Assembly (NCBI GenBank): GCA_963805305.1
Contig: CAWDTM010000002.1
Location: forward strand, 389,346 to 453,345
Length of the DNA stretch: 64,000 nucleotides
Reading direction: 5' to 3'
Source: an uncultured Chloroflexia bacterium
Lineage (GTDB): Bacteria; Chloroflexota; Limnocylindria; QHBO01
Shown: piece by piece, positions 1 to 64,000 of the stretch
How positions within the stretch are numbered: position 1 is the stretch's first letter
Layout of the letters: every line of letters starts with the position of its first letter
Position numbers and translations under genes: made by a program
Notes under the pieces: generated by a model
The model's database searches: none
What the model was told of the DNA's origin: nothing
What the model saw: the letters and a program-made list of their open reading frames with translations, nothing else

Positions 1-1
1 G

Positions 2-421
2 GTGCGCCTTCGTCGTGCCACGAGCACCTACCGTGCCCTGGTGAGCGGCGAGCAGGGCGGTTCGCTCCAGGACCTGCTGGATGGCCACATGGGTCGGGTC
101 GAGGAGGTCTCGACGAGCCTGAAGGAGCTCATCCGCCTGGTCGAGTACCTGGAGCAGCGCACCCGGGGCAGCCTGCAGCACATCGGCCTCGTGCGCTTCA
201 ACCCCTTCGCGGACACCGGCTCTGACCAGAGCTTCGCCATCGCGCTGCTCGACGATCGTCGGGATGGCATCGTGATCAGCAGCCTCCACGGCCGGGCGAA
301 CACCCGCGTCTTCGCCAAGCCGGTGGAGAACGGCACCTCGCGCCACCAGCTCTCCGACGAGGAGAGCGAGGCGATCCGCATCGCGGTCGAGGGGACCGTG
401 CCGCTTCCCACCGCGGGGTGA
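2..421 (+). CDS. DUF4446-family protein, 5'-truncated by the window edge
   Basis: Frame-1 ORF with normal composition. The motif string LVRFNPFADTGSDQSFAIALLD..GIVISSLHGR..TRVFAKPV resembles what I recall of actinobacterial DUF4446 proteins. Confidence 0.4.
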   Translation: MRLRRATSTYRALVSGEQGGSLQDLLDGHMGRVEEVSTSLKELIRLVEYLEQRTRGSLQHIGLVRFNPFADTGSDQSFAIALLDDRRDGIVISSLHGRANTRVFAKPVENGTSRHQLSDEESEAIRIAVEGTVPLPTAG

Positions 422-1080
422 CCGCCGATCCGGACGAGGCGGCCCTGCAGCTTGGCCGTCGTCGGCTGCTGGCAGCCCTGCGGCGACTGCATCGGCGGGA
501 ACCCCTGAAGGCCGATCACCGCCTGGACGCGGTGATCGCCGAAGCGCGCGCAGACCCCGGCGAGCGCCGGCCCGGCGGCCATCGGGGCGCGGGATCCCTC
601 CGCGGCCTGTCCGATGCCGCCCTGCGCGCCGAGCTCGAGGGGCTGGTCACGGCCGGATCCGTGGCGAGAGCAGGGCATCGGGTCCGCCTGGTCACGCATG
701 AGCCGATGTTCGCCGACGATGCCATGCGCGAGCGCGTCGAGCGGCTGCTGGCCGGCCTCCGCGAGCTGGGCGCCGATCCGCCGCGGGTCAGCCCCATCGC
801 CGCCCGGCTGGGCATTCCGTCCGGCGTGCTCGACCAGCTGCGCGCGGCCGGAGAGCTGGTCGCCCTCGGAGACGGGATCGACGTTCCACCGGACCTGCTT
901 GCCTCGCTCATGGCCCGCATCGATGCGGTGGCGCGCCACGGGCCACTGGGCGTCGGACGCGTGCGCGATGAGCTGCGAACCAGCCGACGCTCCGCCGAGC
1001 TGCTGCTCGCCTGGCGGCGGTCGCACTCCGGTCGGGCCTTACGATCCGCGCGTCGCCGCGACACCCGAGGTGTCGGATAA
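418..1080 (+). CDS. Hypothetical protein with repeated winged-helix-like segments (SelB-wing-like)
   Basis: ORF directly follows and is start/stop-coupled to the previous gene. Repeated Leu/Ala/Arg helical segments (…LGIPSGVLDQLRAAGELVALGDGI…) are reminiscent of SelB C-terminal winged helices. No catalytic motif. Confidence 0.3.
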   Translation: MTADPDEAALQLGRRRLLAALRRLHRREPLKADHRLDAVIAEARADPGERRPGGHRGAGSLRGLSDAALRAELEGLVTAGSVARAGHRVRLVTHEPMFADDAMRERVERLLAGLRELGADPPRVSPIAARLGIPSGVLDQLRAAGELVALGDGIDVPPDLLASLMARIDAVARHGPLGVGRVRDELRTSRRSAELLLAWRRSHSGRALRSARRRDTRGVG

Positions 1081-1098
1081 GCCGGCGATAACCGCGGG

Positions 1099-4000
1099 AT
1101 GAATCCTGCGTCCGGTACCATCGAGCTCGTGCCAGCGGTCGTCCCGTCCCCGGACCAGCTCCCGATCTTCGAGGAGCTGAGCGCGCCAGCGCCGCCGCGC
1201 CGCCAACCACCCCACCTGCGCCTCCAGCCCCCGCTCCTTGCGGACCTCACTCCCCGCCAGCGCAGGGCGGTCACGCACGGAGACGGACCACTGCTCATCG
1301 TCGCCGGCGCCGGGACCGGGAAGACCACGGTCCTGACCCGTCGCATCGCCTGGCTCATCGCGGAGAAGCGGGCGCGGCCATCGGAGATCCTGGCCCTCAC
1401 CTTCACGGAGAAGGCAGCGACCGAAATGCAGGAGCGGGTGGATCGGCTGGTGCCGTATGGCTACACCGATTCGGTGATCAGCACGTTCCACGCGTTCGGC
1501 GACCGGATCCTCCGCGAGCACGCCTTCGAGGCCGGGCTCTCCGACCGGGCCACCGTCCTGTCGCGTGCCGAGCAGGTCATCTTCCTGCGCGAGCACCTCT
1601 TCGAGCTTCCGCTGGACCGATATCGACCGCTGGGCGACCCGACCCGGTTCCTGGGCGCACTCGCGACCCTGTTCAGCCGCGCACGAGACGAGGACGTCTC
1701 GCCCGAGCGATTCGCAGCGGCGGCGGAGGCGCTGGCCGTCCGTTCGGCGGCTGCGCCCCATGACGCGGCGCTGGCCGAGGAGGCAGCTCTGCAGGCAGAG
1801 CTGGCGGACGCCTACTCGGCGTACGAGCACCTCATGCGCGCATCCGATCGCTTCGACTTCGGCGACCAGGTCGCCCTGGCCCTGCGCCTGCTCCGTGACC
1901 ACCCGCTCGTCCTTAAGGCCGAGCGAGCGCGGTACCGATACATCCTCGTCGACGAGTTCCAGGACACCAACCACGCGCAGTTCGAGATCGTGAACCTGCT
2001 GGCGGGCGGACCCCGTGGCAACGTCACCGTGGTCGGGGACGACGACCAGAGCATCTACCGCTTCCGTGGCGCAGCGCTCTCGAACATCCTGGGATTCCGT
2101 GCCGCGTACCCGCGGGCGGCGAAGGTGGTCCTGACGGACAACTTCCGCAATCGGCAGGAGATCCTCGACGCCTCCCACCGGCTCATCAGCCACAACGACC
2201 CCGAACGCCTCGAGGTTCGGGAGGGGATCGACAAGCGGCTGCGGGCCAGGCATGCCTTCCCGCCGCGAGCGTCTGGCGCCGCTTCCATCGAGCTCCTCTC
2301 GTTCGTCACCGGGAGCGACGAAGCGGACGCGGTCGCCCGTCGCATCGCGAGCTCCATGCGAGCCGGCCGCCGTGCCGGAGACCACGCCATCCTGGTCCGC
2401 GGGAACCGCGATGCGGACCCGATCCTGCGCGGCCTGAACATGGAGCACCTTCCGTGGCGGTTCAGCGGGACGGCGGGGCTCTACCACCAGCCCGAGGTAC
2501 GGATGCTGGTCAGCTTCCTGCGGGCGGTGGCCAACCCGGAGGACTCGGTCAGCTGCTACGACCTCGCAACCTCCGAGGTGTTCGGCCTGGCCGCGGAGGA
2601 CGTCACCCGCGCCCTGAACGCCGCCTCGCGGCGCCGCATCGGCCTCGAGGCAGCCCTGCGCGAGGCGCTTGCCCGTCCCGATCCGGCCCGCTTCACCCGT
2701 GGCGCGATCGAGGTCGTGCAACGGCTCCTGGCGACCCTGGACCGCCATCGGACCATGAGCGCGGAGCGGACAACCGGCGAGCTCCTCTACCATTTCGTCT
2801 CCGCGAGCGGGTGGCTTGGCCGCCTTGCCCGCGAGGCGCGGGATACGGGGGACGAACGCATCGCCAACGTCGCGCGCTTCTTCGAGATCGTCCGGCGTCA
2901 ATCGGCGCTCCTGCGCCACGATCGTCTGCCCTTCCTCGTGGAGCAGCTCGACACCCTCATGGCGGCGGGGGACGACCCCTCGACCGCCGAGGCCGAGCCG
3001 GACGACGGCGACGCCGTGCACGTGCTGACCTATCACCGCGCAAAGGGACTCGAGTTCCCCGTGGTCTTCATGGTCGGGCTGGTCGAGGAGCGGTTCCCCA
3101 GCCGCGACCGGCGCGATCCGCTGCCCTTCCCCACGGAGCTGCTGCGGGATCCCGTCGCGGAAGGGGACCATCACCTCGCCGAGGAGCGACGTCTCTTCTA
3201 CGTCGGGATGACTCGTGCCGCCGATGCCCTGCTCCTGAGCTGGGCGGCCGATTACGGCGGGGGCCGGACGCGCCGCCTGAGCCAGTTCGTGCACGAGGCG
3301 CTCGACCTGCCGCCCGCGACCCCGGCCGCAGCGGTGCGCCCGAGCGAGGCGGAGCGGATCGCCCGCAGCCAGGAAGCTCCCACCGCGACTGCAGCGCCGG
3401 GCCGACCATCCCTGGGAGACCGCCCGCTGTCGCTGAGCTTCGGCCAGGTCAACGACTACCTCGAGTGCCCCGCGCGGTATCGCTTCGCCCACCAGATCCG
3501 CATTCCCACCCCGGCGAGCCACCAGCTCAGCTACGGCAAGGCGCTCCACGGTGCGGTGCAGGCCTACCACCGCCGTCAGATGCAGGGCCGGCCCATGGCC
3601 CTTGCGGAGCTGCAGGCGGCACTCGACGCGAGCTGGGAGTCGGTGGGATACCTCACTCGCGACCACGAGGAGGCACGCCTCGCGGCGGCCCGGGACGCCC
3701 TGGCCCGCTTCTGGAACGAGCAGCAATCCGATCCGGCGCGCCCCACGGCGGTCGAGCAGGAGTTTGCCTTCCTGCTGGGACGCGACCGTGTCCGGGGACG
3801 ATATGACCGGGTCGACCAGGAGGCTGACGGCCGGGTGGTGATCACCGACTACAAGTCGAGCGACGTCCGCGATCCGGCCACTGCCCAGCGCCGAACGCGG
3901 GATTCACTGCAGCTTGCGATCTACGCCCTCGCCTGGGAGGCGCAGCACGGACGGCTCCCGGACGAGCTTGCCCTGCACTTCCTCGAATCGGGGCTGGTTG

Positions 4001-4158
4001 GGCGCAGCGAGCCCACGGAGCGGCGGCTCGAGCGCGCGCAGGAGAAAGTGACCCTGGCGGCCGAGGGCATCCGCGCGGGCCGGTTCGGGGCCACCCCCGG
4101 TGCCGCACGTTGCGGCTTCTGCCCGTTCCGCGAGATCTGCCCCGATGCGGCGCGGTGA
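1099..4158 (+). CDS. UvrD/PcrA-family helicase fused to a C-terminal PD-(D/E)XK (RecB/Cas4-type) nuclease with a 4-Cys Fe-S cluster (AddAB/AdnAB-like helicase-nuclease)
   Basis: Walker A AGAGTGKTT near the N-terminus. UvrD motif II VDEFQDTN. Long 1019-aa frame. C-terminal nuclease motif VITDYKSS. Cys pattern C(PARYRF)…CGFCPFREIC typical of AddB/Cas4 Fe-S nucleases. Confidence 0.85.
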   Translation: MNPASGTIELVPAVVPSPDQLPIFEELSAPAPPRRQPPHLRLQPPLLADLTPRQRRAVTHGDGPLLIVAGAGTGKTTVLTRRIAWLIAEKRARPSEILALTFTEKAATEMQERVDRLVPYGYTDSVISTFHAFGDRILREHAFEAGLSDRATVLSRAEQVIFLREHLFELPLDRYRPLGDPTRFLGALATLFSRARDEDVSPERFAAAAEALAVRSAAAPHDAALAEEAALQAELADAYSAYEHLMRASDRFDFGDQVALALRLLRDHPLVLKAERARYRYILVDEFQDTNHAQFEIVNLLAGGPRGNVTVVGDDDQSIYRFRGAALSNILGFRAAYPRAAKVVLTDNFRNRQEILDASHRLISHNDPERLEVREGIDKRLRARHAFPPRASGAASIELLSFVTGSDEADAVARRIASSMRAGRRAGDHAILVRGNRDADPILRGLNMEHLPWRFSGTAGLYHQPEVRMLVSFLRAVANPEDSVSCYDLATSEVFGLAAEDVTRALNAASRRRIGLEAALREALARPDPARFTRGAIEVVQRLLATLDRHRTMSAERTTGELLYHFVSASGWLGRLAREARDTGDERIANVARFFEIVRRQSALLRHDRLPFLVEQLDTLMAAGDDPSTAEAEPDDGDAVHVLTYHRAKGLEFPVVFMVGLVEERFPSRDRRDPLPFPTELLRDPVAEGDHHLAEERRLFYVGMTRAADALLLSWAADYGGGRTRRLSQFVHEALDLPPATPAAAVRPSEAERIARSQEAPTATAAPGRPSLGDRPLSLSFGQVNDYLECPARYRFAHQIRIPTPASHQLSYGKALHGAVQAYHRRQMQGRPMALAELQAALDASWESVGYLTRDHEEARLAAARDALARFWNEQQSDPARPTAVEQEFAFLLGRDRVRGRYDRVDQEADGRVVITDYKSSDVRDPATAQRRTRDSLQLAIYALAWEAQHGRLPDELALHFLESGLVGRSEPTERRLERAQEKVTLAAEGIRAGRFGATPGAARCGFCPFREICPDAAR

Positions 4159-4195
4159 CCGCCGCGCTGCCTGACGCTGCCCGGGGCGCGACGCG

Positions 4196-4603
4196 GTGAG
4201 TGGTCGGCATCGCTTCTGGGTCCTGGCCCTGGTCCTCGTGGCCGCGCTGGGCGTCGTGGTCCTCGTCGCGGTCGCGGGGAACACCTGCCCGGGCCCGAGT
4301 GCTGGAGAGGCCTGCCCCGACGCCGGGCGCAATCGCGTGCTGGTGGTTGCCATCGCCTCCATCTCGGCGGCGGTCCTGGTGACCCCCTTCGCATTCCTCG
4401 CCGAGTTCGTGCTTCGACGGCGCATCGTGTTCCGTGGCGCCTGGCGCCGCGCGACGCGACGCGGCCTGCTCGCCGGGGCCGTTCTCGCGGCACTCGCCGG
4501 GCTGCGGCTGGGTGGCGCTCTCTCCGTGCCGGTGGCCATCTTCGTGAGCCTGCTGGCATGCCTCGCCGAGTGGTTCGCCATCCGACGAATCGATGCGCCG
4601 TGA
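4196..4603 (+). CDS. Small integral membrane protein (hypothetical)
   Basis: 135-aa ORF with 3-4 hydrophobic helices (WVLALVLVAALGVVVLVAVAG…; AVLAALAGLRLGG…). Its stop overlaps the next gene's candidate GTG start. Confidence 0.35.
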   Translation: MSGRHRFWVLALVLVAALGVVVLVAVAGNTCPGPSAGEACPDAGRNRVLVVAIASISAAVLVTPFAFLAEFVLRRRIVFRGAWRRATRRGLLAGAVLAALAGLRLGGALSVPVAIFVSLLACLAEWFAIRRIDAP

Positions 4604-5415
4604 ACGATCCACGCGGCCCGGACATCTTCGCGAACCAGCCGGGCGACCCGGACCTCCTGGCAGCGATCTACGACCTCGAGCACGACGAGTTCGACGAGGA
4701 TCTCGTCTTCTATCGCGAGCTTTCCAGGCGGGCAGGCGGAGCCGTCCTGGATCTCGGCTGTGGGACGGGGCGGCTGCTCCGGGCCCTCGTCGACGCTGCA
4801 CCCACGCGGGTCCTGGGAATCGACGGGTCCGAAGCCCTGCTTCGCCGGGCTCGGGCACGGATCGCCCAAGACCCCGTGCTCGGCGAGGCGTCGGAGGCGG
4901 GCCGGCTCGATGTGGCCGCCGGTGACGTCCGCCGGCCACCCGTTCGCGGTCCGTTTGCCCTCGTCGTCGCCGTGGGTGTTCTGCCCCACCTGGCCGGGCC
5001 CGAGGATGCGGTACGCATGTTCACGGCCGTGGCCGAGCGGGTGGAGCCGGCCGGCCAGCTGGTGCTCGATGACATCGGGCCGTCAGGACTTCCGTGGCGC
5101 GACCTGCCCATGAGCGTTGACTGGGAGCGCCAGATGGACGGCAAACCGGTCTCCAGACGCTCGCAGCTGGTCCGCCGAGAGAGCCCCGAGGGCCTGCATG
5201 TCGAGTACTCGACCCTCACGGATACGGTACGACCCGATGGTACGATAGCGCGACTTCCGGCCAGCTTCCGGCTCTGGTATCCCTCACTGGACGTGCTTGA
5301 GCAACTCCTCGTCGCAGGTCGATTCGTGACCGAGATGACCTACGGGTCACACGATCTGGAACCGTTGGGTCGGGAGAGCGAGCGCCGCATCGTGATCGCG
5401 CGTCGAGCAGCCTGA
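4558..5415 (+). CDS. Class I SAM-dependent methyltransferase
   Basis: SAM-binding motif I VLDLGCGTGRL and downstream acidic motif. The true start is probably the GTG at about 4601 (VNDPRG…), which overlaps the stop of the upstream gene. Confidence 0.75.
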   Translation: MPRRVVRHPTNRCAVNDPRGPDIFANQPGDPDLLAAIYDLEHDEFDEDLVFYRELSRRAGGAVLDLGCGTGRLLRALVDAAPTRVLGIDGSEALLRRARARIAQDPVLGEASEAGRLDVAAGDVRRPPVRGPFALVVAVGVLPHLAGPEDAVRMFTAVAERVEPAGQLVLDDIGPSGLPWRDLPMSVDWERQMDGKPVSRRSQLVRRESPEGLHVEYSTLTDTVRPDGTIARLPASFRLWYPSLDVLEQLLVAGRFVTEMTYGSHDLEPLGRESERRIVIARRAA

Positions 5416-5476
5416 CGAGCGGACAGGGCGGGGCGATGTCGGGGGACGCGACGAGCGTCGGAAGGGGTTTAGGGAA

Positions 5477-6628
5477 TTGGCCGGCGAGCAGATCAGACTG
5501 CTGGTAATCGAAGACGTTCCCCAGGTGGCGTCGCACATGCGCTCGCTGCTCAACGCCCAGACGCAGATCAAGGTGCTCGACGTCGTCGCCAGCGGCGACA
5601 AGGCGGTCGCGGCCGTGGGCGAGATGCGGCCCGACCTCGTGATCGTCGATGCCCTCCTCCAGGGACGCATGAGCGGTCCGAACGTGGCAAGGGCCATTCG
5701 AGAGGCCGACGCCAACGTCGCGGTCATCATGCTGACCGTCCCGCAGAACCCCGTGCGCGAAGACCCCGACCAGGGTATCGACGCGGTCCTGAAGATGCCG
5801 TTCACCGGTTTCGACCTGACCACCCTGATCCGCAAGACCCACGATGAGCGATCGGTCGAGTCCTCGCGCGCGTCATCCATGATGGTGGCGCTCTTCTCGC
5901 CGAAGGGCGGCGTGGGACGCACCACCCTCGCGTACAACCTCGCCGTTGCGCTCGGCAGCGGTCACCGCGTCTGCCTCGTTGACGGTACGCTGCAGTTCAG
6001 CGACCTGCGGGGCCTGCTGCGCGTCCCCGCCGTCGCGCCGTCGATCCTGAACCTGCCGACGGATCGGATTCGCGAATCCGACCTGGCCGAGGTCCTGTGG
6101 AAGGACCCCTCGGGGATCGACATCCTCTTGGCGCCGCCGCGGGTCGAGATGGCGGAGATGGTCACCACCCGTGACGTGGAGAAGGTGCTGGGCATCATCC
6201 GCAAGCTGTACGAGTTCGTGATTGTCGACACGCGCGCGGCCCTCTCCGACGACGTGCTGGTCTTCCTGGATGCGGCGGACCTGATCCTGCAGGTCCTCAG
6301 CTACGACTCGATGGCGATTCGCGGGTTGGCCATGGCCGGCGAGGCCTTCGCCGCCATCGGGTATCCGAAGTCCAAGCTGGCGACCATCCTCAATCGCGCC
6401 GACGCATCAGGCGGCATCGTCAAGGCCGATCTGGAGGAGACCCTCGGCCAGCCCATCGATTTCGAGATCGTGTCCGATGGGCGCCTCGTGTTGAACGCGA
6501 ACAACGAGGGCGTTCCCTTCGTCCTCTCGAGCCCGGAATCGCCGATCGCGCAGGGGGTCCGCCAGATCGCCGCCGCCCTGGTGGCAGTCCAGGCCGAGCG
6601 TGGCATGGCGCTCGCCGGGCACCGCTGA
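5477..6628 (+). CDS. Response-regulator receiver domain fused to a CpaE/TadZ-like (MinD/ParA-family) ATPase
   Basis: N-terminal REC domain (LLVIEDV…DLVIVDALLQG). Deviant Walker A SPKGGVGRTT of the MinD/ParA/CpaE family. Length about 380 aa, typical of TadZ/CpaE. Confidence 0.75.
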   Translation: MAGEQIRLLVIEDVPQVASHMRSLLNAQTQIKVLDVVASGDKAVAAVGEMRPDLVIVDALLQGRMSGPNVARAIREADANVAVIMLTVPQNPVREDPDQGIDAVLKMPFTGFDLTTLIRKTHDERSVESSRASSMMVALFSPKGGVGRTTLAYNLAVALGSGHRVCLVDGTLQFSDLRGLLRVPAVAPSILNLPTDRIRESDLAEVLWKDPSGIDILLAPPRVEMAEMVTTRDVEKVLGIIRKLYEFVIVDTRAALSDDVLVFLDAADLILQVLSYDSMAIRGLAMAGEAFAAIGYPKSKLATILNRADASGGIVKADLEETLGQPIDFEIVSDGRLVLNANNEGVPFVLSSPESPIAQGVRQIAAALVAVQAERGMALAGHR

Positions 6629-6633
6629 TCCGG

Positions 6634-7473
6634 GTGGCCAGGACACCGGATCGGCGCCCCATTGGCGTCTTCGACTCCGGCGTTGGAGGCTTGACGGTCC
6701 TCTCGGAGCTGCGCCGCCGCCTGCCCGCCGAGTCGACGATCTACCTCGGCGACAACGCGCGCACGCCGTACGGGCCGCGGCCAGCCGACGAAGTACGCGC
6801 GTTCACGGACGAGTGTGTCTCCTGGCTCCTCGGACAGGACGTCAAGCTCCTCGTCATCGCCTGCAACACGGCAACCTCCCGTGCGCTGCCCCAGGTTCGC
6901 GAGCGGGCCGCGGTGCCCGTGGTGGGCGTCGTTCGCCCGGGAGGGGTGGCCGCAGCAGCCGCCACCCGGAGCAGGCACATCGGCGTCATTGCCACCGCAG
7001 GCACGGTCGAGTCGGGGGCGTATCCCGATGCGATTGAGGAGGCGGATGCACGGCTCGTCGTGACGCAGCGTGCCTGCCCGCGACTGGTCCCACTGGTGGA
7101 GGCCGGCGCCCTCGACGGGCCGGAGGCCGAGCAGGCGCTGCGCGGATACCTGGAGCCGATGCTGGCCGCGGATCCGGACATCGACACCCTCCTCCTCGGA
7201 TGCACGCACTATCCCCTCCTGCGGCCGCTCATCGAGCGCGTGGTCGGAAGCCCGGTGGCGGTCGTCGATTCCGCGTTCACCACGGCCATCGCCGTCGAGG
7301 ATCTGCTAGACGCCTTCCACGCGCGGACGGATGAAACCGAACCGGGGGATAACCGGATCGCGACCACCGGGGACGTGCAGGCCTTCGCCGCGGTCGCGGG
7401 CCGCATCTTCGGCTCGCGCCTGCCGGCGGTCGAGGAGGTGCGCGTGGACGCGACCTCGGCGCGGAGGTCCTAG
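6634..7473 (+). CDS. murI: Glutamate racemase
   Basis: IGVFDSGVGGLTV near the N-terminus, LVIACNTAT, GCTHYPLL. Classic MurI motifs. 279 aa. Confidence 0.9.
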   Translation: MARTPDRRPIGVFDSGVGGLTVLSELRRRLPAESTIYLGDNARTPYGPRPADEVRAFTDECVSWLLGQDVKLLVIACNTATSRALPQVRERAAVPVVGVVRPGGVAAAAATRSRHIGVIATAGTVESGAYPDAIEEADARLVVTQRACPRLVPLVEAGALDGPEAEQALRGYLEPMLAADPDIDTLLLGCTHYPLLRPLIERVVGSPVAVVDSAFTTAIAVEDLLDAFHARTDETEPGDNRIATTGDVQAFAAVAGRIFGSRLPAVEEVRVDATSARRS

Positions 7474-7482
7474 ACTGCGAAG

Positions 7483-8676
7483 GTGACACGGAACGCAGGC
7501 CGGATCGGCATGGGCATCGTCGTGGGGGGCCTCCTTGCCATGGGGGCCACCGTCGCCCAGCGTGAGTTGGTCCGGCGCGCCGGGACCCGGCTCATCGACT
7601 GGGAGGCCGTTCGCGGGATTGCCCGCCGCCGGCTGGGTGCACATGCCGCCCCTCTCAGCCAGCAGCAACGCGAGGAGGCGGAGGCCTTCTACCGCGAGGC
7701 GCTGCTGCGGATCGAGCCGGCGGTCGAGGCGGAGATCGGACGTCCGCTGCCGGCTGCCCTTGAGGTGCCCGCGGTCATCGATCGACTGGAGTGGGTCGAC
7801 CTCAACCTCGCCACGTTCCAATCCCTGTTCGGCCGCGTCGAGGGCCTGCTGACCGCGGCCGCCGGTTCGGCAGAGACACCCGGGCGCGCACTGGCGCGGA
7901 TCGTGAACCGGTCCATCGGCAACCAGCAGCTTGGTTTCCTGCTGGGCTTCCTGGCCAGGAAGGTCCTGGGTCAGTACGACGTCAGCCTTCTGGCCGCGGG
8001 ACCCGTGCCGCGCGGTCGTCTGCATTTCGTCGAGCCGAACATCACGGCCACCGCGGCGCACCTTCGCGTGCCGCTCGACGAGTTCCGCTTCTTCATCGCG
8101 CTGCACGAGGCGACACACGCCTTTGAGTTCGAGGCCCATCCCTGGCTTCGCGATCACTTCGCCGGACTGGTCTCGGAGTCCGTCGAGCAGCTGGCGACCG
8201 ACGCCGGCGGGCTGGGAGGGCGGCTGCGGGAGGTCATCGCCGGCGCGGGCAATGGCCACTGGATCGAGCGTCTCCTCAGTGAGCGCCAGCGCGCGACGTT
8301 CCAGCGAACGCAGGCGCTCATGTCGCTTCTCGAGGGGTATTCCAACCACGTGATGAACGCCGCGGGGGAGCGGCTCCTGCCGGGCTTCCGGATGCTTCAC
8401 GACCGCTTCGAGCGTCGCAACGAGCGCCGGGGTGCCATGGAGCAGGCCATCATGCGGGTCACCGGCCTGGACCTCAAGATGGAGCAGTACGCGGCCGGCG
8501 AGGCGTTCGTCGACGCGGTGCTGGCTCGTCGCGATCGAGCCTTCCTCCAGCAGATCTGGACCGGTCCCGAGGTGCTGCCCAGCATGGACGAGATTCGGAA
8601 CCCGGAGGTGTGGATCCGCCGGATGGAGGACGGAACCGATTCGCTTCGCGGCGACCGCGTGACCTCGCAGGCATGA
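7483..8676 (+). CDS. Zinc-dependent metalloprotease of the DUF2342 / TIGR03624-like family
   Basis: HExxH-type motif ALHEATHAFEF. Family-typical length (about 400 aa) and N-terminal hydrophobic segment. My memory of the family motifs is approximate. Confidence 0.6.
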   Translation: MTRNAGRIGMGIVVGGLLAMGATVAQRELVRRAGTRLIDWEAVRGIARRRLGAHAAPLSQQQREEAEAFYREALLRIEPAVEAEIGRPLPAALEVPAVIDRLEWVDLNLATFQSLFGRVEGLLTAAAGSAETPGRALARIVNRSIGNQQLGFLLGFLARKVLGQYDVSLLAAGPVPRGRLHFVEPNITATAAHLRVPLDEFRFFIALHEATHAFEFEAHPWLRDHFAGLVSESVEQLATDAGGLGGRLREVIAGAGNGHWIERLLSERQRATFQRTQALMSLLEGYSNHVMNAAGERLLPGFRMLHDRFERRNERRGAMEQAIMRVTGLDLKMEQYAAGEAFVDAVLARRDRAFLQQIWTGPEVLPSMDEIRNPEVWIRRMEDGTDSLRGDRVTSQA

Positions 8677-9665
8677 GCGGCGAGGTCGTCATCCTCGCCA
8701 CCCCCATCTACGGCACGGGGCTGCCGCAACCGATCGTCGATCGCATCGAGTCGCTGGGCAACGTACGCGTGGTGCCGCTGTCGCGGGACGGAGTCGTCCA
8801 CGCGGACGCCGAGGCGGCCCTCGAGGCAGCCGAGGTGCTGCTGCGCAGCGGCGTTCCGGGCTCCATGCTCGACCACCTGCTCTCGCGGACGCCGCACCTG
8901 CGCTGGATCCATTCCGCGTCTGCCGGGGTCGACCAGGTGGCGACGCCCACCGTTCGATCCCGTGGCATTACGGTTACGAACTCGCGGGGCGTCTTCAGCC
9001 GGCCCATCGCCGAGTACGTCGTGATGATGCTGCTCGCGATCTCGCACCGTCTGCCACAGCTGCTCGAGCTGCAGCGCGAGCGAACCTGGCAGCCGCTCCG
9101 CGGCACCGAGCTGGGCGGGCAGACCGTGGGCATCCTGGGCTACGGCAGCATTGGTTCGGAGATCGCGGCCCTGCTGGAGCCATTCGGGACCCGCGTACTT
9201 GCCACCCGGCGCCGCCCGGAGCTGGGGACGCACGGTCGAGCCAACGTGGAGATCTTCGGCGACGACGCCACGGACCGGGTCCTCGGCGAGTCGGACGTCG
9301 TGGTGCTGACCGCACCGCTGACCGGCGACACGGCGGGCATGATCGGTGCGTCGCAGCTGCAGACGATGCGCGAGTCCGCGTGGCTGATCAACATCGCGCG
9401 CGGCCGCCTCGTCGACGAGACCGCGCTTCGACGCGCCCTCGAGAACGGCTGGATCGCGGGGGCGGTCCTCGACGTGTTCGACGAGGAGCCGCTCTCGGCC
9501 GATTCGGCCGCGTACACGACGCCGAACCTGATCGTCACCCCGCACACCTCGTGGTCGAGCGATCGCGTCGTGGATCGGGGCATCGAGCTGTTCGTCGCCA
9601 ACCTGCGGCACTACCTGGCGGGCGAGCCGCTGGAGAACGTCGTTGACCTGGAGGCAGGGTACTAG
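8610..9665 (+). CDS. D-isomer-specific 2-hydroxyacid dehydrogenase family protein (phosphoglycerate-dehydrogenase-like)
   Basis: NAD-binding GILGYGSIGSEIA. Catalytic region NIARGRLVDE…AGAVLDVFDEEP. The likely true start is the internal M of MSGEVVILA at about 8673, just before the upstream gene's stop. Confidence 0.85.
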   Translation: MDPPDGGRNRFASRRPRDLAGMSGEVVILATPIYGTGLPQPIVDRIESLGNVRVVPLSRDGVVHADAEAALEAAEVLLRSGVPGSMLDHLLSRTPHLRWIHSASAGVDQVATPTVRSRGITVTNSRGVFSRPIAEYVVMMLLAISHRLPQLLELQRERTWQPLRGTELGGQTVGILGYGSIGSEIAALLEPFGTRVLATRRRPELGTHGRANVEIFGDDATDRVLGESDVVVLTAPLTGDTAGMIGASQLQTMRESAWLINIARGRLVDETALRRALENGWIAGAVLDVFDEEPLSADSAAYTTPNLIVTPHTSWSSDRVVDRGIELFVANLRHYLAGEPLENVVDLEAGY

Positions 9666-9669
9666 CCGG

Positions 9670-10758
9670 ATGCAGGTCACCATCGTCGGCCTGCCCGGCA
9701 GCGGCAAGACCACCGTCTTCAACGCCCTCACCGGCGTGCAGGCCGAGACCGGCGGCTACTCCGGGGGACGGGCGGCCCCCAACATCGGTGTCGTCAAGGT
9801 CCCCGACGAGCGCCTGGAACGTCTCTCGGAGCTCTTCCATCCTCGCAAGACCACGCCCGCGGACGTCACCTACGTGGACGTGGCCATTCCGGCAGGTGCC
9901 ACCCGGGAGGGAACCGTCTCAGCCGACCTCCTGGCCCAGATCCGCAACGCCGATGCATTGCTCCACATCGCCCGAGTCTTCGAGGGCGGCGACCGAGCTC
10001 CCGACCCGATGCGCGACATCGAGGAGCTCGACCTGGAATTCACGGTCGCCGACCTGACCGTGGTCCAGAAGCGACTCGAGAAGCTGCGCACCTCGGGTCG
10101 TCATGGATCCGCTGCGGAGCGCGAGGCGAACGCACTCGAGGAGTCCCTGCTCGAACGGCTGGAGCCGCACCTCGGGGAGGGGCTGCCGCTTCGGTCGCTG
10201 GCCCTCGACGACGACGAGGAGCATCGCCTGCGCGGCTTCCGGTTCCTGACCCAGAAGCCGGTGCTCCTGCTTCTGAATCTCGACGAGGGAAGCCTCGAGG
10301 GTGCCGCGGCGCGCGAGGAGGAGACGCGCGGCCGCTACCACCAGCCCCGGAGTGACGCCGCAGCCATCGCCGGCAAGCTGGAGGCCGAGATCGCGCAGCT
10401 CCCCGAGGATGACGCGCGGCTCTTCATGGACGATCTCGGCATACGAGAGGCTTCCCGGGGTCGGGTGATCCGCCTGACCTACGGTCTCCTGGGCCTCTTT
10501 TCGTTCTTCACCGCGGGGGAGGACGAGTGCCGGGCCTGGACCCTGCGCCAGGGCTCGACTGCGGTGGACGCGGCCGGCGCCATCCACTCGGACCTTGCGA
10601 GAGGCTTCATCCGCGCGGAGGTGGTCACCTATGACGACCTGATGCGGGTTGGGTCCATTGCAGAGGCGCGACGGCACGGGGTCCTGCGCGCGGAGGGCAA
10701 GTCCTACGAGGTCCGTGACGGCGACGTGGTCCAGGTCCTGTTCAACGTCGCCAAGTAG
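9670..10758 (+). CDS. ychF: Ribosome-binding ATPase YchF (Obg-family GTPase)
   Basis: MQVTIVGLPGSGKTTVFNALT at the N-terminus, G4 NxxD region, C-terminal TGS domain (…RAWTLRQGSTAVDAAGAIHSDLARGFIRAEVV…). The ORF track starts at 9643. The MQV start at 9670 gives the canonical 362 aa. Confidence 0.9.
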   Translation: MQVTIVGLPGSGKTTVFNALTGVQAETGGYSGGRAAPNIGVVKVPDERLERLSELFHPRKTTPADVTYVDVAIPAGATREGTVSADLLAQIRNADALLHIARVFEGGDRAPDPMRDIEELDLEFTVADLTVVQKRLEKLRTSGRHGSAAEREANALEESLLERLEPHLGEGLPLRSLALDDDEEHRLRGFRFLTQKPVLLLLNLDEGSLEGAAAREEETRGRYHQPRSDAAAIAGKLEAEIAQLPEDDARLFMDDLGIREASRGRVIRLTYGLLGLFSFFTAGEDECRAWTLRQGSTAVDAAGAIHSDLARGFIRAEVVTYDDLMRVGSIAEARRHGVLRAEGKSYEVRDGDVVQVLFNVAK

Positions 10759-10764
10759 TCGGTG

Positions 10765-11085
10765 TCAGGAGCTCTCGAGCTCGACGACCATGCTCCGGAA
10801 CTCGTCGCTCTGGTCGACGAGATACGTGTCACCGGCGTCCGACCCCACGCTCATGCTCGCGGTCAACTTTTCGTCACTGATGTACGTGAACCCGGCGCTT
10901 CGCTCGAGCTCCCGGGCGACGGCCTCGACGAGGGTGTCCTCCTCGAAGGTCTCGAGCACCGCAGCGCGTGCCTCCTGGACGAGCGCCGCGAAGTCCTCGC
11001 GACTGTGCCCTCGCTCGCTCACCAGGAGCGCATCGGTCATCAGGTCCGTGGCTCCCTCGTGGAGCTCGTAGAAGTAGAGCGGCAT
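10765..11085 (-). CDS. Small acidic hypothetical protein (106 aa)
   Basis: Balanced, non-artefactual composition on the minus strand, convergent with ychF. The overlapping + frame is only the spurious N-terminal extension of the downstream kinase ORF. Confidence 0.35.
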   Translation of the reverse strand: MPLYFYELHEGATDLMTDALLVSERGHSREDFAALVQEARAAVLETFEEDTLVEAVARELERSAGFTYISDEKLTASMSVGSDAGDTYLVDQSDEFRSMVVELESS

Positions 11086-11102
11086 TGACGGATCATAGCC
11101 CG

Positions 11103-12011
11103 ATGGAGGGCCACCCGCCTCTGGCGCCCGCGGCCGTCGACCTGCTGGTCGTCGGTGGTCTGACGGTCGATCTCTTCCCCGATGGACTCCGGACGGCGGG
11201 GGGTTCGGTGGTGCACGCGGCGACCGCCGGCGCGGCGGCCGGGCTGCGCATGGGCATCGTCACCGCGGCTGGCGATGAACCGGAGGCGCGCGCCGGCCTC
11301 GCGGCCCTTGGCAGGCTCGCGCTGGTTCACGCCGAGCGAACGGCGAGCAGCATCCTGTTCCGGCACGAGTCCGGGCCGACGGGTCGGCGCCTGGTCCTGA
11401 TCCACCCGGGCGAGGCGCTCGCCTGCCCGACACGCGCGTTCTCGCCGTCCGCGATCCTGTACGCGCCGGTGGCGGGCGAGTTCGGGGCGAACCTCGCCGG
11501 CCAGACGCACGAGGGCGCGACCACCGGCGCCATCCTCCAGGGTTGGCTGCGTCCGGTCGATGCGAGTGGCCGCGTTGGCCGAGGGCCGCTCACCATCCTC
11601 GAGCCCGCGCTCGTGCGGCGCCTCGCGGAGCTCGATCTCCTGTGCCTGAGCCTCGAGGACGTCGCGCTGGCTGGCGCCGTCGGCCCCGCCACGCCGGACA
11701 CCGTCGTGGAGGCGCTCCGTTCGCTGATCGGCGAGCGCCCGGTGCTGGCGGTGACGGCGGGTGCGCGCGGCGCGTGGATCGACCACGCCGGGGAACGCCG
11801 GCTCGTCCCGCCGCCGCGGGTGGTGTCTCCGCCGGATGGCAGCGATCCGCGGGCCGAAGGAGCGGCGACCGTGGGCGCCGGCGACGCTTATGCGGCGATC
11901 CTGCTCGCCGCGCTCGCGTCCGGCGAGCCGCCGGGTGAGTCCGCGCGCCTTGCCGCCGGGGAAGTCGTGCGATTTCTCCGCCGTCGGCAGGGCCAGCCGA
12001 CGGACCGCTAG
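11103..12011 (+). CDS. PfkB-family carbohydrate/nucleoside kinase (ribokinase-like)
   Basis: C-terminal pfkB signature VGAGDAYAAILLAAL. N-terminal GG motif LLVVGGLTVD. ATG at 11103 is in frame with ORF 10968..12011. Confidence 0.8.
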   Translation: MEGHPPLAPAAVDLLVVGGLTVDLFPDGLRTAGGSVVHAATAGAAAGLRMGIVTAAGDEPEARAGLAALGRLALVHAERTASSILFRHESGPTGRRLVLIHPGEALACPTRAFSPSAILYAPVAGEFGANLAGQTHEGATTGAILQGWLRPVDASGRVGRGPLTILEPALVRRLAELDLLCLSLEDVALAGAVGPATPDTVVEALRSLIGERPVLAVTAGARGAWIDHAGERRLVPPPRVVSPPDGSDPRAEGAATVGAGDAYAAILLAALASGEPPGESARLAAGEVVRFLRRRQGQPTDR

Positions 12012-13201
12012 GCCACCGCCCGACGGCGGCTGGAGCGCCGTTCGCGGGCCGTGAGCCAGCGGTCAAGGCGTCGGCGCCGTCGCTCGACGGCGATCCGCGC
12101 CGACCCGATGGCCGCCATGCCACCGCCTCGACCCAGCGCGAGCGCGAGGTCCAGGGCTCGGCTTGCCGCGGATACCGCGTCGAGTGCGCCAGGCAGGTCA
12201 CCGGCATGCCGCTCGCGGAGCCGGGCAACCTCCACCCATGCCCAGGCCGCCTCGACCGATGCCCCACGCGTCCCGTCGAGCCAGAGCCGTTCCGCGAGCC
12301 CCGTGTCTCCGGCGGCGACGAGAAGCCGGCTTGCGAGGCGCCGCAGCAGCAGCGAATCCGGGCCGGAGCTTCCCGCCAGGGCGTGCTCCAGGACCTCCCG
12401 GGCGGTGCCCGGCTCTCCGCGCCGGATCAGCTCCAGTGCGAACCCCCGATGGTCGAGCAGGCTCACCTCCCGCCAGGCGCCCGCCTCCAGGAGCGCGACC
12501 ACGGCCTCGAGGCGGGCGAGCGAGACGATGTCCTGGAGATTGTGATCCAGCACCGCGACCAGGGGCTCCGGCGAGCCGCCGCGGAGATAGCCGAAGTAAC
12601 GCAGGGGCACCTCGGCGCTGGGGCAGTCGCTCGCGCGGCGGACGCCCAGGATGCGGCTCTCGATGTCGGCGAGCCGAGCTCCGCCGAGGGGCCGCCGCCA
12701 CAGACGACGGGCGATGGGCAGCAGGTCGTCGTGGATCGCCGGCAGCGCAGCCTGTTCTGCGAAGAAGCCATGGACGGTGAGGCGCGAGGCGAGCAGCGGC
12801 ATGTCGAACCCTCGACCGTTGTAGGTGACGAGCCGCTCGCCGGCCGCCAGCTCCGCGCACAGCCGGCGGAGCAGACCTCGCTCGTGCGGATAGTCCGGCA
12901 GCAGGAGCTGGCGCACGACGAGCGTCTCGCCGCGCAGGACGCCCAGCCCGGCGAGGAACGGGACCGTCCCGGCCCCCGTCGACAGCCCGGTCGTCTCGGT
13001 GTCGAAGTAGACCGCCCGCGAAAGCCCGCCCAGGGCGGCGGCCTCCGCGGGCTTGAGACGAACGGCGCGCTCCAGGACCACCGTGGCGGCACCATCGGCG
13101 ACCTCGAGCCGGGCCCCGAACCAGCGCGCGAGCTCCGCCTCGCGACCCGGCCTCCGCTCCAGGGGGAGCGAGGGCCGGGTTGGGCGCGTGGCGCGGACCA
13201 T
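12008..13201 (-). CDS. mrfB: RNase-H-fold (DnaQ-like) 3'-5' exonuclease domain protein with C-terminal helical/TPR-like region, MrfB/YprB-like
   Basis: Exonuclease motif I VYFDTETTGL and motif YNGRGFDMPLL of the YprB/COG3359 family. Lies immediately downstream, on the same strand, of a DUF1998 helicase. The start at about 13201 (MVRATRP) was chosen to avoid a long overlap and is uncertain. Confidence 0.65.
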   Translation of the reverse strand: MVRATRPTRPSLPLERRPGREAELARWFGARLEVADGAATVVLERAVRLKPAEAAALGGLSRAVYFDTETTGLSTGAGTVPFLAGLGVLRGETLVVRQLLLPDYPHERGLLRRLCAELAAGERLVTYNGRGFDMPLLASRLTVHGFFAEQAALPAIHDDLLPIARRLWRRPLGGARLADIESRILGVRRASDCPSAEVPLRYFGYLRGGSPEPLVAVLDHNLQDIVSLARLEAVVALLEAGAWREVSLLDHRGFALELIRRGEPGTAREVLEHALAGSSGPDSLLLRRLASRLLVAAGDTGLAERLWLDGTRGASVEAAWAWVEVARLRERHAGDLPGALDAVSAASRALDLALALGRGGGMAAIGSARIAVERRRRRLDRWLTARERRSSRRRAVA

Positions 13202-13242
13202 CGCCAGTCGGTCGGCGAGGGTCCGCCCGCCGAACGTCTCCC

Positions 13243-15534
13243 TCACGGGTTGCCCGACATGCCGACGAGCAGCTCCAGGACGGTGATCTTTCCACGGTGC
13301 CCGACCTCGGTCGCCGGGCCGACGCACGCGGGGCAACCGTCGGTGCACGGGCAGCTCTCGACCGCCTGGCGGGATGCGCGGATCAGCTCATCGGTCAGGT
13401 CGAAGAGGCGCTCCGTCAACCCCACCCCACCCGGGATGGCGTCGTACAGGTACAGCGTTGGCCGCCCGGTGAACGGCGCCTGCACCTGGGCCAGCACGCC
13501 GAGATCGCGGGGGTCGCACATGAGGAGCAGGGAGGCGGTGGTTCGCACCAGTCGGGCGAGACCGATGAGCGCACCGTCGAGCGTGTCGCGGTCGTATCGG
13601 TTGACCAGTACCGCGGGCGGCACAAGCCAGGTTGCGGTGGTGTGCATCTCCTGCTCGGGCAGGTCGATCGAGCCCCACCCGACATTCTCATGGGTGTGGT
13701 ACTTGATCTTCTTGAACATGGTCACCTTCCAGGCGACCATCACCTCGCCCCGCTGCCGTTTGCCGGCGGGCGGTGCATCGGCCTCGTCGAAGACCTCGAG
13801 CACCTTGAGGGTGATGCCCAGGTCGGCATCGGTGTAGTAGTCGACGTCGGTCCGGGTGACGAAGGCCTTCCGCTCGTCCCAGTCGAGGAGATCCACGTGG
13901 TACTGCACCCCCTCGTGGATGTAGATCGCCTTGGGATGGACGAGCAGGGGAGCGGCGAACAGGTCGACCTCGCCGAGCACGCGGTTCCGGTCGCCGGTGG
14001 TGTCCACGATGACGACGTTCTCCGGCGCGCCGCTCCGCAGCCCGAAGTCGCTCGCCGGGAAGTTCTCGTGGCTCCAGTAGTAGCGATCGTCCTCCGCGTG
14101 GCGGATCCAGCCGTCCTCCTGCAGGACCTCGAGCAGGGTGGATGTCTCGTCGATCCCGAACCGTTCGTCGGAGGGCACGGGCAGCTCAAAGGTCGATGCC
14201 CGCAGATGGTTGAGCAGGACATGGAGGTTGTCCGGGTTGACGAGGCCGTGCTCCGGCGAGCTGTCGAAGAGGTACTCGGGGTGGGTGGCCAGGAACTGGT
14301 CGATGGGTCCCGAGGAGCAGACGAGGGCCGAGAGGCTCGTGCCGGCCCGTCGGCCCGAGCGGCCCATCTGCTGCCAGGTGGATGCGATGGTGCCCGGATA
14401 CCCGATGCTGATTGCCGCGTCAAGTCCACCGATGTCGATCCCCAGCTCCAGCGCGTTGGTCGCCACCACGCCGCGCACGCGTCCCTCGCGGAGCCCGCGC
14501 TCGATCTCAGCGCGCTCGTTCGGCAGGTACCCGCCCCGGTAGCCGCGGATTGAGTGGGGGTGGCCGGGCGGTGGCGCGAACGCCTCCTGAAGATAGGTGG
14601 TCAGCACCTCGACCGAGGTGCGCGAGCGGCTGAAGGCAATGGTCTGCACGCCGTTCGCGATGAGCCGCTCGGCGATGCGCTGGCCGGTGAGGAGCGCCGA
14701 GCCACGAATGCCCAGCTGCTCGTTGGCGACCGGCGGGTTGACGACCAGCACGTGGCGGCGGCCGGACGGCGCCCCGTTGTCGTCCACCAGCTCCACCGGT
14801 GCTTCGAGAATCGCCTGCGCCAGCTCGCGGGGGTTTGCGATCGTGGCGCTGGCGCAGATGAACGTGGGGTCCGAGCCGTAGTGATTGCAGATCCGGCGCA
14901 GGCGGCGCACCACGTTCGCGACGTGGGATCCGAACAACCCGCGGTACGTGTGCAGCTCGTCGATCACCACGTACTCCAGGTTCTCGAAGAGCTTGAACCA
15001 CTTGGTGTGGTGGGGGAGGACCGCGGCGTGGAGCATGTCCGGGTTGGTGATCACCACCTGTCCGGCCGCCCGTACGACGGCTCGCACGTTCGGCGGCGTG
15101 TCGCCGTCGTAGGTGTGGGTCTTGAGGCCGATCCCGCTCGCGTCGGCGAGCGCGCGCAGCTCCACGAGCTGGTCGGCGGCGAGGGCCTTGGTGGGGAAGA
15201 GGTACAGCGCCCGCACCGTCTCGTCATGGGCGATCGCGTCGAGGACCGGCAGGTTGTAGCACAGGGTCTTGCCCGAGGCGGTGGGCGTGACGACGACGAC
15301 GTTGCGGTGCGCGACGGCGTGGGCGTAGGCCGATCCCTGGTGCGTGTACGGCGCCTCCACGCCCCGGGCGCGGAGCCCGTCCGCGATGCGGGGATCGATA
15401 GTCGCGGGCCACGCGGCGTACCGCGGTGGGCGGGGTTCGAGCTCGCGGTGGGCCACGATGCAGGGCGCAACCGCCGGGTCGTCGAGCAGCGCCGCGATGG
15501 CGCCATCGGTCCCGGTCGATCGGGTGGTCAGCAT
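13243..15534 (-). CDS. mrfA: DEAD/DEAH-box helicase with C-terminal DUF1998 Cys4 zinc-binding domain (MrfA/YprA-like)
   Basis: Walker A TPTASGKTL, DEAH-box VVIDELH, helicase C domain. C-terminal CPCTDGCPAC…GH motif characteristic of DUF1998. 763 aa. Confidence 0.85.
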   Translation of the reverse strand: MLTTRSTGTDGAIAALLDDPAVAPCIVAHRELEPRPPRYAAWPATIDPRIADGLRARGVEAPYTHQGSAYAHAVAHRNVVVVTPTASGKTLCYNLPVLDAIAHDETVRALYLFPTKALAADQLVELRALADASGIGLKTHTYDGDTPPNVRAVVRAAGQVVITNPDMLHAAVLPHHTKWFKLFENLEYVVIDELHTYRGLFGSHVANVVRRLRRICNHYGSDPTFICASATIANPRELAQAILEAPVELVDDNGAPSGRRHVLVVNPPVANEQLGIRGSALLTGQRIAERLIANGVQTIAFSRSRTSVEVLTTYLQEAFAPPPGHPHSIRGYRGGYLPNERAEIERGLREGRVRGVVATNALELGIDIGGLDAAISIGYPGTIASTWQQMGRSGRRAGTSLSALVCSSGPIDQFLATHPEYLFDSSPEHGLVNPDNLHVLLNHLRASTFELPVPSDERFGIDETSTLLEVLQEDGWIRHAEDDRYYWSHENFPASDFGLRSGAPENVVIVDTTGDRNRVLGEVDLFAAPLLVHPKAIYIHEGVQYHVDLLDWDERKAFVTRTDVDYYTDADLGITLKVLEVFDEADAPPAGKRQRGEVMVAWKVTMFKKIKYHTHENVGWGSIDLPEQEMHTTATWLVPPAVLVNRYDRDTLDGALIGLARLVRTTASLLLMCDPRDLGVLAQVQAPFTGRPTLYLYDAIPGGVGLTERLFDLTDELIRASRQAVESCPCTDGCPACVGPATEVGHRGKITVLELLVGMSGNP

Positions 15535-15626
15535 GGCGAGGGGGGAATAGAACGCATGTTCGATAGGCTAGCACCCGCTGACGTCGCCGGTGCGCCCGAC
15601 GTGCGGCAAGGCATGCGCAGCTTTCC

Positions 15627-15656
15627 TTGACGCTGTGGAAAACGCGCCCCTAGACT
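15627..15656 (+). promoter_or_regulatory. Putative sigma-70-like promoter (TTGACG - 18 nt - TAGACT) in the divergent region upstream of the ftsB-like gene
   Basis: Hexamers TTGACG at 15627-15632 and TAGACT at 15651-15656 are read directly from the sequence. They sit about 10 nt upstream of ORF 15666. Spacing 18 nt. Confidence 0.3.
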
Positions 15657-15665
15657 GCCGTCAGG

Positions 15666-16109
15666 ATGACCGGCATCGACCTCCCGGCCGCACGCGCGGG
15701 GCGCGGCGGCCGGCCCACCCCCCGTGGTCCGCGTGTGCGGCTGCCCGGGAGTCGGGCGGGCGTGACCTGGCTGGTCGTGCTCGTGGTCGTGGGAGGGTTG
15801 CTGGCGATTCAGGTTGGCCGGCAGGTGTATGCGAACTATTCGATCACCCAGCAGGCGGCAGCCCTCCAGGATCGGATCACCGCCATGGAGCAGCAGAACG
15901 ATCAGCTGCGCCAGGAGCTGACGTACCTGGGATCCGACGCGTTCGTCAGCGCCGAGGCGCGTCGCCTTGCCAACCTGGGTCACTCCGGCGATCAGCTGCT
16001 CATCATCCCGCCCGGTTCCGAGGCCAGCCTGCCGGCCGCCCTGCAGGCCGCAGCACCAGCCCCCAAGCCGTTGCTGGAGCAGTGGGTGGACCTCTTCTTC
16101 GGTCGCTGA
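15666..16109 (+). CDS. Septum-formation initiator family protein (FtsB/DivIC-like)
   Basis: Single TM helix (WLVVLVVVGGLLAI). Coiled-coil segment (ALQDRITAMEQQNDQLRQEL). Conserved C-terminal motif region typical of the FtsB/DivIC family. Confidence 0.5.
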   Translation: MTGIDLPAARAGRGGRPTPRGPRVRLPGSRAGVTWLVVLVVVGGLLAIQVGRQVYANYSITQQAAALQDRITAMEQQNDQLRQELTYLGSDAFVSAEARRLANLGHSGDQLLIIPPGSEASLPAALQAAAPAPKPLLEQWVDLFFGR

Positions 16110-16438
16110 GCTTCCGCGCTGCGCTCGCATGCCGCAGAGATAGGCCGGTTTCGCGACAGCTCGCGTGTCGCACTGCGATTGCCCGACGGTTCGCTGCCAG
16201 GCGTGCGGCGGCGCGTGCACGCGTCCCTGCCAAGCGGGATGCTCCCCAATTTCGATGCGCAGCACGGCCCATTCCGCGAGGCCGAACGGCACTTGAACCG
16301 TCGAGCCTGCCGCGTGACGATGCCGGTCGGCAGGGTTGTAGACGTCAGCGACTCGTGATCGCGCGAGTCGGAAGGGTCGACGAGGCTGCGCGGAGTCTCT
16401 GACGGAAATCTGGATCCGTCGGCCCACGGAGGCGCACC

Positions 16439-16630
16439 ATGACGCTTCGAAGCACGACCCACTCGGGCCGCGTCTCCTCGTACGCGCACCTTGATCCCGC
16501 CTGGATGCTCGTCATCGCCGCGGTGGTCGTAGGGCTGCTGCTCATCCTGACCTGGGTCTTCGGGTTCAATGCAACCGGACCGTCGCTCGAGACGGTTCCC
16601 GACCCCGCGGGGCTCTATCTGTCGTTCTGA
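16439..16630 (+). CDS. Small hypothetical membrane protein (63 aa)
   Basis: ATG start and one hydrophobic helix (WMLVIAAVVVGLLLILTWVF). No other support. Confidence 0.2.
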   Translation: MTLRSTTHSGRVSSYAHLDPAWMLVIAAVVVGLLLILTWVFGFNATGPSLETVPDPAGLYLSF

Positions 16631-16698
16631 GGGCGTCGGGCGCCCTGGCGCGGTTGCCGATCGGGCGCTCCTCGGCTATAGAATTAGGCTCGCTCCGT

Positions 16699-16737
16699 GG
16701 CGGAGTAGCTCAGTGGTAGAGCAGGGGACTCATAAGC
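16699..16737 (+). pseudogene. Truncated tRNA fragment: 39-nt exact copy of the 5' half (acceptor arm, D arm, anticodon stem and loop) of the tRNA(CAU) at 19240
   Basis: GGCGGAGTAGCTCAGTGGTAGAGCAGGGGACTCATAAGC is identical at 16699-16737 and 19240-19278. The sequence diverges immediately afterwards. Confidence 0.6.
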
Positions 16738-16899
16738 TTCCGGATCTATCCGCTGTGGTCCCGAGCTCAGAGTCTGAGCACGAATCTGCTCAGTTATATG
16801 CTCTATCGCCGCCAAACCCAAGAGCACATAACTCCCGTTCGGCACATACCTGATTCAGACGCGCCCTTGGACATGGCCTCATTCGGGTAGTCTGGCAGC

Positions 16900-17250
16900 G
16901 TGTCCGCCCGAACGAAGATCCCGGAGCTCGACCTTGCCAGGATCCGGCGGTTCGTCGAGGTACGCGTGCCACCGCACGCCAGGCATCAGGTCCGACTCGA
17001 GGTGCAGGTCGAGGGCACTGGGGTCACGCTCCTCGAGCGCCGTGCGCCCTGGAGCGCCGACATCGGACCCGAGTGGACCCGTCTTCCGATCGCCCGACTC
17101 CGGTACTCGCCGACGCATGCCAAGTGGACGCTGTTCTGGCGCGATCGCCATCTGCGCTGGCATCGGTACGACAGGATCGACTCAGCTGCCAACGTCGACC
17201 CACTGCTCGCGGAGATCGACGCGGATCCGACGGCGATCTTCTGGGGCTGA
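16900..17250 (+). CDS. DUF3024-family protein
   Basis: 116 aa. Motifs …WTRLPIARLRY…KWTLFWRDRHLRWHRYD… match my recollection of DUF3024. Sits inside the lower-GC islet. Confidence 0.45.
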   Translation: MSARTKIPELDLARIRRFVEVRVPPHARHQVRLEVQVEGTGVTLLERRAPWSADIGPEWTRLPIARLRYSPTHAKWTLFWRDRHLRWHRYDRIDSAANVDPLLAEIDADPTAIFWG

Positions 17251-17353
17251 TGGCCTGAAGCGGACCCGAAAGAGGTCAGTCCCTGGTTCTCTGCGTCGCG
17301 CCGTCGAGTTAATGGCAGGGCTCGATCCTGGACCGGATGCTTGCGAACCCGGC

Positions 17354-18247
17354 CTAGGCGCGATGTGGCTTCCTCAGCCAGTAGACGAAGTCGACGAGCC
17401 AACGATCGAAGGCGGTCGCGAACTCGTCCCCAAGCGCGTTGAGGTTCGGGCCCGGAATGCCTTCGGCGGAGATCCTGTCGATAACCGAATCGACTACACG
17501 GCGCGCCTCAATCGCCCGGACCGGTGTCGACATGCCATCTCGTTCAGTGAAGCGCAGGACTTCGAGCGCGACACCGAACCGAGCCACCCAATCCGGCTGA
17601 GCTACCTGCGGGCTGAGCCCTGGTAAGACAGCGCCCTTCGAGGTCAGGAAGATGCGCCGTTCGTTGCCCGCGGTGCGTGCGGTGAGCAGCCCAGCCAGGA
17701 GCAGGGCATCCACGGCAGACGCGACGTTCGGCTTCGTGAACCGCGTCTGTCGGGCGAGATCGGCAACACTGAGCCCCCCAGGGAACGACGCGAGCAGGGC
17801 TGCCAGCACATCGGCCCGGGCATTGACCCCGAAGGCGGCACGCAGCCGAATACGGAGCCTTGCCTGTGGCAGGGCCGAGTCGATGCGTGCCTTGTTGCGG
17901 CGGGCGTAGTCGGCACGCGGCTGGGTAGCCATGGGCCAGGCTGGCCCCCCGGCGGCCGTAACGGTGGCCACGTACTCGCCGATCGCCTCCTGCGGGGTGC
18001 GGAGCTCGTGGACCACCTGCTTGAGGCGGGACCCGTTGACGTAGCGGCCATAGGTGACGCACCAGTCGGTGCTGAGATCCCGGAGGCGCGAGTCGGCATC
18101 GCCCAGCTCGGCGGTCAGAGCGATGAGCGCCTCCGGATCAACGACCGCATCGTCGCGCTCACCAACGGCATCAACACCGAGGGCGATCCATTGGATCCAG
18201 GCCCGATTGAGCAGTGCGCTCTGAAGCGCGCTAGGCGAGCGAAGCAT
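17354..18247 (-). CDS. Winged-HTH domain protein, possible antitoxin/regulator partner of the upstream nucleotidyltransferase
   Basis: Segment ADVLAALLASFPGGLSVADLARQTRFTKPNVASAVDALLLAGLL is a MarR/ArsR-like wHTH. The ORF track extends to 18373. The start at about 18247 was chosen to minimise overlap with the upstream gene and is uncertain. Confidence 0.4.
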   Translation of the reverse strand: MLRSPSALQSALLNRAWIQWIALGVDAVGERDDAVVDPEALIALTAELGDADSRLRDLSTDWCVTYGRYVNGSRLKQVVHELRTPQEAIGEYVATVTAAGGPAWPMATQPRADYARRNKARIDSALPQARLRIRLRAAFGVNARADVLAALLASFPGGLSVADLARQTRFTKPNVASAVDALLLAGLLTARTAGNERRIFLTSKGAVLPGLSPQVAQPDWVARFGVALEVLRFTERDGMSTPVRAIEARRVVDSVIDRISAEGIPGPNLNALGDEFATAFDRWLVDFVYWLRKPHRA

Positions 18248-18821
18248 CGGCGTCCTCCACGCCAAGCTCGGCGAGCGTCCGCACGAGCAACGAGCGGAAT
18301 CCTGGCGACGGATCGTGGGTGACCGTCCAGCGGGCCGCGGCGATGAGCCCGTCGTGATCCGGATCAAGTTCACGCAGGTCCTGCATGTGCCGACTGCGAG
18401 GTCCCTGGTCCACGGCCGCGTAGAGCTTGAAGCAGACCATGTCGAAGCGACCCGCGAGCCAGGTCACCAAGCCGCCAAAGTCACGGCGCTCGAGACGCTC
18501 GAAAAAGCCATTCGGGAGGCCGAGGTCAAGGAGCGACTCGGGTCCCAGGTTGATCCAATCGCTCGCAAGACCGTACGTGCGGCCGACGTCGGCGACCGCA
18601 TCGCGGAGCGGTGCTGGCATTGGTCGCATGGGCTTGACGCCATCGGGCGCCCATTCGCCCAGAAGATCGAGATCCTTCGTCGTCGGTCGCGACACCAGCT
18701 CGCGTAGGATGAGATTGCCGCCACCGATGAGGACGACTTCGTAGTGCAGACCACGGGCCTCGAGGAGCTCACCGAGTGCAGTCAGTGCGGCCTCGAGCTG
18801 GGATCGGCCGATCGATATCAT
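18231..18821 (-). CDS. Nucleotidyltransferase-fold protein (AbiEii/DUF1814-like minimal NTase)
   Basis: NTase signature hGGG-x13-DLDLL (VVLIGGGNLILRELVSRPTTKDLDLLG). 196 aa. Directly upstream of the wHTH gene on the same strand. Confidence 0.55.
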   Translation of the reverse strand: MISIGRSQLEAALTALGELLEARGLHYEVVLIGGGNLILRELVSRPTTKDLDLLGEWAPDGVKPMRPMPAPLRDAVADVGRTYGLASDWINLGPESLLDLGLPNGFFERLERRDFGGLVTWLAGRFDMVCFKLYAAVDQGPRSRHMQDLRELDPDHDGLIAAARWTVTHDPSPGFRSLLVRTLAELGVEDADASLA

Positions 18822-19239
18822 CTCGCCACCCTAGACAGGCTGCGGTGAAAAGTCAATCTATCGAATCGCTAAACTGACAGTGCCATTGGCGCGCACATAT
18901 CGCGGTTGTTCGTGATAGGCTGCACCCGGGAGGATGGAGAGGGGTGGAGGACCCCACCAGGTCGATGTGGAGGTGACCGCCAACGCCATAACCACGTTCG
19001 AGAGCTACCACGTTCCCATCGAGTAGCGAAGTCAGACCCACGGCGTGTGCTACGTGCGACTCGGCCGCAAGCCACTTCGGCGCGCAATCCGCCGGCGATG
19101 GCCGACTGGGCCGCAACTGGTCGAAATGCGAAACGGCGGCTGGCCGGGAACCCCGAGCAGTTGTGTGCTGTGGCACGGTTATGTGCTGTATCACCGGCGG
19201 TTGCGGCGGTCGCTCACGCTCAGTACTCTTGATCGACGT

Positions 19240-19314
19240 GGCGGAGTAGCTCAGTGGTAGAGCAGGGGACTCATAAGCCCTTGGTCGGTGGTTCGAATCC
19301 GCCCTCCGCTACCA
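19240..19314 (+). tRNA. tRNA with CAU anticodon (tRNA-Met, or tRNA-Ile2 if the anticodon is lysidinylated), with encoded CCA
   Basis: Acceptor stem GGCGGAG/CTCCGCT (one G:T wobble). D arm GCTC-AGTGGTAGA-GAGC. Anticodon loop CTCATAA. T arm GGTGG-TTCGAAT-CCGCC. Discriminator A then CCA. Confidence 0.9.
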
Positions 19315-19415
19315 GCCCTTCCTCCAGGCCCCACACTGATAGCTGGCGGTTCGCACCCATCCGGGTCAGAATCCGCCCAGCAGCTGCGGACCCCTGACCG
19401 CGGCGAGGAGGTGAG

Positions 19416-19841
19416 ATGGCGGACACGGAGACGATCCTGCGCGAGTCGCCCTTGTTCGCGGGCGTGGACCACCGCACCATCCATCGGGTCGTGGAGCAGG
19501 CAACCCGCCGGTCGTACCAGGCCGGGGATGTCATCGTCCGGCAGGGGGATGCGGCGTCAGCGCTCTACCTGCTGCTCAGCGGAAGGGTCTCCATCAGCCG
19601 GGAGGCGGATGGCAAGGAGACCAAGCTCGTGGAGCAGGGACCGGGGACCTTCTTCGGCGAGATGGCACTCATCGAGGATCATCCACGCACCGCGTCAGTC
19701 ACCGCGATCGAGCCGACCGAGTGCCTCCTGGTCGTCGCGTGGGAGTTCACGGCCCTGATGCATGCCCATCCGTCGGTCATAGAGGCGCTCTTCCGCGAGC
19801 TCGTGACGCGCATGCATCGCCAGGAGCACCACGTCTTCTAG
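19416..19841 (+). CDS. Stand-alone cyclic-nucleotide-binding (cNMP/CAP-effector) domain protein
   Basis: cNMP-binding signature FFGEMALIEDHPRTASVTA and the surrounding beta-roll pattern. 141 aa, no DNA-binding domain. Confidence 0.8.
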   Translation: MADTETILRESPLFAGVDHRTIHRVVEQATRRSYQAGDVIVRQGDAASALYLLLSGRVSISREADGKETKLVEQGPGTFFGEMALIEDHPRTASVTAIEPTECLLVVAWEFTALMHAHPSVIEALFRELVTRMHRQEHHVF

Positions 19842-19863
19842 CTCCGCTGTCGGAGCTCGTGCG

Positions 19864-20865
19864 ATGGTGGGATACCCTGCCGCCATGCCCTCGGACGATT
19901 CGACCCCACCGCTAGCCGGCCTCGTCCAGCCCTTTCTGGCCGCGTGCCGCGAGCAGGGCGTGGCTGACGGGGCAACGCTGGTGCTCGCCGTCTCGGGGGG
20001 CCCAGACTCCGTTGCCCTGCTGCATCTCGCCGTCCGCGCGGCGGCAGCGGCCCGATGGCATCTGCGGGTCGCGCATCTCGACCACGGCCTGCGGCCCGAA
20101 TCCGTTGACGACGCCCGCTTCGTGGCCGCCGCGGCATCCGCCCTAGGCCTGCCGGTCGACCTGCGACGGACCGATGTCGCGGCGATCGCCGCCGAACGTG
20201 GCGCTGGCCTCGAAGAAGCCGGTCGCGTGGCGCGGTACGCCTATTTCGGTGAGCTTCTTGCCGCTGCCCCGACCTCGGCGATGGCCATGACGGCGCACAC
20301 GCTCGACGACCAGGCGGAGACGGTCCTCCTGCACCTCGCCCGGGGCAGCGGGCTCGCCGGGCTCACGGGCATCGCGGCGCGCCGCGGGCAGGTCGTGCGC
20401 CCCCTGCTCGGGATGCGGCGTGCGGCACTGCGCCGGGCACTCGATGCCGAGGGGATCGCGTACCGGCTCGACGCGTCGAACGCGGACAGGCGCTTCGCCC
20501 GGAATCGTGCCCGGGCTGACCTCGTTCCGCTGCTGGAAGCGCTGCACCCGGGCGCCGCCACAGCCGTGGCGCGCTCCGCGCGGCTGGTGGCCGCCGACGC
20601 GGCGGCCCTCGAGGAGCTCGCCGCGACGCACCTCGCTGCAAGGCGTGAGCCGGGTGGCTGGCTTGCCTGGGCTTCGCCGCCGCCCCTCGCGATTGCCCGC
20701 CGCGTGCTGCGGCTCGCGATCGGGAACCCGTTCCCGCCGGCCGAGCGGATCGACGCCCTGCTGGCCGCCGCAACCCGGGATGAGGGCGGCCGGACGATCC
20801 AGCTGGGAGGAGGCCGTCGCGCCGTCATCCGCCACCATCGGCTCCGGATCGAGGACGACCGGTGA
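19864..20865 (+). CDS. tilS: tRNA(Ile)-lysidine synthetase
   Basis: PP-loop SGGPDS (VLAVSGGPDSVALLHL). TilS-like length. Conserved position immediately upstream of ftsH. Confidence 0.85.
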   Translation: MVGYPAAMPSDDSTPPLAGLVQPFLAACREQGVADGATLVLAVSGGPDSVALLHLAVRAAAAARWHLRVAHLDHGLRPESVDDARFVAAAASALGLPVDLRRTDVAAIAAERGAGLEEAGRVARYAYFGELLAAAPTSAMAMTAHTLDDQAETVLLHLARGSGLAGLTGIAARRGQVVRPLLGMRRAALRRALDAEGIAYRLDASNADRRFARNRARADLVPLLEALHPGAATAVARSARLVAADAAALEELAATHLAARREPGGWLAWASPPPLAIARRVLRLAIGNPFPPAERIDALLAAATRDEGGRTIQLGGGRRAVIRHHRLRIEDDR

Positions 20866-21050
20866 CCCATCGGTACCCTCGACACGTATGATCGTTGGGA
20901 GCATGCTCCCGGCGGCCGGGTCGAGCGCCGTTTGTTGAGCGGAGTGACGCCCACCTATACTGGCATCGTCTGCGGGGCCCGCAGACGGGCGGCGAACCCC
21001 GGCACAACCCGTTCGCCCGCCTTCCGTACAGAGGCTAGAAGAGACCCACC

Positions 21051-23030
21051 TTGAGCAGCCGACTCGTCCGCAACAGTGTCGTGCTCGTCGTCCTTGCCGT
21101 CTTCGGGCTCGCGCTCCTGTGGACGTACATCGTCGACAGCGGACCCACCGACCAGTACACGTACAGCCAGATGCTGACCGACGCGAGCGCCGGCAACATC
21201 TCGCAGATCACCCAGGACAGCACGAAGCTGACGGTCAAGCTGAAGAACGACCCGAACACCAAGTCGGTGATCGTGTCGGACGTCGGCAACGTCGACGTCT
21301 ATCAGCAGGTCTGCGACGCGGCCGGTGCACCGAACCTGGCCGACTGCGCGAAGTCCATCAGCTACAACGCGGTCGAGGCATCGGCGGCAGGCGGGATCAT
21401 CACGACCCTGCTCATCTCGATCCTGCCCGTGCTGCTCATTGGCGCCTTCATCTTCTTCATGATGCGACAGGCGCAGGGGACCAACAACCAGGCCATGAGC
21501 TTCGGGAAGAGCCGTGCCCGGATGTTCCTCGGCAACAAGACCGTGGTCACCTTCAACGACGTTGCGGGGGTCGACGAGGCGAAGCAGGAGCTCACCGAGG
21601 TGGTCGAGTTCCTCAAGTACCCCGAGAAGTTCAACTCGCTGGGTGCCCGCATTCCCCGTGGGGTGCTGCTGGTCGGCCCGCCCGGCACCGGGAAGACGCT
21701 CCTCGCCCGCGCCGTGGCCGGTGAGGCTGGGGTGCCGTTCTTCAGCATCTCCGGCTCCGAGTTCGTCGAGATGTTCGTGGGCGTCGGCGCATCGCGCGTC
21801 CGCGACCTCTTCGAGCAGGCGAAGCGCAACTCCCCGTGCATCGTGTTCGTCGACGAGATCGATGCCGTCGGTCGCCAGCGCGGCGCCGGCCTGGGCGGCT
21901 CCCACGACGAGCGCGAGCAGACCCTGAACCAGATCCTGGTCGAGATGGACGGCTTCGACACGAACACGAACGTGATCGTGGTCGCCGCCACGAACCGACC
22001 GGACGTCCTCGATCCGGCGCTGCTGCGACCGGGTCGCTTCGACCGGCAGGTCGTCCTCGATCGGCCCGACATCAAGGGTCGCCGGGAGATCCTCAACGTC
22101 CATATCAAGGGCAAGCCGCTGGACAAGACGGTGGACCTTGATGCGCTCGCGCGCCGCTCGCCCGGCTTCTCGGGCGCGGACCTGGCCAACCTCGTCAACG
22201 AGTCGGCGATCCTGGCCGCCCGGCGCAACAAGAAGAGCGTCGGCATGGCTGAGTTCAACGAGGCCATCGATCGCGTGGTCGCCGGCCCCGAGCGACGGAG
22301 CCGCATCATCACCGAGGAGGAGAAGGAGATCATCGCCTACCACGAGGGTGGTCACGCCGTGGTCCAGCGCGTGCTCCCCAAGTGCGACCCGGTCTCCAAG
22401 GTGACCATCGTCTCGCGCGGCATGGCTCTGGGCTACACCATGAGCCTTCCCCAGGAGGATCGCTACCTCCATTCGAAGAGCGAGTTCGAGGACAAGATCG
22501 CCGGCATGCTCGGCGGCATGGTTTCGGAATCGCTCGTCTTCGGCGACACGACCACCGGCGCCAGCAACGACCTGGAGAAGGCGACGAACCTCGCCCGCGC
22601 GATGGTGACCCAGTACGGGATGAGCGAGAAGCTCGGCCCACTCACCTTCGGCAAGAAGGAGGAGATGATCTTCCTGGGACGGGAGATCAGCGAGCAGCGG
22701 AACTACTCCGACGAGGTCGCCGCCAAGATCGACGCGGAGGTGCGGGAGATCATCGACCACGCCTACGCGCGGGCCAGGGAGGCGCTGACCACCCATCGCG
22801 AGGTCCTCGATCGCCTGGCGGCGCTCCTGATCGAGAAGGAGACGATCGAGGGCGACGAGTTCGAGGGGCTCTTCACGGGAGTCCTCCCGCCGCGCGGTCC
22901 GAGCTCTGCCCCTCGGAAGCTCGCCACGGCAGCACCCGCGGAGACGGAAGGTGCCGACGGCGAGGCGGATGACGGCGAGGGCGGCAAGGGTCGCCGGCGG
23001 CGTCGAGGTCCGGCTCCGCAACCTGCCTAG
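21051..23030 (+). CDS. ftsH: ATP-dependent zinc metalloprotease FtsH
   Basis: TTG start. Two N-terminal TM helices. AAA Walker A GPPGTGKT, Walker [12 protein letters not shown] motif. Zinc site HEGGHAV. Confidence 0.97.
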
Positions 23031-23058
23031 CGCCCTCCGTTTGCGACCGATGTCGACG

Positions 23059-23084
23059 GGCCGGCGAGCAGCAGCTCGCCGGCC
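23059..23084 (+). terminator. GC-rich hairpin downstream of ftsH (possible terminator; no T-tract)
   Basis: Perfect 11-bp inverted repeat GGCCGGCGAGC-AGCA-GCTCGCCGGCC, read directly from the sequence, about 30 nt after the ftsH stop. Confidence 0.3.
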
Positions 23085-23220
23085 TTCGTGCATCCCGGAC
23101 GAGCGGTAGTCCTATCGGGCCATTGGGTCCCTAGGAGGTGGATCGTATACTCGGCCCGTTGCGTGCAGGCACCCCTGCACCCCGAGTGACGACCAACCAA
23201 CATGGGAGCCTGCCATCCCG

Positions 23221-24303
23221 ATGATCGACGAGCCGCTCGCCACCACGAACACCGAGTCCGACGGCTGGAGCCTGGACGCAGGGGAAGGCACGCTGGCACC
23301 GCGGTCGGCGCTTGACGTTCTGACCAGCCTCAACGAGCGCATCGCGTCCGGCCACATCGACGAGTTCCAGCCGATCGCCACCGGGTTCGTGCCGCTCGAC
23401 AAGACCATCGGCGGCGGCATCCGACCCGGGGAGCTGATTCTCATCGGTGGGGCCCAGGGCGCCGGCAAGACGACCATGGCCCTCCAGATGGCGCGCAACA
23501 TCGCAGCTGCCGGGCAGGCCAAGGTGCTCTACGTGTGCTTCGAGCACGAAGAGGAGTACCTCATTCAGCGCCTGATCGCCATGGAGTCCGCGCTGACCCA
23601 CCTGCCGCAGAAGAGCGGAGCCGTGAAGATCCAGGACGTCAAGAAGGAGGTCCTGGGCAGCTACACCGCATCTGCCGAGACCGGCCAGCGGGCCAAGCTG
23701 GGCGCGAACCCGAGGCTCCGTCCGTCGCTGGAGCGCATCGCCCGCTACGGAAGCAACCTGTACCTCATGCGCGGCACCGCGACCGCCAGCACGGTCGACA
23801 ACATCCGGCGTCTCGTTGCGGAGCACCGCACGGAGGAGGGACAGCGGCTGGTCCTGGTGGTGGACTACCTCCAGAAGGTCCCGGTGATACCCGAGCCAAC
23901 CGATGAGACGGAGAAGGTGACGCGCATCGTGTCCGGCCTCAAGGACATCGCGCTCTCGCTGGAGCTGCCGGTGATTGCCATCGTGGCCGCCGACCGTGAG
24001 GGCCTCAAGGCGAAGCGGCTGCGGAACCATCACCTCCGCGGGTCGAGCGCGATCAACTACGAGAGCGACATCATCCTGATCCTGAACGACAAGTACCACA
24101 TCGTCGCCAAGGTGAACATCGAGTTCAACCCGTACCAGGCGCAGCGGTACCGCGACTGGGTCATTGTCACTGTCGAGAAGAACCGCGGTGGCCAGGACAA
24201 CGTGGATCTCGAGTACGAGAAGCTCTTCGAATACAGCTGCTTCGATCCGACCGGCCGCATCACGGCCGAGAAGCTGATCGAAGAGCGCCTCTTCAACGAG
24301 TAG
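23221..24303 (+). CDS. DnaB-helicase C-terminal-domain-like RecA-fold ATPase, lacking the DnaB N-terminal domain
   Basis: Walker A GGAQGAGKTT, Walker B LVLVVDYLQ, DnaB H4-like motif LRGSSAINYESDIILIL. 360 aa. Confidence 0.7.
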   Translation: MIDEPLATTNTESDGWSLDAGEGTLAPRSALDVLTSLNERIASGHIDEFQPIATGFVPLDKTIGGGIRPGELILIGGAQGAGKTTMALQMARNIAAAGQAKVLYVCFEHEEEYLIQRLIAMESALTHLPQKSGAVKIQDVKKEVLGSYTASAETGQRAKLGANPRLRPSLERIARYGSNLYLMRGTATASTVDNIRRLVAEHRTEEGQRLVLVVDYLQKVPVIPEPTDETEKVTRIVSGLKDIALSLELPVIAIVAADREGLKAKRLRNHHLRGSSAINYESDIILILNDKYHIVAKVNIEFNPYQAQRYRDWVIVTVEKNRGGQDNVDLEYEKLFEYSCFDPTGRITAEKLIEERLFNE

Positions 24304-24322
24304 CCCGGGTCACCGGCGCCCC

Positions 24323-24757
24323 ATGGACCAGGTCGATCCCTACCGCGTGCTCCAGGTGCTTCCCACCGCGGAGCAGGAGGTGATCCAGGCCGCCTTCCGC
24401 GCGCTCGCGCTGAAGTACCACCCCGATCGGGATGCGTCTCCGGCCGCGCAGCGCAGAATGCTCGCCCTCAACGCGGCGTATTCGCTGGTCCGCGATGCGA
24501 CGGCCCGCGCAGCCTGGGATCGAGGCCAGCGGCAGGGCGCCGCGACACAGCCGTCGCGCAGCGCCTCCGTGCCGCCCCCGCCCCGATCGGGTGCGGCCGG
24601 CACCCGGGTCACGTTCGGCCGCTATGCGGGGTGGACGCTCCGCGACCTTGCGCGCCACGATCCGGAGTACCTCCGCTGGCTGAGCCGCCACTCGTCGGGG
24701 ATCGCCTACCGCACGGAGATCTACCAGATCCTCGGCCGTCGCGCCCACGCCGCCTGA
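24323..24757 (+). CDS. J-domain (DnaJ-like) protein with unknown C-terminal region
   Basis: DPYRVLQV…AFRALALKYHPDR is a canonical J domain with the HPD tripeptide. 144 aa. Confidence 0.7.
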   Translation: MDQVDPYRVLQVLPTAEQEVIQAAFRALALKYHPDRDASPAAQRRMLALNAAYSLVRDATARAAWDRGQRQGAATQPSRSASVPPPPRSGAAGTRVTFGRYAGWTLRDLARHDPEYLRWLSRHSSGIAYRTEIYQILGRRAHAA

Positions 24758-24819
24758 GGCGAACCCCGCACCCTCAGGCCCCGCGGGGTCCCCATCCCGA
24801 TCTCCGGTACCCTTAGACG

Positions 24820-25587
24820 ATGCCACCCGCGGTTCCTCCGGCGCCTCTGCGCGCGATCTTCCTCGACATCGGCGACACGGTCATGCGTCCGGAGCCGTCG
24901 TGGGAGCACATCTACGCGGATGCCCTTGCCGAGTTCGGCGTGGAGGTCGACATCGCTGCCCTGCACGGGGCGCTCCGGGAGGCGTACCACCACGGCGGCT
25001 GGGGCATGGACGGTGGGTTCGATCCCACCGAGGACACGAGCTTTCGCCGAACCGTGGAGATCGACCAACGCGCCATTGGCAGCCTGGGGCTGGGACCGAT
25101 GCCGGAGGCCTTCTTCCGTCGTCTCTCACAGCGTTTCCGGATGGCCGCCAACTGGCACGTCTTCCCGGAGGTTCCTGCCACGCTCGACGCCCTGCGCGAG
25201 CGGGGGCTCGTCATCGGCGCAGTCAGCAACTGGGTCTGGAGCCTTCCAGAGCTGCTGCACTCTCTCGAGCTGGTCAGCCGCTTCGACTTCGTCGCAGCCT
25301 CCGCCCGTGTGGGCTTCGAGAAGCCGCACCCGGAAATCTTCCGGTACGCGCTGCATCGCGCGGGAGCGGCGGTCGGCGAGGTGATCCATGTCGGGGACCA
25401 CGTAGACGCCGACGTCGAGGGAGCGCGGGCGGTTGGTATCGGGGCGGTGCTGATCGATCGTCATCGGCGACACGATCCCGCGGAGCTACCTGCCAACGTG
25501 CCCATCATCACGGCCCTCGACCAGCTGCTGCCCATCGTGGACGCCCGCGGGGTCGTGGGCGGCGCACGGCGGGCGCCTGCCGTGTGA
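24820..25587 (+). CDS. HAD-superfamily hydrolase (phosphatase)
   Basis: Motif I IFLDIGDTV, motif III/IV region VIHVGDHVDADVEGA. 255 aa. Confidence 0.75.
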   Translation: MPPAVPPAPLRAIFLDIGDTVMRPEPSWEHIYADALAEFGVEVDIAALHGALREAYHHGGWGMDGGFDPTEDTSFRRTVEIDQRAIGSLGLGPMPEAFFRRLSQRFRMAANWHVFPEVPATLDALRERGLVIGAVSNWVWSLPELLHSLELVSRFDFVAASARVGFEKPHPEIFRYALHRAGAAVGEVIHVGDHVDADVEGARAVGIGAVLIDRHRRHDPAELPANVPIITALDQLLPIVDARGVVGGARRAPAV

Positions 25588-26210
25588 GCGAGTCCTGGCG
25601 CTGCTTCGTCGCAGTGCCGCTGCCGCCTACGCTGCGCGCGGACCTGGGTGCTGCGGTCGAGGCCTGGCGCAACGAGCCCGCCGCCCCCCATCTTCGATGG
25701 ACCGTGCCCGACGGCTGGCACGTGACCCTCGCCTTCCTCGGCGACATTGACCCGGCCGCCGTCCCCTCGCTGGTCGGCGAGCTGCGGGCGACACTCGAGG
25801 AAACGCCCGGCTGGCGAGTGGAAACCGGCGGACTTGGCACATTCCCGGGTCCCGGTCGGGCGCGAGTCCTGTGGTACGGAGTCGCCGACGTGGACGGCCG
25901 GCTGGCCGCGCTCGCAGAGACCGCACGATCGTCGCTCGCGCCCATGGTCCCTTCCCTCCGCGCTGCGTCGCCATTCCGACCACACGTGACGCTGGGGCGG
26001 GTGCGCCCGCCCAGCGGCGTCGACCTTGTCACGTGGCTCGCCGGTCACGCAGCGCCAGCGGGGGCCCTTCCGGTGCAACAGGCGGTGGTCTATCGGTCCG
26101 TTCTGGGCGGGGGCAGGCCCGCGCGGCATGAGGCGCTCGCGTCCGTCGCACTCGCGCCGGCGCGGGGTGCCATCATGCATCGCGAAGCGGAGGCACCCAC
26201 GGATGGCTGA
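25584..26210 (+). CDS. thpR: 2H-phosphoesterase: RNA 2',3'-cyclic phosphodiesterase (ThpR / LigT-like)
   Basis: Two H-x-T-L motifs (HVTLAF and HVTLGR) at the expected spacing. GTG start at 25584 overlaps the HAD stop (GTGA). About 208 aa. Confidence 0.8.
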   Translation: MSESWRCFVAVPLPPTLRADLGAAVEAWRNEPAAPHLRWTVPDGWHVTLAFLGDIDPAAVPSLVGELRATLEETPGWRVETGGLGTFPGPGRARVLWYGVADVDGRLAALAETARSSLAPMVPSLRAASPFRPHVTLGRVRPPSGVDLVTWLAGHAAPAGALPVQQAVVYRSVLGGGRPARHEALASVALAPARGAIMHREAEAPTDG

Positions 26211-26733
26211 GACTGTTCAACGGCCCCGCCCGGCGATGGTGGCGGTGATCGGTGATGGAGACCCGCGCGGCCCTGATGCGCACCGCGTGCTCGAATGGGC
26301 CGAAGAGGTCGGGGCGCTGCTGGCTCGTGGCGGCGCATCGATCGTGACCGGTGGCCTGGGAGGCGTCATGCGAGCGGCTGCCCGGGGTGCGGTCGGGGAG
26401 GGCGGACTCACGATAGGCATCCTGCCCGGCGACGATCCCGCTGACGCGAACGAGTTCATACGACTCCCCATCGCGACCGGGCTGGGCGTGATCCGCAACC
26501 TCGTCGTGGTGACGGCGTCCGATGCCGTGGTGGCCGTCGGAGGACGGCACGGGACCCTGTCGGAGATCGGGCTGGCGCTGCGAATGGGCCGCCAGGTCGT
26601 CGCGCTCGGGTCCTGGCGCGTCGAATCGGATCGGGCAGTGGGCGGCCCGCGGGTCCATCGCGCCCGGGATCCGCGTGAGGCGGCACAGCTCGCGCTGCGG
26701 ATGGCGAAGGACGGCCCAATCAGGCCGTCATAG
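26203..26733 (+). CDS. LOG / TIGR00725-family (SLOG, DprA-like Rossmann fold) protein
   Basis: Motifs IVTGGLGGVM and GGRHGTLSE, as in the PGGxGTxxE signature of the LOG family. ATG at 26203 overlaps the thpR stop (ATGGCTGA). About 176 aa. Confidence 0.7.
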   Translation: MAETVQRPRPAMVAVIGDGDPRGPDAHRVLEWAEEVGALLARGGASIVTGGLGGVMRAAARGAVGEGGLTIGILPGDDPADANEFIRLPIATGLGVIRNLVVVTASDAVVAVGGRHGTLSEIGLALRMGRQVVALGSWRVESDRAVGGPRVHRARDPREAAQLALRMAKDGPIRPS

Positions 26734-26740
26734 ATTGGTC

Positions 26741-28357
26741 CTAGTGGATCAGCCCCTGCGCTGCGGCTTTGTAGAGCTTGTTCGGGTCATAAGGCATGCA
26801 CAGGTCGCCGGTTCCACCGAGGTCCCATGTCCATGAGATCAGCTGAACGGAGGCAACCTGTGTCGACGTGGCATCGCAATTCGTGACTACGTTCCCGTCG
26901 ATCTCAACGTGCGCGGTCGGAGCGTAGATCGTCCCCGAGATGTTCAGGGTCCCACCGCCCTCGATGTCGACACAGGCCATGGTGGCGCACGAAGTCCCGT
27001 CAGCCCTGGCCCTGCTGCCTGCGCCGTCGAACCACACGACCATCCCGCCGAACGGGCAGCCGCCAGTCGTCGTCACCGGTGGACACGGCTGATCCGCGAG
27101 CAAGCCTGCGAGCTCCAGGTTTGCCTGTGCTGTGAGGTCGAGGTTTCCCTGGCATTTGCCCCCGCCGGCCGCCGGACACGAGTTGACGTAGAGCGGGTTG
27201 TCCGTGTTGTAGATCAGGATCGGCGCAGGTGCGGACGTGCCCCCCAGCGAATCGAGCGAACCAGTTGACCCGATTGTGATCCCGCCGCCAGCAATGACAT
27301 AGATGCCCGGCTTGAGGGTGACGCGAACTTTCGAGCCGATACTCCAACCGCCGTAGTAGACGCCCGGATTGAGCTCCACGCACTTGTAGCCGGAGGGCAG
27401 TCCCGGGCACGCACTGTCAGGCGAGACCGCCCATGGGATCCTGCCGGCTCCCTGCCCGCATCCCTGCGAAGCGACAGCGGTCGTGGGCTGAGCACCCACG
27501 CCGCACGTTGCCCCTGGAATGGTCGTGTCCCAGGCCGGGAAGCTGAGCCCGGCCAGGGGATCCCCGATCTGACGAGCCGCCTCATCCAGCGAGCCGGGTG
27601 GCCGCGGCTGCCCCGTCGAGCCGGTGCAGCCACCGTGGACGTTCACCTGCGGTGCCGTGAGGTCCGCGGTACCCGCGATCTTCAATGCTCCGGTCGACGA
27701 GGTTTGGCACGCGTCGTCGCTCGTGTTCGAACCGCAGTTGGAGTTGACCTGCACGTAGCCCCCCGGGCCCGTGTAGCCCGGAATCGGGTAGATATCGATG
27801 TTTCCGGTGCCATGAACCTCAGCCGTGCTGCAGCCGTCCGGCTTGAGCGCGATCAGCGAGTTGGAGTTGTGGTTGCCGCGTTGCCTCGCCGCCACTGCGC
27901 TGCTCGACACGGTTGCGAACGACTGCCCGAAAATTCGGCCGAAGAAGGACTCATGGCGGGCAGAGATCACGACCTGAACGTGTCCAAGGTCGCCAACCCA
28001 GTAGTCGGTCACCGGGCCTGTAGGTGGCCAATTGACCTCCATCGCAGTCCCGTCTGATTGGGGTGCGCAGGAGGTGTTGGTGGGAGCGAAGAAGCCATTC
28101 TCGCGGGCGTACAGGCACGCTGCATCCCAGCCACTCACCCCGTCGTAGGTTTGGAGACCGGTGACAGGGTCCGGGTCGCTGATGAAGCGCGCTGCAGCGA
28201 GGGCTGCCGGGTCGGCTGCATCCTGCTCCTGCCGATGCAGCATCCACGAGAATCCCAGGTCGACCACCAGTGCGGTTATTCCGAAGAGTACGAGGACGCC
28301 GAAGGCAACAACCAGGAGGATCTGACCTCGGGGCGAGCGGCGAGCCTGGTGGTTCAT
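26741..28357 (-). CDS. TadG-like / TadE-G-family pseudopilin-like protein with large secreted C-terminal domain
   Basis: N-terminal pseudopilin-like segment RGQILLVVAFGVLVLFGITALVVDLG. Large Gly/Thr/Ser-rich extracellular part. Its ATG overlaps the stop of the upstream TadE-like gene (ATGA). Confidence 0.55.
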   Translation of the reverse strand: MNHQARRSPRGQILLVVAFGVLVLFGITALVVDLGFSWMLHRQEQDAADPAALAAARFISDPDPVTGLQTYDGVSGWDAACLYARENGFFAPTNTSCAPQSDGTAMEVNWPPTGPVTDYWVGDLGHVQVVISARHESFFGRIFGQSFATVSSSAVAARQRGNHNSNSLIALKPDGCSTAEVHGTGNIDIYPIPGYTGPGGYVQVNSNCGSNTSDDACQTSSTGALKIAGTADLTAPQVNVHGGCTGSTGQPRPPGSLDEAARQIGDPLAGLSFPAWDTTIPGATCGVGAQPTTAVASQGCGQGAGRIPWAVSPDSACPGLPSGYKCVELNPGVYYGGWSIGSKVRVTLKPGIYVIAGGGITIGSTGSLDSLGGTSAPAPILIYNTDNPLYVNSCPAAGGGKCQGNLDLTAQANLELAGLLADQPCPPVTTTGGCPFGGMVVWFDGAGSRARADGTSCATMACVDIEGGGTLNISGTIYAPTAHVEIDGNVVTNCDATSTQVASVQLISWTWDLGGTGDLCMPYDPNKLYKAAAQGLIH

Positions 28358-29172
28358 TGCTGGTACTCCATTGCCTCGGTAACTACGCCGACGATGTGGT
28401 CGGTCTGTGGAATCAGCAGGAATCCCGCGAGAGGCGGGTGCCACGCGTAGCAGGCGAGCACGGTGACCTGGTTTGCGTTATGCGCGTTCGACGCCGCGTA
28501 GCTGCTCGCCATGTCGTCGGACGCCGTGGTGACGGGGAACTGCCTGGTGCAGTCCACACGGACCTTCTCGCCGGCAGTGTTCTGGGAGGTGCGCGGGTTG
28601 ATCACCTGGAGCGACGACGCCACGCTGCTTTCATCCTGCCCGGGCGTCCAGGCGTAGACCTCGACCGAACACTGGCGAAAGTCGTTGGTAGTTCCGTCGA
28701 CGTTCACGGCGACTTCGTCGTAGCCATCGGCGGGGTAATCGCCATTGGTGTCCCTGGTCCAGTAGCCGGACCAGCAGGCGGTAACGTTGAGCGCACCTGC
28801 GTTCAGCCCGAACACCTTGTCGCGAGCAGCCGCGGTCATGTTCGGCCACCGATCGGCAGGCATGTCGCACTCCCAGTAGGAGTTCGGCGCAGGCAGAAGG
28901 GCTCGTGCGGGAGGCAGGTTTGACACGGTTGGGCATCTGGCTGTGGCGCTGTGCACCGCTGCGTACCGCGATGCCTCGCGTGCCGCGTTGGTGACCTCCT
29001 GCTGATAGAACACGACCATGCCCAGAACGATGATTCCGAGGAGCAGGGTGACGAAGAGCGGTGCAGCGAGAGCGAACTCGGTGAGGGCCTGACCGCGAGG
29101 CGCTGGACGTCGACGGATCCTAGCGATGACATCTCGGCGCGTCAGCATGCCGTGGTGTCTCCAGGCGGACAA
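28354..29172 (-). CDS. TadE-like pilus-assembly (pseudopilin) protein
   Basis: N-terminal TadE-family motif GQALTEFALAAPLFVTLLLGIIVLG. 260-270 aa. Confidence 0.6.
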   Translation of the reverse strand: MSAWRHHGMLTRRDVIARIRRRPAPRGQALTEFALAAPLFVTLLLGIIVLGMVVFYQQEVTNAAREASRYAAVHSATARCPTVSNLPPARALLPAPNSYWECDMPADRWPNMTAAARDKVFGLNAGALNVTACWSGYWTRDTNGDYPADGYDEVAVNVDGTTNDFRQCSVEVYAWTPGQDESSVASSLQVINPRTSQNTAGEKVRVDCTRQFPVTTASDDMASSYAASNAHNANQVTVLACYAWHPPLAGFLLIPQTDHIVGVVTEAMEYQQ

Positions 29173-29831
29173 TCGACGACGAAGGTCCGGTCACGCTGCA
29201 GGTACACATCGCCCAGCGAGATACCCCAACCGAGAGGCAGGCTCAGATGCAGGTTGAAGAGCGTCCGGAATCGGTAGCAGAGCCTCACCTCCACGGAGTG
29301 GCTGCCGACGACCAGGCCGGAGTCCTCGTCCCACGGTGCGCTCAGCTGGCTGCACTCGCTCGGTGGAGGGGTTGGGTTCCAGGATGCGAGTTGGCCGCAG
29401 TACGGGTCGTGACCATCCCGAACGCACACCGCAATGATCGGCCAGGAGGGACACGACTCTTCGTTGACGCCCGGCGTGGATGGGTCATCAGGGTGGTATG
29501 TCGTCTCCGGGAGCACCCGTGCCTCTGCGCACGCAGTCCGGGCGGCGATTTCGTGGATGGCCATGTAATCGCCGTCGGACGGCATGGTCCGTCGGAGCCT
29601 CTCGACCGCTGCAGCTTCAGCGCCGCTTCTGGTCGCGGCCTCGGTCACGATACCGGCCTGGAAGACTCGGCCGAAGTCGGCGATTCCGAGGAGCAGGATG
29701 AGCAGCAGCGGCAGCACGAGAGCGAACTCCACGAGTGCCTGGCCGCGCCGGGCTTTGTCAGGAAGCGCGCGGCGAGGCCCAGAACTGCGGCGGGCGATGG
29801 AAACGGCACCCGCAGCCGGCCGAGGTCTCAT
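29142..29831 (-). CDS. TadE-like pilus-assembly (pseudopilin) protein
   Basis: N-terminal TadE motif GQALVEFALVLPLLLILLLGIADFGRVF. 229 aa. First gene of a three-gene minus-strand operon. Confidence 0.65.
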   Translation of the reverse strand: MRPRPAAGAVSIARRSSGPRRALPDKARRGQALVEFALVLPLLLILLLGIADFGRVFQAGIVTEAATRSGAEAAAVERLRRTMPSDGDYMAIHEIAARTACAEARVLPETTYHPDDPSTPGVNEESCPSWPIIAVCVRDGHDPYCGQLASWNPTPPPSECSQLSAPWDEDSGLVVGSHSVEVRLCYRFRTLFNLHLSLPLGWGISLGDVYLQRDRTFVVDCPPGDTTAC

Positions 29832-30123
29832 GCTGATCCAGTTCTCCCCCTGGATGCCTGAGGTGGCCGCGCGGGCAGCGTGTGCAGCCTCGAGACGTCA
29901 GGAGCAGTACCGTAGTACTGGTGGGGTCCTGCCGCCACGAATTCGAATCGATATCGTTGCCCCACGGCACCGATTCGCAGCAACTTGGTTGGAGCGGTGC
30001 GGTGCGGTGAGGTGAGGCCACTCTAGTGCCAGAACCTTGCGGGCCACCTTGCGGCCCAGATCCTCCCGGAGCCCTGGTGCCGCGGCGCACCACGAGGCGC
30101 CGGGCAGGCTCTAGACTCGGCGC

Positions 30124-30744
30124 GTGATCGACGCCCACCCCGAGCCGGAGCGCGTCCTCGTCCTGCCGCGGGACCGCGTCCCGGGGGGTTGCGCGTTCCG
30201 CGGCCTGCGTCCGGCAAGTGCCCTTGACCTGGAGTCCCTGGCCGCGGCAGTGCGTCGGCACGGGCGGTACCTTCGGCGCCCGGAGGCGGAGCAGGATCCG
30301 GCCTTCAAGCAGCTCATTCCGTACGTGGTCCTGCGCAACCGCGGAGGGGTGTTCCTCATGGAACGGACGCGGGCGGGCGGCGACCCGCGGCTGCACCTGA
30401 GGGCCAGCATCGGCGTCGGCGGTCACCTCAACCCGGTCGACCACGGCGCGGACCCGTTGATGGACGGCCTCCGCCGGGAATGGTCCGAGGAGCTCGAGGC
30501 GGCGTTCGAGCCCGCCTTCCGGCTGGAGGGCATGCTCAACGACGACGAGAACGCCGTGGGGGCTGTACACCTCGGCGTGGTCTTCAGCGTGGAGGCCGAT
30601 GGCGCCCCCGTCCGGGTCCGCGAGCGGGACAAGCTGAGCGGCCGCTTCGTGGAGCTCGCCGAGGTGCGTGCCGCCTGGGATCGCCTGGAGACGTGGTCAC
30701 AGCTCACTCTGGAGTGGCTTGAGGCGGAGGAGCCGCAACGCTGA
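30124..30744 (+). CDS. Hypothetical protein, possibly a degenerate Nudix-fold hydrolase
   Basis: Pattern YVVLRNRGGVFLMERT…GVGGHLNPVD…GLRREWSEELEA resembles a Nudix box with a longer insert. It is not canonical. 206 aa. Confidence 0.3.
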   Translation: MIDAHPEPERVLVLPRDRVPGGCAFRGLRPASALDLESLAAAVRRHGRYLRRPEAEQDPAFKQLIPYVVLRNRGGVFLMERTRAGGDPRLHLRASIGVGGHLNPVDHGADPLMDGLRREWSEELEAAFEPAFRLEGMLNDDENAVGAVHLGVVFSVEADGAPVRVRERDKLSGRFVELAEVRAAWDRLETWSQLTLEWLEAEEPQR

Positions 30745-30843
30745 TCGAGCGGCGGCTGGTGCTCCACCGCAGGCCGTTCGACGCTCCGGGAGGGACCGGG
30801 TGGCCCTGTGGGGCGCCGGTAACCGTGGACGTATACTCGAATC

Positions 30844-32238
30844 ATGGTCGCCCTGCGGCGCTCCCTCGCGGTCGTCGCCCTCCTTGTCGGACTCGTGTCC
30901 CTGGCCGGCCCTGTCGCCGGGGCGGGGGCCAGCGGCGGCGTGGCCCGCATCCGGCTCACCGGCGTCATCGACCAGGTCAACGCCTCGTACATCGAAGAGG
31001 CGCTCAAGGCGGCGGCCAGCGGGAACTACCGGGCAGCGCTCATCGTGATCGACTCTCCGGGGGGTGAGCTCACCAGCAAGGACCGGATGGTCAAGGCCAT
31101 CCTGGCCAGCCTCATCCCGGTGATCACCTACGTCGCGCCCGAAGGCGCTCGGGCGGGCTCCGCGGCGACCTTCGTGACCCTGGCCGGGGACGTGGCGGCC
31201 ATGGCCCCGTCCACCCAGATCGGCGCCGCATCGGTGGTGGACTCGAGCGGCAACGACCTGCCCTCCACGGAGGCCAAGAAGGTCACCAATGACCAGGTCG
31301 CGTCGATCCGCGAGCTCGCCCTCCGCGAGGATCGCAATGCCGACTGGGCGGAGAGCGCCGTTCGCGATGCCGCGAGCGTCGGATCGTCGGTGGCTGCGAC
31401 CATGACGCCGCCGGTGGTCGATATCCTGGCCGCCAACGAGTCGGCACTGTTCGCCGCCATCGACACCGGCACCCGCGCCGACGGCCACCCGTATGAGCAC
31501 GATGGCAAGCCGATCCCGGCCCTGTCGTCGCTTCCGGTGACCGACGTGAGCATGAACATCGGGCAGCAGTTCCTGCACCTGCTCTCGGATCCGAACATCG
31601 CCTTCATCCTGTTCACCATCGGCTTCTACGGCATCCTGGCGGAGCTGTTCCACCCGAACTTCGTGTCGGGAACGCTGGGCGCCATCGCCATCATCCTGGC
31701 CTGGATCGGCTCCAACAGCCTGCCGCTCAACATCGGCGGCCTGGCGCTGATCCTGGTGGGCATCGGGCTCTTCGTCCTGGAGATCCACGTCACGAGCTTC
31801 GGCCTCCTCGCGGCAGGCGGGGTCGTCTGCTTCGTGCTGGGCGCCTTCGCCCTCTACACGGGGGTAACGCCCGGAGAGGCGGACTTCGCCGTGGGGGTCG
31901 ACCCCATCCTGATCGTGGCGATCGTCGCCCTGACCCTGTACTACTTCCTGGTCCTGATTCGCGGCCTCGTGCAGACCCGCCGTCTGATGCCCACCGCTGC
32001 GCTGCCCATAGCGGCGCTGGTGGGAGCCACCGGAACGGCCCAAACGCTCCTCGCCCCGCGGGGCATCGCCTATGCTGGTGGTGAGACGTGGTCGGCGCGC
32101 AGCAGCGCGGAGACGGCGATCGATGCCGGAACCCCCATCCGGGTAGTCCGCGTCGAGGGACTCGAGCTTGTCGTGGAACCGGCACCTGCTGCCGTCCAGC
32201 CATCTGAAGAGGGGAGAGAGGACCCGAGCCATGCCTGA
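30844..32238 (+). CDS. nfeD: NfeD-family membrane-bound ClpP-class serine protease
   Basis: Signal peptide, then ClpP-like domain VIDSPGGELTS…TFVTLAGDVAAMAPSTQIGAA. Several TM helices and a C-terminal OB domain. Followed by an SPFH gene. Confidence 0.8.
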   Translation: MVALRRSLAVVALLVGLVSLAGPVAGAGASGGVARIRLTGVIDQVNASYIEEALKAAASGNYRAALIVIDSPGGELTSKDRMVKAILASLIPVITYVAPEGARAGSAATFVTLAGDVAAMAPSTQIGAASVVDSSGNDLPSTEAKKVTNDQVASIRELALREDRNADWAESAVRDAASVGSSVAATMTPPVVDILAANESALFAAIDTGTRADGHPYEHDGKPIPALSSLPVTDVSMNIGQQFLHLLSDPNIAFILFTIGFYGILAELFHPNFVSGTLGAIAIILAWIGSNSLPLNIGGLALILVGIGLFVLEIHVTSFGLLAAGGVVCFVLGAFALYTGVTPGEADFAVGVDPILIVAIVALTLYYFLVLIRGLVQTRRLMPTAALPIAALVGATGTAQTLLAPRGIAYAGGETWSARSSAETAIDAGTPIRVVRVEGLELVVEPAPAAVQPSEEGREDPSHA

Positions 32239-33127
32239 CAACGCCACCGGCCTGATCCTGCTGGTCGTCGGACTGCTGATCGTGCTCTGGCTGATCTCGC
32301 TGACCGTGCATATCGTTCGCGAGTACGAACGCCTCGTGGTGTTCTTCTTCGGACGTCTCCAGGGGGCCAGAGGGCCCGGACTGGTGATCCTAATCCCGTT
32401 CGTCCAGCAGACCGTGAAGGTCGACCTGCGTGAGTTCTATCTCGAGGTGCCGCAGCAGGCCTGCATCACCAAGGACAACGCGCCGATCAGCATCGACTTC
32501 CTGGTCTACTCGAAGGTGTTTGACCCATCGGAGTCCGTCACCGCGGTGACCAACTTCTCTGGCGCATCCCAGGCGCTGGCCGCCACCACGCTCCGCGCGG
32601 TGATTGGCGACATCCCCCTCGATGACGTGCTGGCCAAGCGCGAGGAGATCAACACCATCCTGCGCACCAAGCTCGACGAGGTGACCCATCGCTGGGGTGT
32701 GAAGATCACGAACGTCGAGATTCGCGAGATCGTGCCGCCGCGCGACATCCAGGACGCCATGAACCGCCAGATGAGCGCCGAGCGCATCCGGCGCGCGGTC
32801 ATCACCGAGTCCGAGGGTCAGCGCCAGGCGACGATCAACGTCGCCGAGGGCGACAAGCAGAGCGCCATCCTCCGCGCCGAGGGCAACCGGCAGAGCCAGA
32901 TCCTGCAGGCCGAGGGCTATGCCAACGCGCTGCAGACAATCTTCAACGCCGCCAAGGGCATCGACGAGAAGACCATGGCACTCCAGTACCTCGACGCGCT
33001 GAAGGTGCTCGGTGCCGGCGAGTCGACGAAGTGGGTGATCCCCATGGAGCTTGCGGAGCTGACGCGGCCGATTGCCGGCGCCATGCGCAGCGCTCGAGCC
33101 CCCGACGGTGGCTCGAGCGCCGGCTGA
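32231..33127 (+). CDS. SPFH/band-7 (stomatin/HflC-like) protein
   Basis: N-terminal TM helix then REYERLVVFFFGRLQGARGPGLVILIPFVQ. Typical stomatin-family signature. ATG at 32231 overlaps the nfeD end. Confidence 0.9.
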   Translation: MPDNATGLILLVVGLLIVLWLISLTVHIVREYERLVVFFFGRLQGARGPGLVILIPFVQQTVKVDLREFYLEVPQQACITKDNAPISIDFLVYSKVFDPSESVTAVTNFSGASQALAATTLRAVIGDIPLDDVLAKREEINTILRTKLDEVTHRWGVKITNVEIREIVPPRDIQDAMNRQMSAERIRRAVITESEGQRQATINVAEGDKQSAILRAEGNRQSQILQAEGYANALQTIFNAAKGIDEKTMALQYLDALKVLGAGESTKWVIPMELAELTRPIAGAMRSARAPDGGSSAG

Positions 33128-34067
33128 GGACCCCGAAGGCAGGGATGGGCCCGGCCGGCGCGGGTTGACTGCGAGTGCGGGCCGCCTGCTCGGCGCGCTG
33201 CTGGCAGGTTACGCCGGCTTCCTGGCCGTCGAAGGCTCTCGACGGATTGTCCGACCCCCGCGCAGGCCGTTCCAGCCGCTGGCTGGCGATCCGACCACGC
33301 CCGCGGACCTCGGTCTCGCCCACGAGGACGTGCGGTTCACGACCGACGACGGGGTGACCCTCTCGGGGTGGCTGGTGCAGGCGCGGCGCGAGACGCGCGC
33401 CGCCGTCATCCTGATGCACGGCTTCAGCTGGAACCGGCTCCCTTGGCTCGCCGGCTACGTTCCGTGGCTCGCAGAGCGCTACCACGTGCTGCAGTTCGAC
33501 TTCCGGGGGCACGGCGTGAGCGACGACGCCGACATCACCCTGGGGACCGCCGAACGCCTCGACGTGGCGGCTGCCGTCCGGGTCCTGGAGGGGCTCGGCC
33601 TGGGTCCCATCGGGCTCATGGGAATCAGCATGGGGGCATCGGTGGCAATCATGGCCGGCGCCGATCTGCCGGTTGCCGCCGTGGTCGCAGACGCCCCCTA
33701 TGCGGACCTGTACAACCCGATCGGCAACCGGATGCGGGAGCTCCATTACCCGCTGCCGTGGCTGGGCTCGCGGCTCGTTGTCCTGGGCGCAAGCCTGCGG
33801 GCACGCACCCGGCTGCTGGCGCCGGTTGACCACGTGGCCCGGCTTTCGCCGCGCGGGCTCCTGATCATTGCCCCTCGCGAGGATCGGCTCATCGACAACG
33901 CCCAGGCGCGCCGCCTCTACGAATCGGCGCACGCCCCGAAGGAGCTGTACGTTGTCGACGGTGCCGGCCACGCGGATGCCCTGGCGGTAGGCGGGGCCGA
34001 GTACCGCCGTCGTGTCCTGGATTTCCTGGCGAGGCACCTGGACGGCGCGGGGGAGGCGGCCGCGTAG
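33072..34067 (+). CDS. Alpha/beta-hydrolase-fold protein (dienelactone-hydrolase/BAAT-like)
   Basis: HGFSWN oxyanion region. Nucleophile elbow GISMGAS. C-terminal D…H (DGAGHAD). The real start is probably near 33140, after the SPFH stop. Confidence 0.75.
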   Translation: MPAPCAALEPPTVARAPAEDPEGRDGPGRRGLTASAGRLLGALLAGYAGFLAVEGSRRIVRPPRRPFQPLAGDPTTPADLGLAHEDVRFTTDDGVTLSGWLVQARRETRAAVILMHGFSWNRLPWLAGYVPWLAERYHVLQFDFRGHGVSDDADITLGTAERLDVAAAVRVLEGLGLGPIGLMGISMGASVAIMAGADLPVAAVVADAPYADLYNPIGNRMRELHYPLPWLGSRLVVLGASLRARTRLLAPVDHVARLSPRGLLIIAPREDRLIDNAQARRLYESAHAPKELYVVDGAGHADALAVGGAEYRRRVLDFLARHLDGAGEAAA

Positions 34068-34135
34068 GCGGGCGCCATCGGACCCGGCCGGTCGGACTCT
34101 ATACTCAGGCGGACTCAACCACCAAAGGGTTCTTG

Positions 34136-35326
34136 ATGGCTGCCACCAAGGTCCTCGTCGTCGATGACGACCTCAACATCCAGCGCGTGCTCGTCTTCAC
34201 CCTGAAGCAGGAAGGCTTCGAGGTGATCGTGGCGTCCGACGGCGAGACCGGGGTCGAGATGGCCCGCACCTCGGAACCGGACCTCATCCTGATGGACGTG
34301 GCCATGCCCAAGCTCGACGGGTACGCGGCCACCCAGCAGATCCGGGCGGCCGAGCGGTCGGGCACCCGGGTCCCGATCATCATGCTCACCTCGGAGGCGG
34401 ATGTCGGTGAACGCGTGAAGGGGCTTCGCGCGGGAGCGGACGACGACATCGTCAAGCCGTTCCATCCCCTCGAGCTGATCGCCCGGATCCGCGCGCTGCT
34501 CGCCCGCAGCGGTGCGACGACGGTCCCTACCGGCCAGGACGCCGCGACCCTGGGCCAGCTCGCGCTCTTCTACGGTGCGAAGGGCGGCGTGGGCACCACG
34601 ACCATCGCCATCAACACCGGTATCGCGCTGGCCCAGGAGGCGAAGAGGAAAACGGCCCTGGTGGATGCGAACCTGCAGTTCGGAGACCTGCGCGTCTTTC
34701 TCGATCTCGGGCTGGACACGGCCTCGATCGTCAACGCCATGAGCGAGCCCGACCTCGACGGCGATCTGCTCCGCAAGCTGATGGTCCACCATCATTCCGG
34801 GCTGGAGCTGCTGCTGGCGCCAACCTCGCCGGAGTCGGCCGACATCGTCGTCGAACGTCAGCGTACGGACCCGGCCATCCTGTCGCACCTGCTGGGCATT
34901 GCGCGACGGCAGTTCGACTACACCCTCGTCGACATGGCCAAGACGATCGACGACTTCAACCTCCAGCTCTTCGACGAGGCCGATGTCATCTTCGTGGTGA
35001 TGACCGCAGACCTGTCCTGCCTCAAGAACGTGCAGCTCGTCCTCAAGACCATGGACAACCTCGGATACCAGCGCAGCAAGCTGCAGCTGGTCCTGAACCG
35101 ATCGAACGCGTACACCGGGATCAACGTCAACAACGCGGAATCGGTGCTCGGGCGCAAGATCGACTATCAGATCATCAACGAGTATCGCGCCGCGATCTCG
35201 GCCCTGAACTCGGGCGAGCCCTTCATGTCGTCACGGCCCGATGCGCCGCTGAGCCGGAGCGTCTCGGACTTCGCGCGCGCGGTCGACAAGCAAACGGTGG
35301 CCGAGGCCACGGCAGCCGCCCGCTGA
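34136..35326 (+). CDS. Response-regulator receiver domain fused to CpaE/TadZ-like MinD-family ATPase (second copy)
   Basis: REC domain (KVLVVDDD…DLILMDVAMPKLDG). Deviant Walker A GAKGGVGTTT. Same architecture as the gene at 5477. Confidence 0.75.
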   Translation: MAATKVLVVDDDLNIQRVLVFTLKQEGFEVIVASDGETGVEMARTSEPDLILMDVAMPKLDGYAATQQIRAAERSGTRVPIIMLTSEADVGERVKGLRAGADDDIVKPFHPLELIARIRALLARSGATTVPTGQDAATLGQLALFYGAKGGVGTTTIAINTGIALAQEAKRKTALVDANLQFGDLRVFLDLGLDTASIVNAMSEPDLDGDLLRKLMVHHHSGLELLLAPTSPESADIVVERQRTDPAILSHLLGIARRQFDYTLVDMAKTIDDFNLQLFDEADVIFVVMTADLSCLKNVQLVLKTMDNLGYQRSKLQLVLNRSNAYTGINVNNAESVLGRKIDYQIINEYRAAISALNSGEPFMSSRPDAPLSRSVSDFARAVDKQTVAEATAAAR

Positions 35327-35466
35327 GTCGATAAGCATCTCCTAAGCCCCCCGTAACGGGGCGTCCCTACGCTCGGCGGCGCCGGTCGTCGCTTGAGTAT
35401 GGAGGCGAGCAGGCGGACGGCCGGCACTTCGACGCACGTCCGCTCTGCCTCCCCACGAGGGACCCC

Positions 35467-36984
35467 ATGCTCAGCGAGGTGCTGTCCGCCACCGTGATCG
35501 GCGTGGACGGGGTTCCCGTACAGGTCGAGGCCGATGTCGCCTTTGGTCTTCCATCGCTGACGATCGTGGGGCTGGCGGGCAGTGCCGTGCAGGAGGCTCG
35601 AGAGCGGGTGCGGTCCGCGATCCGGAACTGCGGATTCGAGGTTCCGTCCCGCCGCATCACGGTGAACCTCGCCCCTGCGGACCTTCCAAAGGAGGGAACC
35701 AGCTACGACCTCGCCATCGCGGCGGCGATCCTTGGCGCGTCCGGCCAGCTCGGGGCGCCGGAGGCCCGCCACCGCTGCGCGCTCATTGGGGAGCTGGCCC
35801 TCGACGGGAGCCTGCGGCCGGTGGCCGGGGTCCTGGCGCTGGCCGCCGCGGCTCGCGCGGCCGGCATCGACGAGGTGATCGTGCCCCTGGCGGCGGCGCG
35901 GGAGGCGGCTGCCGTGGAAGGAATCGTGGTGCGCGGGGCGGCGACGCTCGGCGATGCGGTGGCTCACCTCGTTCGGCTGCGCGAGCTTCCGGTGACCACG
36001 GCGGGCCCGATCCCGCCCTGGACGCCCGCCCCCGGGGTTCCCGATCTCGCGGACGTGATAGGCCAGTCATTCGCCAGGCGCGCACTCGAGGTGGCGGTGG
36101 CGGGCCGGCACAGCCTGGCGCTGACAGGCCCGCCCGGCGTCGGCAAGACGCTCCTCCTGCGCTGTGCCGAAGGCCTCCTCCCGCCGCTCGAGGAGGACGA
36201 GGCGGTTGAGGTGAGCAGGATTCACTCCGTGGCGGGGCTCCTGGACCGGGGCGATCCAGTTGTGCGCCGGCGGCCGTTTCGGGTGCCGCACCACACCGTC
36301 TCGACGCAGGCGCTCGTAGGCGGAGGAAGCCGGGTGCGCCCCGGCGAGGCCAGCCTTGCCCATCGCGGCGCGCTCGTCCTCGACGAGCTGCTCCAGTTCC
36401 GGGCCGACGCCCTCGAAGCGCTGCGCCAGCCCCTCGAGTCGGGGACGGTGACCATCGCGCGCGTCGACGGTGCCCTGACCCTTCCCGCCCGCTTCACGCT
36501 CCTTGCCGGCTTCAATCCGTGCGCCTGTGGCTGGCGCCACTCGCGGACTCGGGCGTGCGTCTGCGATGACGCGAGTGCTCGCCGCTATGCGGCACGCATC
36601 TCCGGTCCCATTCGGGACCGGCTCGACCTGTGGATGGTGATGGACGAGCCCGTGGATCTCGTCGAAGCGCCGACGGGAGAGGAGAGCCGGGCGGTCGCAC
36701 GCCGCATCGCGGATGCGTGGGCGCGGCAAAGGCGCCGGCAGGGTCGTGCGAACGGCGAGATGGACCCTGCCTGGGATGCGCTCTCGGACGCGGACCCGAA
36801 GCTCGCCTCGCTGATGGCGCAGCGGGCCCGCCGCCTGGCGCTGTCCCCGCGCCGGGTGCGCCGCGCGGCTCGCATCGCCCGCACGATCGCGGATCTCGCA
36901 GGTTGTTCGACGATCCGGCCCGAGCACGTGGACGAGGCCCTCGCCTACCGGCCGGACGCCCGGCGCGGGGATCGCAGCTCGTGA
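35467..36984 (+). CDS. comM: YifB/ComM-family Mg-chelatase-like AAA+ ATPase
   Basis: N-terminal Lon-like domain (LPSLTIVGLAGSAVQEARERV). Walker A GPPGVGKT. C-terminal ChlI-like domain. 505 aa. Confidence 0.9.
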   Translation: MLSEVLSATVIGVDGVPVQVEADVAFGLPSLTIVGLAGSAVQEARERVRSAIRNCGFEVPSRRITVNLAPADLPKEGTSYDLAIAAAILGASGQLGAPEARHRCALIGELALDGSLRPVAGVLALAAAARAAGIDEVIVPLAAAREAAAVEGIVVRGAATLGDAVAHLVRLRELPVTTAGPIPPWTPAPGVPDLADVIGQSFARRALEVAVAGRHSLALTGPPGVGKTLLLRCAEGLLPPLEEDEAVEVSRIHSVAGLLDRGDPVVRRRPFRVPHHTVSTQALVGGGSRVRPGEASLAHRGALVLDELLQFRADALEALRQPLESGTVTIARVDGALTLPARFTLLAGFNPCACGWRHSRTRACVCDDASARRYAARISGPIRDRLDLWMVMDEPVDLVEAPTGEESRAVARRIADAWARQRRRQGRANGEMDPAWDALSDADPKLASLMAQRARRLALSPRRVRRAARIARTIADLAGCSTIRPEHVDEALAYRPDARRGDRSS

Positions 36985-38189
36985 TGGGGGTCGGGAGGGC
37001 CCGCGAACCCTCCGGGGACGGAGCGTCCGCGAGCCGCTCCGCACATCGGAGTACGTGGGAGATCGCCGGTTGTGAACGCTCAGCCTGGATCGCGCTTGCC
37101 GCGGTGCCCCGCGTCGGCCAGGCCGGGTTCGCGTCCCTCCTTCGTGCGTTCGGCAGCGCACAAGGAGCGCTCGAGCAGCCCAGCGATCGCGTGGCGCTCC
37201 ACCTGCCCCGGGCTGACGAGAGCACGCACCGTGCGCTGGCGGCCATCCGGCAGCGGGGCGTCGAGGAGACGGCGGCGAGGCTCGAGTCCGCGGCGTCGGC
37301 CGTGGGCGGGCGGGCGGTCACCGCCCGCGATCGTGATTACCCGGCCCGGCTCGCGCGGCTGCCGCTCCAGCCCCCGGTGCTGTACGTGGCAGGACCCGTC
37401 GGCCGCCTGTCGGCGCACTGCGTCGCCGTGGTCGGTACCCGGCGGCCGACCGGGTACGGGCGGGCCGCCGCTGCCGAGATCGCCGACGAGCTGGCGCGGG
37501 CGGGCGTCTGCGTGGTCTCCGGCCTCGCATTGGGAATCGATGGGGTCGCGCACCGCTCGGCGCTCGCCGCCGGCGGCAGCACCGCCGCCGTCCTGCCGTC
37601 GCCCATCGACCGCGTGTACCCGCCACGGCATCGCGAGCTGGCCGAGGCGATCATCTCGGCAGATGGCGTTCTGCTCTCCGAGTCGCCGCCGGGACGGACC
37701 ACGGGCAAGCCGGATTTCGCCCGGCGGAACCGGATCGTCAGCGGGCTCGCCGACGCGGTGGTCATCGTCGAGGCGCCCGATCGCTCGGGGGCGCTCCTGA
37801 CGGCAGCCGCGGCAGGCGACCAGGGCCGGGACCTGATGGCGGTTCCCGGACCTATCGATTCCGTGGCATCGCGAGGATGCAACCGCCTCATCGCCGATCA
37901 CCAGGCCGAGATCGTCACATCGGCGGTCGCCCTCGTGCAGCATCTCGGCCTCCGACCCGCGGGCAGGGCGCCGCTTGCCGTCGGCCTTTCCGAGCCGGAG
38001 GGCCTCGTCCTCGGCTCGCTCTTCCAGCGAAGCGGGTCCATCGAGGAGCTGATGGATAGAACCCGGCTGGGGACCCCGGCCATCGCGAGCGTCCTGACCC
38101 TCCTCGAGGCCCGCGGCCTGGTGACGAGCTACGGCGGTGCAACCTTCCATCCGACCGTCGCTGCGAAGCGCGCCGCCCGGGGGCGTTGA
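36984..38189 (+). CDS. dprA: DNA processing protein DprA (Smf)
   Basis: Rossmann-like core VVGTRRPTGYG…VVSGLALGIDGVAH…SGL. ATG at 36984 overlaps the comM stop. C-terminal wH domain. Confidence 0.85.
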   Translation: MGVGRAREPSGDGASASRSAHRSTWEIAGCERSAWIALAAVPRVGQAGFASLLRAFGSAQGALEQPSDRVALHLPRADESTHRALAAIRQRGVEETAARLESAASAVGGRAVTARDRDYPARLARLPLQPPVLYVAGPVGRLSAHCVAVVGTRRPTGYGRAAAAEIADELARAGVCVVSGLALGIDGVAHRSALAAGGSTAAVLPSPIDRVYPPRHRELAEAIISADGVLLSESPPGRTTGKPDFARRNRIVSGLADAVVIVEAPDRSGALLTAAAAGDQGRDLMAVPGPIDSVASRGCNRLIADHQAEIVTSAVALVQHLGLRPAGRAPLAVGLSEPEGLVLGSLFQRSGSIEELMDRTRLGTPAIASVLTLLEARGLVTSYGGATFHPTVAAKRAARGR

Positions 38190-38192
38190 GGC

Positions 38193-39908
38193 GTGGCTGG
38201 TCCACCACTCGACACGCGACGTCGATGCGCGCCTATACTGCGGCCGCCACCCGAGGCGTCCGTGAGCCCGAACGGACTTACGCCAAGCCCCGCTGGAGAA
38301 TCAAGTCTATTGCGCCGAAACCGTGCCCCGGCGGCCCCCACCGCCATTCGGTCCACTCGGACCGCTAACCCTCTCACCCGTATCACCGCGCGGATCATCG
38401 CCGTCGCGTCGATCATGGCCCTCGTGATCGTGGCGGTTCAGCAGCGGCCCAGTGCCGCGGCTCCGACGCCTCCCTCGAGTCCCCCCACCTCGATCCTCCC
38501 CGCCAGCATCGGCGTGGCCATTGGCACCCATCGGACCCTCGCGATCGACTTCGGGCAGCCCATGGATGTCGGCAGCGTCGCCGCGAGCCTGCAGGTCAGA
38601 CCTGCAACCCGCGTCCGCCTCTCCTGGAGCACGGACGGTCGCCATGCGACGGTGGCACCCGCCACCCGCTGGCTGACCGATGAGCGCTACGTGGTGAACC
38701 TTCCCGAAACCACCCGCCTCGCGAACGGATCCGTGCTGGGCGCCACGCTTTCGTACACGTTCACCACCCAGACCGCCCCGATCATCAACGCCTTTACCGT
38801 CGATCGCGTCGGCCCGGACGTCGCGCCGGAGCGGCTGTCCTTCAAGGAGACGCTGCGCAGCGATCCGCCGAGCCTCCCGGCGGACACCGCTGACAACGCG
38901 AGCGCACGCACGTCGATTCACATCGGCTTCAGCGCGGCCATGAACCACGTCGAGGTCGAGCATTCGTTCCTGATGAGCCCCGCGGTCCGCGGATCGTTCA
39001 GCTGGGAGGGGACCGTCCTCACCTTCACGCCGTCCCAGCGCCTGGACGCGGACGCCCGCTACGCAATCAGCATCCTGGGAGCGCACGACCTGCAGGGGAA
39101 TCCCCTCGGCGGCGACACGTCCTACTCGTTTACGACGGCATTGCCGGCGAGCATCGTCAAGATCGCACCGGGGAGCGGTGCAACCGGCGTGAGCGGCGGG
39201 CCTATTCAGCTCTGGTTCTCCGCGCCGGTGGACACGGGCAGCGCCGAGGCGGCCTTCCGCCTCGTGGATGCCACTCGAGGCTCCACGGTGGCCGGTTCGA
39301 TGACGTGGAGCGACGATGGCACGCAGCTCACCTTCAAGCCCAAGACTGCGCTGGCGGCCGGACACCGGTTCCAGGTGCGCATCGGCGCCGGCGCGGTCGA
39401 CTACGACGGGAACCCGGTGACGGGCACGTTCACGTTCACCACCAAGTCGGCTCCTGCTCCGACTCGCCACAGCGTGAGCTATCCGCCGCCATCGGGCGGA
39501 GCCTCCGTGCAGGCGTACGCCCTGGCCCTCATCAATGCGTCGCGCAAGGCCTATGGCTTCGCGCCGCTGCGGATGGACGCGGCGTTGTCGGCCGTGGCCC
39601 AGGCGCACGCGGTGGACCAGGTCCGCTACAACTACTTCAGCCACGTGGGCCGCGACGGATCCACCTATCGTGACCGTATCACGCGGGCCGGTATCAGCTG
39701 GTCACATGCCGGCGAGAACCAGTGCCTGGACTACGGCAGCATCACCCACGCCATCGCGTGGTGCCACTCGATCATGATGGCGGAGCCGTACCCGGGGGTC
39801 TGGAACCATATCGCCAACATCCTCGATCCGAACTTCAACCGGGTGGGGTTCGGATACGCGCAGGCCAGCGACGGGAAGCTGATCATGACCTGGGACTTCG
39901 CCGGGTAG
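38193..39908 (+). CDS. Secreted multidomain protein: Ig-like (SbsA-type) repeats plus C-terminal CAP/SCP (PR-1-like) domain
   Basis: Internal hydrophobic signal-like segment IIAVASIMALVIVAV. Repeated beta-rich segments (…RYVVNLPETTRLANGSV…; …HRFQVRIGAGAVDYDGNP…). C-terminal CAP motifs YNYFSHVG…GENQC…HS. The real start is probably near 38350-38420. Confidence 0.65.
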   Translation: MAGPPLDTRRRCAPILRPPPEASVSPNGLTPSPAGESSLLRRNRAPAAPTAIRSTRTANPLTRITARIIAVASIMALVIVAVQQRPSAAAPTPPSSPPTSILPASIGVAIGTHRTLAIDFGQPMDVGSVAASLQVRPATRVRLSWSTDGRHATVAPATRWLTDERYVVNLPETTRLANGSVLGATLSYTFTTQTAPIINAFTVDRVGPDVAPERLSFKETLRSDPPSLPADTADNASARTSIHIGFSAAMNHVEVEHSFLMSPAVRGSFSWEGTVLTFTPSQRLDADARYAISILGAHDLQGNPLGGDTSYSFTTALPASIVKIAPGSGATGVSGGPIQLWFSAPVDTGSAEAAFRLVDATRGSTVAGSMTWSDDGTQLTFKPKTALAAGHRFQVRIGAGAVDYDGNPVTGTFTFTTKSAPAPTRHSVSYPPPSGGASVQAYALALINASRKAYGFAPLRMDAALSAVAQAHAVDQVRYNYFSHVGRDGSTYRDRITRAGISWSHAGENQCLDYGSITHAIAWCHSIMMAEPYPGVWNHIANILDPNFNRVGFGYAQASDGKLIMTWDFAG

Positions 39909-39916
39909 TGGCCGCG

Positions 39917-39933
39917 CACGGCCTTCGGCCGTG
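39917..39933 (+). terminator. Short GC hairpin after the CAP-domain gene (possible terminator)
   Basis: CACGGCC-TTC-GGCCGTG inverted repeat, 9 nt after the stop. No T-tract. Confidence 0.25.
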
Positions 39934-40006
39934 GTCCGCGGAGGGTGTCGCCGTGCCTCCGCCCGCCTCGGGGGCGGCCGGGGGCCGGTGCTACACTCCC
40001 TGACCG

Positions 40007-42307
40007 ATGCCGCGCAGAACCACCGCCGGCGGCGACTTCGGCAATCTGGTGATCGTCGAGTCGCCCGCCAAGGCGAAGACCATCGAACGCTACCTGGGGC
40101 CCGGATACCGGGTCCTTGCCAGCTATGGCCATGTCCGCGATCTGCCCGCCAAGGCCCTGGGCGTCGACGTGGAGCATGACTTTGCGCCCCGCTACGAGCC
40201 CCTGAAGGATCGTCGACGCGAGCTGGAAAAGCTCGCCGGCGAGGCGCGGCGCGCGACGCGGGTCTGGCTGGCAACCGACCTCGACCGCGAGGGCGAGTCG
40301 ATCGCGTGGCACATCGCCGACTACGCCGGGCTGCCGGCCGACCGCATCCTGCGGGTGACCTTCAGCGAGATCACGAAGAGCGCCATCGACGAGGCTTTTG
40401 CGCACCCGCGGAGCATCAACCTGGACCTGGTCAACGCCCAGCAGGCGCGGCGAGTGATCGACCGGCTGGTCGGCTACAAGCTGAGCCCCCTGGTGGCGAG
40501 CAAGATTCGCCGCGGCCTCTCGGCAGGGCGCGTCCAGTCGGTGGCGGTGCGCCTCGTCGTCGAGCGCGAGCGGGAGATCGGGCGCTTCGTCGCGGAAGAG
40601 TACTGGTCCATCGAGGCGCTCCTCCGTCGGGCCGCCGCGGGTGCCACCTTTCGGGCCGAGCTCACCAGGATCGACGGCGAGAAGGTCCGGATCGGCTCGG
40701 AGGCAGAAGCCCGCGCGCACGAGGCGGCGCTGCGCGGCGAGCAGTTCACGGTCGAATCGGTCGCGAAGACGGAGCGACGGCGGAGCGCGCAGCCACCGTT
40801 CACCACGAGTACCCTCCAGCAGGAGGCCTCGCGCAAGCTCGGGTTCGGTGCCAGTCGCACCATGCGCGCGGCCCAGTCGCTCTACGAGGGTGTCGCCCTG
40901 CCCGGCGGTCAGGTTGGCCTCATCACCTACATGCGCACGGACTCGGTCGCGATGGCGTCCTCGGCGGTCGTCGAGGCGCGCGGGGTGGTCGGGGAGCGCT
41001 ACGGGGACCCGTTCGTGCCGAAGCGGCCGAACACCTATCGGAACCGATCGCGTGGCGCACAGGAGGCGCACGAGGCGGTGCGCCCGTCGAGCTTCGCGCG
41101 GACGCCGGACTCGCTGCGTGATCACCTCAAGCCCGACGAATACCGGCTGTACGACCTGATATGGAAGCGAGCCCTCGCCAGCCAGATGGCCCCGGCGCGC
41201 TTCGACCAGGTGAGCGTGGACGTCCGTGGCGGCCGCTACACGCTGCATGCGGGCGCAGCCAAGCGGGTCTTCGATGGCTACCAGGCCGTGTACGTCGAGG
41301 GGCGCGACGACGAAGAGGACGAACGCCTGTCGGTTCTCCCCGACCTGGCCCAGGGCGAGACCGTGACCCTTGACGAGCTCACCTCCGAGCAGCATTTCAC
41401 GCAACCGCCGCCGAGATACACCGAGGCAACCCTGATCAAGGCCCTCGAGGAGCACGGCATCGGCCGGCCGTCGACGTACGCGCCCACCATGGAGACGATC
41501 CGCCAGCGGGGCTACGTGACGATCGAGGATCGGCGCCTGCGTCCCACCGAGTCCGCCGAGCGAGTGACCGACATGCTCGTCGAGCACTTCCCGGAGATCG
41601 TCGACCTCGACTTCACGGCAAAGATGGAGGAGCGGCTCGATGACGTGGCGCGCGGCGAGCAGACGTGGGTGCCCATGGTCCGCGACTTCTGGGTCCCGTT
41701 CAACGAGAAGCTCGTCGAGGGTCGCACGAAGATCGCCAAGCAGGTCGAGCTGACCGACATCGTGTGCCCGGTCTCCGGTCACATGATGATCAAGCGCTTC
41801 GGACGCAACGGCTGGTTCCTGGGCTGCAGCGGGTACCCGGAATGCAAGCACACGATGCCGCTTCCCGGCGAGGAGCCGGAGGAGACCGTCGAGCTGCCCG
41901 GCGTTGGCGAGGTCTGTCCGCAGTGCGGCGAGGGCCATCTGGCTGCTCGGCGCGGCCGGTTTGGTCCCTTCGTCGGTTGCGACCGATACCCGGACTGCCG
42001 CTACATCAAGAAGGATGCGGCGCCGGCGGCTGAGCAGTTCGGCACCTGTCCCAAGTGTGGCGAAGGAACGGTCGTCACCAAGCGGCGCCGAGGGAAGCGG
42101 CCGTTCTGGGGCTGCAACCGGTATCCGGACTGCGATTACGCGACCTGGACTCGCCCGCAGACGGCCACGGCGGGGTCCGATGGCGCCGGTGCGCCCGGTC
42201 CGCAGGCGGGCCCGGCATCAACGGAGGATGGCACCGCGACGAACGGGGCCCGTGGCCGGCGCCCGCGACGGCGGGGCACCGCGGTCGCCGACGGGCACGG
42301 TGGCTGA
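40007..42307 (+). CDS. topA: DNA topoisomerase I with C-terminal zinc-ribbon repeats
   Basis: TOPRIM start LVIVESPAKAKTIERYLG. Active-site Tyr region. Three C4 zinc ribbons (CPVSGH…C; CPQCGEGH; CPKCGEG). 766 aa. Confidence 0.97.
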   Translation: MPRRTTAGGDFGNLVIVESPAKAKTIERYLGPGYRVLASYGHVRDLPAKALGVDVEHDFAPRYEPLKDRRRELEKLAGEARRATRVWLATDLDREGESIAWHIADYAGLPADRILRVTFSEITKSAIDEAFAHPRSINLDLVNAQQARRVIDRLVGYKLSPLVASKIRRGLSAGRVQSVAVRLVVEREREIGRFVAEEYWSIEALLRRAAAGATFRAELTRIDGEKVRIGSEAEARAHEAALRGEQFTVESVAKTERRRSAQPPFTTSTLQQEASRKLGFGASRTMRAAQSLYEGVALPGGQVGLITYMRTDSVAMASSAVVEARGVVGERYGDPFVPKRPNTYRNRSRGAQEAHEAVRPSSFARTPDSLRDHLKPDEYRLYDLIWKRALASQMAPARFDQVSVDVRGGRYTLHAGAAKRVFDGYQAVYVEGRDDEEDERLSVLPDLAQGETVTLDELTSEQHFTQPPPRYTEATLIKALEEHGIGRPSTYAPTMETIRQRGYVTIEDRRLRPTESAERVTDMLVEHFPEIVDLDFTAKMEERLDDVARGEQTWVPMVRDFWVPFNEKLVEGRTKIAKQVELTDIVCPVSGHMMIKRFGRNGWFLGCSGYPECKHTMPLPGEEPEETVELPGVGEVCPQCGEGHLAARRGRFGPFVGCDRYPDCRYIKKDAAPAAEQFGTCPKCGEGTVVTKRRRGKRPFWGCNRYPDCDYATWTRPQTATAGSDGAGAPGPQAGPASTEDGTATNGARGRRPRRRGTAVADGHGG

Positions 42308-43286
42308 GCGGCCGCGCGGCGAGGCGGCTGCGGCGCTGGTGCGCTTCCTCGAGCACCTGGCAGGACGGAACGCCTCCCAGCGCACGATCGTCGAATATCG
42401 GCGAAACGCGGGCGAGTTTCTCGCGTTCCTGGAGGGCCGCGGGGTTGCCTGGCAGCGCCCGGATCGGCCAACCGTGCGCGCCTACCTCGCCGAGCTGGCT
42501 GATCGTGGCCTCGCCGCCAGCTCGGTGGGCTCGAAGCTTTCCGCGACGCGCTCGTTCTACCGGCACGCGACGCGCGAGCGCTGGCTTACCAGCGACCCGC
42601 TTGCCGGTGTTCGTACCCCGCGTCGGCCGCGGCGCCTTCCGAGGGTCCTCGGGGTCGACGAGGCGGCACGGCTGGTGATGGCGCCGCGGCGCATGGAGCG
42701 CTCCCGGCGTCGCCGCCCAGCCGCAGAGGTCGACCGGGCGCTCGTCACGCGCGACGCGGCCCTGCTCGAGCTGCTCTACGCCACGGGGATCCGGATCTCG
42801 GAAGCCGCGAGCCTGACCCTGGGGCGCGTGGACCTGGACCGACGACGCATGCGGGTCTTCGGCAAGGGCAACAAGGAGCGCGAGGCGGTCTTCGGTCGGC
42901 CCGCCGAGGGAGCCCTGCGCTCGTACCTGGCGCACGCGCGGGGAACGCTTGCCGCCCACGCCAAAGCGCCGTCGAATGACGCGGTCTTCCTCAACGCGAG
43001 CGGGGGTCCGCTGAGCGCCCGCGGCGCGCGGCTGGTGGTCGACCGCTGGGTCGAGGCATCAGGGGTTCCGCTTGGGACCTCGCCGCACACCCTCCGCCAC
43101 TCCTTCGCCACCCACCTCCTCGAAGGTGGCGCCGACCTGCGGACCGTCCAGGAGCTGCTGGGCCACGCGAACCTGGCCACGACCCAGATCTACACGCACC
43201 TCTCCGATTCGGCACTGCGCACCGCGTACCGGGCCGCGCATCCGCGCTCCACGCGACCCCCGTCGGGCCGCCCCGAGTCCACGTGA
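41904..43286 (+). CDS. xerC: Tyrosine recombinase XerC/XerD-type (chromosome dimer resolution)
   Basis: N-terminal core-binding domain (…ASQRTIVEYRRNAGEFLAFLE…). Catalytic residues R…HTLRHSFATHLLEGGADLRTVQELLGH…Y (QIYTHLS). The real start is probably about 42300, just after the topA stop. Confidence 0.85.
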   Translation: MARSVRSAARAIWLLGAAGLVPSSVATDTRTAATSRRMRRRRLSSSAPVPSVAKERSSPSGAEGSGRSGAATGIRTAITRPGLARRRPRRGPMAPVRPVRRRARHQRRMAPRRTGPVAGARDGGAPRSPTGTVAERPRGEAAAALVRFLEHLAGRNASQRTIVEYRRNAGEFLAFLEGRGVAWQRPDRPTVRAYLAELADRGLAASSVGSKLSATRSFYRHATRERWLTSDPLAGVRTPRRPRRLPRVLGVDEAARLVMAPRRMERSRRRRPAAEVDRALVTRDAALLELLYATGIRISEAASLTLGRVDLDRRRMRVFGKGNKEREAVFGRPAEGALRSYLAHARGTLAAHAKAPSNDAVFLNASGGPLSARGARLVVDRWVEASGVPLGTSPHTLRHSFATHLLEGGADLRTVQELLGHANLATTQIYTHLSDSALRTAYRAAHPRSTRPPSGRPEST

Positions 43287-44911
43287 GCACCGGGGCCCCC
43301 GGCGCCGCCGGTACGGGGCGGGAGCCATCGGCGGGTCGGGTCCTCGCCCAGGCGAGCCTGGTGCTCACCGTCGCGGCTCTCGCCAGCCGGGCGCTCGGCT
43401 GGCTGCGCCTGCTCGTGATCGGCTCGCAGTTCGGAGCGAGTCGGGAGCTGGACGCGTACTTCGCCGCATTTCGGATCCCGGACGCGATCTTCCAGCTCGT
43501 CGTGGCCGGGGCACTGTCCGCAGCCCTCATCCCGGTGTTCCAGGGCTACCGGGCTCGAGAGCAGGAGCAGGAGGCATGGCGGCTCGCGAGCAGTGTGATC
43601 AACCTGGTGGTCATCGCACTCGCCGCGGTCAGCCTCATCATGGCCATCCTTGCCCCGTGGATCGTCCCGGCAGTCACGCCCGGCTTCGATGCGCCAACCA
43701 CGGAGCTCACGATCCGGATGACGCGGGTCATGCTTCTCAGCCCGGTCTTCATCGGCATGGGCGCGGTCGTGTCCGGGATCCTCAACAGCTACGAACGCTT
43801 CGCCGTGCCGGCCATTGCGCCGCTCCTCTACAACCTGGCGATCATCGCGGCCGCCATCGCGCTGGCGCCGATCATGGGCGTCGAAGGGCTGGCCGTAGGC
43901 GTAGCGGTGGGTTCGCTGGCCCACCTGGTCATCCAGCTCCCGAACCTCGCGAAGGTGGGCCAGCGGTACGACCTCACGATCTCGCTGCGCCACCCCGGTG
44001 TTCGACGCGTCGCCTGGTTGATGGGCCCGCGTACCCTGGGGCTCGCCGCGGTGCAGGTCAACTTCATCGCCAGCACGGTCCTGGCCAGCACCCTCCCCGA
44101 GGGCAGCGTGACCGCCTACAACTACGCGTTTCAGCTGATGCAGGTGCCCGTCGGGGTGGTCGGAGTCTCGATCGCCATCGCCCTCTTCCCGCGCCTGAGC
44201 CGCGACGCCGCGCTGGGCAGGATCCGCGAAGTACGGGCCCAGCTGGCACAGGCCCTGCGCGTGCTCCTCTTCGTGGCGGCACCACTCACCGCGATCATGG
44301 TCGTCCTGCGCGACCCGCTGACCGCCGTCTTCTTCCAGTACGGCCTCTTCAGCGCACAGTCCACGCAGCGCACGGCGGAGGCCCTCATGTTCTTCACCCT
44401 CGGTCTCGGCGCGCAGGTGCTGGTCCCCGTCCTGGCGCGCTCGTTCTATGCGCTGCAGGACACCCGAACCCCGGTCCTCTGGGCGATCGTGGCGGTGGCC
44501 CTCAACGTGCCGCTCATGGCATGGCTCGTGGCCCCAATGGGGGTCGACGGGCTGGCGCTCGCGCTGTCGGTGACAGCCACCCTCGAGGTGATCGGCCTGG
44601 TCTGGGCGCTCCGCGGGCGGCTGGGCGGCATCGATGGAACAGCGATCGTCCGCTCGGTTGCGCGCTCCGCAGCGGCCGGGATTGCCGCCGCGCTGCTCAT
44701 GCTGGGCGCCCTCCAGCTCACCGAGCTATGGATCGGGGGGGTGCTGAGCAACGCCCTGGGGCGCCTGCTGGCCCTGCTCGTCCTGGCCGCGCTGGGCGGC
44801 GTGATCTTCCTCGTGGTGGCGGGCTCGCTGCGCTCGCCGGAGATCGGCGAGCTCCGCCGCCTGGTCCGTGGCCGGTTCGGACGGCGCTCCGGCGGTGAGG
44901 TGGCCCCGTGA
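43283..44911 (+). CDS. murJ: Lipid II flippase MurJ (MviN)
   Basis: 14-TM polytopic protein. N-terminal MurJ signature …LGWLRLLVIGSQFGASRELDAYFAAFRIPD…. Confidence 0.85.
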   Translation: MSTGAPGAAGTGREPSAGRVLAQASLVLTVAALASRALGWLRLLVIGSQFGASRELDAYFAAFRIPDAIFQLVVAGALSAALIPVFQGYRAREQEQEAWRLASSVINLVVIALAAVSLIMAILAPWIVPAVTPGFDAPTTELTIRMTRVMLLSPVFIGMGAVVSGILNSYERFAVPAIAPLLYNLAIIAAAIALAPIMGVEGLAVGVAVGSLAHLVIQLPNLAKVGQRYDLTISLRHPGVRRVAWLMGPRTLGLAAVQVNFIASTVLASTLPEGSVTAYNYAFQLMQVPVGVVGVSIAIALFPRLSRDAALGRIREVRAQLAQALRVLLFVAAPLTAIMVVLRDPLTAVFFQYGLFSAQSTQRTAEALMFFTLGLGAQVLVPVLARSFYALQDTRTPVLWAIVAVALNVPLMAWLVAPMGVDGLALALSVTATLEVIGLVWALRGRLGGIDGTAIVRSVARSAAAGIAAALLMLGALQLTELWIGGVLSNALGRLLALLVLAALGGVIFLVVAGSLRSPEIGELRRLVRGRFGRRSGGEVAP

Positions 44912-46440
44912 GCCCCTCGCAGCCCACGGGGGCGGTGGTCGGGCCGGCCGGCGGCAGCCTGGGCCTGGGCGCCCTTGCCGACCGGATTGCGCCGGAGCGG
45001 ATCGACGGGCTGCCCGTCGGCGAGATTGTTGGGCTCGCGTACGACTCGCGCCTGGTCGAGCCGGACTACCTCTTCTTCGCGGTCCCAGGCGGGCACACCG
45101 ACGGGCACCTGCACGTCGCGGACGCCGCCCGCCGCGGCGCCCGGGCGGCCGTGGTGGAACGACTCGTCGACGCGGTGGGCATCCCTCAGCTTCTGGTGGG
45201 CAACTCGCGGCATGCTCTCGCCGATGCGGCTGACCTGTGGTTCGGCGAGCCCAGCCGCCGGTTGGCCAGCGTGGGCGTGACGGGCACGAACGGGAAAACG
45301 ACCGTCACCTCTCTGTGCGCGCAGGTGCTGCGCGCGGCGGGCGGGCGACCCGGGTTGCTGGGCACGGTCAACGTCCAGGTTGGAGACGAGCTCAGCGACA
45401 ACCTCTCGCGCGCCACGACGCCCGAAGCGCTCGAGCTGCAGGAGCTCCTCGCGCGCATGGTGGCGGCGGGCAATGACAGTGTCGTGATCGAGACCTCGTC
45501 CCACGGCCTGGCACTGGGACGCGTGCGCAACTGTCGATACCGGGCGGGCGTGGTCACCAACCTGACCCATGAGCACCTGGAGTTCCACGGCTCGTTCGAG
45601 GCGTACCGCGACGCGAAAGCACTCCTCGTCCGCGAGGCGCCCCTGGCGGTGCTGAACCGCGACGACGCCAGCTGGACGGTGTTCAGAGACGCGGCGCGCG
45701 ACCGCGTGGTGACCTACGGCCGCGACCCACGCGCCGACGTGCGCGCCAAGAGCGTGGAGATGCGGGCCAACGGCAGCCGCGTCGCGGTTGAGGCACCCGG
45801 GTGGCGCGGGATGCTGAGCGTGCCATTTCCCGGCGCGTTCAACGTCGAGAATGGACTGGCGGCGCTCGCGTTTGCCATCGGCTGGGGTGTGGCGCCCGAG
45901 GTGGCTGCGGCCGCGATCGACCAGGCACACGGCGTCTCGGGGCGGATGCAGCGCGTGGATGCCGGGCAGCCGTTCTCGGTGATCGTTGACTATGCGCACT
46001 CGCCCGATGCGCTCGACAAGGTCCTGCGCATCCTGCGTCCCATCACGGCGGGGCGCCTCATCGTGGTCTTCGGATCGGCCGGTGAGCGGGACCTCCTCAA
46101 GCGACCGGCCATGGGTCGCATCGCGGCGGAGCTCGCCGACGCCGTGGTGGTGACCGACGAGGACCCGCGAGGCGAAGACCCGGACGAGGTGAACCGGCAG
46201 ATCGCCGAAGGCGCCCGCGGCGCCGGCGCGCGGGAGGGCGCCGACCTGTGGGTCATCAACGACCGGCGCGCGGCCATCGCGCATGCCATCGGCCTGGCGG
46301 TGGCGGGGGACACGATCCTGCTGGCCGGCAAGGGGCACGAGCACAACATGTTCATGGCTACCGGATCGGTGTGGTGGGACGAGGCCGAGGTGGCGCGCCA
46401 GGAGCTGGAGGCCGCCGGCTTTGGCGGGCACGCACGATGA
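44908..46440 (+). CDS. murE: UDP-N-acetylmuramoyl-tripeptide synthetase (MurE-type Mur ligase)
   Basis: ATP-binding GVTGTNGKTT. Mur-ligase motif DYAHSPDAL. 510 aa. Start overlaps the murJ stop. Confidence 0.85.
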   Translation: MSPSQPTGAVVGPAGGSLGLGALADRIAPERIDGLPVGEIVGLAYDSRLVEPDYLFFAVPGGHTDGHLHVADAARRGARAAVVERLVDAVGIPQLLVGNSRHALADAADLWFGEPSRRLASVGVTGTNGKTTVTSLCAQVLRAAGGRPGLLGTVNVQVGDELSDNLSRATTPEALELQELLARMVAAGNDSVVIETSSHGLALGRVRNCRYRAGVVTNLTHEHLEFHGSFEAYRDAKALLVREAPLAVLNRDDASWTVFRDAARDRVVTYGRDPRADVRAKSVEMRANGSRVAVEAPGWRGMLSVPFPGAFNVENGLAALAFAIGWGVAPEVAAAAIDQAHGVSGRMQRVDAGQPFSVIVDYAHSPDALDKVLRILRPITAGRLIVVFGSAGERDLLKRPAMGRIAAELADAVVVTDEDPRGEDPDEVNRQIAEGARGAGAREGADLWVINDRRAAIAHAIGLAVAGDTILLAGKGHEHNMFMATGSVWWDEAEVARQELEAAGFGGHAR

Positions 46441-48560
46441 CCCTTGACGCCTGGCTCGAACCCGATGCCGACCGCTGGGACGCTTTTGTTGCGGACGCCC
46501 CGTATCGCTCCTTCTCGCAGCTGTGGGCCTGGGGAGAGCTGCGTCGCGACGCCGGCTGGGAGCCCTTCCGCCTGGCGCTCGGCCGACGGGGGGCTGGCGA
46601 GATCCGGGCCGGGGTGCAGCTGCTCGTGCGACGCGTTCCCGGAATCGGCATCGGGCTGGGCTACGCGCCGCGCGGGCCGGTCGGCGACCTCGATGAGGAG
46701 ACCACCTGGTACGAGCTGGTGGCCGCCATGCGGCGGCTCGCGGAGCACGAGCGGGTCGCGACCCTGCGGATCGAGCCGGAAACGCCGCTCGACTCGCCGG
46801 TGGGCACGCGGCTGACTCCCGATATCTGGCGGCCCGCTCCTGCCGTGCAGCCCGCGCTGACGCGCGTCATCGACCTGTCGCGTCCCGAGGACCAGCTGCG
46901 CAGCGATCTGCGCCGCAAGCACCGCCAGTACGTGGGCAAGGCAGAACGGGCCGGGATCGTTGTCGAGCACCTGGACGCGAGCGCCTCCCCGGAGGCGGTG
47001 GCCCGCGCCCTGGGTGACTTCCACGCGATCCTGTCGCGCACGGGCGATCGAGCGGGATTCAACACCCGTCCCCTCGACTACTACGCGCATGTCTGGCAGG
47101 CCCTGGCTGGTGGCAACCGGGCTAGGCTCTTCTTCGCCATCCGGGACGACGCCCGCGTGGCGACGCTCTTTCACATTGCCTGCGGCGACCGGGTCGCTGA
47201 GCTGTACGGCGGCTCGACGCCCGAGGGGACTCGGGACCGCGCCAACTACCTGGTCAAGTGGGCGGCGATCCTCGCCCTCAAGGGCGAGGGCTTCAGCCGG
47301 TACGACCTGTGGGGCCAGCCCACCGGCGGCATCGCCCAGTTCAAGGAGGGGTTCGGTGGCGATCTCGTGGCCCTGGTCGGCGCCCGGGACCTGCCCGTGT
47401 CGCGAGCCGGCGACCTCGCGGTCCGAGCCGCCCTCGCGGCGCGAGACGGGGCCACGGCATTCCGAGACGGTCGTCGTCGCGCGCGGTCCCGGCGGCACGC
47501 GCTCCCGGACGGGTTTCGGGAGGCGTCCGAGGCCGATGCCCCCGCGTGGCAGGCACTCGTCGAGGCGGTGCCCTCGGGAGACGTCCTCCACGACTGGGCG
47601 TGGGCCGATGTCGCCGCCTTCGACGGTGAGCCGCAGCGACGATTCGTGCTCGAAGAGGAGGGTGCGGTCGTGGCCGTCTGCGCGGCGCAGGCGCGGCGCA
47701 CGAGCTTGGGCCGTCCCTTCTGGTACGTGCCCCATGGTCCGGTGCTCGACTACGACCACCCCGGCGCTGCGGATCGGCTTGGTCTGCTGGTCCGTGGCCT
47801 GCACGCGGCGGCGGCCAGGGAGGGGGCCATCGCGGTTCGCATCGAGCCCCGGGTGGAACGCGACAGCGCGGCGGCGGCGCTGCTCGATGCGTGCGGGCTC
47901 CGCAGGGTGGACGCCACCCTGCAGACGCCCGATACCCGGCTCGTCCCGCTGCTGTCCGACGACGACGCCCTTCTCGCCACCTTCGACAAGGACACGCGCT
48001 ACGCCATCCGCCGCTCCGCGCGCGAAGGCGTGGAGACCAGCGTCTGCGGTGATCCGGAGGACGACGAGGCGCTCCGCGACCTGCATGGCATCGTGACCGA
48101 GACGCTGGAACGGGCGCAGTATCGCCTGCCGAGCGTGGACCGCTACCGGGTCGCCTGGCGGGGCCTCGCCGGCTCGGGCCGCGCGCGGATCATCCGTGCC
48201 CGGCACCACGGGGCGCTGGAGTCAGCGTCATTGCTCGTGGTGGAGGGTGATCGCTCGATCTATCTGTACTCAGGCTCGATCCGCGAGAAGAAGGGCGAGA
48301 CGAGGCGATTCGCTTCCTACGCGGCGCAGTGGCGCATGATGCAGACGGCCCGCGAGATGGGTGCCCGCGTCCACGACCTGTGGGGCGTGGCGCCCGGCGA
48401 CGCCGGTCCGGATCATCCGTGGTACGGGTACAGCCTGTTCAAGAAGGGCTTCGACGGTCGGTTCGTCTCGTGGGCGGGCTCGTGGGACCTCGTCGTCGAC
48501 CCGGCCCTCTATCGGCTCCGGCGCAGCGTCTCCCATCTGCGCGGGCTGATCCGCCGCTGA
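46437..48560 (+). CDS. Tandem FemAB-family (peptidoglycan interpeptide-bridge aminoacyl/peptidyl-transferase) fusion protein
   Basis: Two consecutive modules of about 350 aa. Each begins DxWDAFV/WAxAD-like and contains FemAB-type motifs (…LYGGS…, …YDLWG…). ATG at 46437 overlaps the murE stop. Confidence 0.65.
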   Translation: MTLDAWLEPDADRWDAFVADAPYRSFSQLWAWGELRRDAGWEPFRLALGRRGAGEIRAGVQLLVRRVPGIGIGLGYAPRGPVGDLDEETTWYELVAAMRRLAEHERVATLRIEPETPLDSPVGTRLTPDIWRPAPAVQPALTRVIDLSRPEDQLRSDLRRKHRQYVGKAERAGIVVEHLDASASPEAVARALGDFHAILSRTGDRAGFNTRPLDYYAHVWQALAGGNRARLFFAIRDDARVATLFHIACGDRVAELYGGSTPEGTRDRANYLVKWAAILALKGEGFSRYDLWGQPTGGIAQFKEGFGGDLVALVGARDLPVSRAGDLAVRAALAARDGATAFRDGRRRARSRRHALPDGFREASEADAPAWQALVEAVPSGDVLHDWAWADVAAFDGEPQRRFVLEEEGAVVAVCAAQARRTSLGRPFWYVPHGPVLDYDHPGAADRLGLLVRGLHAAAAREGAIAVRIEPRVERDSAAAALLDACGLRRVDATLQTPDTRLVPLLSDDDALLATFDKDTRYAIRRSAREGVETSVCGDPEDDEALRDLHGIVTETLERAQYRLPSVDRYRVAWRGLAGSGRARIIRARHHGALESASLLVVEGDRSIYLYSGSIREKKGETRRFASYAAQWRMMQTAREMGARVHDLWGVAPGDAGPDHPWYGYSLFKKGFDGRFVSWAGSWDLVVDPALYRLRRSVSHLRGLIRR

Positions 48561-48636
48561 CGGCCCCGCGAGCGGGACGCCGCGGCAGGGCGCGGGCGGG
48601 GGAGCCGAGGGTCCTCCGTGCTACCATCGGCCGTCC

Positions 48637-50850
48637 ATGGACCTCGCACGCCTGCGTGCGGCGCCCGCGGCCGTGGTCCACCGCCTGGCGCGTGCCTCGG
48701 AGAGCGGGCCCCCAACGCACATCATCGACGATGTGGTCGCAGAGGCGCGACTGCACAGGCCGAGCATCAACGTCGGCCTGATCGAACGCGCCCATGACGT
48801 GGCGGTCACCGCCCACGAGGGACAGTTCCGCGCCTCCGGCGATCCGTATGTGTCCCATCCCATCGAGGTCGCCCATTACCTGGCCGGCCTGCAGATGGAC
48901 GCGGAGACCCTCGCCGCCGCGCTGCTCCACGACGTCCCAGAGGACACCGACATGACGCTTCTCGACATCGAGAAGCGGTTCGGGCGGGAGGTCACCCGCC
49001 TGGTGGACGGGGTGACCAAGCTGTCCAAGTTCGGGTCCGCGCGCTCCATGGAGGAGCAGCAGGCGGAGAACATCCGGAAGATGTTCATGGCCATGGCCGA
49101 GGACGTGCGGGTCGTGGTCATCAAACTCGCCGACCGCCTCCACAACATGCGGACGCTGCAGTTCCTGCCCGAGGACAAGCAGCTCCGCATCGCGCGCCAG
49201 ACCATGGAGATCTACGCCCCCCTGGCCCATCGCCTGGGGATGTGGCAGATCAAGTGGGAGCTCGAGGACCTCAGCTTCAAGTACACGGAGCCGGAGGTCT
49301 ACCGCAAGCTCGCGGACCTGCTCACCGACCGCCGCCGGGCGCGCGAGTCGTTCATCAACAAGAGCATCGGCATCCTGCGCAAGGAGCTGGGCAAGGTGGG
49401 GATCGAGGCGGAGATCTCCGGGAGGCCCAAGCACCTGTACAGCATCTACAAGAAGATGGAGCGCAAGGGAGCCGAGTTCAGCGAGATCTACGACCTGCAC
49501 GCCATCCGGCTGCTGGTCCACGACGTGAAGGACTGCTACGCGGCGCTGGGGGTGGTCCACTCGATGTGGCGACCGATTCCCGGCCAGTTCGACGACTACA
49601 TCGCGGTCCCCAAGGCGAACATGTACCAGAGCCTGCACACCGCGGTCATCGGTCCGGATGCCAAGCCGCTCGAGGTTCAGATCCGCACCTATCACATGCA
49701 CGAGGTCGCGGAGGCCGGGATCGCCGCGCACTGGCGCTACAAGGAGGGCTCGCGAGGCGACCGTCGCTACGACGAGAAGCTGGCCTGGGTCCGGCAGCTC
49801 ATCGAGTGGCAGCGCGAGGTCTCGGACGCGACCGAGTTCGTCGAGGGGCTCAAGCTCGACCTGTTCCAGGACCAGGTCTTCGTCTTCACCCCCAAGGGCG
49901 ACGTCAAGGACCTCCCGGCCGGAGCGGGGCCGCTCGACTTCGCGTACCGGATCCATACCGATGTCGGCCACCGGACGATCGGGGCCAAGGTCAACAACCG
50001 ACTCGTGCCGCTCGACTACAAGCTGCGCAACGGCGACATCGTCGAGATCATCACGACCAAGGCGGCGCACGGGCCGTCCCGGGACTGGCTGAACATCGTC
50101 CGCACCAACCAGGCGCGCGAGAAGATCCGCCAATGGTTCAAGCGCCAGCAGCGTGACGAGAACATCACGCAGGGCAAGGAGATCCTCGACCGCGAGCTGC
50201 GGCGCCTGGCGCACGAGACGCTCGGCTCGGTCGACGGGGACAAGCTGACCGAGATCGCCGGCCAGCTCCATTACCGCGAGCTCGACGACTTCTACGCCGC
50301 CATCGGCTACGGGGCCGTCTCGCCGGCCTCCGTCGTCAGCAAGCTCGAGGTCCACGACGACGTGGCGATCGCCCTCCCGGAGGTCGCGCCACCTGCGGCC
50401 CCGTCCACGAGCGGCGTCAAGGTCAAGGGCGTGGGGGACCTGCTGGTCCGCTTCGCCAAGTGCTGCTCGCCCATCCCGGGCGACCCCATCGCGGGCTACG
50501 TGACTCGTGGCAAGGGGGTCACGATCCACCGGGCCACCTGCCCGTCGGTTCTCTCGGAGCGCGACATCGAGCGGCTGATCGACGTGGAGTGGGAGCAGGT
50601 GGGCCAGCAGACCTATCCCATCACGGTGCGGATCGAGGCGATGGACCGGCAGGGGCTCCTCAACGAGATCACGAACGTCGTCGCGGAGAACAAGGTGAAC
50701 ATCGTGGCCGCCAGCATCGGGGTCCATCCCGACGGGATGGCGACCATCACCGCCACGCTCAAGGTGATCAGCCTCCAGCAGCTCTCGCGCGTGCTGTCCC
50801 GGATCGAGCGGGTGAAGGACGTGACGAGCGTCACCCGCGAGGTGAGCTGA
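48637..50850 (+). CDS. rel: Bifunctional (p)ppGpp synthetase/hydrolase (RelA/SpoT family)
   Basis: HD hydrolase domain (HPIEVAHYL…LHDVPEDT). Synthetase domain (RPKHLYSIYKKM…YQSLHT). TGS and C-terminal ACT domains. 737 aa. Confidence 0.95.
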   Translation: MDLARLRAAPAAVVHRLARASESGPPTHIIDDVVAEARLHRPSINVGLIERAHDVAVTAHEGQFRASGDPYVSHPIEVAHYLAGLQMDAETLAAALLHDVPEDTDMTLLDIEKRFGREVTRLVDGVTKLSKFGSARSMEEQQAENIRKMFMAMAEDVRVVVIKLADRLHNMRTLQFLPEDKQLRIARQTMEIYAPLAHRLGMWQIKWELEDLSFKYTEPEVYRKLADLLTDRRRARESFINKSIGILRKELGKVGIEAEISGRPKHLYSIYKKMERKGAEFSEIYDLHAIRLLVHDVKDCYAALGVVHSMWRPIPGQFDDYIAVPKANMYQSLHTAVIGPDAKPLEVQIRTYHMHEVAEAGIAAHWRYKEGSRGDRRYDEKLAWVRQLIEWQREVSDATEFVEGLKLDLFQDQVFVFTPKGDVKDLPAGAGPLDFAYRIHTDVGHRTIGAKVNNRLVPLDYKLRNGDIVEIITTKAAHGPSRDWLNIVRTNQAREKIRQWFKRQQRDENITQGKEILDRELRRLAHETLGSVDGDKLTEIAGQLHYRELDDFYAAIGYGAVSPASVVSKLEVHDDVAIALPEVAPPAAPSTSGVKVKGVGDLLVRFAKCCSPIPGDPIAGYVTRGKGVTIHRATCPSVLSERDIERLIDVEWEQVGQQTYPITVRIEAMDRQGLLNEITNVVAENKVNIVAASIGVHPDGMATITATLKVISLQQLSRVLSRIERVKDVTSVTREVS

Positions 50851-50977
50851 CCGGCGCGTCGCGAGCCGACGGCCAGCGGTGCGTTCTTCGTTCCCTGCGC
50901 GGGATCCGGTCTTCCGGGCAGTTCGCGCCCATGCCGTCTGCGGCAGTGCACCGCCGGACCACTGGTTGCAGCCGCGT

Positions 50978-52210
50978 TCAAGTGGCGAGGCTGCGTCCCG
51001 TGGGCCGCGGCGCCAGCCATGACGCCCGCAGTATGGCGAGCCAGCCGATGGCTGACAGCATGAGGACGATACCGATGCACCAGACTGCCGCCGATGAGGT
51101 GAGCGCACCCGCGACGGGTGGTGGCAGTGAAAAGGGCGTGATCAACAGCAGGGCGTACACGAGGGATATGGCAAATGCCGCGCTGAAGACGAGGTAGGCC
51201 GCGAGCGCCTTTCCCGACGTAACGGCGAGGGGCGCGAGGGTGGCCAATGCCGGGAAGAGATAGCGCTCGTGGGATCTGGTGGGCAGGAAGTACACGGCGA
51301 ATACGATGAGCGTGCCAGATGCGAGCAGGGCAGCGAGGTCGGAGCGGCGCCACAGCGGAACGACCGCCGCGACGAGGCCCACCAACAGAAGCGCCAGACC
51401 CCACGGTGCATACCCCTGCTCGAACGTGTCAAACCCCAGCAGAAGGCCCCACGGGTTCATTGCATACAGCGATGCAAAGGGCCAAGCGTTCACGACGTCG
51501 CGAAGCTGCTGCCAGTACCGAAGTGGGTCGAGCATCAATGGTGCCGCGAGGAAGATGTAGGTCGCGAGTGCGCCCACCACAGCTCGCAGCGGCGGTCCCC
51601 AGCGTGCGTCGCGCCGCCCACAGAGCCCTGCCACGAGCAGTACCGGAAGCAGTACCAGACCAAACTGCGGCTTGAGCATACCGGCGACGGCACCGAGCAC
51701 CCCGGCCAAACCGTGTCGCCGCGCCGCGGACGCGGCGAGGGCCCCCACGAACGCGAGTGTGCCGATGGTATCGACCTGCCCCCAAACCGGTCCCGCGAGC
51801 AGCGCGGCGGGGTTGAAGAGATAGAGCGCGGCCGCTCCGAACGCCGCTCGAGGCGAAGCGATCCGCTGTGCGATCAGGGCTATCAGCACCGCGAGGGCAA
51901 GGTCGAACGGGATCGACAGCCCCTTGATCAGCAGGTCGAGGGGCTGGTCACGGAAGATGGCACCGAGCGGCCACAAGATGTAGAGAAGGGCTGGGTAGAC
52001 CGAAAGGATGCCGTCGTATACGTGGCCTGGCCCGACGTCGGCTATGCGGCTCGCCCAACCGGCCATGATGCCGGTATCGCCGTTATGGCCGGGTACCAGG
52101 ACGGCCCCAGCGTGTACCAGTAATCCCGCCAGCAGCAGTGCGCCAAACCAGGCAACGCGCAGAGCCAGCTCGGGCGCACCGATGCGCGGCTCATCTGCCT
52201 CCACCCCCAT
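50978..52210 (-). CDS. Polytopic membrane protein, possible GT-C-fold glycosyltransferase (DUF2029/GT87-like)
   Basis: About 10 predicted TM helices. Sensible hydrophobic composition only downstream of ATG at 52210 (MGVEADEP…). The upstream part of the 772-aa ORF is antisense to hisS and is an artefact. Confidence 0.4.
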   Translation of the reverse strand: MGVEADEPRIGAPELALRVAWFGALLLAGLLVHAGAVLVPGHNGDTGIMAGWASRIADVGPGHVYDGILSVYPALLYILWPLGAIFRDQPLDLLIKGLSIPFDLALAVLIALIAQRIASPRAAFGAAALYLFNPAALLAGPVWGQVDTIGTLAFVGALAASAARRHGLAGVLGAVAGMLKPQFGLVLLPVLLVAGLCGRRDARWGPPLRAVVGALATYIFLAAPLMLDPLRYWQQLRDVVNAWPFASLYAMNPWGLLLGFDTFEQGYAPWGLALLLVGLVAAVVPLWRRSDLAALLASGTLIVFAVYFLPTRSHERYLFPALATLAPLAVTSGKALAAYLVFSAAFAISLVYALLLITPFSLPPPVAGALTSSAAVWCIGIVLMLSAIGWLAILRASWLAPRPTGRSLAT

Positions 52211-52273
52211 TCGCCAAGTATGGCGCGCGGACGCAGTGCAAGATGCCGGTCCGCGCGTCGGTACACTGCGCGC

Positions 52274-53539
52274 ATGGCTCGACCCATCACCGCTCCGCGC
52301 GGCACCCGTGACCTGCTGCCCGAGGAGGCGCGACGCTGGAGCGCTGCGGAGGCGCACGCCGTTGCGCTCGCCGAACGGTATGGGTTCGAGCGGATCGACA
52401 CGCCGCTCTTCGAGCGGGTCGAGCTCTTCGCGCGCGGCCTGGGCGAGTCGTCCGACGCCGTCGAGAAGGAGATGTTCCGGGTCTCCGGGGCAAAGGGCAG
52501 CGACGAGGAGCGCGCGGAGTGGGCGCTGCGCCCGGAACCCACCGCCGGGATCGTGCGGGCCTATGTGGAGCACGGGATGCAGGTGCGGCCCGGCCCGCTG
52601 CGGCTCTGGATGCTGGGGCCTATGTTCCGCTACGACCGGCCGCAGGCCGGTCGCTATCGCCAGTTCGTCCAGTGGGACGTCGAGGTGATCGGTGATCCGG
52701 GACCGATGGTCGACGCCGAGCTCGTGGAGCTCGCGCATCGGTACTTCGCCGCCGTGGGCCTGCGGGACGTCGTCGCGCACGTCAACTCGATCGGCGACAC
52801 GACGTGCCGTCCACGCTTCCGTGAGGCGCTCATCGACTACCTCGGGCGTCACGAGTCTCGCCTGGGCGAGGACTCGCGCCGACGCCTGCGCGTGAACCCC
52901 CTGCGGGTGCTGGATGACAAGATGCTCGATCCGGAGATTGCCGCCGGCGCGCCGCGTTCGATCGACCACCTCTGCGACGACTGCCGGGAGCACTTCGCTC
53001 GGGTGACCGGGCTGCTGGACGGCATGGGCCTGCGCTACGTGCTCGACCACCGCCTGGTCCGCGGACTCGACTACTACACGCGCACCACGTTCGAATTCTT
53101 CATCGCCGGACGCGAGGGGCAGCAGCAGGCCCTCGGCGGGGGCGGGCGCTACGACGGTCTGGTCGAGCACCTGGGAGGTCGCGACACGCCCGGCATCGGC
53201 TTCGGCCTCGGGATCGATCGCACGGTCCTCGCCGCCGAAGAGCAGGACCTGCCGGCACCCGCCGGTGCCCGGCTGGTCGCGGTGCTCAGCCCGCACGCCG
53301 ACGACCAGGCGGTTCGGCTCCGGGTGGCGGCGGCCCTGCGCGACGCCGGCATCCCGGTCCGCACCGACGGATCCGCGCGCAAGCTGGGCCGGCAGCTCGA
53401 GACCGCGGCCAAGGTGGGTGCCCGCTGGGCGGTGATCGTGCAGGGTTCGGCCGCTGACCTGTTGGTGGTCCGTGACCTCGCCTCCGGTGAGCAGCGGGAG
53501 CTGGCGCTTTCCGAGGTGGCAGGGGCGGTTCGCGGCTGA
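52274..53539 (+). CDS. hisS: Histidine--tRNA ligase
   Basis: MARPITAPRGTRDLLPEE start. Class II motifs (FRYDRPQAGRYRQF; GGGRYDGL). C-terminal anticodon-binding domain. Confidence 0.95.
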   Translation: MARPITAPRGTRDLLPEEARRWSAAEAHAVALAERYGFERIDTPLFERVELFARGLGESSDAVEKEMFRVSGAKGSDEERAEWALRPEPTAGIVRAYVEHGMQVRPGPLRLWMLGPMFRYDRPQAGRYRQFVQWDVEVIGDPGPMVDAELVELAHRYFAAVGLRDVVAHVNSIGDTTCRPRFREALIDYLGRHESRLGEDSRRRLRVNPLRVLDDKMLDPEIAAGAPRSIDHLCDDCREHFARVTGLLDGMGLRYVLDHRLVRGLDYYTRTTFEFFIAGREGQQQALGGGGRYDGLVEHLGGRDTPGIGFGLGIDRTVLAAEEQDLPAPAGARLVAVLSPHADDQAVRLRVAAALRDAGIPVRTDGSARKLGRQLETAAKVGARWAVIVQGSAADLLVVRDLASGEQRELALSEVAGAVRG

Positions 53540-53597
53540 GCCGGTCGTCCGCCGCGGGCCTCACAGCCAGACCGGCGTTCCGCTACCATCGGCCTCC

Positions 53598-55391
53598 ATG
53601 CCGGCCCGACAGTCCTACCGCACCCACACCTGCGGCGATCTCCGCGCGGAGCACGTCGGCGAGCGCGTGACCCTGGCCGGCTGGGTGCACCGCCGGCGCG
53701 ATCACGGGCATCTCACCTTCTTTGACCTGCGGGACCGCTACGGGATCACCCAGGTCGTCACCAACGCCGACGACGCGGCGGGTGCCCACCAGGCCGGGGC
53801 CGAGGCGCGCAACGAGTGGGTGATCGCTGTCACCGGGGTCGTGCGCCTCCGGCCGGAGGGGACGGCCAACGCGGACCTCGCCACCGGGGAGATCGAGCTG
53901 GCGGTGGACGAGCTCACGGTCCTGAATGCCTCGAAGGTGCCGCCCTTCTACGTCAACGAGGAGCAGCCGGGGCTCGACGAGACGATCCGCCTCACGTACC
54001 GCTACGTCGACCTGCGGCGTCCGCCGATGCGGGAGCGAATCATGCTGCGGGCGCGGCTGGCGAGCGCGGTGCGCCGAACCTTCGAGGGGATGTCGTTCGT
54101 CGAGATCGAGACCCCGAACCTGATCCGCAGCACGCCGGAGGGCGCGCGCGACTACGTGGTGCCGTCGCGGATGCAGCCTGGCAGCTTCTATGCCCTGCCG
54201 CAGAGTCCGCAGGTGCTCAAGCAGCTGCTCATGGTGGCTGGCTACGACCGCTACTTCCAGATGGCGCGCGCCTTCCGCGACGAGGACCTGCGCGGCGACC
54301 GTCAGCCGGAGCACACCCAGATCGACGTGGAGATGAGCTTCGTCCGCGCGGAGGACGTGATGGCCACCATCGAGGAGATGGTCACCACGGTGACGCGTGA
54401 GGTGATTCCGGAGCGGCCCATCCTGTCAACCCCGTTTCCGCGCCTGACCTACGAGGAGGCGCTGGACCGGTACGGGTCGGACAAGCCCGACATTCGCTTC
54501 GGGATGGAGCTGCGCGACCTGACCGATCTCGTTCGCGACGTGGACTTCCGGGTCTTCGCGGAGCCCGTCGCCGCCGGGGGCCGCGTGCGGGGCCTCGTGG
54601 CTCGCGGGTGCGCGGGCTACTCGCGCAAGCAGATCGATGAGCTGACCGACCTCGCCCGGCGCCATGGCGCCGGCGGGCTCGTCCACCTGTCCGTCAACGC
54701 CGATGGCACCCTGCAGGGGCCGGCGGCGAAGTTCCTCGACGCGGCGCACCAGGCCACCCTGCGAGCCTCGACCGGTGCGGCTGCCGGCGACCTGGTCCTC
54801 GTTGTTGCCGACGCCGATCCCCATCGATCGGCCGACGTTCTCGGCCGCATGCGGCTGGAGCTCGGGGACCGCCTGGGCCTCCGCGACGAGAACGTGCTCG
54901 CCTACGTCTGGGTCTACCCATTCCCCATGTTCACCTGGGACGAGGAGAACGATCGCTGGGACGCGACCCACAACCCGTTCAGCGCGCCCCTGTGGGAGGA
55001 GGAGGCGCGGATGGAGTCCGATCCCGGCTCCGTCCACGCCCAGCAGTACGACCTTGCCCTCAACGGATGGGAGCTGGGCGGGGGAAGCGTCCGGATTCAC
55101 CGCCGCGACCTCCTGGAGCGGGCGTTCAGGCTCATGGGCCACACGATCGAGGGAATGCGGGACCAGTTCGGGGCGCTGCTCGACGCCCTCGAGTACGGGG
55201 CGCCGCCGCACGGCGGCATCGCCATCGGCCTCGACCGGTGGACCGCCCTCCTGGCCCGCCAGACGAACATCCGGGAGGTGATGGCCTTCCCCAAGACGCA
55301 GTCGGGGAGCGACCTGATGATGGGTGCGCCCTCGCCAATCAGCGAGCGGCAGCTCGACGAGCTCCATCTCGAGATCAGATCGGACGACTGA
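53598..55391 (+). CDS. aspS: Aspartate--tRNA ligase
   Basis: N-terminal OB fold (RTHTCGDLRAEHVGERVTLAGWVHRRRDHGHLTFFDLRD). Class II motifs FRDEDLR and GGGSVRIHRRD…HGGIAIGLDR. Confidence 0.95.
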   Translation: MPARQSYRTHTCGDLRAEHVGERVTLAGWVHRRRDHGHLTFFDLRDRYGITQVVTNADDAAGAHQAGAEARNEWVIAVTGVVRLRPEGTANADLATGEIELAVDELTVLNASKVPPFYVNEEQPGLDETIRLTYRYVDLRRPPMRERIMLRARLASAVRRTFEGMSFVEIETPNLIRSTPEGARDYVVPSRMQPGSFYALPQSPQVLKQLLMVAGYDRYFQMARAFRDEDLRGDRQPEHTQIDVEMSFVRAEDVMATIEEMVTTVTREVIPERPILSTPFPRLTYEEALDRYGSDKPDIRFGMELRDLTDLVRDVDFRVFAEPVAAGGRVRGLVARGCAGYSRKQIDELTDLARRHGAGGLVHLSVNADGTLQGPAAKFLDAAHQATLRASTGAAAGDLVLVVADADPHRSADVLGRMRLELGDRLGLRDENVLAYVWVYPFPMFTWDEENDRWDATHNPFSAPLWEEEARMESDPGSVHAQQYDLALNGWELGGGSVRIHRRDLLERAFRLMGHTIEGMRDQFGALLDALEYGAPPHGGIAIGLDRWTALLARQTNIREVMAFPKTQSGSDLMMGAPSPISERQLDELHLEIRSDD

Positions 55392-55393
55392 GC

Positions 55394-55415
55394 CGTCCGG
55401 CCCGGGCCGGACGGA
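55394..55415 (+). terminator. Perfect GC palindrome immediately after aspS (possible terminator)
   Basis: CCGTCCGGCCC/GGGCCGGACGG, an 11+11 nt perfect inverted repeat, 3 nt after the stop. Confidence 0.3.
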
Positions 55416-55522
55416 CGTCCCGTCGGGCACAAGCGCCCGTACCGCAGGCGGCGGGGGTGTGCGATCCTGAGCGGGCCACGACCGGCCTGCCGCCGGCGCG
55501 AGACGCTCCGCAGAGGTGGGAG

Positions 55523-56269
55523 ATGCTTGTTCGAGACGTGATGACGGCGCCGGTCCTGTCGGTCACGCCCGCGACGCCGCTCAAGGAGGTCGCCCGACTC
55601 CTCGTCGACCGTCGGATCAGCGGCGTGCCGGTTGCGGACGAAGCCGGCAAGGTGCTCGGCATCGTCAGCGAGGCTGACTTCCTCCTCAAGGAGCGGGGAG
55701 CCCCGGACCGCCGTGCGCGGAGGCACGCGCTGGCCTGGCTGTTCGGCGATGAGCGAGGGGACATTGAGCAGGCGAAGATCAGCGCCACCACGGCGGGGGA
55801 GGCCATGACCCGGCCCGCGGTGACGATCTGCGCGGATTGCAGCCTTCGCGAGGCTGCCGGGCTGATGGTGGAGAAGCACATCAATCGTCTCCCGGTCGTG
55901 GACGATGATCGGCTGGTGGGGATCGTCACCCGCGCGGACCTGGTGGGGGCCTTCGTACGACCGGACGACGAGCTCGCGGCGATCGTCGCCGACGAGGTCG
56001 CGCGCGACACGATGTGGCTCGAGCCCGGCGAAGTGACGGTGGCGGTCGCGGAGGGCGTGGTCACGCTGGGCGGCACGGTCGACCGACGCTCGACGGCGCA
56101 GATCCTCGCCAAGCTCACCTCGCAGGTCGACGGCGTCGTCCGCGTGGAAGCCGATGATCTCCACTGGGACCTCGACGATCGGCACATGGAGGCGGCACCG
56201 GGGCGCGATGTGCCGGAGACCACGGCTGCCTCCCTGCGGGCCCGCGAACGGCCTCGCACCACGGGCTGA
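55523..56269 (+). CDS. CBS-domain pair plus BON-domain protein
   Basis: Two CBS motifs (VMTAPVLSVTP…GVPVADEAGKVLGIVSEADFL; AMTRPAVTICAD…LPVVDDDRLVGIVTRADL). C-terminal BON-like segment (VAVAEGVVTLGGTV…). ATG at 55523. Confidence 0.75.
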   Translation: MLVRDVMTAPVLSVTPATPLKEVARLLVDRRISGVPVADEAGKVLGIVSEADFLLKERGAPDRRARRHALAWLFGDERGDIEQAKISATTAGEAMTRPAVTICADCSLREAAGLMVEKHINRLPVVDDDRLVGIVTRADLVGAFVRPDDELAAIVADEVARDTMWLEPGEVTVAVAEGVVTLGGTVDRRSTAQILAKLTSQVDGVVRVEADDLHWDLDDRHMEAAPGRDVPETTAASLRARERPRTTG

Positions 56270-56454
56270 CGACGCGACCGTCGCGGGACCGATCGGCGCG
56301 GTGACTCGGCGCACCACCCGCGCGGGAATTCGTTGCCGGGCGTACCGCGTCCGTGCTATCCATGCCGCACGCACGCCGCGACGTTTCGTGTGAGAAGGCA
56401 TCCGAGCGCCTTCGTTCCGCATGACGGCGCGCTCACCGCACGGAAGGAAGGGCT

Positions 56455-57759
56455 ATGCCTCACCGCAGACTCGGAGTCCTGATAGCAATCGCCGCCTCTC
56501 TGCTCGTGGCAATCGCGGGGCCGGCGTCAGCCGCGTCGCCGAAGAGCGCCGAGCCGCAGCTCGTCGACGACGCCACGCTCAAGGCCATGTACACCACCCT
56601 GGGCGGCGCCGATGTCCTGCCCACCACGCGCACGATTCCCCATTGGTGGGGTTCGACCACTGACCCGAGCGACGGTGTCACGTATGGCTACAACATGGTC
56701 GGCGCCGACCCGACGAGCTGTTCCGGGGCCGCTTGCAGTGTGACTATTCAGGCAGACATCACGCCCATCATCGTCAACGTCGGCGGCTTGACCTTCAGTG
56801 GCAGCGACGTGCTGCAGGCCACGCTGGCTTCGCCGCAGTTCGCCACCAACGACTACGGGACCACCTCGGGCGCAACGGACACCGCGTTCGCCCGCGGCGC
56901 AGGCGGTGTGCTGTCGCAGGGCGATGCGGGCAACCAGCTCCAGCTGCAGGACGCGACGATGCGCGCCCAGTTCAATCGCACCGGCAACGACCCCTACCAC
57001 CTGGTTCTTCAGCCGAACGTGCTGCCGGCGGTCACCATCGACGTACCCTCGAACCAGGGCACCTTGCTGCAGAGCGGGCGCGGGGTGATCTTTGCCGACA
57101 TCAACATCAGCTGGTGGGCCGCCAAGATCCAGAACCTGGAATCTAAGGCCGAGGCGACCCATTTGCCGATCTACCTGACGAACAACGTGCTCCTACACAT
57201 CGGCAAGGACATTTTCAACTGCTGCGTGATCGGCTTCCACGGCACGCGTGCCGCGGGAAGCGGTGAGGGCAACACCAACAGCAAGGGCAACGCGTCAGTC
57301 CAGACCTTCGCCTGGGCCAGCTGGGTGCAGCCGGGAATCTACGCTCGCTCCAGCGGCGGAACCAACTGGGCCCTGCAGGATATCCACGCGCTGAGCCACG
57401 AGATTGCCGAATGGGCGGATGACCCGTTCGTGAACAACTACGTCGAGCCCTGGGTGACCCCCACGGCGCCCCAGTATGGCTGCACCGGCATCCTAGAAAC
57501 GGGTGATCCGGTGGTGGCGATTGGGTTTGCCATGGGCACCAACACGTTCCAGCAGGGCCCGAATCCGAACGGTTCAGCGACCAGCGCCGACGGGTCCTAC
57601 CACCCGGAGGACGAGGCGCTGTTGCCGTGGTTCATGCGAACCTCGCCGAACGACGTTTCAGAGCCGACCCAGTCGGCGAGCGCCAACATCGGACGCTACA
57701 CGTTCATGGGCGACCTGAACCCGTTCAGCGGGTTCCGCGCGCCAGCCACGGGCTGCTGA
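56455..57759 (+). CDS. Secreted hypothetical protein (signal peptide, Gly/Thr/Asn-rich)
   Basis: GGAAGG RBS. Signal peptide MPHRRLGVLIAIAASLLVAIAGPASA. 434 aa. No motif recognised with confidence. Confidence 0.5.
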   Translation: MPHRRLGVLIAIAASLLVAIAGPASAASPKSAEPQLVDDATLKAMYTTLGGADVLPTTRTIPHWWGSTTDPSDGVTYGYNMVGADPTSCSGAACSVTIQADITPIIVNVGGLTFSGSDVLQATLASPQFATNDYGTTSGATDTAFARGAGGVLSQGDAGNQLQLQDATMRAQFNRTGNDPYHLVLQPNVLPAVTIDVPSNQGTLLQSGRGVIFADINISWWAAKIQNLESKAEATHLPIYLTNNVLLHIGKDIFNCCVIGFHGTRAAGSGEGNTNSKGNASVQTFAWASWVQPGIYARSSGGTNWALQDIHALSHEIAEWADDPFVNNYVEPWVTPTAPQYGCTGILETGDPVVAIGFAMGTNTFQQGPNPNGSATSADGSYHPEDEALLPWFMRTSPNDVSEPTQSASANIGRYTFMGDLNPFSGFRAPATGC

Positions 57760-58059
57760 AGGCAGGCCGCCCACTCACCCACGACCAGCTGAGGGCCGGC
57801 TCTCGGGAGCCGGCCCTCAGGCATCTTCGACTGCGCCGCGATGACCGTCCCGCCGTTGGCGACCGCGGTGCCGTCGCGCACCACCCTGCTGCTGAAATCC
57901 TTGCCTCCGTACCCGGATAGCTGTAAACCCATGGCGAATCGGCAGAGAATCGGACCGTCACGCCAACCCGCCCTGGCTGCTGCCGTCGTCCGCGACCCTG
58001 CCCGACGAGAGCGGGCGCCGGTTGCCGGGCGCCCATCACAAGATTGGAGTGAGCGGTCC

Positions 58060-59964
58060 ATGTCCGAAATCGGAAGCCGATCCTTGACGCGCCTCGCCGC
58101 GATCGGTGCGACCCTGGCATTGCTGTCCGGGGTCCTGGTCCCGGCTGCGGCGCTGGCGCGGTCGCCTGCCGCGTCGAGCCACACCACGCTGCAGATCCAT
58201 CGCATGGGCGTCGCGCGCATGCCCGCCGCCGGAGCAACAACCAGCACGCCATCGGGCGCCCTGTCCCTCGAGGCTCGCCCCGCCGCGCAGCAGGACACCG
58301 ACGCCGAAACCTCGGGATCCAAGTCATCCGCACACGTCCCGTCCGCGCATGTTCCGCGCCCCGCGACCCTGCCGGTGCAGAGTGCGAGCTCCGGGTTTGC
58401 GGGGCTCAACCACTTCGACAACCGGACCGCCGGCACCGGCGCCTTCACGAACACCCAGTTCAGCCTCGAGCCGCCGGACCAGGGCATGTGCGTCAGTGAC
58501 AGCGGAACCATCGTCGAGACGGTGAACACCGTCGTGCGCGTCCGCAACACGAGCGGTGCCACCCTGACCGATCCCGTCGCGCTGAACCAGTTCTTCGGCC
58601 TGGCGCCCGAGATCGATCGGAACGCCGGCGCATTCGGCGACTTCACGAGTGATCCCAAGTGCTACTGGGATCCGGACACCGGTCACTGGTTCCTGAGCCT
58701 GCTGCAGATCGACGTCGACGCGCCGACGGGAGCCTTCCTGCCTCACGCACACCAGCTCCTGGCCGTCAGCCAGACAACGGACCCGACCGGTGCCTGGTAC
58801 CTCTACGAGTGGGACACGACCGACGACGGCACGAACGGCACGCCGTCCCATCCGAACTGCCCCTGCTTCGGTGACCAGCCCCTGCTCGGCGCCGATGCCA
58901 ACGGCATCTACATCACGACCAACGAGTTCCCGATCTTCGCCAACGGCTTCAACGGGGCGAACATCTATGCCCTGTCGAAGTCCGCGCTCGTGAGCGGGAG
59001 CCTGCCGCCGATCTTCCTGTTCAACGAGCCCACGCTGGCCGAGGGCCAGGCCTACTCGATCCAGCCGTCCACCACGGCACCGGGCGCGGCCTACGCCGGC
59101 AACGGCGACACCGAGTACTTCCTGTCGGCACTGGAGTTCACCGGCCGAACCGATAACCGCGTCGCGCTCTGGGCCATGACGAACACGAGCAACCTTGGCT
59201 CGGGCACGACGCCGACCATGGCTGATCCGGCGATCGTCACCGGGGTGACTTACGGCTTCCCGCCGACGGTTATCCAGAAGGACGGTCCCACACCCCTCAT
59301 GGACCTGCTGAACTACGCCCCGTACGGCGAAGCCGTCGGGCTGATCGCCAAGCCGGTCCACGAGCACCTGAGCCCCTTGAACTCGAATGACGACCGCATG
59401 AACCAGACCGTCTGGGACGGCACGCACATCTGGGGTGCCGTGAACACCGTGGTCAAGTCGCCCACCGGCGCAACCCGCGTGGGGATCGCGTACTTCGGCG
59501 TAAAGCCCGGCTGGAGCGGCGACACCCTGACCGGGAGCATGGAGGCCACCGGCTACGTGGCCGTGGCGAACAACTCGGTGATGTTCCCGTCCATCGCGGC
59601 CAACAGCAGCGGCAACGCAGCAATCGCGTTCACGCTGGCCGGACCGGACTACTACCCGAGCGCTGCGTACGTCACCCTCAGCGCGACCAGCGCACCATCG
59701 GCGGTCAAGGTCGCCAAGGCAGGCGACGGGCCGGCCGACGGGTTCACCGGCTACCGCAGCCAGGACCCGGTCGACAACGGGGTCGAGCGCTGGGGCGACT
59801 ACAGCGCAGCGGCCGCGACATCATCCGGGACGATCTGGATGGCCACCGAGACCGTCAACCAGGCCTGTGACCTCAGCACGTTCGTCAACACGAACTTCAC
59901 ATGCGGCAACACGCGGACCATCTACGCCAACTGGGGCACCTGGATCGCCAGCGTCACGCCGTAA
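58060..59964 (+). CDS. Large secreted hypothetical protein (signal peptide; beta-rich)
   Basis: GGAG RBS 11 nt upstream of ATG 58060. Signal peptide LTRLAAIGATLALLSGVLVPAAALA. 634 aa. Repeated G/T/N-rich beta-like segments. Confidence 0.5.
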   Translation: MSEIGSRSLTRLAAIGATLALLSGVLVPAAALARSPAASSHTTLQIHRMGVARMPAAGATTSTPSGALSLEARPAAQQDTDAETSGSKSSAHVPSAHVPRPATLPVQSASSGFAGLNHFDNRTAGTGAFTNTQFSLEPPDQGMCVSDSGTIVETVNTVVRVRNTSGATLTDPVALNQFFGLAPEIDRNAGAFGDFTSDPKCYWDPDTGHWFLSLLQIDVDAPTGAFLPHAHQLLAVSQTTDPTGAWYLYEWDTTDDGTNGTPSHPNCPCFGDQPLLGADANGIYITTNEFPIFANGFNGANIYALSKSALVSGSLPPIFLFNEPTLAEGQAYSIQPSTTAPGAAYAGNGDTEYFLSALEFTGRTDNRVALWAMTNTSNLGSGTTPTMADPAIVTGVTYGFPPTVIQKDGPTPLMDLLNYAPYGEAVGLIAKPVHEHLSPLNSNDDRMNQTVWDGTHIWGAVNTVVKSPTGATRVGIAYFGVKPGWSGDTLTGSMEATGYVAVANNSVMFPSIAANSSGNAAIAFTLAGPDYYPSAAYVTLSATSAPSAVKVAKAGDGPADGFTGYRSQDPVDNGVERWGDYSAAAATSSGTIWMATETVNQACDLSTFVNTNFTCGNTRTIYANWGTWIASVTP

Positions 59965-60076
59965 CCGACTGCTCGGTCCAGACCAGCAGCACCGATCGAG
60001 GCCGGCTCCTCCGAGGAGCCGGCCTCGTCGCATCCCCGGTCGAGAGTCCGTATCCCGGCGGTATCATCCGGCGGCG

Positions 60077-61264
60077 ATGGCCATCTATCTCGATCACGCG
60101 GCGACGACACCGGTGCGCCGCGAGGTGATCGACGCGATGCTGCCGTATCTGACCGAGCACTGGGGAAATCCGTCGAGCATTCATGGCTCGGGCCGTGCGG
60201 CGCGCCAGGGGCTCGACGAGGCGCGAGAGCGGATCGCCGAGATGATCGGCGCGAAGGCCCGCGAGATCGTCTTCACCTCCGGCGGCTCCGAATCGGACAA
60301 CCTGGCGATCAAGGGGGTGGCCTGGGCGGCATCGACGCGTGGCCGGCATCTCGTGACGACCGCTGTCGAGCACAAGGCGGTGCTGCAGACCTGCGCGCTC
60401 CTGGAACGCCACGGGTTCGAGACGACGATCCTGCCGGTGGATCCGCACGGAATGGTCGACCCGCAGGCGGTCGACGCGGCCATCACCGACAGGACCACGC
60501 TCGTCAGCGTGATGGCCGCCAACAACGAGGTGGGCACGGTCGAGCCGATTCGCGAGATCGGCAACGTTTGTCGGTCCCGGCGCGTCCTGTTCCACGTGGA
60601 TGCCATCCAGGCGGCCCCGATGCTGCCCATCGACGTCAACGCGTGGCAGGCGGACCTTGTCTCGCTGTCCGCTCACAAGCTCTATGGCCCCAGGGGGATC
60701 GGCGCGCTGTACGTGCGCCAGGGCACCGCGCTGGTGCCGCAGATCCAGGGAGGATCGCAGGAGCGGCAGCGCCGGGCGGGTACGGAGAACGTCGCGGCCG
60801 CGGTGGGGCTCGCCGAGGCGTTCGCGCTCGCGGCGCACGAGCCGGCGCGCGCCGCCGAGGCGAGACGCCTCGCCGGGCTGAGGGACGACCTTCTCGCCGG
60901 CCTGACGTCGATGGACGGGGTGCGCCTGACGGGGCATCCCACGCAGCGCCTGCCCAACAGCGCCAGCGTCCTGGTGGCCGGGGTCGAGGGCGGCGACCTG
61001 GTTGCCGCGCTGGACCTGGAGGGGATCGAGACATCCACCGGGTCGGCGTGCACAACCGGCAGCCTGGACCCGAGCCACGTGCTGCTGGCGATGGGTATCG
61101 AAGAGCAGGCGGCGCACGGCTCGCTGCGGCTGACCCTCGGCCGATCGACGACCGCCGAGGCGGTGTCCATCACCATCGCAGCCGTGGAACGATGCGTCGC
61201 GCGGCTGCGCAGCCAAGGCCCGGCGGACGGCGAGGGCGTGTCCGCGGGGCCACGCACGGCATGA
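60077..61264 (+). CDS. iscS: Cysteine desulfurase (NifS/IscS class-V aminotransferase)
   Basis: MAIYLDHAATTP start. PLP-lysine motif SLSAHKLYGPRGIGALYV. Active Cys loop STGSACT. Confidence 0.9.
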   Translation: MAIYLDHAATTPVRREVIDAMLPYLTEHWGNPSSIHGSGRAARQGLDEARERIAEMIGAKAREIVFTSGGSESDNLAIKGVAWAASTRGRHLVTTAVEHKAVLQTCALLERHGFETTILPVDPHGMVDPQAVDAAITDRTTLVSVMAANNEVGTVEPIREIGNVCRSRRVLFHVDAIQAAPMLPIDVNAWQADLVSLSAHKLYGPRGIGALYVRQGTALVPQIQGGSQERQRRAGTENVAAAVGLAEAFALAAHEPARAAEARRLAGLRDDLLAGLTSMDGVRLTGHPTQRLPNSASVLVAGVEGGDLVAALDLEGIETSTGSACTTGSLDPSHVLLAMGIEEQAAHGSLRLTLGRSTTAEAVSITIAAVERCVARLRSQGPADGEGVSAGPRTA

Positions 61265-61289
61265 CGCCACGCGCTAGAGTCGGACAGAC

Positions 61290-62738
61290 GTGCTAGCGCG
61301 GTTCTGGTCAGAGGTCCGGCGCTCGGCGGCGCTCTCAGCGGCGCTCTCCTTCGTCTTCCCCGGTCTTGGGCAGGGGGTGACCGGTGCCATCCTGCGCGGT
61401 GCACTCCTTGCCGGCCCGGCGGTCGTGCTCGTCGTTGGGGCTGCCTGGCTCCTGGGGCAGAGCAAGGTCCGGGTGCTTGGGCTCTTCCTGGACCCCGCGG
61501 TGGTGGGAGCCCTCCTGGTCCTCGACGCGGTCCTGCTCCTCTATCGGCTGGCCGCCATCCTCGACGCCTACCTCGTGAGTCGGCGGCTCCACCCGGCGAG
61601 CGGAACGTCGCGATCGCGCCGGGCCGTCTCGGTGGGGATCCTGGTGGCGCTGCTGCTGGCCACCGTGTCGATGCATGCCGCCGTCGGCGTGATGGGCTAC
61701 AAGACGTACGTCGCCGACTCGAAGTTCTTCGATCCCGCTGGCCCCGGAGGTGGCCAGGACGAGATACCCACCGCGGAGCCGACGCTGGGACCCAGCCTGA
61801 CGGCCGGCCCGTCGCCGACCCCGGTGCGGACACCCATGCCCGTTCCTCCGTGGAAGGCCGACGGTCGCCTCAGCCTGCTCCTGGTGGGCGGCGATGCCGG
61901 TCCGGGCCGATGGTCGCTGCGCACCGACACGATGCTGCTCCTCAGCGTCGACGTCGCGACGGCGCATGCCGCGATCTTTGGGATTCCCCGTAACCTGATC
62001 AACGTGCCGCTGGGTGCGCAGAGCGCGAAGGCGTTCGCGTGCGGGTGCTTCCCGGACCTGCTCAACGCCCTGTACGTGTACGCCGGGAAGCATCCTGACC
62101 TCTTCCCTGGGGGAACGGCGCGCGGGTACCTGGCCCTGCAGGCTGCCGTGGGTGCGCTCACCGGCGCGCAGATCGACGGCATGCTGGTGGTCGATCTCAA
62201 CGGGTTCGTCCGGCTCGTCGATGCCCTGGGCGGGATCGACATCAACGTCCCGTACGCCATCTACGACTCGCACTATCCCCTGGAGAACGGCAGCGGGGAT
62301 GTGGCGATCTCCGTCAGGGCCGGGCAGCAGCACATGAACGGTCACGTGGCACTCGAGTACGCGAGATCGCGCCACCAGGACGATGACTACCACCGCATGC
62401 AGCGCCAGCAGCTCGTGCTTCTCGCCCTGCGCCGCGCGGTGAAGCCGTGCGCGCTCGTCCCCCGACTCCCCGAGCTGATCGACATCGCCGGCGATTCGCT
62501 GTGGACCAACCTGGCGCCCAGGGACATGCCGGACCTGCTGGCCCTCGCGCAGCGAGTCGACACGTCCAAGGTTGCGCGCTTCGCCTTCGTGCCGCCCACC
62601 ATTCCCGAGTACCTCAATGCGATTGCGGTGGGCAAGGTGCACGCCATGGTCGCGAGCGCGTTCAGCAGCATCGCCACGCCGGTGCCCGGGCAGACGGCGA
62701 CCCCCGTCCCCACGGCAGGTCCCGACTCCGGCTGCTGA
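61290..62738 (+). CDS. LytR-CpsA-Psr (LCP) family cell-envelope phosphotransferase
   Basis: N-terminal TM region. LCP core …LLVGGDAGP…RTDTMLLLSVD…ALEYARSRH…. Confidence 0.8.
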   Translation: MLARFWSEVRRSAALSAALSFVFPGLGQGVTGAILRGALLAGPAVVLVVGAAWLLGQSKVRVLGLFLDPAVVGALLVLDAVLLLYRLAAILDAYLVSRRLHPASGTSRSRRAVSVGILVALLLATVSMHAAVGVMGYKTYVADSKFFDPAGPGGGQDEIPTAEPTLGPSLTAGPSPTPVRTPMPVPPWKADGRLSLLLVGGDAGPGRWSLRTDTMLLLSVDVATAHAAIFGIPRNLINVPLGAQSAKAFACGCFPDLLNALYVYAGKHPDLFPGGTARGYLALQAAVGALTGAQIDGMLVVDLNGFVRLVDALGGIDINVPYAIYDSHYPLENGSGDVAISVRAGQQHMNGHVALEYARSRHQDDDYHRMQRQQLVLLALRRAVKPCALVPRLPELIDIAGDSLWTNLAPRDMPDLLALAQRVDTSKVARFAFVPPTIPEYLNAIAVGKVHAMVASAFSSIATPVPGQTATPVPTAGPDSGC

Positions 62739-62772
62739 GCCCGAACGCCGGGCTCGCTATCATCGGCCGGGT

Positions 62773-63876
62773 ATGAGCCGGATCGTGGCCGCCATGAGCG
62801 GCGGAGTGGACTCCAGCGTCGCGGCGGCGCTACTCGCCCGCGACGCGGCCGAGCACGGCCAGGAGGTCGTGGGCGTCTGGATGCGCACGCATCCCGACGG
62901 CGGGGAAGGCTGGGAGAACCGACGATCCTGCTGCTCCCCGGACGCGGCGGACGACGCCCGCCGGGTGGCGCAGCTCCTGGGGATACCCTTCTTCATCCTC
63001 AACGTGGAACGCGCCTTCGGGGCAAGGGTGATCGACGCCTTCGCGGACGCGTACCTCGCAGGCGCGACCCCGAACCCCTGCCAGGCGTGCAACCAGTACA
63101 TCAAGTTCGACGAGCTCCTGCGCCGCGGGCTTGGCGCCTATGGCGCCACGGCGGTTGCCACCGGCCACTATGCGCGCATCGAGCGGCGCGACGGATCCTG
63201 GCGCCTGCTCCGCGCACGCGACGGCAACAAGGACCAGACCTACTTCCTGTGGGTGCTCAACCAGGAGCAGCTCGCCGCGACCCGCTTCCCGCTGGGTGAG
63301 ATGACCAAGCCGCAGGTGCGGGCCCTGGCCGTCGACCTGGCCCTTCCCACCGCGGACAAGCCGGAGTCGCAGGAGATCTGCTTCGTGCCGACCGGCGACT
63401 ATCGGTCGCTGCTCGCGGAGCGACGCGCGTACGCCGCGCAGCCCGGACCCATTGTCGACGAGGGCGGGAGCGTCGTGGGGCAGCACACGGGGTACGCGCA
63501 CTACACGGTCGGTCAGCGGCACGGGCTTGGCGTCGCGCTCGGCGAGGCGGTCTACGTGCGCGAGGTCCGCCCCGGGTCGAACACCATCGTCGTCGGGCGG
63601 CGCGGCGAGGTCGCCAGCCGCCGGTTCGAGGTCGACGGCCGCCGCTTCGTCGCGGGGCAACCCCCGTCAGAGCGCTTCAGCGCATCGGTTCGCATCCGGC
63701 ACCGCGCACCTGACGTGGCGTGCGAGGTGACGCTGGATGGGGAGGACCGCTTCGTGGTCGAGACCGCCGAGCCGGTCTGGGCACCTGCACCGGGCCAGGG
63801 GGCGGTTCTCTATGACGGGGAGGAATGCCTGGGCGGCGGAAGGATCGCCCGGCCGCGAACCGCCACGACGGGATGA
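62773..63876 (+). CDS. mnmA: tRNA-specific 2-thiouridylase
   Basis: PP-loop AAMSGGVDSSVAAALL. Catalytic Cys region (NPCQACNQYIKF). …DQTYFL… motif. Confidence 0.9.
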   Translation: MSRIVAAMSGGVDSSVAAALLARDAAEHGQEVVGVWMRTHPDGGEGWENRRSCCSPDAADDARRVAQLLGIPFFILNVERAFGARVIDAFADAYLAGATPNPCQACNQYIKFDELLRRGLGAYGATAVATGHYARIERRDGSWRLLRARDGNKDQTYFLWVLNQEQLAATRFPLGEMTKPQVRALAVDLALPTADKPESQEICFVPTGDYRSLLAERRAYAAQPGPIVDEGGSVVGQHTGYAHYTVGQRHGLGVALGEAVYVREVRPGSNTIVVGRRGEVASRRFEVDGRRFVAGQPPSERFSASVRIRHRAPDVACEVTLDGEDRFVVETAEPVWAPAPGQGAVLYDGEECLGGGRIARPRTATTG

Positions 63877-64000
63877 TCGCCTGGGTGCTCCTGGTGGTCC
63901 TGACGGCGGGCGTCAACCTGTTCGCGTTTCTCGCGCTCCGCGGACGCTGGGGCCCGGTCGTCCCGTTCCTGGCCCTCGCCGCGCTGATCGGCACCGTTGC

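Follow-up and report, generated by a model that had tools for sequence, protein, structure and literature searches.

A 2.5-kb integrase-less cassette probably integrated in reversed orientation in the anticodon loop of a Chloroflexota tRNA(CAU) gene

In classical integration at a tRNA anticodon loop, a tyrosine integrase crosses over within the loop, the flanking stem provides symmetry and a tRNA-derived identity block rebuilds the interrupted gene (Williams 2002, NAR 30:866). Cases in which a tRNA gene recombines through its 5'-distal part are on record but uncommon (PMC6563490), with integrative elements of this kind going back to Zhao & Williams 2002 (J Bacteriol 184:859, as cited in PMC6563490 and PMC1635311). 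CIMEs are defined by attL and attR being kept while the integration genes are absent, and have been described as decay products that lie beside ICEs or IMEs, at the 3' end of their target genes (PMC5704250). In dusA islands, the 5' end of the target gene is entered and restored by the element, and the cargo is highly variable (PMC4482086).

Herein we describe a 2.5 kb segment within a 64,000-nt stretch of DNA (hereafter the window; positions 389,346 to 453,345 of contig CAWDTM010000002.1, assembly GCA_963805305.1) from an uncultured Chloroflexia bacterium, which is probably a horizontally acquired, CIME-like and integrase-less cassette, integrated in the anticodon loop of a tRNA(CAU) gene in reversed orientation. 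It would share with classical anticodon-loop integration the tyrosine integrase, the crossover in the loop, the symmetry of the flanking stem and the rebuilding of the gene from a tRNA-derived identity block, but here this block reaches from the loop back to the 5' end and 3 nt beyond it, and not to the 3' end, so that the displaced fragment would lie upstream and keep the native promoter. With the 5'-distal tRNA elements it has in common a direct repeat made of the 5' portion of the tRNA, the need for the element to supply a promoter and, among its relatives (L004, L073, L082 and L100), an integrase located upstream of the restored tRNA and oriented divergently from it; however, the window copy has no integrase and its family consists of arrays of small cassettes. 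As far as we found, neither the Chloroflexota host clade nor a target tRNA-CAU beside tilS has been described for elements of this type. Since attL and attR are retained and integration genes are absent, the cassette fits the CIME definition, and as in CIMEs and ICESt1/ICESt3-type accretion (PMC5704250) its relatives stand in tandem at a tRNA-linked site with their att sites kept. It differs from described CIMEs in that the cassettes number in the dozens and share, at the 5' half, a uniform 230-nt junction with sharp limits, and in that conjugation genes are absent. The comparison with dusA islands (PMC4482086) likewise ends at the target, which is protein-coding in the islands, and at the integrase, which is their sole universal feature, whereas the cassettes here lack one. 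The features of the locus, in window coordinates, are as follows.

16654..16684, forward strand: native tRNA promoter-like region, read as stranded 5' of an orphan half (sequence reading)
16696..16737, forward strand: left 42-nt core, the putative attL core, read as the orphaned native tRNA 5' half (exact repeat; Rfam sub-threshold; 42-mer also in L004)
16738..16852, forward strand: P' arm, a conserved 115-nt low-GC block (homology to relatives; nhmmer)
16900..17250, forward strand: DUF3024, first cargo gene (PF11225 4.9e-34; PADLOC candidate PDC-S43 4.8e-21; phrog_3467 2.9e-12)
17354..18247, reverse strand: wHTH (MarR/ArsR-like) protein (PF12802 MarR_2 2.2e-8; NCBIfam ArsR/SmtB HTH 4e-5, below cutoff)
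18231..18821, reverse strand: DUF6036-type nucleotidyltransferase, gene 1 of a two-gene module (PF19502 2.7e-5, just above cutoff)
18822..19159, no strand: non-coding spacer from cargo to P arm (no integrase remnant; no homology to related loci)
19160..19236, forward strand: P arm (aligned to the family consensus)
19237..19278, forward strand: right 42-nt core, the putative attR core (exact repeat; 43/43 identical to L004 2739-2781)
19240..19314, forward strand: intact tRNA, anticodon CAT, called Met, possibly tRNA-Ile2 (ARAGORN; Rfam 65.6 bits)

The first-pass annotation of this DNA had noted an exact 39-nt repeat, which we confirmed and found to be slightly longer, at 42 nt without mismatch (16696-16737 and 19237-19278). 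The repeat is composed of CGT, the 3 nt 5' of the tRNA, and tRNA positions 1-39; it therefore spans −3 to +39, i.e., the 5' half, and the usual extension to the tRNA 3' end is absent. Within the 64 kb window the 39-mer occurs twice (0 expected from 100 shuffles) and the tRNA 3' half once. The sole tRNA is the one at 19240-19314, which has an A31-G39 mismatch within the anticodon stem and is followed immediately 3' by tilS, an arrangement shared by at least 10 relatives, while the left copy (16699-16737) scores 22 bits, under the Rfam threshold, and is thus a truncated tRNA 5' half. Compared with E. coli tRNAs, the intact gene had its top matches to a tRNA-Phe (84%), which does not inform on its identity. 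In the window the match to the tRNA stops at position 39, and in every related junction it stops at positions 39-42, bearing out the earlier placement of the attachment core in the anticodon stem-loop.

Joining the two arms of the window reconstructs its attP, which matches a ~230-nt consensus built from 37 distinct P-half-P' junctions, where conservation has abrupt limits at about −72 and +154. Measured against this consensus, neither arm is truncated and the cores are identical, so attL and attR are both retained. The P' arm is 72-86% identical to the DNA that follows the tRNA 5' half in L027, L071, L009, L032 and L022 (nhmmer E 1e-25 to 1e-32), with conservation ending at CATACCTG, and it holds the motif copies GTTATATGCTCT (16793-16804, forward) and GTTATGTGCTCT (16821-16832, reverse) as well as a degenerate third copy (about 16836-16852, reverse). 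The P arm holds GTTGTGTGCTGT (19160-19171) and GTTATGTGCTGT (19178-19189); its family consensus, ‘cagttatgtGCtgttCGataGttAtG..CGGTTGCCGc..CaCGCTCggTAAgCTTG’, is present 5' of every intact tRNA that lies downstream of a unit (the tRNA half plus the P' arm) and in most internal junctions. Four of the six matches to the 12-nt motif in the window, including all three exact ones, fall in the two arms. The third P' copy and the first P copy are off consensus (two of five copies degenerate), and these deviations may mean that this particular cassette is no longer mobile.

Promoter-like sequence is present at both junctions. In the P arm, a −35 TTGCGG (19201-19206) and a −10 TACTCT (19224-19229) separated by a 17-nt spacer are the window counterpart (19201-19229) of TTGCCG-N17-TAAGCT-like hexamers that are conserved in the P arms of the family. 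The native region has a −35 TTGCCG (16654-16659) and a −10 TATAGA/TAGAAT (16677-16684), and its ‘TAGAAT + ~14 nt’ layout is also seen 5' of intact tRNA copies in L006, L035, L043, L079, L090 and L125. A consensus promoter/terminator scan of 16300-19600 made no call, and the promoter assignments are therefore based on conserved hexamers alone. Read in this way, the native region is predicted to function as a promoter, and the tRNA is predicted to be transcribed from the promoter borne by the P arm of the element. We propose that the cassette entered the tRNA(CAU) gene by site-specific recombination of a tyrosine integrase at the anticodon loop, in a rare reversed orientation. An attP of ~230 nt, consisting of a P arm with promoter, CGT/tRNA positions 1-39 and a P' arm, would have produced an attL (about 16654-16852) in which the native promoter and the native 5' half are left stranded, and an attR (19160-19314) in which the promoter and 5' half of the element are joined to the chromosomal 3' half to give a complete tRNA. 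The right core (19237-19278) would then be the element-derived 5' half of the tRNA that is functional today.

Between the arms lie three ORFs, and Pfam matches confirmed the gene content first described, namely a DUF3024 protein and a nucleotidyltransferase/wHTH pair, none of them core genes. The DUF3024 gene is on the strand that the stranded native promoter (predicted) would read, and is presumed from this arrangement to be expressed from it; homologues that are 78-85% identical occur in L130, L154, L158 and L175 at the same +208 nt offset after the unit. The wHTH ORF is open to 18373, and its ATG at 18247 gives a 17-nt overlap with the end of the upstream nucleotidyltransferase gene. No homologue of the wHTH protein was found among 60 related metagenome contigs, and the nucleotidyltransferase had no match in PADLOC, NCBIfam, PHROG or PDB. 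A search of solved structures with the three cargo proteins gave nothing significant, with weak MarR matches only for the wHTH protein. The pair occupies the position of a PHD-like/HicA-like toxin-antitoxin pair in sister cassettes (PF12910 1.7e-15, HicA 1e-3), and is without counterpart in the other cassettes examined.

The base composition of the segment is uneven. GC drops to 0.56 (16700-16899) and 0.58 (18700-18999), compared with about 0.65-0.72 in the surroundings, whereas the interior (0.62-0.72) is not clearly below the flanks; the initial description of a lower-GC islet thus applies to its two edges, which are the attachment arms, but not to the cargo of ordinary GC between them. The GC-window and codon-usage check that had been suggested gave these two dips but only a slight difference in GC3 (0.78-0.82 vs 0.83-0.91 in flanking genes), in a comparison covering two of the three islet genes, as the nucleotidyltransferase ORF was left uncalled by the gene caller. 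The flanks are core genes, encoding an MrfA-type helicase, DivIC, a cNMP-binding protein, TilS and FtsH. In the closest relatives examined the tRNA is uninterrupted, and loci such as L028 (whose MrfA is 82% identical to that of the window), L090, L043, L070 and L046 keep the MrfA-(DivIC)-tRNA-(tilS)-ftsH synteny without the islet. Repeats of the same kind enclose other cargo in further relatives (L022, L032 and nine metagenome contigs). These syntenic empty sites and alternative cargoes bear out an insertion rather than a fixed arrangement. When an occupied locus (L148) was compared with an empty one (L046), the leader was 88% identical through tRNA position 39 and divergent beyond. Empty sites were found in relatives, as the first-pass annotation had envisaged, but the exact site predicted for the source organism itself (left flank plus full tRNA, 61 nt) had no exact match in the genome and metagenome collections.

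The islet was confirmed to be free of an integrase. None of its three ORFs is a recombinase or transfer protein (Pfam, NCBIfam, PADLOC, PHROG), tblastn with a related integrase returned only a chromosomal Xer-like gene (42336-43244) and an E=30 match at 19090-18917, a profile of six related integrases run at maximum sensitivity on the six-frame translation of 16000-20000 gave nothing at E<=1, and the ORF at 18853-19194 is without Pfam match. An integrase pseudogene in 16738-16900 or 18822-19239, where a remnant was to be sought, is thereby rejected.

The unit was found in 60 metagenome contigs and five GTDB genomes, and the window-type unit had no match in the IMG/VR viral contigs. In nine contigs an intact tRNA with a P arm in front lies 1.26-9.9 kb downstream of the unit, and at least seven contigs hold two to three tandem half copies; overall, the cassettes of this family are about 1.3-10 kb in size, vary in cargo and frequently form tandem arrays. 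The cargo includes toxin-antitoxin pairs, a defence-candidate gene, transporters and hydrolases, as well as putative hydrogenase-like subunits, recognized from translations only. The hosts are soil Chloroflexota (Limnocylindria/Chloroflexia-type MAGs), in which the cassettes occur singly or arrayed at this tRNA, and such a large cassette family at tRNA(CAU) is apparently undescribed. A tyrosine-recombinase screen of about 65 related cassette contigs revealed no integrase beside any window-type P arm. The islet had been interpreted as the decayed remnant of a tRNA-targeting element, and the targeting is borne out. Given its full-length, sharply bounded arms and the lack of an integrase in the ~65 related contigs, membership in a propagating integrase-less CIME-like family suits it better than the picture of a one-off wreck.

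The corresponding alternative would be an inert wreck, i.e., a complete prophage or island whose single integration was followed by deletion of the integrase and of most other genes, with the debris now immobile and the edges kept only because the P arm drives an essential tRNA. This is unlikely, even though it would accommodate the islet without integrase, the independent integrase truncations beside P arms in L128 and L137, the two degenerate motif copies and the cargo that is unique to the window. Selection for tRNA expression leaves the conserved P' arm of attL and the internal junctions unexplained, and 37 distinct junctions share one left edge of the P arm, past which their DNA is unrelated, where independent deletions would be expected to leave ragged ends. 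Moreover, one DUF3024 + PHD/HicA cassette occupies different array positions, its homology starting exactly at nucleotide 1 of the tRNA half, and the unit is more conserved than the neighbouring core genes (86% identity between the window unit and that of L027, vs about 69% at the DNA level for the adjacent tilS).

Integrase-bearing relatives of the cassette use the same core. The IMG/VR viral contig L004 has the identical 42/43-mer with the tRNA 3' half absent (no full tRNA, ARAGORN), a divergent tyrosine integrase gene (PF00589, 1.2e-31) about 130 nt from the 42-mer and, on the opposite side, a gene for a phage capsid; in principle, it could be the junction of two tandem elements and not a free attP. 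In three Chloroflexota genomes (L073, L082 and L100), integrases 72% identical to that of L004 are followed, after ~140 nt, by a complete copy of the window tRNA, with 85-89% DNA identity confined to the integrase-to-tRNA block. The same divergent layout is seen for a 56%-identical integrase at a tRNA-Ala. These three were rejected as prophages of the L004 type, since tblastx shows that only the integrase is truly shared. The L004 core without a 3' half, taken together with the integrases upstream of the tRNA in L073, L082 and L100, points to integration in reversed orientation with the 5' half and promoter replaced, and bears out the earlier suggestion of an element-derived tRNA 5' half. In the hybrid junctions of L137 and L128, the half and a window-type P' arm come after an L073-type P arm or a truncated integrase, which shows that both element types recombine at one core. 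The shared core, these hybrid junctions and the cassette at different array positions are consistent with the cassette possibly being mobilised in trans, as in CIMEs, and from these sequence comparisons we infer that the family is moved by L004/L073-type integrases of co-resident phages or elements. The L004-type integrases are short and Xer-like, with no obvious arm-binding domain.

A broader and more tentative reading, which is possible but not the one we would bet on, is that soil Chloroflexota maintain a cassette-array platform on an essential tRNA, integron-like and shuffled in trans by Xer-like phage integrases, which arose from reversed-polarity tRNA integration. Cassettes bounded by ~230-nt junctions, each with a tRNA promoter and the tRNA(CAU) 5' half, would then be stacked upstream of tRNA-tilS-ftsH, and each junction would hand the next cassette a strong tRNA promoter. 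The likeness to integrons and IMEX lies in arrays of recombinase-less cassettes with copies of the recombination site between them and, in principle, one outward promoter per junction. Integrons differ in that here there is no folded attC-type site and no IntI by the array, the junctions being long attP-like sites with half a tRNA, and IMEX differ in that here there is no dif/XerCD site, the target being a tRNA anticodon stem-loop.

At dif, IMEX lie in tandem, without a recombinase and with copies of their target on either side, and the cassette arrays resemble them. An IMEX-like or integron-like platform could accordingly be imagined in which a host tyrosine recombinase, and not phage integrases, moves the cassettes, all of which lack an integrase. 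The candidate would be the Xer-type gene of the window at 42336-43244 (PF00589 7.9e-44; 27% identical to the L004 integrase) or an unseen chromosomal integrase. We regard this as quite improbable: an anticodon stem-loop with long arms is unlike a dif-like 28-mer, the integrase-bearing elements share the exact core and a related arm motif (AGTTATG...), hybrid junctions connect them to the cassettes, and the fetched arrays have no resident integrase at either end.

The conservation of the 155-nt unit, the promoter-like element 5' of every copy and the frequent presence of DUF3024 next on the same strand might also suit a functional RNA, e.g., the gene of a tRNA-like small RNA or the 5' leader of DUF3024, that was duplicated for regulation, and RNAalifold can pair the 5' strand of the acceptor with ACTCCG of the P' arm. 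Across 21 diverse units, however, the RNAalifold covariation term was just −0.39 kcal/mol with nearly all predicted pairs invariant, Rfam yields a sub-threshold tRNA match only, the motif recurs in the P arm upstream of the promoter, which an RNA model leaves unexplained, and the closest relatives are without the unit, making this explanation very improbable. Finally, a local duplication or illegitimate insertion without a mobile element, e.g., a tandem duplication of the tRNA that later underwent insertion and deletion, is scarcely credible. Tandem full copies of this tRNA do occur in an Anaerolineales MAG (L029), but the break at tRNA 39-42 is seen again, together with the same arms, in more than 60 independent contigs, and the identical 42-mer adjoins an integrase in L004.

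An integrase-less cassette integrated in reversed orientation, as we favour, matters for how such loci are recognized. Island-finding tools and textbook models assume replacement of the 3' end and an adjacent integrase of the element's own, and this locus and its family of more than 60 contigs break both assumptions. An essential tRNA gene would have had its front half and promoter replaced, with the displaced native promoter pointing into the cargo, and cassettes that have no recombinase nonetheless keep uniform, full-length attachment sites. If they are mobilised in trans, they would represent an overlooked route of accessory-gene exchange in abundant uncultured soil Chloroflexota, and the family would offer natural attP/attB pairs together with short integrases that have a defined, conserved tRNA target. 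Next to a 48%-identical integrase in a viral contig (L188), a tRNA-like 5' fragment was seen by eye to which Rfam gave no support, and this candidate was set aside.

The window holds a single tRNA gene, at 19240-19314 (anticodon CAT; ARAGORN, Rfam tRNA 65.6 bits), whose 5' half stands a second time, orphaned, 2.5 kb upstream. The first-pass annotation had described a 39-nt duplicate of this half bounding a lower-GC islet of non-core genes, and repeat, tRNA and family searches confirmed the repeat, the intact tRNA and the gene content. The repeat is indeed exact but 3 nt longer than had been read, its 42 nt (16696-16737 = 19237-19278) comprising CGT plus tRNA positions 1-39; the 39-mer occurs exactly twice in the 64 kb, where none is expected (100 shuffles), and the tRNA 3' half occurs once. 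The lower GC held at both edges (0.56 at 16700-16899 and 0.58 at 18700-18999, nearby DNA being at ~0.65-0.72) but not in the interior, which is not clearly lower. The islet lies between core genes, in order an MrfA-type helicase, DivIC and a 63-aa membrane ORF upstream, and a cNMP-binding protein, TilS and FtsH downstream, and contains the following features.

Features between the orphan 5' half and the intact tRNA
16793, plus strand: arm motif copy (motif scan)
16821-16832, minus strand: arm motif copy (motif scan)
16900-17250, plus strand: DUF3024 protein (4.9e-34)
17354-18247/18373, minus strand: MarR_2-type wHTH protein (family match)
18231-18821, minus strand: DUF6036 nucleotidyltransferase (family match)
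19160, plus strand: arm motif copy (motif scan)
19178, plus strand: arm motif copy (motif scan)

The DNA following the orphan half (16738-16852, the P' arm) is 72-86% identical to that following a truncated 5' half in five GTDB genomes (L027, L071, L009, L032 and L022; nhmmer E 1e-25 to 1e-32), and 19160-19239 at the other edge, which includes the P arm (19160-19236), is similar to the DNA 5' of the intact tRNA in L032 and L022. In L071 the counterpart of the P arm lies directly 5' of the half and P' arm, giving a contiguous P-half-P' junction. The pattern 'half + 70-90 nt + AGAGCACATAACTCC' was found in 60 metagenome contigs and in no viral contig. Window 19130-19239 joined to 16699-16873 can be aligned with a consensus drawn from 37 distinct P-half-P' junctions, in which conservation starts at 'cagttatgtGCtgttCG' (~-72) and stops at 'CATACCTG' (+154), with no consensus beyond these limits. 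A repeated motif, GTTATRTGCTST (also written GTTATGTGCT), has six matches in the 64 kb, four of them in the arms, including all three exact ones; a fifth, degenerate copy closes the P' arm, and the P arms of integrase-bearing elements again contain a related motif, AGTTATG. As judged from these alignments, the two low-GC edges are the arms of an attachment site. Two Limnocylindrales MAGs (L023 5599-5900 and L106 5405-5700) carry the same truncated half with a different, mutually similar P' arm, which has a CACTTATAGGCTG / CAGTTATGTGGTG motif ~55 nt in (weak nhmmer match, E 0.006) and is a putative second attachment-site subtype at the same core.

The relatives do not all carry the 2.5 kb segment, in keeping with the original reading of the islet as an insertion. 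The MrfA-(DivIC)-tRNA-(tilS)-ftsH synteny is widespread in Chloroflexota, and in the closest relative found (L028, MrfA 82%) the intact tRNA is followed by tilS, with no unit (tRNA 5' half plus P' arm) within 4.7 kb upstream. In three further loci (L090, L043 and L070) MrfA lies 0.7-1.1 kb from the intact tRNA, whereas in the window 1.2 kb separates it from the orphan half and 3.7 kb from the tRNA. An empty and an occupied site (L046 and the metagenome contig L148, respectively) are 88% identical over leader and tRNA up to position 39, past which the former goes on as tRNA and the latter as P' arm. The exact empty site of the window's organism was not found in the genome and metagenome collections.

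Candidate integrases were found at the same tRNA core. Positions 7-39 were matched in four IMG/VR viral contigs, three with a full tRNA and one, L004, without: its sequence CGTGGCGGAG...CATAAGCC equals the window 42-mer plus one more tRNA base and then departs from the tRNA. A 310-aa tyrosine integrase (PF00589 1.2e-31, N-terminal SAM-like domain) starts ~130 nt to the left of the 42-mer on the opposite strand, and a phage capsid gene lies ~4 kb to its right. This layout is the one expected of an attP carrying the tRNA 5' half, though L004 could instead be a tandem junction. Three Chloroflexota MAG loci (L073, JAJYKX010000007.1; L082, JAKAHU010000105.1; L100, JBBSCI010000042.1) carry integrases 72% identical to that of L004, ~140 nt 5' of the same tRNA, intact, and divergent from it, with DNA identity of 85-89% restricted to the integrase-to-tRNA block. 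Another viral contig has a 56%-identical integrase in the same divergent layout at tRNA-Ala. With the integrase 5' of the restored gene, these loci are arranged the opposite way to what is usual; PMC6563490 describes recombination at the 5'-distal part of tRNA genes as considerably rarer than at the 3'-distal part. No obvious arm-binding domain was seen in the L004-type integrases.

The account that best fits these observations is that a crossover in the anticodon loop joined the chromosomal tRNA gene to a circular element, whose attP would consist of the P arm, CGT plus tRNA 1-39, and the P' arm. The resulting attL would hold the native promoter and native 5' half, with transcription now directed into DUF3024 by way of the P' arm, while attR would be a functional tRNA made of the element's promoter and 5' half and the chromosomal 3' half. 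The predicted attB is window 16654-16737 linked to 19279-19314, and the predicted circular attP is 19160-19278 linked to 16738-16852. The cassette itself has no recombinase and would most likely be moved by an L004/L073-type integrase acting in trans. Alternatively, a host recombinase could move the cassettes, as in elements that exploit host Xer (IMEX), or they could move by homologous recombination between the 230-nt junctions. The sole recombinase gene in the window (42336-43244, plus strand) encodes a 303-aa Xer-type protein (PF00589 7.9e-44, SAM-like N-terminal domain) with 27% identity to the L004 integrase; it is probably the housekeeping XerC/D, and formally a candidate for action on the junctions.

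The first-pass annotation had noted no integrase in the islet, and this was extended to the wider family. Three tyrosine recombinases served as tblastn queries, and an integrase profile was run at maximum sensitivity on six-frame translations, against all 60 contigs, window 16-20 kb and seven genome loci. No integrase or remnant was found in window 16-20 kb, and the entire yield was two N-terminal stubs abutting a half (metagenome contigs L128 and L137) and a Xer-like fragment at a contig end. In nine metagenome contigs an intact tRNA with a P arm before it lies 1.26-9.9 kb downstream of a unit. Tandem series of two or three truncated halves occur in at least seven contigs; most of these halves have a P arm before them and are thus complete internal junctions. 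In L137 an L073-type P arm is joined to a window-type P' arm, which means that two element types meet at the same core. A recurrent cassette consists of unit, DUF3024, PHD-like antitoxin/HicA-like toxin (PF12910 1.7e-15; HicA 1e-3) and P arm, and stands next to the tRNA, 5' of another unit, after a native-type flank or after a P arm, with homology among the DUF3024 cassettes beginning exactly at nucleotide 1 of the half. The window cassette follows the same plan, its DUF3024 being 78-85% identical to those of the recurrent cassette, with the toxin-antitoxin position filled by the two-gene minus-strand module of nucleotidyltransferase and then wHTH, which has no counterpart in the other contigs. 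The members of the family are better seen as integrase-less units that propagate than as separate wrecks arising copy by copy, because the arms have uniform boundaries, conservation of the unit exceeds that of neighbouring core genes (86% identity to L027, against ~69% for tilS), one and the same cassette is found at different array positions, and there are hybrid junctions.

Other cargo, named from translations alone except for the alpha/beta hydrolase cluster (PF12697), included alpha/beta hydrolases, a tctCBA-like transporter (L032), ArsR-type regulators, oxidoreductases and hydrogenase-4/complex I-like subunits (L129). In L129 (Ga0070706_100005554, 1641-11585) a 9.9 kb islet runs from a native-type-flanked unit to a P-arm-preceded intact tRNA and encodes an ArsR-type regulator, putative hydrogenase-4/complex I-like membrane subunits, a 4Fe-4S protein and a NuoB-like subunit, so that the site would also host metabolic operons. 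In L027 (VBJP01000131.1, 6938-7200) the P' arm runs to 7090, where it is joined straight to a tilS without its first ~45 codons, which include most of the PP-loop motif; there is no islet cargo, no intact tRNA and no cNMP gene. The metagenome contig L135 (1-257) is 100% identical to L027 up to exactly that fusion point and then differs. The fusion reflects either a true deletion or a chimera made during assembly at the repeated arm.

Three themes, each already known, come together here: integration into a tRNA gene by a tyrosine integrase, replacement of the 5' part of that gene (the rare orientation), and derivatives of the cis-mobilizable (CIME) type, which lack an integrase and accrete in tandem. 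For this form and host group we found no published description. The literature searched contained no mention of DUF3024, and none of the best matches to a search for Limnocylindria, integrase and tRNA named Limnocylindria. A more radical reading, that the 5' half of an essential tRNA gene serves as an integron-like platform for cassettes, is tentative and rather doubtful.

The P arms contain conserved hexamers, TTGCCG-N17-TAAGCT (in the window TTGCGG at 19201-19206 and TACTCT at 19224-19229), placed to drive the tRNA, and the orphan half is preceded by the same 'TAGAAT + ~14 nt' layout as uninterrupted copies of the tRNA in relatives. Since a consensus promoter scan called neither site, both are treated here as putative promoters, of the element and the native gene, respectively. 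DUF3024 (16900) lies in the path of the displaced native promoter (16654-16684), beyond the orphan half and P' arm; the gene is on the plus strand in the window and in at least four sister cassettes, and no terminator-like site was found between promoter and gene. Reversed-orientation integration may thus give the first cargo gene a strong constitutive promoter. That the unit is instead an RNA gene gains no support, as hardly any of the pairs that RNAalifold predicts vary (covariation term -0.39 kcal/mol). In alignment A3, columns 3-8/136-141, 10-13/127-130 and 14-18/52-56 are paired: the acceptor 5' strand CGGAGT of the orphan half pairs with an invariant ACTCCG of the P' arm (window ~16701-16706 / ~16832-16837) and parts of the D-arm with other invariant P' segments, all these pairs being invariant. 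Such a predicted pseudo-acceptor stem could matter for processing of a read-through transcript.

The CAU tRNA lies directly 5' of tilS in the window (19864-20865) and in about ten relatives (L008, L011, L024, L027, L028, L046, L047, L074, L081 and L089). Its A31-G39 mismatch is conserved, and its D-arm/anticodon-arm 33-mer is conserved in Chloroflexota, Verrucomicrobiota, Cyanobacteria and Eremiobacterota. It presumably resembles tRNA-Ile2 (ileX) of E. coli and may be the lysidine-modified tRNA-Ile2, substrate of TilS, rather than tRNA-Met; BLAST comparison with E. coli was uninformative. If it is tRNA-Ile2, the element would have taken over expression of TilS's single essential substrate. An Anaerolineales MAG (L029, CAZLNX010000208.1) has two complete copies of a CAU tRNA close to this one, at 893-970 and 1881-1960, 988 nt apart and slightly different in the 3' half, a tandem duplication and not a half-copy. 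A Logan contig (L001, ERR11523651, 1652 nt) corresponds to window ~19360-21010, with cNMP-binding and TilS proteins identical to the window's; it begins only ~46 nt past the tRNA 3' end, and this assembly break may reflect a repeat or variant structure there.
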